From an uncultured Clostridia bacterium (GTDB taxonomy: Bacteria; Bacillota; Clostridia; TANB77; CAG-508): DNA of 64,000 bases. Within the stretch, counting starts at the first letter, position 1. Every line of letters begins with the position of its first letter. The DNA lies in assembly GCA_947594845.1 (NCBI GenBank), contig CANQEI010000006.1:2320-66319 (forward strand), written 5' to 3'. Under the pieces are notes generated by a model. It was not told the origin of the DNA, made no database searches, and saw nothing but the letters and a program-made list of their open reading frames with translations. The position numbers and the translations under genes were made by a program. Below are positions 1-64,000 of this stretch, piece by piece.

Positions 1-4
1 AAAT

Positions 5-1459
5 ATGCCAAATGCACTAAATGTTGATGAAGCATCTAGTGGATTTGATGCTTTCTCATTAATGAAATATGGAATTGATAGGAATGGTAATCAATTTCCT
101 GTTGTTTTATACGCTTGGGGAAGCGGGCAAAGTGTTTTATATTCATTAATAACGATTCCTTTTATTATATTAGGTGGACTTACAGAATTTACAATGAGAG
201 CTCCAATGGCTATTATTGGAATTGTTTCTCTTTATGTAATGTATTATCTTTTGAAAAATATTTTTAATGATAAAAAAATTGCATTATTAGGAACGTTTAT
301 TTTTGCAATATGTCCATGGCATATAATGAAAAGTAGATGGGGCATGGAATGCAATTTGTTTCCAGACTTAGTTTTGATTGCTGTATTATTGCTTATATTA
401 GGACTAAAAGAAAAAAAGAAGATTTGGCAAGTGTTATCATTTGTAATTCTTGGAATTTCTGCATATTCATATGCAACATCATATTTGTTTTTGCCTGTTT
501 TTGTGTGTACAACATTAGTTTATTTAATTATAAAAAAAGAAATTTCTATAAAAAGAGCAATTTTATATTTAGGTATTGTATTTATAATTTCAATACCGTT
601 AATAGTTTATCTTGCAGTTAACTCTTTTGGGTTAGAGCAATTTTCAATATTAGGAATTACAATTCCAAAACTTGCTGCAAATAGATATGAAGAAATTTCT
701 ACGATTTTTTCTGGAAACATTGGAAATATATTTGTAAATGCAGTAGATAATTTATTAGCTACAGTAAGAATATTTATACTACAGTATGATGAGCTTGATT
801 GGAATGCACTTAATGGATATGGATTAGTATATTTAATTAGTTTACCATTTTTTGTTATAGGAATTAGGGAAACATTAAAAAAGTATAATAAAAATATTTT
901 TAATCAAATAATGAATATTTGGATGATATCTTCAATTGTTTTAGCAGCATTTTGCAAGATAAATATAAACCATATAAATATAATAGTAATTCCATATGTT
1001 TATTATATAGTGTTAGGAATTTATGCAGTTATTAATAAATATGAATTATTATTACCTTGGATAATTTCTGCTTATGCTCTTTCTTTTATATTTTTTGGAT
1101 ATAAATATAAAAATCAAGACTTTAATGAATATTTTACATTTACATCAGGAATAGAGGAAGTGGCTGAATATTGTAAAAATTCTGATGCAGAAAATATATA
1201 TTGTGCGTATTCTTTTAAAGAACCATTTATTTATTTTATGTTTTATGAAGAATATGATACGAATGAGTATTTGCAAACAGTTGAATATTTTAAAGAAAAT
1301 GGTATTTTTGATAATGTAAAGTCTTTTGGAAAATATAATTTTTATTTACCAAAAGATGTTAAAGAGAAAAGTATCATAATATTACCAACAGGTTCTGAAA
1401 CCAATTATAATTACAAATCTAAAATTACTATAAATCAATTTGATATATATGAATTTTAA
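5..1459 (+). CDS. Polytopic membrane glycosyltransferase, GT39 (ArnT/PMT-like). The frame is open to the window edge, so the N-terminus is probably missing.
   Basis: 484-aa ORF with many hydrophobic segments. It has an early 'NVDEAS' loop (the DE motif of GT-C enzymes) and a 'CPWHIMKSRWGME' region typical of the ArnT/PMT family. Recognised by eye only. Confidence 0.6.
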   Translation: MPNALNVDEASSGFDAFSLMKYGIDRNGNQFPVVLYAWGSGQSVLYSLITIPFIILGGLTEFTMRAPMAIIGIVSLYVMYYLLKNIFNDKKIALLGTFIFAICPWHIMKSRWGMECNLFPDLVLIAVLLLILGLKEKKKIWQVLSFVILGISAYSYATSYLFLPVFVCTTLVYLIIKKEISIKRAILYLGIVFIISIPLIVYLAVNSFGLEQFSILGITIPKLAANRYEEISTIFSGNIGNIFVNAVDNLLATVRIFILQYDELDWNALNGYGLVYLISLPFFVIGIRETLKKYNKNIFNQIMNIWMISSIVLAAFCKININHINIIVIPYVYYIVLGIYAVINKYELLLPWIISAYALSFIFFGYKYKNQDFNEYFTFTSGIEEVAEYCKNSDAENIYCAYSFKEPFIYFMFYEEYDTNEYLQTVEYFKENGIFDNVKSFGKYNFYLPKDVKEKSIIILPTGSETNYNYKSKITINQFDIYEF

Positions 1460-1472
1460 AGAAGGAGAAATT

Positions 1473-4148
1473 ATGTCTAAATTAATTGTTGTTGATGGAA
1501 ATAGTATAGTTAATAGAGCTTTTTATGGAATAATGGGAAACAAGATGTTACAAACAGCGGATGGAACGTATACAAATGCCGTATATGGATTTTTAGCAAT
1601 ATTATTTAAAGAATTAGATGAAATAAAGCCTGATTATATAGCTGTTGCATTTGATTTAAAAGCTCCAACAGCTAGACATAAAATGTATGAAGGATATAAG
1701 GCTACAAGAAAAGGAATGCCAGATGAATTAGCAAGTCAAATGCCAATATTAAAAAAAGTATTGAGGGCTATGAATATAACAATAATTGAAAAAGAAGGAT
1801 ATGAAGCAGATGATATTTTAGGGACATTATCAAGAATTGGAGAAAATGCAGGAATAGAAGTAGTTTTATTAACTGGTGATAGAGATTCATTTCAACTTGC
1901 AACAGATAAAGTTTCTATTTATATTCCTAGAACGAAAGCTGGAAAAACTGAAACAGACATTTTTGACAGAAAGAAAGTTTTAGAAGTGTATGGAGTAGAA
2001 CCAAAACAAATGATAGAAGTTAAAGGACTACAGGGAGATACTTCTGACAACATTCCAGGTGTACCAGGAATTGGAGAGAAAACGGCACTTTCAATAATAC
2101 AAGAATATGGAACTATTGAAAACTTATATGAGAAAATTGAAAAAAATGAAGATAATTTAAAAGGCAAACAGAGAGAAAAAATTGTAGAAAATAAAGATTT
2201 AGCTATATTGTCTAAAACGTTAGGAACAATAAATTTAGAAACTCCAATAGATGAAAAGATTGAAGATTTAAAAATAAAGGATTGGAATAAACAAGAAGTA
2301 TTAGAAATATTTAAAGAATTACGTTTTAATAGATATATTGATAGATTTAATTTATTAGAAGCTGAGGCTACAAGCACTAAAAATCCTGAAACTAAAGTTG
2401 AATTTGAAAATGCAAAAATTACAAAATCTGAATTAGATTGCTTAGAATCTAAAATTATTGAAGATAAAGTTTTATATTTTTATATGGATACGAAAGAAAA
2501 TAGTGAATCTATAATAAAAAAATCAATAAAAAGTATTGTTATATATAGGAAAAGCGAAAACAAAGTTTATGAATATCAAACAAATGATATTTTAGATTTA
2601 AAAAAATTATTTGAAAATAAAGAAATATTAAAATGTAGTTATGACTTAAAAACTGTATATATTTTAGCTAAAGAAGCTGGTATAAATCCTGAAAACTTTA
2701 TGTTTGATATAAAAATAGCTGGATATTTATTAAATTCTACAAATAATTTATATTCAATACCAGACTTAATGAAAGCATATTTAGGTCAAGAGATTGAAGA
2801 AACACAAACTGCAAATGAACAAATTAATTTGTTTGATGTCCAAGAAGAAAAAATAGATGAAAAGATTCTAACATATGCGTATTCAGTTGGAGAATTAAAA
2901 GATGTATTAGAAAAAGAATTAGAAAAAAATGAAATGTTAGAATTGTTTAATACAATAGAAATGCCCGTTTTAGAAGTGTTGGCCGATATGCAGATTCAAG
3001 GAATTTATGTTGATAAGGATGAACTAGTTTCATATGGAGAAGAATTAAAAACTAGATTAGATGAATTGACAAGAGAAATATATAATCTAGCAGGAGAAGA
3101 ATTTAATGTTAATTCAACAAAACAATTAGGTGAAATTTTATTTGAAAAAATGAAATTACCTGTTATCAAAAAAACGAAAAGTGGATATTCAACAGATGTA
3201 GAAACTTTGGAAAAATTACAAGGGGAACATGAAATAATTGACAAAATTTTAGAATATAGACAACTTGCAAAACTTAATTCTACTTATGTGGAAGGAATGA
3301 TCCCATATATAAATCCTAAAACAGGTAGAATTCATTCATATTTTCATCAAACTGTTACTGCAACTGGAAGAATTAGTAGTACAGATCCAAATTTACAGAA
3401 CATTCCTACAAGGATTGAATTAGGCAAAAAATTAAGAAAAGTATTTAAACCTGGAGAAAATAAGGTTTTTCTAGATGCTGATTATTCTCAAATAGAACTT
3501 AGGGTACTAGCTCATGTATCTAAGGACCAAACTATGGTTGATAATTTTATTAATGATGAGGATATACATGCACAAGCTGCTTCAAGAGTATTTGGAGTTC
3601 CACTTGAAGAAGTTTCAAAAGAACTTAGGAGTAAAGCAAAAGCAGTAAACTTTGGAATAGTATATGGTATAAGTGATTTTGGACTAGCAGCTCAAATTCA
3701 TACATCTAGGAAATTAGCTAAACAATATATAGAGCAATATCTTGAAAAATATGATGGAATTAAAAAATTTATGGATAATGTTGTTGAAGAAGCAAAAGAA
3801 AAAGGCTATATTGAAACAATGTATAAAAGAAGAAGATATATTCCAGAATTAAAGTCTAAAAATTATATGGTTAGAAAATTTGGAGATAGAGTTGCTATGA
3901 ATACGCCTATTCAAGGGACAGCGGCAGATATAATGAAAATAGCAATGATTAATGTATTTAAAGAACTTAAAAATTATAAATCAAAAGTAGTGCTTCAAGT
4001 TCATGATGAATTGTTAGTAGAAGTTTATAAAGAAGAGTTGGAAGATGTGAAACAAATTCTTGTGCAGTGTATGGAAAATGCAGCTAAGTTACTAGTTCCA
4101 CTTAAAGTTGAAGTTGAAGAAGGAAATAATTGGTATGAAGCTAAATAG
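1473..4148 (+). CDS. polA: DNA polymerase I
   Basis: 5'-nuclease N-terminus (LIVVDGNSIVNRAFY). Pol motifs DYSQIELRVLAH, RSKAKAVNFGIVYG and QVHDELLVE. GGAG at 1464-1467 precedes ATG 1473. The track start at 1440 overlaps the upstream gene and has no RBS. Confidence 0.97.
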   Translation: MSKLIVVDGNSIVNRAFYGIMGNKMLQTADGTYTNAVYGFLAILFKELDEIKPDYIAVAFDLKAPTARHKMYEGYKATRKGMPDELASQMPILKKVLRAMNITIIEKEGYEADDILGTLSRIGENAGIEVVLLTGDRDSFQLATDKVSIYIPRTKAGKTETDIFDRKKVLEVYGVEPKQMIEVKGLQGDTSDNIPGVPGIGEKTALSIIQEYGTIENLYEKIEKNEDNLKGKQREKIVENKDLAILSKTLGTINLETPIDEKIEDLKIKDWNKQEVLEIFKELRFNRYIDRFNLLEAEATSTKNPETKVEFENAKITKSELDCLESKIIEDKVLYFYMDTKENSESIIKKSIKSIVIYRKSENKVYEYQTNDILDLKKLFENKEILKCSYDLKTVYILAKEAGINPENFMFDIKIAGYLLNSTNNLYSIPDLMKAYLGQEIEETQTANEQINLFDVQEEKIDEKILTYAYSVGELKDVLEKELEKNEMLELFNTIEMPVLEVLADMQIQGIYVDKDELVSYGEELKTRLDELTREIYNLAGEEFNVNSTKQLGEILFEKMKLPVIKKTKSGYSTDVETLEKLQGEHEIIDKILEYRQLAKLNSTYVEGMIPYINPKTGRIHSYFHQTVTATGRISSTDPNLQNIPTRIELGKKLRKVFKPGENKVFLDADYSQIELRVLAHVSKDQTMVDNFINDEDIHAQAASRVFGVPLEEVSKELRSKAKAVNFGIVYGISDFGLAAQIHTSRKLAKQYIEQYLEKYDGIKKFMDNVVEEAKEKGYIETMYKRRRYIPELKSKNYMVRKFGDRVAMNTPIQGTAADIMKIAMINVFKELKNYKSKVVLQVHDELLVEVYKEELEDVKQILVQCMENAAKLLVPLKVEVEEGNNWYEAK

Positions 4149-4294
4149 AGCTTAAAAAATATCAAAATTAAAATTGTTTTTGTTGAGTAGATTTTACGAG
4201 TGTTCATAGAATGAAATAATTCTAAAAAGTATTCCTTTTTTTTATCTTTTATGATAGAATATGACAAAATATAAGTACTTTGGAGGTAGTAATT

Positions 4295-4537
4295 ATGGAA
4301 TTTAAGAAATGCCCTCGTTGTGGAAACTTTTTTCATTCAGATTTGGAAGTTTGCCAAAATTGTAAAACTAATGAGATTTTAGATATGCAAAAATTTAGAA
4401 GTTATATTGAAACAAATGGAATTAGAGCTTGTGAAAATGTTCAACAAATGTCTGTAGATACGGGAATTAATTCAAAAAATTTAAATAGATATTTACTTAA
4501 TGATGAATTTTCAGAAATGGTAAACAATAAATTATAA
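4295..4537 (+). CDS. Small zinc-ribbon protein (CPRC...CQNC), possibly YvyF/TIGR03826-like
   Basis: MEFKKCPRCGNFFHSDLEVCQNCK followed by a helical tail. A GGAGG RBS lies just upstream of ATG 4295. The family assignment is tentative. Confidence 0.6.
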   Translation: MEFKKCPRCGNFFHSDLEVCQNCKTNEILDMQKFRSYIETNGIRACENVQQMSVDTGINSKNLNRYLLNDEFSEMVNNKL

Positions 4538-4564
4538 TTGCAAAATTGGAAAGGGAAAAATTAA

Positions 4565-5776
4565 ATGGCTAATGTATTTGACATATTAGATGAGAGAGGC
4601 TACGTAGAGCAATTAACTCATCCAGAAGAAATAAAAAAATTATTTGAAAAGGAAAGTGTACGTTTTTATATAGGAATAGATCCAACTGCAGATAGTTTGC
4701 ATGTTGGTCATTTCATTTCTTTAATGGTTGCTTCACATATGCAAAAAGCAGGTCATAGACCTATAATATTAATGGGTGGAGGAACTGCTGTAATTGGTGA
4801 TCCATCAGGAAAAACTGATATGAGAAAAATGCTTACAGTGGAAAATATAAATAATAATGTTACAGCAATAAAGAAACAAATTGAAAAATTTTTAAAATTT
4901 GAAGGAGAAAATGCGGCTATAATAGTTAATAATGCTGATTGGCTTAGAAGTTTAAAATATATAGATTTTATGAGAGAAATAGGAGTTCATTTTTCTGTAA
5001 ATAAAATGTTAGCAGCTGAATGTTACAAAAATAGATTAGACACTGGTTTAACATTTTTTGAACTAGGATATATGTTAATGCAATCATATGATTTTTTATA
5101 TTTACATGATAACTATGGTTGCAAATTACAAATGGGTGGAAATGATCAATGGTCTAATATAATTGGTGGAGTTGACTTGATAAGAAAAATAGGTCATGAT
5201 GATTCTTATGGATTTACATTCAAATTGCTTACTACCAAAGAAGGTAAGAAAATGGGAAAAACAGAAAATGGAGCATTATGGTTAAATCCTGAAAAGACAT
5301 CACCATATGAGTTCTACCAATATTGGAGAAATGTAGCTGATGAAGACATTGAAAATGTTATGAAACTTTTAACTTTTATGGATATTAATGAAATAAAAGA
5401 ACTTACTAAATATAAAGATGAAAGAATTAATGAAGCAAAGAAGAGAGCTGCATTTGAAATTACTAAATTGGTTCATGGAGAAGAAGCTGCTAAGCAAGCT
5501 GAAAAAGCAACTCAAGCTTTATTTGAAGGAAAAGGAAATGTTGATACAATGGAATCTATAAAAGTAGATGGAGATGTTTCAATTGTTGAAGCTATTGTGT
5601 TGACTGGAATTGTTTCTTCTAAAGGACAAGCAAAAACATTAATTACTCAGGGAGCAATTAGTGTTAATGATGAAAAAATTGATGATATAAATTATATGCT
5701 TACAGAAAAAGATTTTTCAGAAGGATATGCAATACTAAGAAAAGGCAAGAAAGTTTATTACAAATTGACAAGATAG
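4565..5776 (+). CDS. tyrS: Tyrosyl-tRNA synthetase, copy 1 (no T-box leader visible upstream)
   Basis: HIGH-type motif 'SLHVGH', 'GDPSGKTDMRK', KMSKS-type 'KKMGKT' and a C-terminal S4-like domain. Confidence 0.95.
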   Translation: MANVFDILDERGYVEQLTHPEEIKKLFEKESVRFYIGIDPTADSLHVGHFISLMVASHMQKAGHRPIILMGGGTAVIGDPSGKTDMRKMLTVENINNNVTAIKKQIEKFLKFEGENAAIIVNNADWLRSLKYIDFMREIGVHFSVNKMLAAECYKNRLDTGLTFFELGYMLMQSYDFLYLHDNYGCKLQMGGNDQWSNIIGGVDLIRKIGHDDSYGFTFKLLTTKEGKKMGKTENGALWLNPEKTSPYEFYQYWRNVADEDIENVMKLLTFMDINEIKELTKYKDERINEAKKRAAFEITKLVHGEEAAKQAEKATQALFEGKGNVDTMESIKVDGDVSIVEAIVLTGIVSSKGQAKTLITQGAISVNDEKIDDINYMLTEKDFSEGYAILRKGKKVYYKLTR

Positions 5777-5820
5777 AGTTTTACATATAACTTAAGAAAA
5801 AATAGAAGGGATTAATTTGG

Positions 5821-6786
5821 ATGAAAAAAATTTTTAGCACATTATTTCCATTAATTATGATGATAATTGCTTCTATTGCTTGTGCTGGAATATATATGTT
5901 TTTTACAAATAAGTTTGGACAAAAAGATATCCAAAATAATGTAAATGCAAATCAAAACGTAGTTAAAGACGATAGTTCTGTAGTTTTATCAGAAGAAGAA
6001 CTACCAAGATTGGAATCTTCTGTTTCAGCTAAGCCTCTAGCAAATGCTATTGTTGTAGATTTTACTCAAAATAAAAACTTATCTGAAACAGTTTTAGATT
6101 ATTCTGCTGATGATAAAGGTTATGAAAAATTATTAAATGGACAAGTCGATATATTAATAGCAACAGAGCCTTCAAATGAAGTTTTATCACTGGTACAAGC
6201 TAGTGGTGCTGAGCTTGATATGCAATTAATTGCAAAAGAAGGTTTTGTTTTTTATGTCAATAGTAAGAATCCGGTTGATTCTTTGGAAGTTTCAGAAATT
6301 CAACAAATATATACGGGAAGAATTAGTAACTGGTCTCAAGTTGGAGGAAAAGATGAAGATATAATGCCTTTTCAAAGAGTGGAAGGTTCTACAGACCAAC
6401 GTCAAATGATATCTAAGGTTATGAAAAGTTTAACTTTAATGTCTCCACCAATGTATAATTTTAGAGACAAAGTATATGGAAATATTAATGATGTTGTTGC
6501 AACATATGATAATTCTGAAAATGCTATAGGATATTCATTAAGTTACCAGGCTAATATAATGTATGATTCTGATGATACAACAAGTGATCCAATTAAGTTT
6601 TTGAAAATTAATAACTTTGAACCAAACTATGATAATATAAAAAATGAATCATATCCTTTTATAACAAATTATTATTTGGTGAAGTTAAAAAATAATAATA
6701 ACGAATATATAGATGCCTTTACACAAGCTGTTTTTTCTGATAGAGGAAAAAGAATTATAAAGGAGGCTGGATATATTGATAATTAA
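5821..6786 (+). CDS. PstS/PBP-like substrate-binding protein, membrane anchored, with no transporter partner adjacent
   Basis: N-terminal TM segment. 'VDILIATEPSNE', 'EGFVFYVNSKNPV...ISNWSQVGG' and 'FQRVEGSTDQ' resemble phosphate-binding PBP_like_2 proteins. Confidence 0.5.
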   Translation: MKKIFSTLFPLIMMIIASIACAGIYMFFTNKFGQKDIQNNVNANQNVVKDDSSVVLSEEELPRLESSVSAKPLANAIVVDFTQNKNLSETVLDYSADDKGYEKLLNGQVDILIATEPSNEVLSLVQASGAELDMQLIAKEGFVFYVNSKNPVDSLEVSEIQQIYTGRISNWSQVGGKDEDIMPFQRVEGSTDQRQMISKVMKSLTLMSPPMYNFRDKVYGNINDVVATYDNSENAIGYSLSYQANIMYDSDDTTSDPIKFLKINNFEPNYDNIKNESYPFITNYYLVKLKNNNNEYIDAFTQAVFSDRGKRIIKEAGYIDN

Positions 6787-8281
6787 TAGAAATACAAAAA
6801 TATTTTTAATTGTCTTTTCAGTAATCCTTTTAATTTGTACTATTACGATTATTGTATATACAAGGACTCACGATGGTTTAGGAAGTTCACAAGTTATTAT
6901 TGAATCTGCACCTAAAACAATTACAAATTTAAATACAAATGTTGTTGAAAATAGTGATGATAGTACTACTAAAGGTGCAACTTTACAGGACTCTTATAAT
7001 AATAATAGAATAACATATAAATATAAAACTAGACAGAAAAACAATGTAGAAGTAACATATCCAGAAATTTCTGGATTAAGCAGTAGTAACATTAATAAAA
7101 GTATTAATGATCAAATTAATGAAAGAATAGATAGGATTTTGGATAGTAATACTTTTAAAAATAATTCAGATTCATCAGCATATGTTTCTGCTACAGTTGC
7201 TTCAAATTTTTCTGATGTGCTATCTGTAAAAATTTTTGTAAAATTTACAGATAATTTTAGTAAAAATTATGGTGTGAATTTTAGGCTAGATGATGGAACT
7301 AGATTAAAGATAGATGATTTATTTACTAAAAATGCACCAAAGAAAAATATTATTACATTTTCAGCATATAGAAGCTTTGCACTTGATTACTATACTGAGG
7401 ATGGCATATCTAATGAATTTTATACTAATATAGAATCAGATATATGGAATTTTTTAACAGAATATAATAGCGGAAAAGTTACAGAATTTTCTTTTACTCC
7501 CCAAATTATAGAATTATACAGGGAAGGAAGAACAATAAAAATATATATGCAGGATTATTACCAATATATAGCAATATATAACAAATATAAAACGTCAAGT
7601 GATATATATGAAGATAGTTATCACAATGGTAAGGATATACCTATTTTTGTTCAAAGACCAAATACAATATATGATTTATATGAAAAGCCAAATGAAACTT
7701 GTTGTATAGATGTTGTTATATTTGATAAAAAAGGAAAAAATGACTTTTCTGAAAAGGAAATGAAAATTATAAAAGAGTATAGAAATAGTTTATATTCAAG
7801 ATTGGACACGATTAGAAGAGAACAAAATGTATTTTATTCAAATTATGTTTCTGTTGAGAGAAAAAAAGAAGATGGCAAGGATATATTAGTATTTTATGAA
7901 GATGAAAGATATGCTACAATAGATGAAAACTTTGAGAACAAAATTTATAATATAATATTATCTGCTCAAAGAGATGTAAATAGCGATAATAATCCAGAAA
8001 GTAAAATTAATGAGTTAGATGAGAATATGATAGGTTCTGCTTCTGTTGAGAGAAAATTTGATATTGAAACAGGAAGTGAAATTGTTGAAGAAGTAGAAGA
8101 GCCTCAACCCGAAGAAGAAAATCAAAATACCACAAATAATACTATAAATCAAACTGATACTACGAATAATACTGTTACAAATCAGACAACAAATTCAACA
8201 AGTAATACAGTTACAAATAGTACTGAACAAGGGAATAATACCAATACTAATGGTGAAATTGATGCAAGAGTATCTTTTTAA
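6776..8281 (+). CDS. Single-pass membrane protein with a DUF4163/DUF3298 (RsiV/PdaC-type) module and an N/T-rich tail
   Basis: TTG start 9 nt after AGGAGG (6761-6766), overlapping the upstream stop. 'VEVTYPEISGLSSSNINKSINDQINERI' and 'FRLDDGTRLKIDDLF' match the family pattern. The tail is N/T low complexity. Confidence 0.6.
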   Translation: MIINRNTKIFLIVFSVILLICTITIIVYTRTHDGLGSSQVIIESAPKTITNLNTNVVENSDDSTTKGATLQDSYNNNRITYKYKTRQKNNVEVTYPEISGLSSSNINKSINDQINERIDRILDSNTFKNNSDSSAYVSATVASNFSDVLSVKIFVKFTDNFSKNYGVNFRLDDGTRLKIDDLFTKNAPKKNIITFSAYRSFALDYYTEDGISNEFYTNIESDIWNFLTEYNSGKVTEFSFTPQIIELYREGRTIKIYMQDYYQYIAIYNKYKTSSDIYEDSYHNGKDIPIFVQRPNTIYDLYEKPNETCCIDVVIFDKKGKNDFSEKEMKIIKEYRNSLYSRLDTIRREQNVFYSNYVSVERKKEDGKDILVFYEDERYATIDENFENKIYNIILSAQRDVNSDNNPESKINELDENMIGSASVERKFDIETGSEIVEEVEEPQPEEENQNTTNNTINQTDTTNNTVTNQTTNSTSNTVTNSTEQGNNTNTNGEIDARVSF

Positions 8282-8304
8282 TTTTTTTGTAAAAGGAGAG
8301 GTAA

Positions 8305-9153
8305 ATGTTTTTATTTAAAATAAAAACCTATGCTTTTATTGGTCCATCTGGAACAGGAAAAAGCTACAGAGCTCAATACGTGGCAAGTCAGAGAGATATA
8401 AAATATATAATTGATGATGGATTATTAATTAAAGAAAATCAAGTTATTGCTGGAACTTCTGCAAAAAAGGCTCCAACTAAAATAGAGACAGTAAGAAATG
8501 CTTTATTTGGCGTTGAAGAAAGAAAAATTGAAGCACAAAAAGCAATAAGAAAATATAGACCGGATTCAATTTTGATATTAGGAACATCTGATGAAATGGT
8601 TGATAAGATTGCACATAATCTAGAATTACCACCGATTTCTGAAAGAATATATATTAACGAAGTTGCTACTCAAGAAGAAATGGATACTGCAAGAAGAATT
8701 AGAGTAATGCAGGGTAAACATGTTATACCAGTACCAACTTTTGAAATAAAAAAAGATTTTTCAGGATATTTGTTGGATCCTTTACAAATTTTTAAATCAA
8801 AAGGTAAAAATGCGGAACCATATGTAGCAGAAAAATCTATAATTAGACCAACTTTTAGTTACTTAGGCAATTTTACAATTTCAGATAGTGTGTTTAAAGA
8901 TATTATTGTTACAGTTGCTAAAAAAGTTAAATCTGTTTATAAAATATTAAAAATTAGAGTAGATAAAACGCAAACTGACACTGCTGGGGTTCAACTTTAT
9001 ATAGAAGTGTCAATAGAGTATGGGGCAAATATGATGGAAACATTACGCTTATTGAAGAAAGAGACTAGAAGAGAAATAGAAAATTTAACTGCTATGTATA
9101 TATCAAGTGTTGATATTGTTGCAAAACAGATTCATTTTCCTGAAGAAAATTAA
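8305..9153 (+). CDS. P-loop NTPase fused to a C-terminal Asp23/Gls24-like domain
   Basis: Walker A 'GPSGTGKS' at residues 13-20. The C-terminal ~110 aa ('TISDSVFKDIIVTVAKKV...VQLYIEVSIEYGANMMETLRLLKKETRREIENLTAM') look like alkaline-shock Asp23-family proteins. Confidence 0.5.
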   Translation: MFLFKIKTYAFIGPSGTGKSYRAQYVASQRDIKYIIDDGLLIKENQVIAGTSAKKAPTKIETVRNALFGVEERKIEAQKAIRKYRPDSILILGTSDEMVDKIAHNLELPPISERIYINEVATQEEMDTARRIRVMQGKHVIPVPTFEIKKDFSGYLLDPLQIFKSKGKNAEPYVAEKSIIRPTFSYLGNFTISDSVFKDIIVTVAKKVKSVYKILKIRVDKTQTDTAGVQLYIEVSIEYGANMMETLRLLKKETRREIENLTAMYISSVDIVAKQIHFPEEN

Positions 9154-9173
9154 AATGAGAGGAAGAGTAAAAA

Positions 9174-9833
9174 ATGATAGTAGCAATAGATGGACCTGCT
9201 GGAAGTGGGAAAGGAACAGTTACAAAAATTATATCTCAAAGAATGGGGTTAGTTAACTTAGATACAGGAGCGACGTATAGGTGTGTTGCACTTGCTAGTT
9301 TGAGAGCAGGACTTACTTTAAATGATGAAGAAAAAATTGTTGATTTAATTGATTCATTAGATATTGAGTTAGAGCATCAAAATGGAGAAATAAAGGTATT
9401 CTTGAATGGTGAAGATGTTTCAAAAGAAATTAGATCTTCAGAGGTTACATCAATAGTTTCACAAGTTTCTTCAATAGTGCCAGTCAGATTAAAAATGGTG
9501 GATTTACAGAGAAAGTTAGCCAAAGGAAAGAATGTTATAATGGAAGGTAGAGATATTGGTACATATGTTTTTCCAAATGCTGAAGTAAAAATATATTTAG
9601 ATGCTGATGTTGAAGAAAGAGCAAGAAGAAGATTTAAAGAAAATCAGGAAAAAAATATAAGTTGTACTTATGAAAGTGTGTTAGACAATATAAAAAAGAG
9701 AGATGAAAATGATAAACATAAAGAGATTGGCTCACTTAGAGTAGCAGATGGGGCTATAATTGTAGATTCAACTAATATGACAATAGAAGAAGTTGCTGAC
9801 AAAGTTGAAAAAATAATTTTAGAAGCTAAATAG
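9174..9833 (+). CDS. cmk: Cytidylate kinase
   Basis: 'IAIDGPAGSGKGTV', 'LDTGATYR' and 'EGRDIGT'. Confidence 0.95.
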   Translation: MIVAIDGPAGSGKGTVTKIISQRMGLVNLDTGATYRCVALASLRAGLTLNDEEKIVDLIDSLDIELEHQNGEIKVFLNGEDVSKEIRSSEVTSIVSQVSSIVPVRLKMVDLQRKLAKGKNVIMEGRDIGTYVFPNAEVKIYLDADVEERARRRFKENQEKNISCTYESVLDNIKKRDENDKHKEIGSLRVADGAIIVDSTNMTIEEVADKVEKIILEAK

Positions 9834-9842
9834 GAGAAAAAA

Positions 9843-10457
9843 GTGGAAATAATAAGAAAAATTATTAGTTTTATTTTAAAACCGATATGCTATATTTTAG
9901 CCTTAATTATATATAGAGTAAAAATAGAAGGACTTGAAAATGTCCCTAAAAATAGTGCTTGCGTAATATGTGGAAACCATGTGCATGCAATGGATGCACC
10001 TGTATTATTAGCTACGGCTAATAGAAAAATTAGATTTATGGCAAAAGAAGAGCTATGGAAAAGTATTGGATTTAGATTTATGGCTTTTTTGTATAAGGTT
10101 TTTCCAGTAAAGCGTGGAAAAAATGATTCAGAGGCAATAAAAGTAGCTTTTAAAATACTAAAAAATAATGAAATTTTAGGTATGTATCCTGAAGGAACAA
10201 GAAATGGTTTAGCAAGAAATATAAAACCTAAAAATGGTGCAGTTAATATTGCAATAAGGGCTAATGTACCAATTATTCCTTTTGGAGTTGATGGAACTTT
10301 TAAGCCTTTTAAAAAGGTTACATATAGATTTGGAAAACCATTGGATTTTTCAGAATATAAAGATAAAGTAAAAGATAAAGAAGTATTAGATAAACTTACA
10401 AAAGACGTTATGGATAAAGTGATTGAGTTAAGAGATAATAAAGTAAAAGAAGCATAA
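9843..10457 (+). CDS. plsC: 1-acyl-sn-glycerol-3-phosphate acyltransferase
   Basis: GTG start after AGGAG. HX4D motif 'NHVHAMDAP' and 'YPEGTR'. Confidence 0.85.
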   Translation: MEIIRKIISFILKPICYILALIIYRVKIEGLENVPKNSACVICGNHVHAMDAPVLLATANRKIRFMAKEELWKSIGFRFMAFLYKVFPVKRGKNDSEAIKVAFKILKNNEILGMYPEGTRNGLARNIKPKNGAVNIAIRANVPIIPFGVDGTFKPFKKVTYRFGKPLDFSEYKDKVKDKEVLDKLTKDVMDKVIELRDNKVKEA

Positions 10458-10486
10458 ATATAGTAAGCTAAAAATTAAATATAGAC

Positions 10487-10532
10487 AAATAAAGAAACTT
10501 AAAATACTTATTTTAGGTTTCTTTATTTTTAT
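10487..10532 (+). terminator. Rho-independent terminator after plsC
   Basis: Perfect 12-bp stem AAATAAAGAAAC (10487-10498) / GTTTCTTTATTT (10517-10528) followed by T residues. Confidence 0.7.
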
Positions 10533-10636
10533 ATTAGAAACAGAAATGTAAAAGAAATGTTATTGCTGTGAAATAGAATACTAAAAAAAATTATACTATA
10601 ATGGACTTAAAGTTTATTATAAGGAGAATTAGACTT

Positions 10637-10801
10637 ATGGATGAAGAAGAAATAGAACTAATGAAAAAAATTGATGAACAGTTAGAAATTAATAACCAGT
10701 TAGAAAGAGAAATTGAAGAAATAGATAGACAAATAGTTGACCATGAAATGAGTATAAGGCAAGCTAATGAAACATTGAAAAATATAAAAAAGGAATTTTA
10801 A
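10637..10801 (+). CDS. 54-aa acidic coiled-coil protein, unknown function
   Basis: AGGAG at 10622-10626 precedes ATG 10637. The track start at 10601 sits on a TATAAT-like box. The sequence is heptad-like and E/I/K-rich. Confidence 0.55.
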   Translation: MDEEEIELMKKIDEQLEINNQLEREIEEIDRQIVDHEMSIRQANETLKNIKKEF

Positions 10802-10803
10802 TA

Positions 10804-11124
10804 ATGAAAAATAATCAATTAACTGTCGTCCATGAAAATTTTTTCTCAAAGATAATAAACAAATTAAAAAATATATTTTGTAGAAAGAAAGTTCAAAATT
10901 CAAATAATAAAGTACAAGAAAATAAAGATTCAAAAGAAGAATTAATAAAAAAATTATCAAATTTGAAGGAAGAGCACATCGAACTACAAAATAAATATGA
11001 TGAATATATTATAAAATTGAAGGATGCTAGATTAAGAGAATTGAATTTAACTCTGAAAATATATCAAATGCAAGAATTTTATCTAAAAAAAATAAAAGAG
11101 GATAAACTTAATGCTTTAAAATAG
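10804..11124 (+). CDS. 106-aa coiled-coil protein with an N-terminal amphipathic basic helix, unknown function
   Basis: Starts 2 nt after the upstream stop. 'FFSKIINKLKNIFCRKK' is followed by a charged helical region. Confidence 0.6.
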   Translation: MKNNQLTVVHENFFSKIINKLKNIFCRKKVQNSNNKVQENKDSKEELIKKLSNLKEEHIELQNKYDEYIIKLKDARLRELNLTLKIYQMQEFYLKKIKEDKLNALK

Positions 11125-11135
11125 GAGTTTTATTA

Positions 11136-13571
11136 ATGAGTAAATATAATGAAAGAAAAATAAAATCAGCTGTAAAAAAGATAAAAGAATGTGTAGGGAA
11201 AGAATACAAAAATGCTATAGAAGAAGTTGCTAATGACTATTATGGTAATTATGATTCAGAAGAAAATGTTCTTTTAAGAGATTATTTAATGCAACAGGTT
11301 TTAAGATTACAGCCAGTTGCCAATTATGTAAGAAATAATCCAGATTTAAGTAGTATGAATTTACTACATATGAATTTTTACGAAATAATGCATTTGGCAA
11401 AATCTAAAAAAATGGTGGAATTACAAAATTGTGAAGAATTGGTAGATAGAGCTGTAATAGAAACAAAAGCATATTTGCAAAAAGATGAATTAAGAAATTG
11501 GAATGATAATAGTTCTGGAATTTATGATCCTAATAGCAATCTTCCATTTGGAAATTATTTAGTAAATGGTGTGCAAAATTTTATTTTTGCAAAACCAGAA
11601 GATACTTTAGATTCGTTGCTTATTTCAGCTAGATATTTTCGTAATTCAGGTTTATTAAGAAGATATAATATTTCTCTTTTTGGTGAGGATCCTTCTATTT
11701 CTAAAAATATTTCTAGAACTTTGATGGACTTATATCATTTAACACCAGAAATAGAAAAAAATATAATGCAAGATCCTAAAAAATTACTTATTTTAGAGAA
11801 AGTTTATGCTTCAATGAGTGAATTTAAGTATGAAAAAAGGTATTTAGATCATGAAATAGAGGCATTAAGAAAGAAATTCCCAGAATTAGAAGGGGATAAA
11901 TCTAAAAGTGTATTAGTATATAGAAGTGGAATTATAGGTTCTGATGGAAATATATCAGCTAAAAACAGATATGAAGAATATGATGAATTAGAACATATTC
12001 AAATGGGTTCTAAAAAATCTATTGAAACTCCTTTTATATCTGTAACAGAAAGTTCGTTAGTATTGCCTGTATATAACCTATCTAATAGAGATAGCAGATC
12101 TGAACAGGAAGTCCCAATGATAATAGATATAAGGAAAATATATGAATTATTATTAAAACGACAAAAAGAATTAGAGACAACAGACTTTCAATATGATGGG
12201 GAAAGTGATTTATTAGAAATATTGGCTGATGAAATTGATTATTCAGATGATATACATCAATATAAATTAATTGAAAGATTAGAAAAAATAGATTTATTAG
12301 AAAGCTATGAAAAACGTTTAGATTTACCAGAGGGATTTTTTGATAGAGAAGAGATTCCAACAGGATTAGCAGGTCAGACTAGAAATTATGCTTTTTCATC
12401 TGCTGAATTATTATTTAAGTCTTCTATACCACAAGAGGCTGTAACAGTAATAAATCCAATGCTAATGGATGTATTAGTAAGCTTATCTAATATTCCAAGC
12501 AAGGATAATATGACAAGTGAAAGCACAAAGATACAAGAAATAAAAAATGATTTATTGAAGAATATAGTAAGTAAAAAATTAATGCCTCAAGCAATTAATG
12601 AGGCAATTGCTAATAATCCGGATAAGTTTGGGTTAAATAATGTAGAGGCAGAATTTTTAGAAAGATTTTATATTCAAGAAGAATCTACTAGTAATTATCT
12701 TCATGTGCCTGCTTTAGAAGATGCATTAACAAAAGATGAAAAGGATAAGGTAGATACTTTAATTGCAATATCTGCTAGAGATATAGGTACTTTAGCTGAA
12801 AAAAATATATCTATAGATAATGCTGGTAATCTTAAACTAAGAATAATTTCGGAGCTTGAAGCTGCAGGTGTCATGACTAAAGGAGAAATACGATTAATTG
12901 AAATGGGAACGAAGTTAAAAGATATAGATGCTTTAAGATATAGAGAAATGGAAATGGGATTTAGAACTGATGTAATAAGAAAATTGTTGTCAAATGATGA
13001 TTTTTTAGATTATATTGGTATAGATTTAAAAAAGTATAATTTATCAAAAGAAGCTTTTATGAATTTATTAGGAAATTTAGTACAGGTATCTACAGAAAAA
13101 CCTGTTCCTAAACATGCTAGATACGATAGAATGGGTGCAGAAACAGTTACAGAAAATCAAGAAAATGAAATTTATAAGATGGCAAAAGATAGAGCCAAAG
13201 TTAAAGGAATAATAAGTGGTGATGGGCTAGTTTTTGTTACTTCTGAGGAATTTGCTAGTAAATTAAAAGTTGATAATGCTAAAACTGATGCAACGGTAAG
13301 AAATGCTAAAACAGTTCCAGAGGGATTAGAAACTGATTTACAAAGTGGAACAGGGACAATACTTTCTAAACATTATTATGTAACTTCTGATACGAAACAA
13401 GAACGTTATGGAGGACCTGATATACGTTATTCTAAATTGAACAGAGGAATGGATATAATTCTTCCATTTGGAATAGCTTATAGATCGAAAACGGCGGCTG
13501 ATAAATTAAGAAGAACTGCAATGTATTTCTTAAGAGAAGATAGACAAAATATAGAACAGGCAACAAAGTGA
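11136..13571 (+). CDS. 811-aa cytoplasmic protein with no recognisable family
   Basis: Long uninterrupted ORF tightly following the two small genes. It has no signal peptide or TM segment, and I could not recognise Walker, HExxH or nuclease motifs. Confidence 0.8.
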   Translation: MSKYNERKIKSAVKKIKECVGKEYKNAIEEVANDYYGNYDSEENVLLRDYLMQQVLRLQPVANYVRNNPDLSSMNLLHMNFYEIMHLAKSKKMVELQNCEELVDRAVIETKAYLQKDELRNWNDNSSGIYDPNSNLPFGNYLVNGVQNFIFAKPEDTLDSLLISARYFRNSGLLRRYNISLFGEDPSISKNISRTLMDLYHLTPEIEKNIMQDPKKLLILEKVYASMSEFKYEKRYLDHEIEALRKKFPELEGDKSKSVLVYRSGIIGSDGNISAKNRYEEYDELEHIQMGSKKSIETPFISVTESSLVLPVYNLSNRDSRSEQEVPMIIDIRKIYELLLKRQKELETTDFQYDGESDLLEILADEIDYSDDIHQYKLIERLEKIDLLESYEKRLDLPEGFFDREEIPTGLAGQTRNYAFSSAELLFKSSIPQEAVTVINPMLMDVLVSLSNIPSKDNMTSESTKIQEIKNDLLKNIVSKKLMPQAINEAIANNPDKFGLNNVEAEFLERFYIQEESTSNYLHVPALEDALTKDEKDKVDTLIAISARDIGTLAEKNISIDNAGNLKLRIISELEAAGVMTKGEIRLIEMGTKLKDIDALRYREMEMGFRTDVIRKLLSNDDFLDYIGIDLKKYNLSKEAFMNLLGNLVQVSTEKPVPKHARYDRMGAETVTENQENEIYKMAKDRAKVKGIISGDGLVFVTSEEFASKLKVDNAKTDATVRNAKTVPEGLETDLQSGTGTILSKHYYVTSDTKQERYGGPDIRYSKLNRGMDIILPFGIAYRSKTAADKLRRTAMYFLREDRQNIEQATK

Positions 13572-13575
13572 ATAC

Positions 13576-13604
13576 TTGAAAAATAGACCCAAATATGGTA
13601 TAAT
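13576..13604 (+). promoter_or_regulatory. Sigma-A-type promoter with extended -10
   Basis: TTGAAA (13576-13581), 17-nt spacer, TGgTATAAT (13596-13604). Confidence 0.6.
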
Positions 13605-13648
13605 AAATTGATTGCATAGGCAATTATTTTAAAAGGAGGGAACCATAC

Positions 13649-13951
13649 ATGTATACGGACAAACAAGCAGAAATCATTGAACGTATCCAAAAAAATTTTT
13701 ACGAAATTTGCAACCAGAAAGGAGTGCCAAATCCAGCCAATACCATTGCTTACGAGCGAGACATTTCTTTACTTTGTAGTGACGAATTTTTTACTCCAGA
13801 GGTTTTGAATTTTGCAATGGATTTGATGTGGAAATTGTCTGACCAACGAGAGAAAAATGATACAATGAATCTTGCCATGTTAGAAGAAATGACCTATGCT
13901 AATTTCCGAATTGGACCTTCCTATAATGAAAAAGAAGGGAATCCAAGCTAA
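13649..13951 (+). CDS. 100-aa hypothetical protein in the higher-GC block
   Basis: AAAGGAGGG RBS. Higher G+C than the surroundings. Has its own promoter and terminator. Confidence 0.65.
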   Translation: MYTDKQAEIIERIQKNFYEICNQKGVPNPANTIAYERDISLLCSDEFFTPEVLNFAMDLMWKLSDQREKNDTMNLAMLEEMTYANFRIGPSYNEKEGNPS

Positions 13952-13964
13952 AGATTCTCGCAAA

Positions 13965-14001
13965 AGGTGGCTGACCCCAAAAGGTCAGCCTTCCTTTTTT
14001 T
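13965..14001 (+). terminator. Rho-independent terminator (GC-rich stem)
   Basis: GGCTGACC (13969-13976) / GGTCAGCC (13983-13990), followed by TTCCTTTTTTT. Confidence 0.8.
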
Positions 14002-14107
14002 ATAACAATGCTAGTATATTATTTATAAAAATTTTGACATAAGGTGTAGATTTTAGAAAAATCGAATGAGAGATAGAATTTATTCAATGTTCTGGTATGT
14101 AGTTAAA

Positions 14108-14136
14108 TTGACTTTAAATAACGAAAATGGTATAAT
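14108..14136 (+). promoter_or_regulatory. Sigma-A-type promoter with extended -10
   Basis: TTGACT (14108-14113), 17-nt spacer, TGgTATAAT (14128-14136). Confidence 0.6.
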
Positions 14137-14184
14137 TATTATGTAAAACTGCATGCAAAAATTCAGAAGAGGAGATGAAACTCA

Positions 14185-14811
14185 ATGGCACAGAGATTAG
14201 CTTTCTATGTTAGGGAACAAAAGGTTTATGCAAAGATGGTTGATTTCGAATGGGTTCCCGGTTTGAGTGTGACTCAGAAGAAAAAATCCATCGCAAATTT
14301 ACATGGAAAACTTGATGGCATGGCACTTGAGGTAAGCACCAAAAGCAGTGAAAACATTGGATTAAAGCTGAGTGCATTCAACTTACACCTGGATGGAAGT
14401 GCACTTGAAAATGTTTTTCAATCCTCAAAATGCTTTACGATGGGAGGACCGTATAGAGATTTGTTAACTGTTTCCCCTAAAGAAGCAAAGCGGGATGAAA
14501 GGCTAAAGTCCTCTGGACGTTTGATTGGTTTTAACTACAATGATGAGATGTGGAAATTGGAGCCCAAAACGGCTTTTTATGACTACATATACATCAAAGC
14601 AGTAAAGGAATCTATTGAACCGGAAGAAATTCAACAAGTGATGAACTATGAATATTTCACGGATATAGAATTTAATCCTAAAAAATCAATCAATACTCAA
14701 CAGAGGAGTGTCGCTATCATCAAAGCTATGTTACAAATGTGGGGAAAAATTCCTGAAGAAATGAACAGAACAGATTTCCTTGCGTTTCACCGCTACATCG
14801 TGAGAGCATGA
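14185..14811 (+). CDS. 208-aa hypothetical protein in the higher-GC block
   Basis: GAGGAG RBS. G+C about 40% on sampled lines. I recognise no family motif. Confidence 0.7.
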   Translation: MAQRLAFYVREQKVYAKMVDFEWVPGLSVTQKKKSIANLHGKLDGMALEVSTKSSENIGLKLSAFNLHLDGSALENVFQSSKCFTMGGPYRDLLTVSPKEAKRDERLKSSGRLIGFNYNDEMWKLEPKTAFYDYIYIKAVKESIEPEEIQQVMNYEYFTDIEFNPKKSINTQQRSVAIIKAMLQMWGKIPEEMNRTDFLAFHRYIVRA

Positions 14812-14852
14812 AAAAGGAAGGGAAGGGCACAATGCCCTTCTTTTCCTTTTTT
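14812..14852 (+). terminator. Rho-independent terminator (GC-rich stem)
   Basis: AAAAGGAAGGGAAGGGC / GCCCTTCTTTTCCTTTT with loop ACAAT, followed by TT. Confidence 0.8.
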
Positions 14853-14897
14853 ATAGACTAAACTTGTAATTTGAGTTTTTAAATATAATAAAATCGC

Positions 14898-14926
14898 TTG
14901 ACATTGTAAAAATACTGATGTATAAT
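14898..14926 (+). promoter_or_regulatory. Consensus sigma-A promoter for rpmF
   Basis: TTGACA (14898-14903), 17-nt spacer, TATAAT (14921-14926). Confidence 0.7.
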
Positions 14927-14997
14927 CTTTAATGTTACTGAAACTGTAAGAAATTAATATGTATATAAATACTAGAAATAGCAAGGAGGGAATATAA

Positions 14998-15186
14998 ATG
15001 GCACAACCAAAAAGAAGATGGTCTAAAGCTAGAACAGGTTTAAAAAGATCAACTTGGAAAATTGAAGAAAAGAATTTAGCTACTTGTCCACATTGCCACG
15101 AACCAGTTATGCAACATAGAGTATGTTCAAATTGTGGATATTATAATGGTAAAGAAGTAGTAGCAGTTAAAACAGATAAAAAATAA
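14998..15186 (+). CDS. rpmF: 50S ribosomal protein L32
   Basis: 'MAQPKRRWSKARTG' N-terminus and the CPHC...CSNCG zinc-knuckle form of L32. Confidence 0.95.
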   Translation: MAQPKRRWSKARTGLKRSTWKIEEKNLATCPHCHEPVMQHRVCSNCGYYNGKEVVAVKTDKK

Positions 15187-15196
15187 AATAAAAAAA

Positions 15197-15226
15197 GGAA
15201 CACATTGCATATGTGTTTTTTTTTTG
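15197..15226 (+). terminator. Rho-independent terminator after rpmF
   Basis: GAACACAT / ATGTGTT stem followed by a run of about 10 T. Confidence 0.7.
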
Positions 15227-15320
15227 CCTAAAATAAAAAGCATTTTGGTTGAAATTTGTATAAATATATTATAAAATGTATTTGCTTATGAAAATAGTTT
15301 TACTTAGAAAGGAATAAAAA

Positions 15321-16649
15321 ATGGCTAAACCAGTAGTTGCTATTGTTGGAAGACCAAATGTTGGAAAATCTACATTTTTTAATTACATAGTAGGTCAAAG
15401 AATCTCTATAGTAGAAGATACTCCAGGAGTTACAAGAGATAGAGTTTATGCAGAGTCAAGTTGGAGAGGTAGAGATTTTACTGTGATTGATACTGCAGGG
15501 ATAGAAGAATTAACAGGTGATGTTATTGAAAATCAAATGAGAGAACAAGTTGATATTGCTATATCAGTTGCAGATGTAATAATATTTTTGACAGATATTC
15601 GTCAAGGTGTTACTTCTGCTGATGAAGAAATAGCAATATTATTAAAAAAGGCTAAAAAACCTGTTGTTCTTGTATGTAATAAAGCAGATAATTTTGGTAA
15701 AACTCCTGATGATATATATGAATTTTATAATTTAGGACTTGGAAATCCAATTCCTCTTTCTGCAACAAATGCTATTGGAGTTGGAGATGTTTTAGATGCT
15801 ATATATGAAAATTTTCCAGAAGAAAAGGACGACGATTCTGATCCAGAAGTTATAAAAGTTGCTATTATAGGAAAGCCTAATGTTGGAAAATCTTCTTTAG
15901 TAAATAAAATATTAGGAGAAAATAGAGTTATTGTAAGTGATGTCGCAGGCACGACTCGTGATGCTATAGATTCAGAATTTCAAAATGAACTTGGGAAATA
16001 CATCTTTATAGATACAGCAGGAATTAGAAGAAAAAGTAAAGTAAAAGAAAATATTGAAAAATACAGTGTAATGAGATCTAATTTGGCTATAGAAAGAGCT
16101 GATGTTTGTATTATGATGATTGATGCAACAGAAGGAATATCTGAGCAAGATTCTAAAATAATTGGTGAAGCTCATGAAGCTGGAAAAGGAATTATTATTG
16201 CGGTAAATAAATGGGATGAAGTTGCAAAAGACAATCGTACTACTGAGAAGTTTAAAAAAGAAATATATAATGAATTACCTTTTGCTACATATGCACCAAT
16301 AATTTTTATTTCAGCTAAAACTGGTCAAAGAGTAAATAATTTGTTTGAATTAATTAATAATGTTGCAAGTCAGAATGCATTAAGAATATCTACTGCTGTT
16401 TTGAATCAAGTTATAAATGAGGCTATTGCTGTTGTTCAACCACCTACAGACAAAGGAAAACGTCTTAAAATATTTTATGGTACGCAGGCAACAACTAAAC
16501 CACCAACTTTTGTTATTTTTGTTAATAAAAAAGAATTATTTCATTTTTCATATGAAAGATATTTAGTAAATTGCATAAGAAATAATTTTGGTTTGGAGGG
16601 AACTCCAGTTAGAATAATTGTGCGTGAAAGAAAAGAAAAGGAGGAATAG
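15321..16649 (+). CDS. der: Ribosome-associated GTPase Der/EngA
   Basis: Two tandem GTPase domains ('GRPNVGKST', 'GKPNVGKSS', DTAG, NKxD) plus a KH-like C-terminus. Confidence 0.96.
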   Translation: MAKPVVAIVGRPNVGKSTFFNYIVGQRISIVEDTPGVTRDRVYAESSWRGRDFTVIDTAGIEELTGDVIENQMREQVDIAISVADVIIFLTDIRQGVTSADEEIAILLKKAKKPVVLVCNKADNFGKTPDDIYEFYNLGLGNPIPLSATNAIGVGDVLDAIYENFPEEKDDDSDPEVIKVAIIGKPNVGKSSLVNKILGENRVIVSDVAGTTRDAIDSEFQNELGKYIFIDTAGIRRKSKVKENIEKYSVMRSNLAIERADVCIMMIDATEGISEQDSKIIGEAHEAGKGIIIAVNKWDEVAKDNRTTEKFKKEIYNELPFATYAPIIFISAKTGQRVNNLFELINNVASQNALRISTAVLNQVINEAIAVVQPPTDKGKRLKIFYGTQATTKPPTFVIFVNKKELFHFSYERYLVNCIRNNFGLEGTPVRIIVRERKEKEE

Positions 16650-16651
16650 AT

Positions 16652-17266
16652 ATGGCAATATATATATTAGTAATATTAGTTTCATATCTTATAGGTAGCA
16701 TTAGTTTTTCTGTAATTTTTACAAAAAGATTAGCAGGTTTTGATGTAAGAGAAAAAGGCAGTGGAAATGCAGGTAGTACAAATGTACTTCGTACAGCAGG
16801 AAAAGGAATTGCAGCATTAACTCTTGTGTGTGACATATTAAAAGGAGTAGTAGCTGTTTTATTAGCAAAAATTATTGGAGCAATAGATGGAGTAGAACAT
16901 CCTGAATATTTAGTTCAAATAGCTGGATTAATGGTTGTAATTGGACATACTTTTCCTATATTTTTTAAATTTAAAGGTGGAAAAGGTGTTGCTACAAGTT
17001 TAGGGATTATATTACTAATTAATTGGCAAATAGGATTGATATGTTTAGTATTTGCACTAGTATTAATGATATTAACTAGAATGGTTTCTTTAGGTTCTGT
17101 TGCAGCAGCTATTTTATTTCCGGTATTAACTATATTCATTACAGAAAATTATATTGTTCCAGGAGATTATAAAATTTTTGGAATTTTATTAGGAATATTT
17201 GTATGCTTTAATCATAGAAGTAATATAAAAAGACTTCTTAAAGGTACAGAAAATAAATTATGGTAA
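16652..17266 (+). CDS. plsY: Glycerol-3-phosphate acyltransferase PlsY
   Basis: 'GSGNAGSTNVLR' and 'FKGGKGVAT' in a multi-TM protein. Sits in the conserved der-plsY-gpsA order. Confidence 0.95.
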   Translation: MAIYILVILVSYLIGSISFSVIFTKRLAGFDVREKGSGNAGSTNVLRTAGKGIAALTLVCDILKGVVAVLLAKIIGAIDGVEHPEYLVQIAGLMVVIGHTFPIFFKFKGGKGVATSLGIILLINWQIGLICLVFALVLMILTRMVSLGSVAAAILFPVLTIFITENYIVPGDYKIFGILLGIFVCFNHRSNIKRLLKGTENKLW

Positions 17267-17285
17267 AGCGAAAGGAAAAAATTAT

Positions 17286-18269
17286 ATGAAAAAAATTGCA
17301 ATTATAGGGAGTGGCAGTTGGGGAGTAGCCCTTGCTATTTATTTAGCTAATCAAGGAAATGATATTAAACTTTGGTCTTTTTCTGAAGAAGAAAAAGATT
17401 TAATAAATAACGAAAAGAGATGTAAATTTCTAAAAGATGTAGTTATACCAGAACATGTTTATTGTTCTACAAATATGGAAGAAGTTATTGATGATACTGA
17501 GATAATTTTTCATGTAACTCCATCTAAATTTACAAGAAATGTAGTAAAACAGTATAAACCTTATATTAAAGAACAACCTGTTATTATTTGTTCAAAAGGA
17601 TTTGAATCAGAAACATTAAAAACACTAGATGATGTCTTAGAAGAAGAACTTCCAAATAATAAAATTGGTGTTCTTTCTGGACCAAGTCATGCAGAAGAAG
17701 TATCAATTTCAATACCTACAGCTTTAGTTGCTGCTTCAAAACATACAGAATTATCTGATTATGTTGTAGATCTTTTTAAGAGTGATATAATGAGACTTTA
17801 TACTTCTACAGATGTAAAAGGAGTTGAATTGGGAGGAGCTCTTAAAAACATTATTGCTTTTTGCGCAGGAGTTTCTGCTGGATTAGAATTAGGAGATAAC
17901 TCTTTTGCTGCATTGTTAACTAGAGGATTAGTAGAAATTTCTAGATTAGGAACAGCATTAGGAGGAAAGAAAGAAACTTTTTATGGATTAAGTGGTCTTG
18001 GAGATTTAATTGTTACTTGCGGAAGTTTACATAGTAGAAATAGAAAAGCTGGCTTTTTAATTGGAAAAGGATATACTATTGAAGAAACTAGAAAAGAAGT
18101 TGGAATGACAATAGAAAGCATAGATAACATAGAAGTTGCATATAAACTTGCTAAAATGCATAACATAGAAGTACCAATTATTAATACTGTTTATGAAGTA
18201 TTATTTAATAAATTAGATCCTAGAGAGGCTGTAACAATGCTTATGACTAGAGATCTAAAAGAAGAGTAA
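17286..18269 (+). CDS. gpsA: NAD(P)H-dependent glycerol-3-phosphate dehydrogenase
   Basis: 'IGSGSWGVALA' and 'GALKNIIAF'. Confidence 0.95.
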   Translation: MKKIAIIGSGSWGVALAIYLANQGNDIKLWSFSEEEKDLINNEKRCKFLKDVVIPEHVYCSTNMEEVIDDTEIIFHVTPSKFTRNVVKQYKPYIKEQPVIICSKGFESETLKTLDDVLEEELPNNKIGVLSGPSHAEEVSISIPTALVAASKHTELSDYVVDLFKSDIMRLYTSTDVKGVELGGALKNIIAFCAGVSAGLELGDNSFAALLTRGLVEISRLGTALGGKKETFYGLSGLGDLIVTCGSLHSRNRKAGFLIGKGYTIEETRKEVGMTIESIDNIEVAYKLAKMHNIEVPIINTVYEVLFNKLDPREAVTMLMTRDLKEE

Positions 18270-18280
18270 AGGATGGTTTT

Positions 18281-18826
18281 ATGGGATTCTTTGAAGATTT
18301 GGGTAAGAAAGTAAATGAAACAACTGCTAGTTTTCAAGAGACAACAAATAGAATAGAAAAAGAAAATAAATACAAAAAGACAATATCACAGAACAATAAA
18401 AAAATTGATGCGATTTATATTGAAATTGGAAAAAAGGTTTATGAATCAGATAAAAATGATAAATCTGCTATAAGTTTTATTGATGCAAGAAAAAAAGAAA
18501 TTTCAGAGATTTTAACTGAAAATGATAAATTGCAAACTGAAATTTTAGACTTGAATAATAAGAAAAGATGCTCAAATTGTGGAAAAGAGATTGAAAAAAA
18601 TGCGCCATTTTGTACTTATTGTGGAGAAAAACAAGAAGTACCAAAAGAAAATATTCCAGATGGAAAGAAAAAGTGTTCAAAGTGTGGAGAAATAATTGAT
18701 GATACTAATGTATTTTGCCCAAATTGTGGAACTAAATGTACCAATATAGGAGATGAAGAAGTGGCAAAAGTTGTTGAAGTTGATGAAATGGCAGAAGCAG
18801 ATGAACAAAAAAAGGTAGATAAGTAA
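18281..18826 (+). CDS. Double zinc-ribbon protein with an N-terminal helical region
   Basis: CSNCG...CTYCG and CSKCG...CPNCG pairs. Confidence 0.65.
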   Translation: MGFFEDLGKKVNETTASFQETTNRIEKENKYKKTISQNNKKIDAIYIEIGKKVYESDKNDKSAISFIDARKKEISEILTENDKLQTEILDLNNKKRCSNCGKEIEKNAPFCTYCGEKQEVPKENIPDGKKKCSKCGEIIDDTNVFCPNCGTKCTNIGDEEVAKVVEVDEMAEADEQKKVDK

Positions 18827-18827
18827 A

Positions 18828-19265
18828 ATGAAATTAGTTGTACAAAGAGTAAATAATGCTAGTGTTACTATAGATAAAGAAATAGTAGGAAAAATAGATA
18901 AAGGGCTTTTAGTATTACTTGGAGTTACTCATTCTGATACAAGAGAAAATGCAGATTTTTTAGTTAAAAAATTGTGTAATCTTCGTATATTTCAAGATGA
19001 GAATGAAAAGATGAATTTATCAGTAAAAGATATAAATGGTGAATTATTAATAGTATCTCAATTTACATTGTATGCAGATTGTAAAGGCGGAAATAGGCCT
19101 AGCTTTATTGAGAGTGCTAAACCTGATTATGCAAATGAATTGTATGAATATTTTGTTGAACAATGTAGAAAACAAGTAAGAAAAGTTGAAACAGGCGAGT
19201 TTGGTGCTCATATGGATGTAAGTATTTTAAATAATGGACCAGTCACAATCATATTGGAGAAATAA
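18828..19265 (+). CDS. dtd: D-aminoacyl-tRNA deacylase
   Basis: 'MKLVVQRV', 'SQFTLYAD' and 'NNGPVT'. Confidence 0.95.
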   Translation: MKLVVQRVNNASVTIDKEIVGKIDKGLLVLLGVTHSDTRENADFLVKKLCNLRIFQDENEKMNLSVKDINGELLIVSQFTLYADCKGGNRPSFIESAKPDYANELYEYFVEQCRKQVRKVETGEFGAHMDVSILNNGPVTIILEK

Positions 19266-19541
19266 TTAAATAGGATATCTTTCATAAATATATTTTATTA
19301 TTTCACTAATATTTGAGCTTGTTACTTTTATAAAAATATCTTCATCTAAATTTACCCAAACAGAAATATTGTATTGATCACTATTATCAACAACTACAGA
19401 AATTAAATCAATTAATTTTGCAGGGTCATCAAAGGAAAAAATTTCCGTTGACATTTGATTATGGTAGTTGTAAAATTTGTTTAAGAAATTTGATAGCATA
19501 CTTTTATCAGAACAATATAAATGAACACATGGTTTCTTCAT
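19266..19541 (-). CDS. 91-aa hypothetical protein
   Basis: One of only two credible minus-strand ORFs. Its stop codon abuts the dtd stop with zero spacing. GGAG lies upstream of the ATG on the minus strand. Confidence 0.5.
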   Translation of the reverse strand: MKKPCVHLYCSDKSMLSNFLNKFYNYHNQMSTEIFSFDDPAKLIDLISVVVDNSDQYNISVWVNLDEDIFIKVTSSNISEIIKYIYERYPI

Positions 19542-19629
19542 AGCAATCTCCTTAAAATTAGATTTATATTAGTTTTTACCAAAAAAGCAGTAAAAAATTA
19601 AAAAAAATCAAAAAAAAGGGAAAAAAAGC

Positions 19630-19657
19630 TTGCATTGTGATTATATTATGTTATAAT
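19630..19657 (+). promoter_or_regulatory. Promoter with extended -10 for the 117-aa LPXTG gene
   Basis: TTGCAT (19630-19635), 16-nt spacer, TGtTATAAT (19649-19657). Preceded by phased A-tracts. Confidence 0.55.
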
Positions 19658-19694
19658 ATTAATGTATGAATTATTGAAATGAAGGAGTAGAAGG

Positions 19695-20048
19695 ATGAAA
19701 AGAACAAATAAATTAAAAATATTAACAGTAATTTTAATGGCAATAATAGTTATTTGTACAGCTAGAATGACATTTGCAGCACAAATTACAACTATACCAG
19801 GAAGCTCAGGAAATTCAGCAGGAAACAATACAGTTAACAATTTAAGTAGTAATAATACACCAGAAAATAATGTAGTTCCTAATAATACTTTAAATACAAC
19901 AAACTATAATAATGTTGTAAACAATACTCAAAATACAACATTACCAAAAACTGGTGCTGAGTTATCTGTTGGTTTAGTAGGTTTAATTTCATTTGTTTCA
20001 ATTTCTGCTATTTATACATATATAAAAGTTAAAAAATATAATATTTAG
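19695..20048 (+). CDS. Small LPXTG-anchored surface protein (signal peptide, N/T-rich stalk, sorting signal)
   Basis: N-terminal signal peptide. 'LPKTGAE' followed by a hydrophobic segment and a KVKK tail. Confidence 0.75.
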   Translation: MKRTNKLKILTVILMAIIVICTARMTFAAQITTIPGSSGNSAGNNTVNNLSSNNTPENNVVPNNTLNTTNYNNVVNNTQNTTLPKTGAELSVGLVGLISFVSISAIYTYIKVKKYNI

Positions 20049-20060
20049 ATAAGTTATATT

Positions 20061-20092
20061 GAAGAACTGCTTTTACAGCAGTTCTTTTTTTG
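20061..20092 (+). terminator. Rho-independent terminator
   Basis: AAGAACTGC / GCAGTTCTT stem followed by a T-run. Confidence 0.75.
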
Positions 20093-20165
20093 TCGAATAT
20101 TTTCTTGAAAAATGATAGCATATAAAATATAATGTACTAGAAATTTGTTTTTAAAGGAGAATAAA

Positions 20166-21359
20166 ATGTACGAAGTATTTGCAGATATGCACATTCATAT
20201 TGGAAGAAGCGAAAATAATAAGCCTATAAAAATTACTGCAGCAAAAAGTTTAAATTTTGCTAATATTGCTAAAGAATGTGTTGAAAGAAAAGGAATAAAT
20301 ATAGCAGGTATAATAGATTGTGCTTCACCATACGTTATAGAAGATATTGAAAATTTTCTAAAAACAGGAGAAGCTTATGAAATTGAAGATGGAGGAATAA
20401 TATATAAAGATAAACTTTGTATTATTTTAGGTAGTGAAATAGAAACATCAGAACTAAATGAAAATGGAAAAACAGGCAGTGCACATAATCTTTGCTATTT
20501 TCCTAGGTTATCAGATATAAAGGCTTTTTCAAATGAAATGTCAAACCATATAAAAAATATTACTTTAAGCTCACAAAGGGCTGATATTTCAGCATATGAT
20601 TTAATTACAATAGTTCAAAAATATAATGGAATTTTAGTGCCAGCACATGCATTTACACCACATAAAAGTTTTTATGGAAATTGTACAAAAAGATTAGAAA
20701 GAATTTTTAAGGAAAAATATAAAGATATTTTTGCAATTGAGTTAGGATTAAGCGCAGATACTTTTTTGGCAGATAAAATAAGTGAGCTTGAAACAAAAAC
20801 TTTTTTGACTAATTCAGATGCACATTCTTTACCTAAGATTGCAAGAGAATATAATAAGTTGCAACTAGAAAATATTAGTTTTAAAGAATTTGTTATGGCT
20901 CTTAAAAATGAAGCTGGAAGAAAAATACTTGCTAACTATGGATTAGATCCAAAGCTTGGAAAATATCATAGAACATATTGCGAAGTTTGCAAGAAAAATA
21001 TTCCAGGGGATGCACCAGTTACCAAATGTGATACTTGTGATAGTAGAAACATAACAATGGGGGTATATGATAGAATAGAAATAATAAAGGATAAAAATGA
21101 AACTCAAAGTCCTAGTTTTAGACCAGAATATATTTATCAAATTCCATTAACTTTTATACCAGGATTAGGTGGAAAGACAATTGAAAAATTGTTAGATAAA
21201 TTTGATACGGAGATGAATATTTTACATAAACTATCTTATGATGATATTGAAGCTGCAATGGGGGATAAGATTGCTAATAGTATAGTTACAGCAAGAGAAG
21301 GAAAAATGAATATCACTGCTGGTGGCGGTGGTGTATATGGAAAAATAACTAAAGAGTAA
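20166..21359 (+). CDS. Endonuclease Q-like PHP-domain protein (TIGR00375 family)
   Basis: 'FADMHIHIGRS' PHP start, 'VPAHAFTPH', 'NSDAHS', zinc finger 'CEVCKK...CDTCDS' and a C-terminal helix-hairpin-helix-like 'IPGLGGKTIEKLL'. An AGGAGA RBS precedes ATG 20166. Confidence 0.6.
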   Translation: MYEVFADMHIHIGRSENNKPIKITAAKSLNFANIAKECVERKGINIAGIIDCASPYVIEDIENFLKTGEAYEIEDGGIIYKDKLCIILGSEIETSELNENGKTGSAHNLCYFPRLSDIKAFSNEMSNHIKNITLSSQRADISAYDLITIVQKYNGILVPAHAFTPHKSFYGNCTKRLERIFKEKYKDIFAIELGLSADTFLADKISELETKTFLTNSDAHSLPKIAREYNKLQLENISFKEFVMALKNEAGRKILANYGLDPKLGKYHRTYCEVCKKNIPGDAPVTKCDTCDSRNITMGVYDRIEIIKDKNETQSPSFRPEYIYQIPLTFIPGLGGKTIEKLLDKFDTEMNILHKLSYDDIEAAMGDKIANSIVTAREGKMNITAGGGGVYGKITKE

Positions 21360-21385
21360 AAAGAAAAGATATATAAGTTTTTTAT

Positions 21386-21440
21386 TTGAAGTTGTAAATA
21401 TAAAAATGCATTTTATTTTACAACTTCAAATTATTATTTC
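21386..21440 (+). terminator. Hairpin terminator
   Basis: 13-bp perfect stem TTGAAGTTGTAAA (21386-21398) / TTTACAACTTCAA (21417-21429). Confidence 0.6.
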
Positions 21441-21474
21441 GCAAAAAAATATGATTACTTTATTTCTAATTATC

Positions 21475-21504
21475 TTGAAATTTTTTCGTGTATTGTGCTA
21501 TAAT
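21475..21504 (+). promoter_or_regulatory. Promoter for tRNA-Thr
   Basis: TTGAAA (21475-21480), 18-nt spacer, TGcTATAAT (21496-21504). Confidence 0.6.
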
Positions 21505-21523
21505 CTTTTTGATTTTCGGATAT

Positions 21524-21599
21524 GCCATTGTAGCTCAGTTGGTAGAGCAACAGATTCGTAACCTGTAGGTCGGCGGTTCAATTCCGCCCAATGGCTCCA
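21524..21599 (+). tRNA. tRNA-Thr (anticodon CGU), CCA encoded
   Basis: Acceptor stem GCCATTG/CAATGGC, D arm GCTC-AGTTGGTA-GAGC, anticodon loop TTCGTAA, T arm GGCGG-TTCAATT-CCGCC, then discriminator T and CCA. Confidence 0.9.
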
Positions 21600-21636
21600 A
21601 TGATAAATCTGTTCGAACTTTTTTGAAATAGTAGAG

Positions 21637-21669
21637 AAAAAAACAATCAGAATTAACTGATTGTTTTTT
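21637..21669 (+). terminator. Rho-independent terminator after the tRNA
   Basis: AAACAATCAG / CTGATTGTTT stem followed by a T-run. Confidence 0.8.
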
Positions 21670-21721
21670 GTGTGAAAAGGCAAAAGTTGATTTTTGAGAA
21701 GTAAAATGTTAAAATATAAAT

Positions 21722-21958
21722 GTATTTCAATTTAGTTATGTTTTAAAAAGAAACCTAGTAGAATTTTATAGTTACCTATAGAGAGATAATGGTTGGTGGA
21801 AATTATCAGTATATAAAATTTGAATTACAATTCTTACAGTAACTAACGGGTGGCTACGAATAAGCTATAAAAGAGGCAATATTGCATTGTTAATATTGTG
21901 AATAAAGGTGGTACAACGAAGTCAATTCGTCCTTTAAATGGATGAATTGGCTTTTTTG
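21722..21958 (+). promoter_or_regulatory. T-box riboswitch leader, tyrosine-specific by context
   Basis: Upstream promoter: TTGATT (21687-21692), 17-nt spacer, TGtTAAAAT. Stem I elements AGAGAG and GGTGGAAA. UAC-purine triplets in the returning strand. T-box sequence AATAAAGGTGGTACAACGAAG (about 21901-21921). Terminator GTCAATTCGTCC/GGATGAATTGGC followed by TTTTTT. Confidence 0.85.
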
Positions 21959-21976
21959 AATTTTGGAGGTGATGTT

Positions 21977-22072
21977 ATGGCCCAATGTTTTATAAATAAG
22001 TTAAAAAATCAAGGGCTATTATATGAATATCTATACAAGATAATAAAATATCAAATAAAGAATGGAGATTAA
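21977..22072 (+). CDS. Possible 31-aa Tyr-rich small ORF between the T-box terminator and the TyrRS gene
   Basis: GGAGGTG RBS 5 nt before the ATG. Encodes MAQCFINKLKNQGLLYEYLYKIIKYQIKNGD. The stop lies 4 nt before the TyrRS ATG at 22077. Too short to judge coding potential. Confidence 0.3.
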   Translation: MAQCFINKLKNQGLLYEYLYKIIKYQIKNGD

Positions 22073-22076
22073 TAGT

Positions 22077-23243
22077 ATGGATAATTTAGAAATAATAAAA
22101 AGAAAAGCAATACAAATATTTAATGAAGAGGATCTAGAAAGAAAAATAAATAGTGGGAAAAAGTTAATAATAAAGTTTGGAGCAGATCCGTCAAGACCAG
22201 ATTTGCATATAGGACATTCGGTTCCTTTAAGAGTATTAAAAGCATTTCAAGATATGGGACATAAAGTTGTATTTGTAATAGGTGATTTTACTGCAATGAT
22301 AGGTGATCCGTCTGGTAAAAGTAAAACAAGACCTGCACTTACATTTGAAGAAACACGAAAATCTGCAGAAACGTATTTAGAACAAGTTACTAAAATATTA
22401 GATAAAGAAAAAACGGAAATTGTTTTTAACTCAGAATGGTTATCAAAAATGAGTTTTGAAGATGTAATAAAATTGTCTAGTAAATATACTGTTGCAAGAA
22501 TTATGGAAAGGGATGACTTTAAAAATAGATTTGAAAATAATTTACCATTATCTATGCATGAATTATTATATCCTTTAATGCAAGGATATGATTCAGTTGC
22601 AATAAATGCAGATATTGAAATTGGTGGAACTGACCAAACATTTAATTTACTTGTTGGAAGAGAACTTCAAAAAGATTATGGACAAGAAAGCCAGGTTGTA
22701 ATGACATTTCCGTTACTTATAGGTTTAGATGGAAATGAAAAAATGAGTAAATCATTAGGGAATTATATCGGATTAAATGATTCTCCTTTTGAAAAGTTTG
22801 AAAAAAGCATGAAGATACCAGATAATTTATTAAAGCAATATTTTGAATTAGCAACTGATTTACCAACAGATCAAATTGATGAAATAATGGACAAAGACAT
22901 AAGAGAAGCACATATGATTTTTGCTAAAGAACTTCTAAAAATGTATGATGATATAAACGAATTTGAAAAAGTTAAAGAAAGATATTTACAAGTTGCAAAA
23001 GGGGCTATTCCTGACGATATTGAAAAAATTTATATATCAGAAAATGAAATAAATATTTGTGAATTATTAGTAAAAATTAAATTTGCAAATTCTAAGAGTG
23101 AAGCTAGAAGAATGATACAAGGAAATGGAATAAAAATCAATTCCAATTTGGAAAATGATATAAATAAGATTATAAAGGTTGAAAATGGAGTGGTTATCCA
23201 ATTTGGTAAAAATAAATTTAAGAAGGTATATTTGGTAAAATAA
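22077..23243 (+). CDS. Tyrosyl-tRNA synthetase, copy 2 (divergent type, T-box controlled)
   Basis: 'PDLHIGH', 'GDFTAMIGDPSGKSKTRP', 'KMSKSLGN' and a C-terminal S4 domain 'EARRMIQGNGIKIN'. GGAG at 22064-22067 favours ATG 22077 over 22062. Confidence 0.93.
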   Translation: MDNLEIIKRKAIQIFNEEDLERKINSGKKLIIKFGADPSRPDLHIGHSVPLRVLKAFQDMGHKVVFVIGDFTAMIGDPSGKSKTRPALTFEETRKSAETYLEQVTKILDKEKTEIVFNSEWLSKMSFEDVIKLSSKYTVARIMERDDFKNRFENNLPLSMHELLYPLMQGYDSVAINADIEIGGTDQTFNLLVGRELQKDYGQESQVVMTFPLLIGLDGNEKMSKSLGNYIGLNDSPFEKFEKSMKIPDNLLKQYFELATDLPTDQIDEIMDKDIREAHMIFAKELLKMYDDINEFEKVKERYLQVAKGAIPDDIEKIYISENEINICELLVKIKFANSKSEARRMIQGNGIKINSNLENDINKIIKVENGVVIQFGKNKFKKVYLVK

Positions 23244-23344
23244 CTGGAAAATATGAAAAGTAGAAATATAAAGTTGTGTTTTTGAATAAAAATATGCTAT
23301 ACTGCAAACATGTATTATAAATAATATTTTTAGGGGGTATATAT

Positions 23345-24385
23345 ATGCCAGAGATAGTACAAAAAGTAAGAATTCCTTATGAAAGAAAAGAAAAAACGTT
23401 ACATTCGTTTTTGGCTTTAAAATTTCATGATGGAGATGAAGATAAGGCAAAAGTTGAATCTATTGAAACAGCATTAAATAAAGCAGGAATCGAAATTACT
23501 TTAATGGCACGAGATGTTGAAAAATGGGGAAATGCAAATATTCCAAAAGACAAGACTTTGATGAAAGATTATGCTTTTCCAGCAATGATGCAGTGTGACT
23601 GTAATATAATCGAATTTAGTGAGAAAGGCGTAGGACTTGGTATTAATGCTGGATTCTGTTATGCGAATGGTAAGCCAATTTATGTTATTGCCAAAAAGAA
23701 TAGTGATATTTCTACAACAATAGCAAATATTGCTACAGAAATTATTTTTTATGATACCCCAGAGGATTTAATAGAACCATTTACAAGAATTGTAAATAAT
23801 TTTCCACGTATCATTTTAGCTTCAAAGTCTGCTGTTCGCAAACAGCAACTTAAAGATAGCAGTATTCCATTTGAAGTTATTGTTAGTAAAGCTGATGAAA
23901 CACCTGATAGCACTAAATCTTTCAAAAATCAATTAGCTGAAATTTCTATGAGAAAAGCTAAAACTGTTTTTGAAAAGACAAAAGATAGAGGATTAAGGCT
24001 TATTATTGCTGGTGATCAGAATATTGTATTTGATGGAGCAATGTATGGAAAACCTAAGTCTATTGCTGATGCACGTAATCTTCTTAGTAGAATGAGAGGT
24101 TCAGAAGAAGTTTTTGCATATACTGGTAATGCTGTATTACTTGCTAAAAATGACCAAATTCTTCAAAGCGTTAATATTACAGATGTTGCAAGATTAAGTA
24201 TTGATAATATTTCTGATGAAGAGATGGATAATTATTTGAAAGATGGAACTTGTTTATCTTTATGTGGAGGAATATCAATTAATAATGCTTTGTTTGTACA
24301 TCTTAAAGAAGGGCGTTTATCAACTGCTAGGGGAATGACTTTAGAATATGCCAAAGAAATGATGTCAAGTCTTACAGAAAATTAA
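23345..24385 (+). CDS. Fusion protein: N-terminal nucleoside 2-deoxyribosyltransferase-like Rossmann domain plus C-terminal Maf-like nucleotide pyrophosphatase
   Basis: The C-terminal half has Maf landmarks ('ILASKSAVR', 'ADETP', 'RKAKT', 'AGDQNIVFDG..YGKPKS'). The N-terminal ~160 aa ('CDCNIIEFSEKGVGLGINAGFCYANGKPIYVI') resemble the NDT-like fold. Confidence 0.6.
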   Translation: MPEIVQKVRIPYERKEKTLHSFLALKFHDGDEDKAKVESIETALNKAGIEITLMARDVEKWGNANIPKDKTLMKDYAFPAMMQCDCNIIEFSEKGVGLGINAGFCYANGKPIYVIAKKNSDISTTIANIATEIIFYDTPEDLIEPFTRIVNNFPRIILASKSAVRKQQLKDSSIPFEVIVSKADETPDSTKSFKNQLAEISMRKAKTVFEKTKDRGLRLIIAGDQNIVFDGAMYGKPKSIADARNLLSRMRGSEEVFAYTGNAVLLAKNDQILQSVNITDVARLSIDNISDEEMDNYLKDGTCLSLCGGISINNALFVHLKEGRLSTARGMTLEYAKEMMSSLTEN

Positions 24386-24515
24386 TTATTGAATGTGTTA
24401 TTATGAGTTTATTCTTTTTCATATTAAAATATTTCCAAAAATATTTAGTAAATATTGAAAAAAAATATCATTATATATATAATTTTCTTGGAAATCCGAT
24501 AAAAGGAGACATATA

Positions 24516-24650
24516 ATGGGAAAAATTACAGGAAATGAACTTGGTAATCAAGTAAAATCTTATATTGAAAATGTGCAGGAAAGATATGAAACTAAAAATA
24601 ATATGAATGAACAACGAACAAATGATGAAAATTCTAATGTATTAGAATAA
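24516..24650 (+). CDS. 44-aa small ORF coupled to the downstream gene
   Basis: AAAGGAGA RBS. The stop TAA overlaps the ATG at 24650 (TAATG). Confidence 0.4.
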   Translation: MGKITGNELGNQVKSYIENVQERYETKNNMNEQRTNDENSNVLE

Positions 24651-24661
24651 TGGAGATTAAT

Positions 24662-25117
24662 ATGGTTAATAAAGAATATGCTGATGCATATACTGAAATT
24701 TTGGAAATACTAACTTATATAGATGTTGATGATTACAGAAAAATACCTAATGATATGATAAAATTTTTTATAGCAAATGCAAATAAGAAATATAATTTTG
24801 TTTATGATCCTACAAAAACTTTAGAGGAAAATAAGGTTTCGGAGAGAGCAAAAAAGATTATTGCTGTTTTGTTTTGCGATTATTGGGCAACTGATTCTCA
24901 AAAAGAAAAAATCAAAGAATATGATAAAAAATATTTCCAACGTATAGAGAAAGAAAAAAAAGAAAAATACAATCCGGATGAAATTTTTGGAAACACTGAA
25001 AAAGAAGAAGAAAGAATGATGGGACAGATAAAAGAAAGAATGCAGCTATTAGAGTACGAAGAACCAAAGTGGTATAAGAGAATTTTTAGCAAGATTTTTT
25101 CTTTTAAAAAAAAATAA
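24662..25117 (+). CDS. About 150-aa protein of unknown family; paralog of 37354..37803
   Basis: Shares TEILEI, IP..I.F, DY.AT.SQKEK.K, KEKY and a C-terminal amphipathic '..F.KI...FKK' with the other copy. The start is either 24650 or 24662 (GGAG at 24652-24655). Confidence 0.75.
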   Translation: MVNKEYADAYTEILEILTYIDVDDYRKIPNDMIKFFIANANKKYNFVYDPTKTLEENKVSERAKKIIAVLFCDYWATDSQKEKIKEYDKKYFQRIEKEKKEKYNPDEIFGNTEKEEERMMGQIKERMQLLEYEEPKWYKRIFSKIFSFKKK

Positions 25118-25128
25118 AGGAGTATGTA

Positions 25129-26034
25129 ATGGGATTCTTTGAAAAACTTAAAAATGGATTAGGAAAAACAAAAGATACTATTAATGAAAAAATAAATGGT
25201 GTTTTTGCAAACTTTAGAAAAGTTGATGAAGAACTATTAGATGAATTAGAAGAAGTTTTAGTAATGTCTGATATAGGAATTGAAACTTCAGTTAAAATTA
25301 TTGACGAATTGCGTAATAGAATAAAAAAAGAAAAAATAGAAGATGAAGAGGATGTAAAAAAGGCTCTTAGAGAAGAAATGATGAAATTATTGGATGTAGG
25401 TACTACAGATTTAGATATTTCAACTACTCCAGCCGTAATTTTAGTTATTGGTGTTAATGGTGTTGGAAAAACTACATCTATTGGAAAAATTGCAAATAAT
25501 CTAAGAAAGAGTGGAAAAAAAGTAGTTATTGCTGCTGCAGATACTTTTAGAGCTGCTGCAGTTGAACAAGTTGAAATTTGGGCTAAACGAGCTCAATGTG
25601 ATTTAGTGAAAAGACCAGAAGGAACAGATCCTGCTTCAGTTGTTTTTGATGCTATACAATATACAAAAGAAAATAATGCAGATGTGTTAATTTGTGATAC
25701 TGCGGGAAGGTTGCATAATAAGAAAAATTTAATGGATGAATTGGCAAAGATAAATAAAATTATAAATCGAGAATTACCAAATTCATCTAAAGAAGTTTTA
25801 TTGGTTTTAGATGGTACAACAGGGCAAAATGCAATAATGCAAGTTAAAGCTTTTAAGGAAACAACTGATATAACAGGAATTGTATTAACAAAATTAGATG
25901 GAACAGCTAAAGGTGGAGTTGTAATAGGAATTGTTGATGAAAATAAAATACCAGTAAAATACATTGGAGTAGGAGAGCAAATTGATGACATGGAGGTATT
26001 TAATAGTGAGGATTTTCTAAAAGCAATCATATAA
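25129..26034 (+). CDS. ftsY: Signal recognition particle receptor FtsY
   Basis: 'GVNGVGKTTSIGK', 'DTAGR' and 'TKLDGTAKGG'. Confidence 0.96.
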   Translation: MGFFEKLKNGLGKTKDTINEKINGVFANFRKVDEELLDELEEVLVMSDIGIETSVKIIDELRNRIKKEKIEDEEDVKKALREEMMKLLDVGTTDLDISTTPAVILVIGVNGVGKTTSIGKIANNLRKSGKKVVIAAADTFRAAAVEQVEIWAKRAQCDLVKRPEGTDPASVVFDAIQYTKENNADVLICDTAGRLHNKKNLMDELAKINKIINRELPNSSKEVLLVLDGTTGQNAIMQVKAFKETTDITGIVLTKLDGTAKGGVVIGIVDENKIPVKYIGVGEQIDDMEVFNSEDFLKAII

Positions 26035-26124
26035 ATGTAATAAAATTGTAATGAAAAAAACTTGAAAAAAGAAAATTTTAGTATTAATATGTAATAAAGA
26101 ATTGATATTTGAGGAGATTCGAAA

Positions 26125-26505
26125 ATGAAAAATGAAAAAGGTCATGTAATATTTTCATTATTAATAGTGGTAGCATGTATATTAATGATTCTTACATTAA
26201 TATTTGTAGATACAAGAATGGGCTCAAGACAATTAGGAAGTAGCACGGCACAAAAACTTACATCATATTATGATGATGACGAGTCATATTATCCTAGTGA
26301 GACACCAACTCCAACACCAACGCCTACGCCAACACCTACTCCTACACCTACACCTACACTTGAAAAGATTCCTACTGCTGATACTTCTGTTTCAAAAACA
26401 AAATTACCTAAAACAGGAGAACTAGAATTTTGGGGATTTGCAATAGGATTTGCAGTATTAGGAGTTTCAATAATTATTTCTTATAAAATGTTTAAAAGAT
26501 ATTAA
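26125..26505 (+). CDS. Small LPXTG protein with a (Thr-Pro)9 linker
   Basis: N-terminal TM/signal segment, TPTPTP... tract (nt 26302-26355), then 'LPKTGE', a hydrophobic segment and KRY. Confidence 0.7.
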   Translation: MKNEKGHVIFSLLIVVACILMILTLIFVDTRMGSRQLGSSTAQKLTSYYDDDESYYPSETPTPTPTPTPTPTPTPTPTLEKIPTADTSVSKTKLPKTGELEFWGFAIGFAVLGVSIIISYKMFKRY

Positions 26506-26520
26506 TAAATAAAATATTGT

Positions 26521-26554
26521 AAGACGATTCTATAGTATAGAATCGTCTTTTTTT
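26521..26554 (+). terminator. Rho-independent terminator
   Basis: AAGACGATTCTA / TAGAATCGTCTT perfect stem followed by a T-run. Confidence 0.85.
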
Positions 26555-26757
26555 GATTATTTTACAGAAATTGATTTATAAATAAATTATTTTATCTGCA
26601 AAGCAAATAGTAATTATATTTGTAATATATAATCTAATGAATAAAATTTAGTTATGGAAATTTATTGTAAACGTAAAAAAAATGTAATTGTATGTTGAAA
26701 TTTATATAATTATAATATAATCATGAAAATGCAAAAATTTTTCATTAGGAGTTTTAT

Positions 26758-28326
26758 ATGAAATTAAAAATAAGATATATATTATTAATTTTTTTAATCG
26801 TAATTTTTTCATTTTCACATGTTTTGGCAGCTGAGACAGTAAATACTTTAGAAGTGGTAAAAAAATCAAGTGAAACGAAAATGATAACAGATGATTATGG
26901 ATATATTGTTAAATCAATTGTTGATTCAAACCCAGCTAATGGAGAAATAACTATTGAGTTGAAATTAAGCAATACTGCTGCAGGTGAAGAGGGAACTATT
27001 ATATATGAAAATACAGAATTATTCTTAATAGTAGATGAGAAAATAGTTTTGGAAGAAGAAAAATTTGAAAATTATATGGGTGATGTCGAGAAACTAGCAT
27101 CTAAAATCATTGATGCTAGCCCTAAAATAAGTGTCGGATTAGTTGGAATAAAAGGACCAGTACGTGATGTTGAAGTTTTAGAAAGTGGAACACTAAAGTG
27201 GAATGAAGGAGATCAAGGGGATATTCCTGGTAGTGATGAAAACGCTGAGATAATAACATCTCCTACAAGAGATGTTGAAAAAATAAAAAATAGTTTGAAA
27301 AACATGAATTCTGAAAAAGTAGATTATTATTCTAACTTACAGGCTGCAATTAAGTTAGCAAACAAAAGTTATTCAAAAGAGGTAAATAGAATTTTAATAT
27401 GCTTATATGATGGTGTGCCTGCAGTTGCAACTGGAGTTCAATCAACAGTGCAATATAGGAGCGATCCAGAAGGAGCAGTAAAAGATAAACACGAGAAAGT
27501 TTCTACATATACAAGAAATGAAATATTAGCATTGAAAAAAACTTATACATCTTTTATTATGTTAAGACCACCTGATACAAGTTATGATGAGGTTTGGTAC
27601 AGTATTACAACAGGGAAAAAGATTTTAGATTTTGATGGTAGCCCTTATGTAAATAAATTATATGGAACTGTAAGTAATCCTACATATGGAAAAATGTACG
27701 AATTTACTGATGAAAATATTGATAAAATTATAACAGAAGATATTTATAAAGATGTACAAGAAATGTTACAACCAGATTTAAAGAAAGTAAAAATAGTAGA
27801 TTATTTTCCGGCAGATATAGTTAATAATTTTACATTTGAAATTGCAAAAGATCCGTCTCAAGGAACAATTTCTAAAAAAATTGATTCAGAAGAAGATTTT
27901 ATTGAGTGGGATCTGGGAGATGTAAATCAACAGCAAATGGCTACAGTACAGTATAAATTAAAACTAACTGACATGGATTGTGAAAAAATATTAGGAAGAG
28001 AAGTAGAAACAAATGAGAAAGTTGTACTAACATATACTGACTCTAGCGGAAAAGATCATGAGATTAATTTAACGTCAAGTCCAAGTGTAAAATTGACTCA
28101 AAAGGAAGTTCAGAATCCAGCTAGTTCACCAAATCCATCTCATGGAAGTACAACAGGTGGAGATGAAAAAACATATGAGGGAAAAGATCCAACGGTTTCA
28201 TCAGAAATTTTACCTAAAGCTGGTTGGGAATTCAAACTAATGTTGATTTTAATGTTTTTAACATTTTCAATATCAGGTGTTGTTATTTTATCTAAGAAAA
28301 ATAAAGAATATAAAGATATAAAATAA
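26758..28326 (+). CDS. Cell-wall-anchored surface protein, vWA-like domain with a degenerate MIDAS, LPKAG sorting motif
   Basis: Has a signal peptide. The N- and C-terminal domains are paralogous to the next gene. The MIDAS position reads 'LIVDEKIVLEE'. 'LPKAGWE' is followed by a TM segment and basic tail. Confidence 0.7.
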   Translation: MKLKIRYILLIFLIVIFSFSHVLAAETVNTLEVVKKSSETKMITDDYGYIVKSIVDSNPANGEITIELKLSNTAAGEEGTIIYENTELFLIVDEKIVLEEEKFENYMGDVEKLASKIIDASPKISVGLVGIKGPVRDVEVLESGTLKWNEGDQGDIPGSDENAEIITSPTRDVEKIKNSLKNMNSEKVDYYSNLQAAIKLANKSYSKEVNRILICLYDGVPAVATGVQSTVQYRSDPEGAVKDKHEKVSTYTRNEILALKKTYTSFIMLRPPDTSYDEVWYSITTGKKILDFDGSPYVNKLYGTVSNPTYGKMYEFTDENIDKIITEDIYKDVQEMLQPDLKKVKIVDYFPADIVNNFTFEIAKDPSQGTISKKIDSEEDFIEWDLGDVNQQQMATVQYKLKLTDMDCEKILGREVETNEKVVLTYTDSSGKDHEINLTSSPSVKLTQKEVQNPASSPNPSHGSTTGGDEKTYEGKDPTVSSEILPKAGWEFKLMLILMFLTFSISGVVILSKKNKEYKDIK

Positions 28327-28344
28327 TTTATAAAAGGGAATAAG

Positions 28345-29799
28345 ATGGAAAAGAAATTATTATATTTTTTATTAGCTATTTCAATCGTATTTAGTTTATT
28401 TTCTAGTTCATTTGCTTCAGATAGTAAAAATGAATTAGAAATTGTAAAAAGTGCAAGTGAAACTAAAAAAATTGAAAATGGTACAGGCTACATTTCAAAA
28501 AGTATTGTTGATTCAAATTCAGAAACTGGTGAAGTAACAATTGAATTAAAATTATCTAATACTGCACAAGAAACAGAAAATGCTTCAGAGACAGAAATAT
28601 TTTTAATTATAGATAATTCTCCATCAATGGATTTTTTGGCACCAGATGGCCAGTCTAGAAAAAATAAAATCTTAGATAGTGCTTATAAATTAACACAAGA
28701 AGTATTTAAACTTACTTCTAATGTTAAAATAGGCTTAGTAGATTTTGATGGGCTTACTGCTACTATTTATTCTGGACATGTTAGACAAGAATTAACCAAT
28801 AATGAAGAAACAATATTAAAAGCTATTTCTGATTGTAAAGCTAGAAGTACAACTTCTGGTACTAATATAGATGCAGGAATGAAAAGGGCTATAGATAGTT
28901 TTTCTAAAACTGATAATAATAAGGTAATAATATTATTAACAGATGGTGTTCCTACTCATGATACAAAAGGAATTACTTCAGGAAATGTCGAAGAAGAAAT
29001 TAGTGATAAAACAAGAACTGTATGTGAGAATACAAAACAAACAATTTTAGAAGCTAAAAACAGCGGAATATATACTATCACAATGCTAACTGGTATGGAT
29101 ATGAAAGATACTGAAGAAAATGGAAATCCTGCATTTAGTAGTGAGAAAGAACTTAAAGCAAATTTAGAGGCAGCAGAATTAGTATTTGGTACTTCTCAAG
29201 CACCAACTGCAAATAAATATTATTTAGTTGAAAGCACTAATATTGAAAATGTTATAACTACGGATATTTTAAAGGATGTATCAACTCAGATAGGAAAATC
29301 TTTAAAAAATGTAAAGATAGTAGATTATTTTCCACAAGATATAGTAGAGAACTTTGAATTTGAGTATGTTGGTAATCCAACTAATGGAACAATTTCACCT
29401 GAAATAGATTCTGAAAATTATACAATTGAATGGAATGTTGGAGATGTACCAGGTGGACAAGTTGTTACTGTTAGATATAAATTAAAACTAAAAGATATGG
29501 AAAATGAAAAAATATTTGATAGAGAAATTGCAACCAATGAAAAAGTTGTCTTAGATTACAATGATGAAGATGGAGGAAAGCATGAAATAGAATTGACTTC
29601 GAGTCCAGTAATAAAATTAACTAAAAAAACGACTCAAAGTCAAGAAAGCACTGGAAGTAATAGTACAAAAGATCCAACAGTTTCAAGTGAACCGTTACCT
29701 AAAACTGGGTTAGGAGTAACAATACTTGTTATTTTACTAGGAATATTATTTTCAGTATTGGTAATTATATTTTTCTATAAAAGCAAGGATTATAAATAA
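28345..29799 (+). CDS. Cell-wall-anchored vWA-domain surface protein (intact MIDAS), LPKTG
   Basis: Has a signal peptide. 'IIDNSPSMD' (DxSxS), 'TSGTNI', 'LLTDGVPT', then 'LPKTGLG', a TM segment and a basic tail. Confidence 0.8.
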   Translation: MEKKLLYFLLAISIVFSLFSSSFASDSKNELEIVKSASETKKIENGTGYISKSIVDSNSETGEVTIELKLSNTAQETENASETEIFLIIDNSPSMDFLAPDGQSRKNKILDSAYKLTQEVFKLTSNVKIGLVDFDGLTATIYSGHVRQELTNNEETILKAISDCKARSTTSGTNIDAGMKRAIDSFSKTDNNKVIILLTDGVPTHDTKGITSGNVEEEISDKTRTVCENTKQTILEAKNSGIYTITMLTGMDMKDTEENGNPAFSSEKELKANLEAAELVFGTSQAPTANKYYLVESTNIENVITTDILKDVSTQIGKSLKNVKIVDYFPQDIVENFEFEYVGNPTNGTISPEIDSENYTIEWNVGDVPGGQVVTVRYKLKLKDMENEKIFDREIATNEKVVLDYNDEDGGKHEIELTSSPVIKLTKKTTQSQESTGSNSTKDPTVSSEPLPKTGLGVTILVILLGILFSVLVIIFFYKSKDYK

Positions 29800-29819
29800 G
29801 TAAAATGATAAATAAAGAG

Positions 29820-29848
29820 GCTATTTCTTTTTTAGAAATAGCTTTTTT
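29820..29848 (+). terminator. Rho-independent terminator
   Basis: GCTATTTCT / AGAAATAGC stem followed by TTTTTT. Confidence 0.75.
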
Positions 29849-29994
29849 GTGCTTATGATTTCACTTTTAAAAATCTCTAAAAAAACTAATTAATAGTTGA
29901 ATTATTATCTGAAAAATTATATAATTCATTTATAATTTTAAATTGGAAATACTATAAAAACAGTAGAATCTTCTTAAAAGAGAGGAATAGAAAA

Positions 29995-32748
29995 ATGAAA
30001 GGTAAATTAAAAAAGATAGTAAGTAGGCGACTAATAGTAATATTATTTGTCATAATATATGCTTTAATTATCGCAATATCATCTAGAAGCGAGTATTTGC
30101 AATATAAAGAAATTGGAGAACAATATGTTTCAATTTTTTATAAAAATATGAAAACTTCTTATATTGTATTTATTACTGCTTTTATTATTTCATATTTGAT
30201 TATTTTTATTTCTAACAAGATGGTTAGAAAATCTTTGAAAGATATTTTTGATAAGGAAGAGAAAAAAATGCCACAACTTCCTAATAAATCTATTTCTTTC
30301 ATTGTTAGTGTAATTGTAGCTTTTATAGCTAAGAATTTGTTGACTGAGAAATTTTTATTATTTTCAAATCTTGCACAATTTGGTATAAATGATCCTATTT
30401 TTGGATTAGACATTTCTTTTTATATGTTCCAGATACCTTTTATTAAGTCAATATTAATATTTGCAGCTATTTTTTTAGCTGTTCTTACAATATATGTTTG
30501 CATTTATTATATAGTAACGTTAAATGTTTATTTAAATGGCGTAGATATAGAAGATTTGAAAAAAAGCAAATTTTTAAGACAAGTTTTTACTAATATTTTT
30601 ATAATAGCTGTTTTAATAGCTGGTTTAATGGTTCTTAGTTCACAAGAGGTAGTAAATGGAAATTTATTAACCCTAAATGATGATGTTAGAACAGAATTGG
30701 TTGGCGCTGGACTTACAGAAGTTAAAATAAAAGTAATTGGATATAGACTTTTAGGAGTTGTGATATTAATTTCATTGTTTAGAACAATTAAATATTTGAA
30801 AAAGTTTAAAGTTAAAAAAATCATATCTTCAATGCTTATAACACCTATATATTTAGTTGCTCTATTTGCTGTAATGACTACGTTCCAATATGTGTATGCA
30901 AATAAAAATGAATTTGATAAGCAACGTAAATATATAGATGAAAACATAAAAAATACTCGAGCAGCTTATGGTATCCATGCTCAAGAAGTTGAGGTGGATA
31001 ATACATCAAACTTAGAAGATGAAACTATTATTAAAAATTCAGAATTATTGTCTCAAATTACTATTATTGATGAAGAAACAACACTAAAAAATTTGACGGA
31101 ATATTTGGATAAAGAAGGATATTATACTTTCCAATCTACACAAATTGGTAGATATAATGTAAATGGTAAAACAAAATCACTATATATAACACCAAGAGAA
31201 ATTGTAAGTGGAGCAAATAGAGCATATAACAATAAAACTTATCAATATACACATGGCTATGGTGTTGTTATATCAGAAGCTAATAAGGCAGATTCAAAAA
31301 CTGGAATTTCATATGTTCAATCAAAATACAATTCTACAGATAATAAAATAAAAATAAAAGAACCAAGAATTTATTTTGGAATGGCAACTGATGATACTAT
31401 AGTTACAGGGGTAAAGGACAAAAAGGAATTCGACTATCCAAATTCAACTACTTCATATGAAGAAAATGAGTATGATGGTGATGCTGGAATAAAAGCAAAT
31501 ATGTTAGATAGATTAATATTATCTCTATCTGAACATGATTATAAATTGTTATTTAATACAAGTATAGATTCCGATAGTAAAATATTAGTTAATAGAAATA
31601 TTAGAGAAAGAGCAAAAGTATTATTGCCATATTTAATATATGATGAATCACCATATATGGTAATTAGGGATAATGGTCAATTAGTTTGGGTAATTGATGC
31701 GTATACTACTTCCAATAGTTATCCATATTCTCAAAAGACTAATATTCAAGTTGAAGGAAGAACAAAGCAAATTAATTACATTAGAAATTCTATAAAAGTA
31801 ATTATTGATGCATATGATGGTACTACAAATTTCTATATAACAGATAAAACTGATCCTATAGCAATGCTTTATTATAATATATATCCAGAATTATTTGCAT
31901 CTTTAGATGAAACAATACCAGATGATATACAAAAAAATATAGTTTACCCTGAATTTTTATATGAAATACAAGCTAAAATGTTAGAGAGATACCACAATGT
32001 AGATACTGAAATTTTATATAGAAGTGATGATGTATGGAAAGTGGCAGAGCAAACTCCAAAAAATGGTGAAGCTAGTAGTACAAAACCATATTATACAGTT
32101 TTAAAACCTTCTGGAGCAATACAAGAAGAGCTTGGACTTGTTATACCATATACTAAATCTAATAAACAAAGCTTAAATTCATATCTTGTGGGAACATATG
32201 AAAATGGACAAAATCGATTAGTTTTATATAAACTAATTTCAGATACTACTTTACCTGGAATACAACAATTAAATGTACAAATAGATCAAGATAAAACAAT
32301 TAAAGAAGAACTTGAAAAAATAAATACATCAGGAACAGAATTAATTAGGAATACGTATATAATTCCAATAGAAAATAGTATTTTATATATACAGCCTGTT
32401 TATCAAGTTTTATTAAATGAGACGAAAGTACCAACACTTTCAAAAGTAATTGTTGCTTCTGGAACTAAGGTTGCAATAGGCGATGATTTGGCTGATGCTT
32501 TAACAAAACTTGTTACAGAATCAGCTGGAAAAATAAATTTTATTAACAAAGAAGATAAAGACCAGTTGATAGATGCAATTATTAAAGCAAATAATAATCT
32601 AAAAGAATCTTCTGAAGCAGGAGATTGGCAATTAATTGGATCAGACTTGGAAAGATTGCAGGAACTTATAAATCAATTAGAAAAATTAAGACAAAATGAG
32701 CAGAAGGAAACAAAAGATTCATCAACTACTAATACTGTAGAAGAATAA
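29995..32748 (+). CDS. UPF0182-family large membrane protein
   Basis: 917 aa. The N-terminus has about 7 TM segments and is followed by a large soluble domain with a 'VIDAYTTSNSYPYSQ'-type motif characteristic of UPF0182. Confidence 0.65.
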   Translation: MKGKLKKIVSRRLIVILFVIIYALIIAISSRSEYLQYKEIGEQYVSIFYKNMKTSYIVFITAFIISYLIIFISNKMVRKSLKDIFDKEEKKMPQLPNKSISFIVSVIVAFIAKNLLTEKFLLFSNLAQFGINDPIFGLDISFYMFQIPFIKSILIFAAIFLAVLTIYVCIYYIVTLNVYLNGVDIEDLKKSKFLRQVFTNIFIIAVLIAGLMVLSSQEVVNGNLLTLNDDVRTELVGAGLTEVKIKVIGYRLLGVVILISLFRTIKYLKKFKVKKIISSMLITPIYLVALFAVMTTFQYVYANKNEFDKQRKYIDENIKNTRAAYGIHAQEVEVDNTSNLEDETIIKNSELLSQITIIDEETTLKNLTEYLDKEGYYTFQSTQIGRYNVNGKTKSLYITPREIVSGANRAYNNKTYQYTHGYGVVISEANKADSKTGISYVQSKYNSTDNKIKIKEPRIYFGMATDDTIVTGVKDKKEFDYPNSTTSYEENEYDGDAGIKANMLDRLILSLSEHDYKLLFNTSIDSDSKILVNRNIRERAKVLLPYLIYDESPYMVIRDNGQLVWVIDAYTTSNSYPYSQKTNIQVEGRTKQINYIRNSIKVIIDAYDGTTNFYITDKTDPIAMLYYNIYPELFASLDETIPDDIQKNIVYPEFLYEIQAKMLERYHNVDTEILYRSDDVWKVAEQTPKNGEASSTKPYYTVLKPSGAIQEELGLVIPYTKSNKQSLNSYLVGTYENGQNRLVLYKLISDTTLPGIQQLNVQIDQDKTIKEELEKINTSGTELIRNTYIIPIENSILYIQPVYQVLLNETKVPTLSKVIVASGTKVAIGDDLADALTKLVTESAGKINFINKEDKDQLIDAIIKANNNLKESSEAGDWQLIGSDLERLQELINQLEKLRQNEQKETKDSSTTNTVEE

Positions 32749-32798
32749 AAAATCTAAAACTTCAAACAATAATTTTATATTTTGTTTGAGGTTTTAAG

Positions 32799-33074
32799 AT
32801 GTTTAAAAAAGTTATTAATGAAATAAAAGAATTGAATAATAATTTAGAAAATACTCGATTATATGAATTAATAGAATTACTTCAGAGTAAAAAGCAAATT
32901 TTTTTTAGAAATTTAATTTCTGGAATAGGTAAAGGATTAGGAATTGGAATTGGATTTTATTTAATTACCGCAATTTTAATTTATTTTTTACAATATATCG
33001 TTAGACTAAACATACCTATAATAGGAAAATATATTTCAGATATTATTGATATAGTGAATATTAATAAAAAATAA
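32799..33074 (+). CDS. Small membrane protein (DUF5665-like?)
   Basis: 91 aa with a glycine-rich TM segment 'GIGKGLGIGIGFYLITAILIYFL'. Confidence 0.5.
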   Translation: MFKKVINEIKELNNNLENTRLYELIELLQSKKQIFFRNLISGIGKGLGIGIGFYLITAILIYFLQYIVRLNIPIIGKYISDIIDIVNINKK

Positions 33075-33093
33075 AGTAAGAATGGAGAAAAGT

Positions 33094-35680
<2,587 letters not shown>

Positions 35681-35692
35681 AAGGGTTATAAA

Positions 35693-35935
35693 ATGGAAAA
35701 TAAAAATTATTCTTTTCAACAATTTTGGAAAGATTTAGATGATGGCTATCAAATATATTTCGACTATATGGATATTAGGTATTTAATTTATAAAATGCAA
35801 AAAAATTGTTATAAGAAAGAAATGATAACAGAAAAACCAAAATGTGCATTGCAGAAAAACGAAATTATTACTTTAAAGAGGGTAAAAGAGTTATTTGACT
35901 TTATGGAAAATTTTGAGTATAAAGCTCTGCAATAA
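35693..35935 (+). CDS. 80-aa hypothetical protein
   Basis: ORF 12 nt after ligA. No motif recognised. Confidence 0.5.
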   Translation: MENKNYSFQQFWKDLDDGYQIYFDYMDIRYLIYKMQKNCYKKEMITEKPKCALQKNEIITLKRVKELFDFMENFEYKALQ

Positions 35936-35956
35936 CGTTGAAATGGAGGAGCCTTT

Positions 35957-37354
35957 GTGAATATAAAAACACAGGTAGAAACAAAGATTTTAGAATATGA
36001 AAAACAAGATACAGAAGGGTTATTAAGTTATATTTCAGATATTATAGATTCTAAAGGATCTAGATGGGAAAGAAGTGTAGAAAGTGAAAAATGTGAACTA
36101 ACAAAAATGCTTATTTATGAATATGTTACTTCTTTGGAAAAATTATCAGGTGGTAGACTTTCTTCTAAATTTCTAGTAGATAAATTAGCTAGTAGGCTTC
36201 ATACATTAAGATATGGAAGTTTTAGAAAAGGGCAAGATGACGAGATAATGTATGGAAATAGGTCTGTTACATCAGAAGAATATAATAAGAAAAGACCGGG
36301 AGCACATACAATAAGTGTTAATGAAGATAATGTTGTACAAGATGCTGTAGTTTTATTTGATGGAAGACAAATAGGATTTGACGGGAGAAGATTAAATGGT
36401 ATAGATTTTACAGATTTAGATGATATTAGACATACTATTTTCCATGAATGGACACATGTTATGGAAAAATCATTAATTCCAAGAGAAAAACTTAGTTCAG
36501 ATGAAATAATACACAGAGATGGAGATTCAATATACATAAATTCTTCTGCTAGTGCAGATTTTGATAGTTTAGATTATTATTTTAAATATATAGAAGAGGC
36601 AGAACAAAATTCTGAAAAACCTGTTTTATTTGGAGGAGTTTCTACAATAGAGATAAATCCACAAAAATCATCTAGAAGAATAATGCATAATCAAATAAGT
36701 GAAGGCTTTACTGAATATATTGCAAGACTTGTTATGGATAAAGTTGGAGTTAAGACTAGAGATACGGGTAGATATGCAACACAAGTTGAATTTGCTGATA
36801 AAGTATTTAAAAATAGAGGAATAGAGAGTACAGTTACTGATTATTTAACATCATCTAATATAATAATTTCTGAATTGGAAAAAGGAAAAATACATGGCAC
36901 TGATTTATTACACTATTATCAACATATAGAATCGTTATTAAGCAGTGTGGATAGAACTGCTGTAAGATTTTTCGGGAAAGAAGCAGATTTATTAAGAAAT
37001 CAAGTTCAAAAATTTTGGGAAAATCCACCTACACATGAAGAAGCCGATGGATTTGTTAATAAAATAATAGAAGAAATTTGTGCTAAAGATGAAAGCTTTT
37101 CAGAGCAAGATAAAAATATGACACATGATATGTTTTATAATGCAATTTATTTTCCATCAATAAAAAAAGAATACATAGATGAAATAGAGTCACATTACAA
37201 AGATAAGAAAATGTCAATAAATCTAATTACACGAAATGCGTTACAGAATGATTCTGAACATAGAGTAGGAAAAAATATGGTAGAAAGCGTAGAAGCTCAG
37301 GAAAATGAAAATATTGCTGGTACAAAAGAAAAGGATGGAGGAAAGGATAAATAG
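35957..37354 (+). CDS. 465-aa putative zincin-like metalloprotein (HEWTH)
   Basis: GTG start 5 nt after GGAGGAG. Has 'IRHTIFHEWTHVMEKS' and, about 80 residues later, 'ISEGFTEYIA'. No signal peptide. Confidence 0.7.
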   Translation: MNIKTQVETKILEYEKQDTEGLLSYISDIIDSKGSRWERSVESEKCELTKMLIYEYVTSLEKLSGGRLSSKFLVDKLASRLHTLRYGSFRKGQDDEIMYGNRSVTSEEYNKKRPGAHTISVNEDNVVQDAVVLFDGRQIGFDGRRLNGIDFTDLDDIRHTIFHEWTHVMEKSLIPREKLSSDEIIHRDGDSIYINSSASADFDSLDYYFKYIEEAEQNSEKPVLFGGVSTIEINPQKSSRRIMHNQISEGFTEYIARLVMDKVGVKTRDTGRYATQVEFADKVFKNRGIESTVTDYLTSSNIIISELEKGKIHGTDLLHYYQHIESLLSSVDRTAVRFFGKEADLLRNQVQKFWENPPTHEEADGFVNKIIEEICAKDESFSEQDKNMTHDMFYNAIYFPSIKKEYIDEIESHYKDKKMSINLITRNALQNDSEHRVGKNMVESVEAQENENIAGTKEKDGGKDK

Positions 37355-37803
37355 TGTCAAGTTCATATGCGAGAGCGTGTACAGAAATATTAGAAATAAT
37401 TAAATATTTGCCAGAAGATGAATATCAAAGAATTCCAAAAGAAAAAATAGATTTTTGGAATAAAAATAAGGATAGTAGTTATAATTATAAATTTGATATT
37501 ACCAAGCCTATTAATGAACAAAAAATATCTCAAGAAACAAATGCTTTGATAATTTTAATTTTTAGAGATTATTTTGCAACTGAAAGCCAAAAAGAAAAAT
37601 TAAAGCAAATATTAATTGAAAATGATAGAAAAATTGAAGAAGAAAGAAAAGAAAAATATAAATATGAAGATATTTTTAAAGATAATAAAAAAGAAAAAAT
37701 TGAACTTGACAAAAAAGAGGAAGAAAAAAGCTTAGTTGAAATTAAAAATAAAAATTGGTTACAAAAATTATTTGAGAAAATAAAGAATGCATTCAAAAAA
37801 TAA
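37354..37803 (+). CDS. 149-aa protein; paralog of 24662..25117
   Basis: The GTG start overlaps the upstream TAG (TAGTG). Aligns with the 24.6-kb copy along its whole length. Confidence 0.75.
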   Translation: MSSSYARACTEILEIIKYLPEDEYQRIPKEKIDFWNKNKDSSYNYKFDITKPINEQKISQETNALIILIFRDYFATESQKEKLKQILIENDRKIEEERKEKYKYEDIFKDNKKEKIELDKKEEEKSLVEIKNKNWLQKLFEKIKNAFKK

Positions 37804-37845
37804 AATAGCTATTTGACAAAAGTTATAAATCCGTTTAAAATATAT

Positions 37846-38200
37846 AAGGAGTAAGCTGAATAGTCGCTGACGGATAACGCAAGGTTCCGTGAGAGGAAAG
37901 TCCGGGCTCCATAGAGCAATGGTGCTAGATAACGTCTAGTGAGGGTAACCTTAAGGAAAGTGCAACAGAAAATTACCGCCACTTGTGGCAAGGGTGAAAA
38001 GGTGAGGCAAGAGCTCACCAGAGAAATAGTGATATTTCTTGTTTGTGTAAACCCCACCTGGAGCAACACCACTCATAAGTAAAAAGGTTAAAAACTGCTC
38101 GTTTCTTTTTATGTGAGTAGGTGGCTTGAAATATATAGTGATATATATTCTAGATAAATGGCTATTCTAGACAGAACCCGGCTTATAGACTTACTTTATA
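37846..38200 (+). ncRNA. rnpB: RNase P RNA, bacterial type B
   Basis: GAGGAAAGTCCGGGCTCC, AGTGCAACAGAAAATTACCGCC and ACAGAACCCGGCTTATAG conserved regions. P1 pairing AGTAAG/CTTACT. Upstream TTGACA (37813-37818), 17-nt spacer, TAAAAT. The ends are approximate. Confidence 0.93.
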
Positions 38201-38201
38201 T

Positions 38202-38239
38202 CACCTTTTTTAGGTAATACCTAAAAGAGGTGTTTTTTT
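38202..38239 (+). terminator. Rho-independent terminator after rnpB
   Basis: CACCTTTTTTAGG / CCTAAAAGAGGTG stem followed by TTTTTTT. Confidence 0.8.
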
Positions 38240-38329
38240 ATGTTACAATCCTGTTAAAATTATTGATTTTTTAAGTTCTTATATATAAAATTTTAAATAT
38301 ATAAGGTAGTGGAGGAATAAATTTTTATT

Positions 38330-38860
38330 ATGCCAGAAGCAATTGAAGTTACTAATATGAAAAAAAAATCAGACGACAGAGATTATGTATTAAAGGCAGT
38401 TAGTGAAAATGGAAAACTTTTAGAATTTGCAGAAGAAAAATTACATAATGATAGAGAAGTGGTGTTTACAGCTGTTAAAAATAATCCAGAAGCATTGGAA
38501 TTTGCAGGAAATAACCTAAGGAAAGATAGAGAAATTGTTTATGAATCAGTAAGTAAACTTGGGTGGACATATTGTTATGCAGATGAATCGCTAAAAGATG
38601 ATAAAGAGCTTTTAATGTCAGGACTTGAAAAGTCTGGCCAAATTTTATATTTTGCTTCACCCAAAATGAGGGATGATAAAGATGTTATTTTAAAAGCTAT
38701 AGAAGATAAACCTATTATTATAAAATATGCTAGTAAAAGGCTAAGAAGTGATATAGATGTAGGGATATCAGTTATGAATAAAAATAAAAAGTGTTTTAAA
38801 TTTTTAGAACCTGATTTACAAAATAATGAAAAGATTCAAGAAATTAAAAATGCAGAATAG
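38330..38860 (+). CDS. DUF4116 repeat protein
   Basis: Repeats of the type 'VLKAVSENGKLLEFAEEKLHNDREVV / FTAVKNNPEALEFAGNNLRKDREIV'. Confidence 0.65.
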   Translation: MPEAIEVTNMKKKSDDRDYVLKAVSENGKLLEFAEEKLHNDREVVFTAVKNNPEALEFAGNNLRKDREIVYESVSKLGWTYCYADESLKDDKELLMSGLEKSGQILYFASPKMRDDKDVILKAIEDKPIIIKYASKRLRSDIDVGISVMNKNKKCFKFLEPDLQNNEKIQEIKNAE

Positions 38861-38880
38861 CAAAAGAAAAGAGTTGAGAA

Positions 38881-48800: not shown

Positions 48801-51800
48801 GATGTATCTATTGATACTTCAACAAATCAAGCTGTAGTAAAATTTACAGCTACTAATGAAGCAAATTATGAGACTAAAAAGGTTGTAATTGATGGAAATG
48901 AATATGATGTAGAAAAACAAGAAGATGGAACTTATGTAGTAAGGATAAAGCTTGAAGATGAAAACAACAAAACTCTAAATATTACAGATGTGGTAATAGC
49001 AGAAGATATTAAATTACAATTAGCAGAACCACAAAGCTTTGAGATTTTCAAAACAGTACCATCAGTTTCAAATGTAGAAGCAAATGCTGATGGAAATACT
49101 GTAAATGTTAAATTTAAAATAGAAGATCCAGCAGATATAATGAGAAATGCTAAAGTTGTATTGAAAGATGCAAATGGAAATATAGTTGCAGAATCTCAAG
49201 CTATAACTAAAGATACAACTGAAGTAAGCTTTAAGGATGTAACTAATGCAGGCAAATATACAGTTGAAGTAGTTGCAGACTTTGATAGAGTTGATGGAAA
49301 ATCACATATTCAAGAAAGAATCAATAGTGATAATATTGAAGTTCAAATAAATATTATTGCTAATATAAAAGAAGCTGTAGCATCAAAACAATATGCAAAT
49401 AAAAATGAAGAGATAAATATTACGTATACTATTGCTGACAATACAGATGAAAATATAACTGCTATTGTAGTTAATGATGGTGAAAAAGACATAGAATGTA
49501 CACCAACATTAAATGGAGAAAAATATAATATTACTGTAAAAACACCAGAAACAGCTGGAGGAAAGAGCTACAAAGTTGTTAAGTTAAAATATGGTGAGAA
49601 TGAAGTAAATCCAGTTGAAGAAAGTGAAAAAGCTATTGCTAAAGTATATGTATTAAAGACTGCACCAACTATAAGAGATTATAAGTTGCATTCTAAAGAA
49701 GAACCACCAGTAATAACTTTTGTTATTGATAATCCAGATGGAGCAATAATAAATGGAAATATATTAATAAAATCTGCAGGTGGTCAAACACTAAAAATAC
49801 AACAAATTTCAACATCAAAAGAACCTACAACTGAAAATAAAATTGAAATAAATGAAGATGAATTTAATGCTACAGAAGTATATCAGTTTGTTTTAGAAGG
49901 CATTTATGATTTAGATGATGACTTAACAAATAAACAAAATGAATATGATATATCTACATTATTTGCTGGTGAAAAATTCCAATTAGATATAGAAGCTAAT
50001 GTAGAAAATATTGAATTAGAAAAACGTTACTTACAAAGAGAAGAACAATTCTCAGTAACTTATACAATTACTTCAAATACAGAATTAAAATTAACTAATA
50101 TTAACATAAATGATAAGCAATATGAACCTGTTCAAGTGGGAACAACAAATACATATAAAATAACTTATACAGCTAAAAATGGAAATGGCATTGAAGAATT
50201 AAAAACAAATAAATTATATTTTGGAAATAATGAAATTGAAGTAGCTGATAAAACTGAAAAAATAGAAATTTTAAAACAACTTCCAAAAGTAGTGGCTGAT
50301 AGTTCAAATCTAGAATATAACTATGAAACAAAAGAAATAACATTTAAATTTACAATAGAAGATCAAGAAGATGCACTTGAAAAAGCTTATGTTACACTAG
50401 ATGGACTTAAAGATGAAAATGGAGTAGAAAAGGTAGAAGTAAACAAAGGCGAAAATACAGTAAAATTCAAGGATGCTCAAATAGGAAAATTATATAAATT
50501 AAATGTATTAGCTACTTATGATTTGGATACTGATGGACTAAATGATATTACAAATACAGATGATAATGTATTTACAGAATTAGGTATATATGAAACAAAA
50601 GCTCAACTATTAAAGAATAAACCACAAATAGAAAACTTTAAAGTTGATACTTCAACAGGAAAAGCAGTAGTTTCATATGATATGAAAGATGATGATAATA
50701 GTTTTATAAGTGGAAACATAATAGCTACAAACAAAGATACTAATGAACAAATTATAATACCAGTAGAAAAAGGAAAGAATAGTTATGAATTAGAATTGAA
50801 GGCGTTTGTAGACTATACAATAGAATTAAAAATTGCATATGATTTAGACGATGATAGTACAAACGGTGAAAATCAAGATGAAGAAATATTTGCAGTAGCA
50901 GAAGAAGTTGAAGTTGAAGCTGATTATGAAGCTACAGTAACAGATTTAACTGTAATTAATGTTGATAGAACACAAAATAAAGCTGTTTTACAATTTAAGT
51001 TTACTAATGCTTCAAAATATGGATTATTAAAAATAAAAATTGGTGATAATTTCTATGATGTAATTCAAGTGCCAGATTCTCCAGAAATGTACACTTGTGA
51101 ATATACATTTGATGAAACATTAATTGATAAGAGACAAGAAATTACATTAACACAAGCATCTTTAGTAAATGAAGTAGAAGTAAATTTAAAAGAAAATGTT
51201 TCTACTGTAATATTTAAGAATGCACCAACATTATCAGAACTAAATTTAAATAATGTTGATAATAATAGAATTGATGCAACATTTACAATAACAGATGAAG
51301 AAGCAACATTAACTAAATTATATGCTGTGCTAAAAGATGAAGCTGGTAATGTAATAACAGAAAAAGAATTAACTTATACTGATAGACAAGTAAGCTTTAG
51401 TGGACTAACAGCTAAAAAGTATAAAGTAGAAATATTAGCTGATTATGAACTAGTTGATGGAAGCGAACATACTAGAGTTTCACTAAAAGAAAGTGAAATA
51501 ATTGAATTAAAGATAATTACTGGAATAACAACTAATTCAATATCTGATATATATCCAGATAAAGGTGAAACAATTACATTAAATTATAATATTGTATCTA
51601 ATACTGGAGCTAAGGTTACAAGTGTTTTGTTTGATAAAATAGGAGAATATCCAACTGAGTGGGTAGCAGAAGGTGAATATAAAGTTACTTATATAGTTCC
51701 AAGTACTTCTGGAATAGTACAATTAAAAATTATCAGAGTTAATTTTGATAATGGAGAATATGTAGATTTAGGTGAAAATCCACATTTAGATGAAGTAGAT

Positions 51801-54800
51801 GTATTAAAAATGGCACCTTCAATTACTAATTTCTCTTTAATGGAAAATGTGGACTTAAAAACAGTTACATTTAGTTTTAATGTATCAGATCCAGATAATG
51901 CATTCCTTTCAGGTACTGCAAAAGTAGGAGAAGATACTAGAACTATTACTAAAGATGGAAATACTCTTTCTTTTGTAGTTGAACCAGATGTAGAGCAAAA
52001 ATTATATATTAATGTAGATTATGATTTAGATTCAAATCAGTTATTAAATGAAGATCAAAGCAAAAATAGATATGTATTACCTTTTGAAAAAATATTTACA
52101 TTAGTATCTGATTACCAATTAACTATTGAGAATTTAAAAACTTACAAAAATGATGGAAGTAATGTTCAAACTACTTACTTTAATAAAAAAGAAGAAATAC
52201 AATTAAGATTTAATAGTTCAAATAGAATAAATAATGAACCATTACAAATTAAAGTAAATGACTTAGAAGATGATTCATCAGAAGGTCAGTGGTATGATGT
52301 TAAAACTGTAAATAAGAAAAATGGTGATGTTGATTACTATTATGTAGAAATAAAAGGTGGAGATAAAGCAGGATTAGAAAATATTGAAATATCAGATGTT
52401 AAATTAAATAGTGGAAAAATTATTAATAAATTAGAATTTAAAAATTCAACATCTAATACATATGTAGATATTCTTAAAGACATGCCTCAAGTTCAAAATG
52501 TTTCTGTTTCTAATACTGAATCTAACTTGTCAGTATCATTTACTGTTGTAGATAATGATGATGCTTTATTAGAAAGCTATGTTAGATTAAAAGATAATAA
52601 TACTGGTGCAGAAATATATACACAGAAAATTGAAAAAGGTGAAAATAAATTCAGTATTAATGTTGAACCAGGAAATGCGTATACATTAACAATTGAAAGA
52701 AATTATAACTTAGATAGTTTAATTGATGATGAATATAATAAGCAAGAAGGAATATACGAGACAAGGATTATAGAAATATCTAAGAAAGAAGAACCTAATT
52801 TTATTGCAAGAAATCTTACTGTACCAAAGAGAGTTCCAAATGGAAGTAAAGTACCATTCTCATTTGAAAATGAAGTAATGTCATATTTAGATGTTAGCAG
52901 TGTTAGAATAGATGGAGTAGATTATCCTGTAGAAAAAGATGAGAATAATGTATATAAACTTCAATTAGATCCTGGTCCAGAAGGTGTTAACACAATATAT
53001 GTTGAAAGCGTAAAAATGGGAGACAAAGTCTTCAGAATTAATCGTTATTTATCATATACATATGAATACATTGTTCCTACAGCGATAAATATTAGTGATA
53101 TTTATGAAGATGTAAGTAATAATTTAGCTAAAGTTGATTATGAATTAGTTGATCCACATAATTCAATAAAATCAATAAAAGTTTATATGAGAAATAGTGC
53201 AAATGTTGTGTCTGGATCAAAGGAATTGAGTCGCGATGCAACAACTGCTGATTTACCAATTATTAAAACATATGAATATACTATTGAAGTAATAGCAGAA
53301 TACGATATTGGTGATGGAAAAACATTTGATACAACAACATTATTTACTAGAAAGAAAACTACTGATCCTCGTATTAATATAATCGAATCAAGTGTAGAAA
53401 AGGAATTTGTAAATAAAGGCGAAGATGCTGTATTAAATTATAAAATTAATACTAATATTGATGATGATGTAAGAAAAGTATTTATAGGTGAAGATAGTTA
53501 TAATGTTACAAAACTTAAAGAAGAAGATTCTTATCAAATAACTATTCCAGCACCTGCAAATTCAGGAGTATTTGAACAAAAAGTAACACAAATGCAGATA
53601 GGTAATAATTACTATCCAGTTCAACCAGAAGAAGATCCTCTTGATATTAAAGTATTAAAAGAAAAACCTACTTTAACACATTTTACAGTTGATGAAGAAA
53701 ATGGAACATTATCTTTTAGATTAAATGATAAAGATAAATCTTTAACACAAGATCCATTGCTTACTGTAAAGAATAGTGATAATCAAGTTATTGGAACACA
53801 AAATTTAACTAATAGAGGAAATGAGTATACAGATTATACATTTAATTTAGATGATCAACTTGGTATGAATAAAATCAATACAACATATAATGCAGTTGTA
53901 AATGTTACTTATGAATTAAAACCTGATGGAATTGATGAAGTAAATCTAATGGCTGTAGCTGAAGAAGACAATACTGATGAAGAGGTTACAGAAGGTGAAG
54001 AAAAAGAAATAATAGAAACATCAGGAACAGAAAATATTTTGGATAGAAATGTTGAACTAATTGGAATGACAGATTATAATTTCAAGTTTGAAGATACTTC
54101 AAAGGGATATGGATTTGTAGTATGTATGTCTTCAGACGAAACATTAACTTTTATTAGTACAAATAATTCAAAATACAAAGTAGCTAAAGTTATTATTGAT
54201 GGTGAGGAATATCCTGCTATATTTGGAGAACCAGAAAAAAATAAATATATGGTATATTACAGACCGCATAGCTATGCACAAACAAGTATTACATATGATA
54301 AAGTTATTCTAGAAAATGGAGCGTCTTTTGATGTTAATGAAACTGTACCAATTTATATTAGACGTGTAGATGCAACACTTGAAATAACTTCATTTGAAGA
54401 AAATATAGATACACAAAAAATAAAATTTAATTATAAAACAATAGATAGAGATAAAACAATACATGCTATTGAACCAGATGAGGAATATCCTGGATATTAT
54501 AAAGTAGATGAAGATGCAGAAATTTCAGATCCACTTAGATTTGTATTAAAAGATTCACAAAATAATCTTATTGCAGAGAAAAAAGTAAGTGCTTCTGATA
54601 GCGTAGTTGAATTTGATATTCCAAATCCTCCTACAGCAAGATATCACCTTTTAGTATATGCTGATATTTATTTAGCTGAGGGACTATATTGGAGAGATAA
54701 AGTATTAAATGGACAGATTACTGGCGATGCACTTGAAGGAAACGGCGATTATTATGATTCACAAGTTAATACATCAATTTTAAGTAGTAAATTGGAAACA

Positions 54801-57800
54801 CGTTATCCTAAAAAAGGAGAAACAATTACAATTGATTATGTTATAAGCAGCACAAAAGTAGTTCTTGTAGATAAAGATGATCATGAAAACTTACCAAAAG
54901 CTGTTAATATAACTTCATTAGTAATTAACGGAAAAGAGTATACTGTTGAACACCAAGGTGGAGAAACATATAGAATTTATTATACAGTTAAAAATGAACA
55001 CGGAATTGAGGATATTAATATTTCTCAAATTAACTTTAGTAATGATACACAAGAAGTATTTAATAGAACAGATAAGGTAGAAGTACTAAAGCAAGAACCA
55101 ATTATAAGCAATTACAAGACTGAAAATGATTTAGCAAGAAATAAGGTTAAATTTACATTTGATGTTTCTGATCCTGATGGAACTCTAAATTCAAATTCAA
55201 TTTATGCGGAAGTAGATGGAAAGAGACATGATGTTGTTATAGGAAATAATACAATTGAAATTGATGCACAAAAAGATAAATTAACGAATTTTGAAATTAA
55301 GGCATCATATGATTTAGATTCAGATTTTGATGAATTTAACAACCTTTATGGAGATGAAAACGTATATACAGATTATACAATTTTCGAAAAACCATTTATA
55401 TTAACAGGTTCTTACAATATTAAGTTTAATAATATCAAAACATTTAATACACAAAATGTTGAAACAAAATATTTTGAAAAGAATGAAGATATTAAAGTAG
55501 AATTTGATTTCGAAGCAATAGAAGGACTATATCCAGAAGGAATAGTAATAGATAATCAAAATTATAATATTGAAAAGAAACCAGAAACAGAAAATACATA
55601 TTGTTTGACTATAAAGGGATATGAAAAAGCCGGCGTAGTTAATGGAAAAATTAATTCTGTTATACTTAATAGTGGAAATGTGGTTGAATTAACAGAATCA
55701 ACGATTCCAGTTGAAGTTCTAAAAGACGTAGTAAAAATCGATAGCTTTAAATATTCTGTAAATGAAAATAATGCAGATCAAATAGACTTAGAAATAGTGG
55801 CTAGTGATGCAGATAAAGCAAATGAAGAAATGAAAGTTGAAGTTAAAGATGAGTATGGCAAAAAGATAAATCTAGATGATAATAACTTAAATACTGGAAA
55901 TAATAAACGTCACTTTAATAAAACAAGTGCAGGAAAATACTTCGTTTCAATATATTCAACTTACGATAGAGATGAAAATAGCAAAGATAATAATAATCAT
56001 TATGATAATAATAGAGTTTATTATGAAGTTGTTACTATAAATACACGTTATATTGAAATGAAAGATGTAGTTGATGTTCAGCTATATAGATTCAGTGATA
56101 AAGGTAATGTAGAAAGAGTTAATAGCTTAAAAGTTGAAGATCTTGAAGTTCTAACTAACTGCTTAGCTAAAGTAACGATGAAAGATTTGCCAACATTTTA
56201 TAGTGAAATAAAGGACTATGAGCAAAAAGATGGTAAATTAAAATTAATTTTAGCTTATAGTGATGCAATGATTTATACAGATGAAGGATTAAAACCATTA
56301 GAAGTAACATTAGATATTTTAGAAGATTCAAGTTATGCATATAGTGGCTCATTTACATCATTGCTAGAGAAAATGAGAGAAGATCCAAAAGGAACATATA
56401 ATTTGGATAAAGATTATGATTTAGGTGATTTTGCAACAAATGTTGATGATTCAGCAAATGCAATTATAGACTTTGAATTTAATGGTACTTTGAATGGTAA
56501 TGGACATACAATTAAAAATCTACATAAACCATTATTCAGTACATTAAGAGATGCTACAGTAGAAAATATTGTATTTAAAGGAGTAGAATTTACTAGACCA
56601 TCTGGAAAAGCAGTTGTTACAAAGAGTGGATATAATAGCAAAATTAAAAATATTCATATTGATGGTGTTACTTTAAGTGTTGATAATAATTACAGAGACA
56701 ATAATGCTACATTTGCAGTTGATTTACATCAAAACTCTGTTGTTGAAAACTGTACAGCAATTAATATTAACTTCTACACGAATTATCTAACTCAGATTAC
56801 TTCTGGAGGAGTAGTAGATTTATATGAATCTACAATAAAGAATTGTTATGTACAAGGAAAGATAACATCAGGAAGACATTTCAATGCAGGATTAGTTGCA
56901 AGAGCAAATAATAAATCAGAAATCTCTAATAATATAGTAAATGTGGCACTTACACCATACTTTGGACTATATGAAGAAAGTGGAAATGGAGGTATTGTTT
57001 CACAATCAAATGGAGTAGTTCTAAAGAATAATTTAAGCTTAGTAAATTGTGGCGGAAAGATATCAACAATTTATAATCCTAGAAATAATATTTCTGATAA
57101 TTCTGAAAATAATTATCATTTAACAGAAACAACTTCTTTCAAGAATGAAGGAAATGGTATTAATGAAGTATCTATTAACGACATAAATGAAGAATTCTTT
57201 AGGGATAAATTGAAGTTAGATACAAATATATGGAATATTGAAAATTCATCATATGAAGTATTACCAGTTCAAAAAGGTGTTACACAATCATTTAATGATG
57301 GAGGATTCCAACCAGAAAATACATCAGTATATATTCCAGACTACAACAGAATATCTCACTTAGATAATTACAATAAAAATAAAGAAGTAATATATCATAA
57401 TATGTATAAATTGATGCCTTTCTATGATGCAAAAGAAATATTGACAGATGGAAACAAAATAGGAGAAGATAGTATTTTAAATAAAAAGACTATTAAATAC
57501 GTATTACCTTATGATAAAAACGAAAAAATGGTTTCTGTATTAACAACAGATAATTATAAGAGTCTATCAAAAATTAGTGTAGTATTTGATGATGGAACAG
57601 AAATTGAATACAATATAGACTTTGATGATTATTATGGAGATGTTGCTTCATATATAGTATCTGATTTAAATATTGGATATAACTACAATAAATTTGTAAT
57701 AGATAAAGATGCTAATATTATATCTGAACTTATAGATATAGCTTCTGATTATAAATTTACTAATGATTTAGATCCAATTACACAAAATGAGGAAAGCAGA

Positions 57801-59993
57801 TTATATAAAGAATATTATGATAATGTAACTAAAAAAGATATTACAAACTTTGTTGAAAAAACATTAGTAAATTCAGGTTATATGCCAACATTTGATAGTG
57901 ATATATTAGATGTTTTAATAAGACAAGAAATTCTTGAAAGTGGCAAATTGAAAGAAATGCTATTTGCATATAACTATTTCAGATATTGGTATGATCTTGA
58001 TATGGATGGAATAGATGTGGCAGATTCAATTATGTTCCATGGTGATGAAATGTTCGATGAAAGAATGACACTATATAACATAAGTTCAGAACTTGTAAGT
58101 GGTTCAAACTCTGCTACAAATGTAACAGGAAACTTCTATAGTAATTATTTATCAAAATATACAAGAAAAGCTAACTTAGGTGAATTTTTAGATTACTATG
58201 CTGTAAATTTAACTGATTATAAATCAGGAGAAGAATGGTTTAAGAATAACTGGAATAGTGGAGTATATATACCTATAAGTATAGATTGTAGCGATACATA
58301 TTATACAATGTGGGATCATTTAAAACGTAGTGGAAATGTACAAAATACTTTCTTACCATTGTTCAATGTACCTGAAAATTCAATGTATGTAATTACTAGT
58401 CCAACTCAAGTATTTTATGGTTCTTTACGTATTTACTTAAAGGATCCAAATGATAAAGCTTCATTACAAAAATTTAAAGATAATGAGATGGCTACATTTA
58501 CAAGACAAGTTAAAAACTTCTATAAGTTTGCACATGATTACGTTGGAGCAGATACTTTGAATAAGTATGTAGATATACAATATGATATGAGAACTACATA
58601 TACAGAAAAAGGAACTGTATATAATAATCCAAAGACAACTGAAGAAAATTATCATAAATATTTTGCAGAAGCGGTAAACAAATGGCCTGCATCAAATGGT
58701 TCTGGAGCATACGCAACAGGTTCAGAAGTTTATTGGAATGTAATAAAATTAATAAGTGGATTTAATGTTTCAACTCATGAAACATTACATAACCAAGATA
58801 GTAAAATATTCTTAAAAGGATATGGTCGTAGAGGAACTGCAGAAGATTATACAGCTGGTAACTTACAACAATATTACAATGAAGGTTGGGTAAGTCCAAA
58901 TATTATGGAAGACTTCCCAATAGACAAAGAAAATATAACTCAAAATACAAGTTATAAACGTATAGAAACTAATGATCAATTAACAGACTTCTACAAAAAA
59001 TATTTTGAATTAAATGATTTCTTAGATTATATAGAGGCTATGGCATTTATACAATTGACAGATGAACAAAAAGCTGCAGTAGCTACACAAGTATATTATC
59101 CAAACTTAGAAAATGCTACAAATGAAGAAAAGAAGAAGGGTGATAGTCAAGTAGGATATCGTTTGATAACTGCAGATGAAGTAAAACGTATGAATTTGAA
59201 TAGTGTTGAAGCTTTATGGGATAACCAAATAATGCTTAGACCAGGAGTAAAAGATACACAAATACGTTCACCTGGAGCTGATACAGATTCACTTTATAAC
59301 ATTCGTTGGTATCAACCTCATGCAGATGATAGTAGACCTGATGGTGCAAACTTTAAATGGCTTGCTTGGGAATTTGCAGGATTAAGAGGATATTATGATG
59401 GATATATGGCATATTATAGTCAAAGCTATGTAGGAAAACATTCTGGCAGAGATGGTTTAGCAACAACAGACTTAATTGCATTACGTTATATTACACGAGA
59501 TGAGACAATGACATTTAGACAATATAAGTTAGGCAGATATGAAAGCCTTAAGACACATTGGAATGATGTAGGAACATATGTAGATGCTAATACAATTTAT
59601 ACTGAATATCTTGAAGCATTAAGAAAAGATGCTGCTAACAAAGATAGAAACTTATCTGCAAGTAAAGCTGTTAAGAAAAAATACTTCATAGGAATAAAAC
59701 AACAGACAAATGATTTCAGAATAAATCCTTTTGAAACTAAAAAAGATGCAGCTAGTATAAGTAATATGGAAGAGAATATAGAAATTATAAATCCAGCATC
59801 AAATACTGTAAGTAATTCAGCAGCAAACACTATAGAAGAAAATATAGTTAATAATGTTACTACAAATTCTGTAGAAAATATGACAAATTCAGTAGAAAAT
59901 ACTGTTGAAAATGAAATAACAAATAATGCGGTTTTACCAAGTGAGGAACCAAAGGAAAATACTGTAGAAAACAAAGCAGAAACTACAGAATAA
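45876..59993 (+). CDS. Giant (4705 aa) surface protein: signal peptide, cohesin-like domain, 2-TM hairpin, dockerin-like repeat, about 30 repeat modules and a C-terminal M26/Zmp-like zinc metalloprotease
   Basis: Single uninterrupted ORF with a GGAG RBS. The domain evidence is itemised in the findings. HETLH is at nt 58776-58790. Confidence 0.9.
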   Translation: MEVEKIKVIIISCVLMLLFSLNCYAANTNTMELKTSKTELGPGDEFTVSVDFNCEETSLYAYTAKLSYDKDVFEVIEKDDFEEQEKWSDINYNSNNNKFALINKSGESGSKILNIKLKVKEDAKLGETTITISGANASDGTKDISLKGDSSVIRILNEKSEGETLPQNPVDDEKIENDEEKNSIDAKKGINWKTVICLIVCIIIILVTLGILISNKRKEKNKIIIIVLIAEILLTILLIMIMNRDNNHYDVNNDGKVNYNDSNELIEYLLEIKQPTTEELVDLDINNDGKVDINDVGEVTKESQSNNETSGKNNQGSQNGGTNTGSSAGSTESGSENTGSTGSEGGNNPGTDNPPSGDVEVHITNSKITNKNGEEVYYVVKGENLSTTYTFETNSNLPIKYVVVNGKQLPVTRNSDGSYSINFNAPIEYGKTKVEITKAVFETIGEVDVYYSFEIEVLKSVKPTVTNIKINDDGEKPVLSYDLIDPEDTFVNGKLLVTNKQTGETKEIEINGEKSEYVLDGIEENAKYDIKIEVNYDFDSDKENPDNQGKEVIEGNQYELIKDYQFTLDDYKLVNIDRANKEITLQFTSTNVTENRNEQDRYYITSVTINNCSYSVTRQGSLYTVVVPYEEENKTVLELQKAKLSNLKEFTNIGKSIVVFKTAPTANVNVTVNDDLKLITASFDLVDNDSTITALEARLIKPNGEIVKKNLNIGENSVTFESANDEIFKAGEYVVEIGADYELVDGLTHNEKTTIGTSKATVKTIAKIVDANVQNYYVEKGASVEIKYTVSSNNEGLLSIVNIEEVSYPATQNADGTYSIFVHISENEAYGAKKYRPTVVMYNSETVILDDTKEVECYVLKSKPNIENFVFNDKVKDQNLTFKFNNNDNALLSDDAGLIIVDEQNVEKLEHKLTGDNTVQLNSLENGNYTVELKGTYDLDDDKNNGQNDQYKLADIFEPRQIRVISDYKPNVQISDVSIDTSTNQAVVKFTATNEANYETKKVVIDGNEYDVEKQEDGTYVVRIKLEDENNKTLNITDVVIAEDIKLQLAEPQSFEIFKTVPSVSNVEANADGNTVNVKFKIEDPADIMRNAKVVLKDANGNIVAESQAITKDTTEVSFKDVTNAGKYTVEVVADFDRVDGKSHIQERINSDNIEVQINIIANIKEAVASKQYANKNEEINITYTIADNTDENITAIVVNDGEKDIECTPTLNGEKYNITVKTPETAGGKSYKVVKLKYGENEVNPVEESEKAIAKVYVLKTAPTIRDYKLHSKEEPPVITFVIDNPDGAIINGNILIKSAGGQTLKIQQISTSKEPTTENKIEINEDEFNATEVYQFVLEGIYDLDDDLTNKQNEYDISTLFAGEKFQLDIEANVENIELEKRYLQREEQFSVTYTITSNTELKLTNININDKQYEPVQVGTTNTYKITYTAKNGNGIEELKTNKLYFGNNEIEVADKTEKIEILKQLPKVVADSSNLEYNYETKEITFKFTIEDQEDALEKAYVTLDGLKDENGVEKVEVNKGENTVKFKDAQIGKLYKLNVLATYDLDTDGLNDITNTDDNVFTELGIYETKAQLLKNKPQIENFKVDTSTGKAVVSYDMKDDDNSFISGNIIATNKDTNEQIIIPVEKGKNSYELELKAFVDYTIELKIAYDLDDDSTNGENQDEEIFAVAEEVEVEADYEATVTDLTVINVDRTQNKAVLQFKFTNASKYGLLKIKIGDNFYDVIQVPDSPEMYTCEYTFDETLIDKRQEITLTQASLVNEVEVNLKENVSTVIFKNAPTLSELNLNNVDNNRIDATFTITDEEATLTKLYAVLKDEAGNVITEKELTYTDRQVSFSGLTAKKYKVEILADYELVDGSEHTRVSLKESEIIELKIITGITTNSISDIYPDKGETITLNYNIVSNTGAKVTSVLFDKIGEYPTEWVAEGEYKVTYIVPSTSGIVQLKIIRVNFDNGEYVDLGENPHLDEVDVLKMAPSITNFSLMENVDLKTVTFSFNVSDPDNAFLSGTAKVGEDTRTITKDGNTLSFVVEPDVEQKLYINVDYDLDSNQLLNEDQSKNRYVLPFEKIFTLVSDYQLTIENLKTYKNDGSNVQTTYFNKKEEIQLRFNSSNRINNEPLQIKVNDLEDDSSEGQWYDVKTVNKKNGDVDYYYVEIKGGDKAGLENIEISDVKLNSGKIINKLEFKNSTSNTYVDILKDMPQVQNVSVSNTESNLSVSFTVVDNDDALLESYVRLKDNNTGAEIYTQKIEKGENKFSINVEPGNAYTLTIERNYNLDSLIDDEYNKQEGIYETRIIEISKKEEPNFIARNLTVPKRVPNGSKVPFSFENEVMSYLDVSSVRIDGVDYPVEKDENNVYKLQLDPGPEGVNTIYVESVKMGDKVFRINRYLSYTYEYIVPTAINISDIYEDVSNNLAKVDYELVDPHNSIKSIKVYMRNSANVVSGSKELSRDATTADLPIIKTYEYTIEVIAEYDIGDGKTFDTTTLFTRKKTTDPRINIIESSVEKEFVNKGEDAVLNYKINTNIDDDVRKVFIGEDSYNVTKLKEEDSYQITIPAPANSGVFEQKVTQMQIGNNYYPVQPEEDPLDIKVLKEKPTLTHFTVDEENGTLSFRLNDKDKSLTQDPLLTVKNSDNQVIGTQNLTNRGNEYTDYTFNLDDQLGMNKINTTYNAVVNVTYELKPDGIDEVNLMAVAEEDNTDEEVTEGEEKEIIETSGTENILDRNVELIGMTDYNFKFEDTSKGYGFVVCMSSDETLTFISTNNSKYKVAKVIIDGEEYPAIFGEPEKNKYMVYYRPHSYAQTSITYDKVILENGASFDVNETVPIYIRRVDATLEITSFEENIDTQKIKFNYKTIDRDKTIHAIEPDEEYPGYYKVDEDAEISDPLRFVLKDSQNNLIAEKKVSASDSVVEFDIPNPPTARYHLLVYADIYLAEGLYWRDKVLNGQITGDALEGNGDYYDSQVNTSILSSKLETRYPKKGETITIDYVISSTKVVLVDKDDHENLPKAVNITSLVINGKEYTVEHQGGETYRIYYTVKNEHGIEDINISQINFSNDTQEVFNRTDKVEVLKQEPIISNYKTENDLARNKVKFTFDVSDPDGTLNSNSIYAEVDGKRHDVVIGNNTIEIDAQKDKLTNFEIKASYDLDSDFDEFNNLYGDENVYTDYTIFEKPFILTGSYNIKFNNIKTFNTQNVETKYFEKNEDIKVEFDFEAIEGLYPEGIVIDNQNYNIEKKPETENTYCLTIKGYEKAGVVNGKINSVILNSGNVVELTESTIPVEVLKDVVKIDSFKYSVNENNADQIDLEIVASDADKANEEMKVEVKDEYGKKINLDDNNLNTGNNKRHFNKTSAGKYFVSIYSTYDRDENSKDNNNHYDNNRVYYEVVTINTRYIEMKDVVDVQLYRFSDKGNVERVNSLKVEDLEVLTNCLAKVTMKDLPTFYSEIKDYEQKDGKLKLILAYSDAMIYTDEGLKPLEVTLDILEDSSYAYSGSFTSLLEKMREDPKGTYNLDKDYDLGDFATNVDDSANAIIDFEFNGTLNGNGHTIKNLHKPLFSTLRDATVENIVFKGVEFTRPSGKAVVTKSGYNSKIKNIHIDGVTLSVDNNYRDNNATFAVDLHQNSVVENCTAININFYTNYLTQITSGGVVDLYESTIKNCYVQGKITSGRHFNAGLVARANNKSEISNNIVNVALTPYFGLYEESGNGGIVSQSNGVVLKNNLSLVNCGGKISTIYNPRNNISDNSENNYHLTETTSFKNEGNGINEVSINDINEEFFRDKLKLDTNIWNIENSSYEVLPVQKGVTQSFNDGGFQPENTSVYIPDYNRISHLDNYNKNKEVIYHNMYKLMPFYDAKEILTDGNKIGEDSILNKKTIKYVLPYDKNEKMVSVLTTDNYKSLSKISVVFDDGTEIEYNIDFDDYYGDVASYIVSDLNIGYNYNKFVIDKDANIISELIDIASDYKFTNDLDPITQNEESRLYKEYYDNVTKKDITNFVEKTLVNSGYMPTFDSDILDVLIRQEILESGKLKEMLFAYNYFRYWYDLDMDGIDVADSIMFHGDEMFDERMTLYNISSELVSGSNSATNVTGNFYSNYLSKYTRKANLGEFLDYYAVNLTDYKSGEEWFKNNWNSGVYIPISIDCSDTYYTMWDHLKRSGNVQNTFLPLFNVPENSMYVITSPTQVFYGSLRIYLKDPNDKASLQKFKDNEMATFTRQVKNFYKFAHDYVGADTLNKYVDIQYDMRTTYTEKGTVYNNPKTTEENYHKYFAEAVNKWPASNGSGAYATGSEVYWNVIKLISGFNVSTHETLHNQDSKIFLKGYGRRGTAEDYTAGNLQQYYNEGWVSPNIMEDFPIDKENITQNTSYKRIETNDQLTDFYKKYFELNDFLDYIEAMAFIQLTDEQKAAVATQVYYPNLENATNEEKKKGDSQVGYRLITADEVKRMNLNSVEALWDNQIMLRPGVKDTQIRSPGADTDSLYNIRWYQPHADDSRPDGANFKWLAWEFAGLRGYYDGYMAYYSQSYVGKHSGRDGLATTDLIALRYITRDETMTFRQYKLGRYESLKTHWNDVGTYVDANTIYTEYLEALRKDAANKDRNLSASKAVKKKYFIGIKQQTNDFRINPFETKKDAASISNMEENIEIINPASNTVSNSAANTIEENIVNNVTTNSVENMTNSVENTVENEITNNAVLPSEEPKENTVENKAETTE
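46947..56070 (+). repeat. Array of about 30 divergent ~95-115-aa protein modules (two alternating classes) inside the giant ORF
   Basis: One recurrent module boundary is 'VLK..P.I.NF...' with ends 'YDLD.D...' or 'ADYELVDG'. It alternates with modules centred on 'V.I(D/N)G.EY.V....DGTY'. Similarity is visible at protein level, not as exact DNA repeats. Confidence 0.7.
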
Positions 59994-60000
59994 GAAAATA

Positions 60001-60036
60001 AAAAATAGCAGTGATTTAATCACTGCTATTTTTTTA
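60001..60036 (+). terminator. Rho-independent terminator after the giant gene
   Basis: AAATAGCAGTGAT / ATCACTGCTATTT stem followed by a T-run. Confidence 0.85.
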
Positions 60037-60197
60037 TGGCAATATTTTATAAAAGGTGAAAGTGTATTTCATTTTATTTAATAAAAAATACACAATTATT
60101 TTATATTGTAAGAATAGATTAGAATGGCACAATAATTATGGAATAAAAAAATATAGTGTGATAAAATACTTTTAAATAAAAAACAGAGGATATAAAT

Positions 60198-60932
60198 ATG
60201 AAATTACCAGAAAAAGAATTTGTTATTATTGATGGACAAAAAATTTATTTTTTTGTGTATAGAAAGAATATTAAAAATATAAATCTTAGAGTTAATAAAA
60301 ATAAAGAAATTATAGTTTCAATCCCTCAAAGAACATCTATTGAAAAAGCGAAGAATTTTATAAAAAGTAAAATAGATTGGGTTAGAAAACAACAGAGCTT
60401 TTGGGAAAAATATGAAACAAGGAAAGATGATGAAATTATACAAAATGATAGTATTTTGTATATACTTGGAAAACAATACAAAGTATTGATTACACCTAGT
60501 AAAAAATTGGATATTTCAATAGAAAATAATTATATCAAAATTAGAGTTAAGCAAGAATATATCAATAATCAAAAATACTTAAAAAAAGCATATGAAGATT
60601 GGTTGAAAAGACTATGTAAAAATGTAACTACAGAGATTGTTGGAAATTTTAATTATGTTTTACAGAAGAACAATATTAAATTTCCAATGATAGAAGTTAG
60701 AAAAATGAAGAGTAGATGGGGAAGCTGTTATGCTTTTAAAAATAAAATTGTTTTTAATTTAAGCTTAATAAAAACTCCTATTGAGTGCGTAGAATATGTA
60801 GTTTTACATGAAATTTCACATTTTAAATACCAGAATCATAGTAAGAATTTTTATAACTTTATTGCCCAATATATACCAGATTGGAAGAAAAGGAGGATTT
60901 TTTTAAATAAAGAATATTCCGGAATAATATAA
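60198..60932 (+). CDS. YgjP-like M48/DUF45 metal-dependent hydrolase
   Basis: 'MKSRWGSC' and 'VLHEISHFKYQNHSKNFYNF'. Confidence 0.75.
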   Translation: MKLPEKEFVIIDGQKIYFFVYRKNIKNINLRVNKNKEIIVSIPQRTSIEKAKNFIKSKIDWVRKQQSFWEKYETRKDDEIIQNDSILYILGKQYKVLITPSKKLDISIENNYIKIRVKQEYINNQKYLKKAYEDWLKRLCKNVTTEIVGNFNYVLQKNNIKFPMIEVRKMKSRWGSCYAFKNKIVFNLSLIKTPIECVEYVVLHEISHFKYQNHSKNFYNFIAQYIPDWKKRRIFLNKEYSGII

Positions 60933-61055
60933 AAACTAAAAATGCTTGTATAGCTTGATAAGTATGGCTTTTTTTACTATTTACTTTTTCAAAATAATAT
61001 TATATAATTACATCGATTTTTACAACCAAACATAAAAATTAGTAGGAGTGAATTT

Positions 61056-62306
61056 ATGAATAACATAGAAAAAGCAGAGGAAAAACTTAAGAAATATAAT
61101 CAAACACATATTCTTAAGATTATGGAAAAATTTACTGAAGATGAAAAAGAAAAAATATCAGAGCAAGTAAATGAAATGGACTTTGAAAATTTAACTAATT
61201 TGTATAATACACTTACAAAGGAAGAAGTTAATTTAGGAAAAGTTATAGAGCCTATTTCAGCTTTAAAAAAGAATAAGTTATCTCCTGATGAGCTTGATGA
61301 AATTGACAATATTGGTAAAGAGATTATATCTTCAGGAAAATTTGCAGTTGCAACTATGTCTGGAGGTCAAGGAACAAGATTAGGATACAGTAAACCAAAA
61401 GGAACTTTTAAAATTGATGTTTTACCACAACCTAAATATTTATTTGAAATTGTTTGTGATACATTAAAAAGAGCAAATAAAAAATATGGCGTTGTTATAC
61501 CTTGGTATATAATGACAAGTGAAGACAATAATGATCAAATTATTGAATTTTTTAAAGAAAATAATTACTTTGATTATCCACAAAAAGACATTATGTTTTT
61601 TAAACAAGGTCAAATGCCATTAATTGATGAAAAAGGAAAACTTTTAATAGGAGAAAATAGATTAATAAGAGAAGCTTCAGATGGTAATGGCGGAATATTT
61701 AGATCAATGAAACTTAATGGTTGCTTGGATGATATGAGAAAAAGAGGAGTAAAATGGTTATTTATAGGTAGTATAGATAATGTTTTACTTAAAATGGCAG
61801 ATACTACTCTAATAGGTATTGCTGAAAAGAAAAACGTAGAAATAGCAACTAAGTCTGTACTAAAAAATGCACCAAACGAAAGAGTTGGAGTTATTTGCAA
61901 AAAAGATGGAAAAGTTGGTGTTATAGAATATTCTGAATTACCAGTTAAACTTGCAGAAGCTGTTGACGAGGATGGAGATTTATTATACGGAGAATCACAC
62001 ATTATGTGTAACTTATTTAGCTTAAATATATTAGAAAAATTATCAGATGTTACATTACCATATCATAAGGCACATAAGAAAAACAGCTATTTAAATGAAA
62101 ATGCTGAGCTTGTAGTTCCAGAAGAACCTAATAGCTATAAATTTGAAACCTTTATTTTTGATTCTTTCAACTATGTTAATGATATTGCTATTTTAAGAGG
62201 TTGTAGAGAAGACGATTTTGCACCTGTAAAAAACAAAGAAGGTGTAGATAGTCCAGCAACAGCAATTGAATTATATAATAAATATTGGGAAAATAACAAA
62301 GAATAA
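61056..62306 (+). CDS. UDP-sugar pyrophosphorylase, UDPGP type 1 family (UDP-GlcNAc pyrophosphorylase-like)
   Basis: 'MSGGQGTRLG', 'PDGNGG'-like 'SDGNGGIF' and 'EYSEL'. Confidence 0.7.
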   Translation: MNNIEKAEEKLKKYNQTHILKIMEKFTEDEKEKISEQVNEMDFENLTNLYNTLTKEEVNLGKVIEPISALKKNKLSPDELDEIDNIGKEIISSGKFAVATMSGGQGTRLGYSKPKGTFKIDVLPQPKYLFEIVCDTLKRANKKYGVVIPWYIMTSEDNNDQIIEFFKENNYFDYPQKDIMFFKQGQMPLIDEKGKLLIGENRLIREASDGNGGIFRSMKLNGCLDDMRKRGVKWLFIGSIDNVLLKMADTTLIGIAEKKNVEIATKSVLKNAPNERVGVICKKDGKVGVIEYSELPVKLAEAVDEDGDLLYGESHIMCNLFSLNILEKLSDVTLPYHKAHKKNSYLNENAELVVPEEPNSYKFETFIFDSFNYVNDIAILRGCREDDFAPVKNKEGVDSPATAIELYNKYWENNKE

Positions 62307-62327
62307 AATGAAGAAAGAAAGAAGTAT

Positions 62328-64000
62328 ATGAAAAACCTAGAAGATACGGAAGTAGAAAAGGTAGAAAAAAAAGAACTAAAAAAAGTTAAAAATAATAAAT
62401 TTCACTTTTTTATTGAAAAAATTAAGAAATTCTGTGAAAAAGTAAATATGAGGAAAATGATGCTTATTGCATTGTTTTTCTTTTCTTGTGTTGTTTCAAT
62501 GGAACTTTTAAATGGAATTTGTAGAATTTCAATATACGGAAAGCGAATGCTTATAGAGAAATTTTTATTTAATTTTATATTGCTTATTGCAATGTACTTG
62601 ATGTTTTATTTCATTACGCATAAAACAAAATTATCATGTACTTTAGTATCTGTTATAGTTATACTGTTTTCTATAGCAAATTATATTGTTATTGAAGTAA
62701 GGGGAATAGCTATAACAATTTCAGATTTTTTCGTAATAAATACTGCTTTAAATGTAATAAAAGGGACAAGAATTCAGATAAGAACAGAATTTGTTATTGG
62801 AATTATCCTTTTTATTGTTTCAAATATTATTCTATGGAAATATATTGATTTTAAAGAGAAAAATAGAAAAAACAGATATAGAGTTCTAGGAGGGGTAGTA
62901 GCAATTTTAATTTTAGTTGTTACTGCTAATTCTAAATATATAGCTAAAATGAATATTTGGGATATAAATGATTCTTATATAGTAAATGGCGCAGGTCCAG
63001 TTATGTTAAAAATGGCAAGTTCAATAAAAGTAAAACAGCCAGCCAATTATAATTCTAATGATATAAGTTTATTTTTAGATAATTATGAAGATGAGACTAA
63101 AGAATATGATGGTCAAAACCTTCCAAATGTAGTTGTTATTATGAACGAATCTTTTGCAGACTTAAATGATGTATATGATTTGCAAATACAAGAAGATAAT
63201 TTACCTTTTTATCATTCATTAATAGGTCAAGAAAATACTGTAAGTGGAATTATGCATTCTTCAAAATTTGGTGGTGGAACAGCAAATGTTGAATATGAAT
63301 TTTTAACGCAAAATACAACAGCATTTTTACCTGTTGGTTCATATCCATATCAACAGTATATTACAAAAGCAGTTAAAGAATCTATTATTTCATATATGAA
63401 TAATCTTAATTATAATTCATATGGAATGCATCCTTGGTATAAAAAAGGATACAGTAGAGAAAAAGTTTATAAATTCTTAGGATTTAAAAATACATTATTT
63501 TATGAAGACATGGATGAACTTAAATTAGATAAATCTGATTATGTTTCAGATGAATCTGCGTATGAGTATATATATAAAACATTTGAAAATAAGCAGAAAG
63601 ACGAAAAAATATTTGATTTTCTTGTTACAGTTCAAAACCATACACCTTTTTGGAATGAAGACACTGAGGGAAAAATATTTAAAGATGGTGATCAACGAAT
63701 AAATACATATTTTCAAGAAATCTATAGATCAGATATGGCACTAGAAAATTTAATACAGTTTTTTAAAGGATATGATGAAGATACTATTATTTTATTTTTT
63801 GGAGATCATCAACCAGAAATAGATATTGATGAAAGTTACACTATTAACTCAAAATATGATAATGAAGAAGCAAAATATATTATACCTTTTTTCATATGGG
63901 CAAATTATGACATAGAAGAACAAAAAGATATTGAAACAAGTACCAACTATTTGCAAAATATATTATTAAATGCTGCTAATATGCCTAAAAATCAATATGA
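62328..64000 (+). CDS. LtaS-family sulfatase-fold membrane protein (partial; runs off the window end)
   Basis: Not in the ORF track because there is no stop codon inside the window. My own translation gives an N-terminus with several TM segments, then 'NVVVIMNESFAD' and 'GGGTANVEYEFLTQ', typical of LTA synthase/phosphoglycerol transferase family proteins. Confidence 0.65.
   Translation, partial: MKNLEDTEVEKVEKKELKKVKNNKFHFFIEKIKKFCEKVNMRKMMLIALFFFSCVVSMELLNGICRISIYGKRMLIEKFLFNFILLIAMYLMFYFITHKTKLSCTLVSVIVILFSIANYIVIEVRGIAITISDFFVINTALNVIKGTRIQIRTEFVIGIILFIVSNIILWKYIDFKEKNRKNRYRVLGGVVAILILVVTANSKYIAKMNIWDINDSYIVNGAGPVMLKMASSIKVKQPANYNSNDISLFLDNYEDETKEYDGQNLPNVVVIMNESFADLNDVYDLQIQEDNLPFYHSLIGQENTVSGIMHSSKFGGGTANVEYEFLTQNTTAFLPVGSYPYQQYITKAVKESIISYMNNLNYNSYGMHPWYKKGYSREKVYKFLGFKNTLFYEDMDELKLDKSDYVSDESAYEYIYKTFENKQKDEKIFDFLVTVQNHTPFWNEDTEGKIFKDGDQRINTYFQEIYRSDMALENLIQFFKGYDEDTIILFFGDHQPEIDIDESYTINSKYDNEEAKYIIPFFIWANYDIEEQKDIETSTNYLQNILLNAANMPKNQY

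Follow-up and report, generated by a model that had tools for sequence, protein, structure and literature searches.

A DarT1-type NADAR gene and a small upstream gene form the probable antidote half of a toxin module with a predicted RhsF-CT-like ADP-ribosyltransferase in gut Clostridia

We analyzed 64,000 nucleotides from an uncultured Clostridia bacterium (the window), in which two genes between plsC and rpmF form a block of unusual base composition. According to our in silico analysis, this block probably supplies the antidotes of a five-gene toxin module (about 10568–14854) that is rare and belongs to gut Clostridia, combining a toxin-specific binder (ORF1) with a generic eraser (ORF2). 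The ADP-ribosyltransferase (ART) domain of the 811-aa protein encoded just upstream would ADP-ribosylate guanine, or other nucleobases, in DNA or RNA, a substrate that we infer from the strict linkage of the toxin gene to a DarT1-type NADAR gene. As a first layer of protection, the small, fast-evolving ORF1 product would bind the toxin and occlude its active site, as RhsFi does with RhsF-CT. As a second layer, the NADAR would hydrolyze ADP-ribose off the bases that the toxin still modifies. Each antidote gene would be expressed from its own near-consensus promoter and end at its own terminator. The two-layer scheme is suggested by the invariant linkage of the genes and from the co-divergence of the small protein, but not of the NADAR, with the toxin. 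All coordinates below refer to the + strand.

ORF2 (208 aa, 14185..14811) is clearly a DarT1-type NADAR with intact catalytic residues, predicted to act as an ADP-ribosyl-guanine hydrolase; the first-pass annotation had seen no recognizable family in either protein of the block. It matches Pfam PF22397 with 230.9 bits (cut-off 27, E = 1.4e-68) over residues 2–184 and positions 1–194 of the 212 in the model, and the NADAR of G. lovleyi (PDB 8BAT) with E = 4.5e-42. Residues E75 (14407–14409), K82 (14428–14430), K102 (14488–14490), and D160 (14662–14664) are invariant in 14 relatives and identical in the alignment with 8BAT. The catalytic residues of the E. coli C7 NADAR are E88, K95, K115, and D171, the aspartate being subfamily-specific and located in the last strand (PMC11543638). 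Their spacings of 7, 20, and 56 residues correspond to 7, 20, and 58 in ORF2, a match by motif and spacing only. ORF2 has the N-terminal extension of the DarT1-associated subfamily and does not belong to the YbiA subfamily. DarT itself (PF14487) gave no match among the module proteins or ten further ORFs of the window (155–301 aa). Among the relatives, DarT adjoins a NADAR only in viral or (pro)phage contigs, and the viral NADARs are at most 49% identical. An anti-defense role toward phage, one of the earlier guesses for the block, thus has no support. The other guess, a toxin/antitoxin-like or defense pair, was in the right general area.

The 811-aa protein (11136..13571) is predicted to carry an R-S-E-type ADP-ribosyltransferase toxin domain related to RhsF-CT, the toxin of a T6SS Rhs effector of Chromobacterium violaceum. 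This rare family has 13 representatives among 1.84 billion entries, and a scan of JGI metagenomes for it returned no match. The ART core, including a helical insertion, spans residues 251–470 (11886..12545). Its putative catalytic residues are R263 (11922–11924), S302 (12039–12041), Y313 (12072–12074), and E424 (12405–12407); the arginine, serine, and glutamate are invariant, and the tyrosine nearly so, in 12 family members. A core profile aligned with RhsF-CT (PDB 9ZDM_B) in two collinear segments (E = 1.2e-9). This match needed the 12-member core profile: searches of PDB sequences with the single 811-aa protein, or with a full-length profile of four sequences, found none. In this alignment, S302 pairs with S1445 of RhsF-CT, Y313 with Y1456, and E424 with E1497. 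The aligned block does not include R1403 of RhsF, so the assignment of R263 relies on motif and spacing only (39 residues to the serine, 42 in RhsF). Mutating R1403, Y1456, or E1497 abolishes the toxicity of RhsF, whose nearest structures are the guanine-specific ScARP and EcPltA (bioRxiv 10.64898/2025.12.06.692724).

Scores of the toxin family against Pfam DUF7587 range from sub-threshold to threshold (29.2 bits for P0136, with a cut-off of 27, and 13.9 for the window protein). The AF2 model of the core (pLDDT 77.5, pTM 0.71) was compared to known folds with Foldseek. About 39 of its top PDB matches are ARTs, including pertussis S1, EcPltA, CARDS, TreX, and ParT, yet they are weak (best E = 0.046, TM around 0.3). 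The search of viral folds (BFVD) with the core gave weak matches only, a few of them to ART-PolyVal. The core model was used in place of a model of the whole 811-aa protein built from a four-sequence alignment, which had a pLDDT of 52.9, fell below 50 in the catalytic region, and gave meaningless Foldseek matches.

ORF1 (100 aa, 13649..13951) is predicted to be the toxin-specific immunity protein or antitoxin on the basis of position, size, and co-divergence. Searched singly or as a profile, it had no match in Pfam, NCBIfam, PADLOC, PHROGs, or the PDB, and a word search among 5.8 billion proteins found just two homologues. From locus to locus, the small proteins belong to at least four distinct families, which are not significantly linkable overall; hhalign joined only A with B (E = 0.006) and C with D (E = 8e-6). 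A common role of these families therefore rests on position, size, and co-divergence.

To describe the linkage, we considered the independent loci of the toxin family with enough flanking sequence (W, L002, L006/7, L008-11/L013, L014, L015, L035, L082, L097, and L098/99). A gene for a protein of around 90–111 aa and a NADAR gene lie beside the toxin gene at 10/10 of them. These loci occupy five different chromosomal positions and two orientations, the genes being convergent in L014 and L015. In Mantel tests, divergence of the ART correlated with that of the small protein (rho 0.61, p = 1e-4), and correlations were low between ART and NADAR (rho 0.24, p = 0.12) and between small protein and NADAR (rho 0.18, p = 0.12). 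The small proteins have diverged beyond recognition while the NADARs are still 50–70% identical. Our results suggest that ORF1 probably blocks the toxin by binding its ART domain. They also speak against the earlier view of a two-gene cargo independent of the upstream operon, the pair being best read as the antidote half of a conserved module. Toxin-less arrangements exist as well: sixteen Lachnospiraceae loci have a 94-aa gene with a NADAR gene and no toxin gene, and L005 has retained the NADAR but lost the toxin and ORF1.

We then located the transcription signals of the module. Upstream, its edge is a terminator-like inverted repeat 3' of plsC (10481..10534; 26-nt arms, 88% complementary, then a T-run). 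The promoter-like region P1 of the toxin operon (10568..10602) combines a weak −35 element, GTGAAA, with the −10 region ATACTATAAT; both ATACTATAAT and the TG.AAT elements of P1 are kept in L002, L006, and L005, again 5' of the first gene, which is homologous. Promoter P2 of ORF1 (13576..13604) reads TTGAAA-17-TGgTATAAT, with an extended −10 TG and a score of 11/12, and its hexamers are found again 5' of the ORF1 homologues in L002 and L006. Transcription of ORF1 would end at the intrinsic terminator T1 (13969..14000), an 8-bp stem with 6 GC pairs and a T-run, formed by the hairpin GGCTGACC/GGTCAGCC and the T-run at 13969–13990. The NADAR gene is preceded by P3 (14108..14136; TTGACT-17-TGgTATAAT, also with an extended −10 TG and a score of 11/12), the pattern TTGACTTT...TG.TATAATTATTATGTAAA being kept in L002, L005, and L006. 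It is followed by T2 (14808..14854; 22-nt arms, 86% complementary, T-run), whose core hairpin GAAGGGC/GCCCTTC with its T-run lies at 14822–14840. This terminator delimits the module on its downstream side; the rpmF promoter lies beyond it, at 14898–14926. A homologous GGAAGGGC/GCCCTTCC hairpin stands 3' of the NADAR gene in L002.

As L002 and L006 have identical promoter hexamers and likewise a terminator behind each gene, and L006 lies at another chromosomal site, these signals are not chance matches. The two self-contained promoter-gene-terminator units described previously are both present. With a weaker promoter and no terminator ahead of ORF1, the toxin operon probably also yields transcripts that run into ORF1. 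Rfam found nothing credible in the untranslated regions.

Two small helical proteins are encoded upstream of the toxin. The first is a coiled-coil protein of 54 aa (10637..10801). Its mechanical ORF starts at 10601; ATG 10637, preceded by the RBS AAGGAG at 10621, agrees with the start of the homologues, and the protein is 50–71% identical to the products of the first genes of L002, L005, and L006 (55–59 aa). The second (106 aa, 10804..11124) is homologous to L002_110, L005_127, and L006_145 and is present only with long toxin variants that bear the N-terminal extension. Neither has a family match, and searching Pfam at E <= 0.1 gave nothing for these two proteins or for residues 1–250 of the 811-aa protein. 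None of the five module proteins matched PADLOC-DB 2.0 at E <0.01; the matches of the two helical proteins are at chance level only (E = 0.013–0.085).

In LXG/T7SS polymorphic toxin loci of Firmicutes, small Lap helpers are encoded upstream of the toxin and the immunity gene downstream. The module resembles these loci in its two small helical proteins, its large toxin with a helical N-terminal region, and its immunity gene(s), and in being scattered, self-contained, and without a Sec signal. Unlike them, it has no Pfam match to LXG, DUF3130, DUF3958, or WXG100, and the position of its toxin domain is not C-terminal. The window showed no T7SS genes, nor were LXG, WXG100, Rhs, or signal-peptide features found. 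We lean, in what is an evenly balanced judgment, toward an exported antibacterial toxin whose N-terminal extension would be partnered by the 54-aa and 106-aa proteins.

The alternative is an intracellular toxin-antitoxin or abortive infection system like DarTG1, in which the toxin is never exported, ORF1 and the NADAR are its antitoxins, and phage or stress frees the toxin onto the DNA of the host or of the phage. This has a considerable chance of being correct, though below an even one. DarT1-type NADARs are indeed the antitoxins of an anti-phage system (PMC11543638, PMC11825919), the 811-aa protein has no detected secretion signal or trafficking domain, its ART domain is not C-terminal, and housekeeping genes surround the self-contained module. 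However, order and regulation are unlike those of type II systems, because the antidote genes lie downstream, each forming a unit of its own with a strong promoter. Among characterized proteins, the one closest to the toxin domain is an interbacterial effector; antidote pairs without a toxin are widespread, with a composition that suggests exchange between hosts; and PADLOC has no match. The intracellular reading understands the block itself in the same way and differs from the binder-and-eraser explanation in the deployment of the toxin only.

The composition of the block was analyzed over the whole window. Block 13572–14860 has 35.5% G+C, whereas the window averages 27.5% (sd 1.9% among windows of this size, z = 4.1); just 0.08% of same-size windows attain such a content, and the block covers the three highest consecutive 500-bp bins. 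GC3 is 0.337 in ORF1 and 0.383 in ORF2, against 0.144 +/- 0.055 for 43 ORFs of the window, and C3 is 0.17 in the block genes versus 0.03 elsewhere. Per 1000 codons, CCC (6.5 vs 0.2 in the rest), CGG (3.2 vs 0.0), CTG (6.5 vs 0.3), TCC (16 vs 0.3), and ATC (26 vs 2.5) are all raised. The first-pass annotation had called the block compositionally foreign and had pointed to CCC, CGG, and CTG as otherwise rare in the window; both observations hold. It had also regarded the 4.3 kb or so between plsC and rpmF as accessory DNA. The 811-aa gene, however, has native composition (GC3 0.135), and the compositional boundary is therefore at about 13572 and not at plsC.

Across 64 loci, GC3 of the NADAR gene and its small upstream partner is intermediate whatever the host, above that of the host in 10/11 low-GC hosts and below it in 46/53 higher-GC hosts. 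Such a pattern in both kinds of hosts is expected of a horizontally circulating gene pool. Selection for high GC3 in the antidote genes, by translational optimization or avoidance of a toxin target motif, was dropped as the main cause because the ribosomal genes of the hosts lack the bias and NADAR GC3 lies below that of high-GC hosts themselves. This copy is nevertheless old. The same genes occupy the same plsC-rpmF site in a sister species, where the flanking proteins are 89–95% and the NADAR 72% identical; an identical NADAR adjoins rpmF in four other samples; and the closest non-syntenic relative among 5.8 billion proteins is only 64% identical. Of the recent horizontal acquisition proposed earlier, the horizontal part is retained in this qualified form and the recent part is not. 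The absence of an integrase, a transposase, and a flanking direct repeat, already remarked upon, was confirmed at the block, which has no adjacent tRNA either. One DNA contig of the source metagenome seems to join 10497 to 14982, with a match of 23 nt only, and may represent an empty site in a co-resident relative.

The toxin-less pairs and the intermediate composition of the NADAR genes would fit a circulating pool of immunity genes. Going further, the binder and eraser could form a mobile antidote cassette shared by communities of Gram-positive gut bacteria, its promoter-gene-terminator units moving independently of the toxin between hosts of widely differing G+C and giving acquired immunity to exported toxins that ADP-ribosylate nucleobases, RhsF included. 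We propose this tentatively and consider it rather doubtful; if true, interbacterial immunity based on a NADAR would be described for the first time, and the RhsF-CT/DUF7587 toxin class would gain a nucleic-acid target.

It is unlikely that ORF1 is a partner or regulator of the NADAR, for example a DNA-targeting or transcription factor, with the NADAR as sole antidote. A small gene does stand directly 5' of the NADAR gene even at toxin-less loci, and ORF1 has no detectable similarity to RhsFi, nor to any solved structure. The divergence data nonetheless argue for a toxin binder: the small proteins have changed unrecognizably beside well-conserved NADARs, their similarity tracks the ART and not the NADAR, and no DNA-binding domain was detected.

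The pair could also be an independent, recently acquired foreign cargo, such as an orphan NADAR and an unrelated small gene directed against external ADP-ribosylating attack, DarT-like or other. The composition changes exactly at the transition from the 811-aa gene to ORF1, both genes of the pair have their own promoters and terminators, and the Lachnospiraceae loci, L005, and the intermediate NADAR composition in all hosts point in the same direction. We find this improbable, as an RhsF-CT-like toxin gene adjoins the pair at every toxin locus, at different positions and in both orientations, the small protein co-diverges with the toxin, and the pair is syntenic in the sister species, fixed in the species, and without a relative above 64% identity in another context. 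Finally, a housekeeping NADAR/YbiA-type N-glycosidase, acting on riboflavin-pathway intermediates or in general repair of ADP-ribosylated nucleic acid next to an unrelated ORF1 and an incidental 811-aa gene, is very hard to credit: bacterial NADARs are mostly stand-alone, with other roles proposed (PMC11125620), and many of the 80 related loci have housekeeping neighbors, but ORF2 is of the DarT1-associated and not the YbiA subfamily, its linkage to the toxin family is invariant, and it evolves fast relative to its flanks.

The binder-and-eraser module, our preferred explanation, has parallels in several known systems. Like DarT1-NADAR (DarTG1; Schuller et al., 2023, PMC11543638), it has a PF22397 NADAR with the same catalytic residues and N-terminal extension, encoded next to an ADP-ribosyltransferase toxin, and the expected chemistry is reversal of guanine ADP-ribosylation. 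Unlike DarTG1, it lacks DarT, its toxin being an unrelated R-S-E-type ART inside a large multidomain protein; it encodes three additional small proteins, one between toxin and NADAR and two helical ones upstream; and its NADAR gene is transcribed as a unit of its own, whereas that of DarTG1 belongs to a two-gene operon. That a hydrolase of the NADAR superfamily can be the antitoxin to a non-DarT ART has a precedent in YarT-YbiA of myxobacteria (Cihlova et al., 2024, PMC11125620). There, the toxin YarT is a small H-Y-E (ARTD-like) enzyme and its partner a YbiA-subfamily NADAR; here, an R-S-E ART in a large protein goes together with a NADAR of the DarT1 subfamily, which had been thought to associate with DarT only (PMC11125620). 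DarT1-type NADARs would thus not be limited to DarT partners.

With RhsF-CT/RhsFi (PDB 9ZDM; bioRxiv 10.64898/2025.12.06.692724), the module shares a homologous toxin core with the catalytic Arg (by motif and spacing), Ser, Tyr, and Glu, and ORF1, at around 100 aa and directly downstream, is a plausible counterpart of the 12-kDa RhsFi, which occludes the RhsF-CT active site. It differs in that the hosts are Gram-positive and without T6SS, and that the toxin family has no Rhs/YD repeats or FIX domain according to Pfam. Moreover, the ART domain is central (residues ~255–445 of 811), or N-terminal in short toxin variants, and not at the extreme C-terminus; it carries a helical insertion of ~75 residues and is followed by a conserved C-terminal region of ~370 residues. 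The NADAR eraser is an addition to the RhsF-CT/RhsFi arrangement, and its presence beside an RhsF-CT-like toxin predicts a nucleobase substrate. Two separate recent discoveries, the NADAR as guanine ADP-ribosylation eraser and the RhsF-CT class of ARTs, are tied together in this way, with the prediction that RhsF-CT-like enzymes modify nucleobases.

Immunity to an ART by active-site occlusion and enzymatic removal of the modification is a concept shared with Tre1-Tri1. As Ting et al. reportedly described in 2018, Tre1-Tri1 is a Serratia T6SS pair of an ART effector and an ADP-ribosylhydrolase immunity protein, and the single protein Tri1 is said both to occlude the active site and to remove the modification from the target protein, FtsZ. 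Here, each job apparently has a gene and a transcript of its own, and erasing falls to a NADAR predicted to act on nucleobases. PARG, for its part, protects against RhsP2 (PMC11833690). The protection scheme suggested for the module, with toxin blocking and modification erasing by separate genes, each independently and strongly transcribed, also suggests that many "stand-alone" NADARs of gut Clostridia and their small upstream partners are orphan immunity genes. The block is in addition a worked example of a compositional island that characterizes an entire circulating gene family without indicating recent insertion.

Two separate contigs, one over ORF1 (13666–13946) and one over the NADAR gene (14176–14502), were the sole matches exceeding 95% identity to positions 1–20000 of the window in the assembly of a single RNA-seq run, in which some DNA may be present.

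The block between plsC and rpmF (13572–14860), described in the first-pass annotation as compositionally foreign and of unknown function, has a G+C content of 35.5% in a strongly AT-rich window (27.5%), 4.1 sd higher than same-size windows, of which only 0.08% match it. This surplus is concentrated at third codon positions, with a GC3 of 0.337 for ORF1 (100 aa, 13649–13951) and 0.383 for ORF2 (208 aa, 14185–14811) against 0.144 ± 0.055 for 43 window ORFs, and with a C3 of 0.17 compared to 0.03 in the other window ORFs. Codon counts showed that the codons earlier called rare are overrepresented here. The gene of the 811-aa protein upstream has a native composition (GC3 0.135), which sets a compositional break at about 13572 and not at plsC. 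Mobility genes, flanking direct repeats, and an adjacent tRNA were searched for around the block and none was found, in line with the initial reading. As to its nature, the block proved more specific than that reading could show: it is best read as a two-layer antidote (a putative binder and a NADAR eraser) of a rare ADP-ribosyltransferase (ART) toxin module.

By sequence, ORF2 is a NADAR. It scores 230.9 bits (E = 1.4e-68) against Pfam PF22397 ("DarT1-associated NADAR antitoxin") and matches the solved Geobacter lovleyi NADAR (8BAT) with E = 4.5e-42, which overturns, for this protein, the statement that neither product matches a recognisable family. Residues E75, K82, K102, and D160, unchanged in 14 relatives, correspond by motif and spacing to E88, K95, K115, and D171 of the E. 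coli C7 NADAR, which mutagenesis showed to be required (PMC11543638). NADARs take ADP-ribose off guanine in DNA and RNA, and some of them off cytidine (PMC11543638, PMC11833690, PMC12945103). No DarT was found in the module nor in ten other window ORFs of 155–301 aa.

The block is part of a larger module. Homologues of its NADAR (60–72% identity) recur at other chromosomal sites, there too as the last (3′) gene of this series. In the window, the series encodes proteins of 54, 106, 811, and 100 aa and the NADAR between plsC and rpmF, a site shared by the sister species (locus L002). After gatB, loci L006 and L007 carry 55, 145, 850, 99, and NADAR, while L005, at the same site, carries 55, 127, and NADAR only. 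Loci L008–L011 carry 425, 138, 90, and NADAR. An exhaustive profile search of 1.84 billion proteins for remoter relatives of the large protein returned 13 representatives only, and these are arranged alike: 390, 102, and NADAR between tsf and pyrH (L097); 61, 67, 905, 91, and NADAR after ftsH (L098/L099); and 50, 94, 763, and 90 followed by the contig end (L100). The same gene order is present in L035 and L082, and in L014 and L015 the large and small genes converge on an opposite-strand NADAR. A gene of ~90–111 aa and a NADAR adjoin every member of this family with sufficient flanking sequence, a linkage that spans five chromosomal positions and two orientations.

We conclude from sequence and model comparisons that the 811-aa protein is a predicted R-S-E-type ART toxin. 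Across its family, the core motifs Arg (VYR[SA]G), His, Ser-x-Thr ([FY][IL]S.T), and Glu (S.E[VIL]L[FI]K) are invariant and a Tyr is nearly so. The family-core profile matches PDB 9ZDM chain B with E = 1.2e-9; this chain is RhsF-CT, a toxin domain from a T6SS Rhs effector in Chromobacterium violaceum. The closest structures to RhsF-CT are ScARP, a guanine-specific ART, and EcPltA, and its toxicity needs R1403, Y1456, and E1497, with a contribution of S1445 (bioRxiv 10.64898/2025.12.06.692724). Counted in the printed alignment, S1445, Y1456, and E1497 pair with S302, Y313, and E424 of the 811-aa protein; R263 lies outside the aligned block, 39 residues before the Ser compared to 42 in RhsF. One family member scores above the threshold of Pfam DUF7587 and six others, including the window protein, below it. 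An AlphaFold model of the core only (pLDDT 77.5, pTM 0.71) retrieved PDB structures that are nearly all ARTs; taken singly the matches are weak (best E = 0.046), and a helical insertion of ~75 residues is the probable cause. The strict linkage of the toxin family to DarT1-type NADARs points to nucleobases as substrate, from which we infer that the toxin modifies nucleobases, most likely guanine.

ORF1 gave no match in family and structure searches and has only two word-sharing homologues among 5.8 billion proteins. The syntenic small proteins form at least four families, mutually linkable only in part, and the ORF1-family profile ranks others of them near the top of the list, below significance. 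At nine loci, pairwise similarity of the small protein tracks that of the toxin (Mantel rho 0.61, p = 1e-4), whereas that of the NADAR does not (rho 0.24, p = 0.12), as expected for a toxin binder and an enzyme acting on the toxin's product. RhsFi, the immunity protein of RhsF, is a helical 12-kDa protein that occludes the RhsF-CT active site (bioRxiv 10.64898/2025.12.06.692724). By analogy, we propose ORF1 as a putative toxin-specific immunity or antitoxin protein: ORF1 would bind the toxin in a first layer and the NADAR would erase the modification in a second. The module is a variation on the known DarT1–NADAR, YarT–YbiA, RhsF–RhsFi, and Tre1–Tri1 pairs. In the literature searched, we came across no account in which a NADAR has as its partner an RhsF-CT-like toxin, or a secreted toxin of Gram-positive bacteria.

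Comparison of two related genomes with a common insertion site after gatB (L005 7324–8627, L006 4289–8627) showed that L005 is without the toxin and small immunity gene and retains the NADAR with its promoter as well as both small helical genes; it looks like a natural toxin deletion with the eraser left behind. In L002 (7319–9908), the toxin gene is divided into ORFs of 738 and 126 aa with an 8-nt overlap, the latter matching the C-terminus of the window 811-aa protein, which reflects either a frameshift or truncation, or an assembly error. At 16 Lachnospiraceae-type loci (L021, L024, L028, L034, L043, L047, L049, L051, L059, L063, L065, L066, L069, L071, L073, and L086), a conserved ~94-aa gene without family match lies upstream of the NADAR, directly adjoining it in 15, and the toxin core has no match within 8 kb. 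We regard such loci as candidate orphan immunity pairs.

Both promoter–gene–terminator units described initially were confirmed. The ORF1 promoter (TTGAAA-17-TGgTATAAT, 13576–13604) and the NADAR promoter (TTGACT-17-TGgTATAAT, 14108–14136) are matched by GC-rich terminator hairpins at 13969–13990 and 14822–14840. Both promoters are kept nearly base for base in L002 and in L006, which occupies a different chromosomal site and has proteins only ~60% identical, and the NADAR promoter also in L005; each gene is followed by a terminator in L002 and L006 as well. Upstream of the toxin operon lies a further conserved promoter region, whose −35 is poor, and no terminator separates the toxin gene from ORF1. 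In the one RNA-seq assembly containing this sequence, the matches of >95% identity over window positions 1–20000 are only two separate contigs, one for ORF1 and one for the NADAR; coming from one run and possibly containing DNA, they are weakly compatible with strong, separate transcription of the antidote genes. A short palindrome in the ORF1 5′ UTR (TTGCATAGGCAA, 13616–13640), kept in L002 as TTGCATACGCAA and not in L006, may be an operator or small hairpin. In L002 (10277–10869), the ORF1 homologue is separated from the NADAR by 593 bp, compared to 233 bp in the window, and this spacer contains two minus-strand hairpin copies (GGAAATGCG[A/G]AGCATTTTC) 154 bp apart, which may be a small repeated insertion.

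Export of the 811-aa toxin as an antibacterial protein has, in our view, an even chance. The closest characterised relative of its toxin domain is an interbacterial effector, and the gene order (small helical proteins, a large protein with a helical N-terminal extension, immunity genes) counts in the same direction, as do the two small helical proteins accompanying long toxin variants only, the frequent antidote pairs without toxin (the 16 Lachnospiraceae loci and L005), and the apparent mobility of the antidote gene pool. An intracellular toxin–antitoxin (TA) or abortive-infection role is possible rather than probable; DarT1-type NADARs serve as TA antitoxins, searches of the 811-aa protein for a trafficking domain and a signal peptide found none, and its ART domain is not at the C-terminus. 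Phage carriage is unlikely because NADAR relatives in viruses do not exceed 49% identity, have DarT and an integrase as partners, and lie on viral contigs where the toxin core has no match.

At ten loci, GC3 of the small gene and NADAR exceeds that of the adjacent toxin gene and flanking genes, so the excess is not peculiar to the window genome. Among 64 NADAR loci, NADAR GC3 is above the host value in 10/11 low-GC hosts (mean +0.21) and below it in 46/53 higher-GC hosts (mean −0.12). The same pattern across hosts holds for the small genes upstream. Toxin genes are confined to low-GC hosts and match them in composition. Most simply, the small gene and NADAR can be read as part of a gene pool moving among gut Clostridia of differing composition. 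The window copy itself is not the recent acquisition first suggested: the sister species has a syntenic copy, with module proteins 38–72% identical and flanking proteins 89–95% identical; four other samples of the window's own species contain the copy unchanged; and beyond these no relative exceeds 72% identity among 5.8 billion proteins. Diversifying selection could account for this rapid divergence, and so could the replacement of alleles anchored at the conserved promoters and terminators.

The source sample is a rabbit gut metagenome and the closest named genomes are Candidatus Scatovivens MAGs. In this metagenome, one contig of 143x depth (island 15–30x) seems to lack 4484 bp, running from the plsC 3′ end (10497) straight into the ribosome-binding site of rpmF (14982), with one side resting on only 23 nt; a co-resident relative with an empty site could be its source. 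Another locus (L093, 3–1289) encodes an identical L32 protein, but a repetitive LPXTG-like surface protein replaces the NADAR upstream of rpmF, which indicates that this upstream sequence is variable among close relatives.

Elsewhere in the window, a single ORF of native composition on the plus strand (45876–59993) encodes 4705 aa. Pfam matched only a dockerin type I domain towards the N-terminus (residues 249–301), and the product is probably a giant protein of the cellulosome type or of the cell surface. DUF4116 repeats are commoner in giant viruses and protists; three of them (E = 3e-41) make up a 176-aa protein encoded at 38330–38860 on the plus strand.
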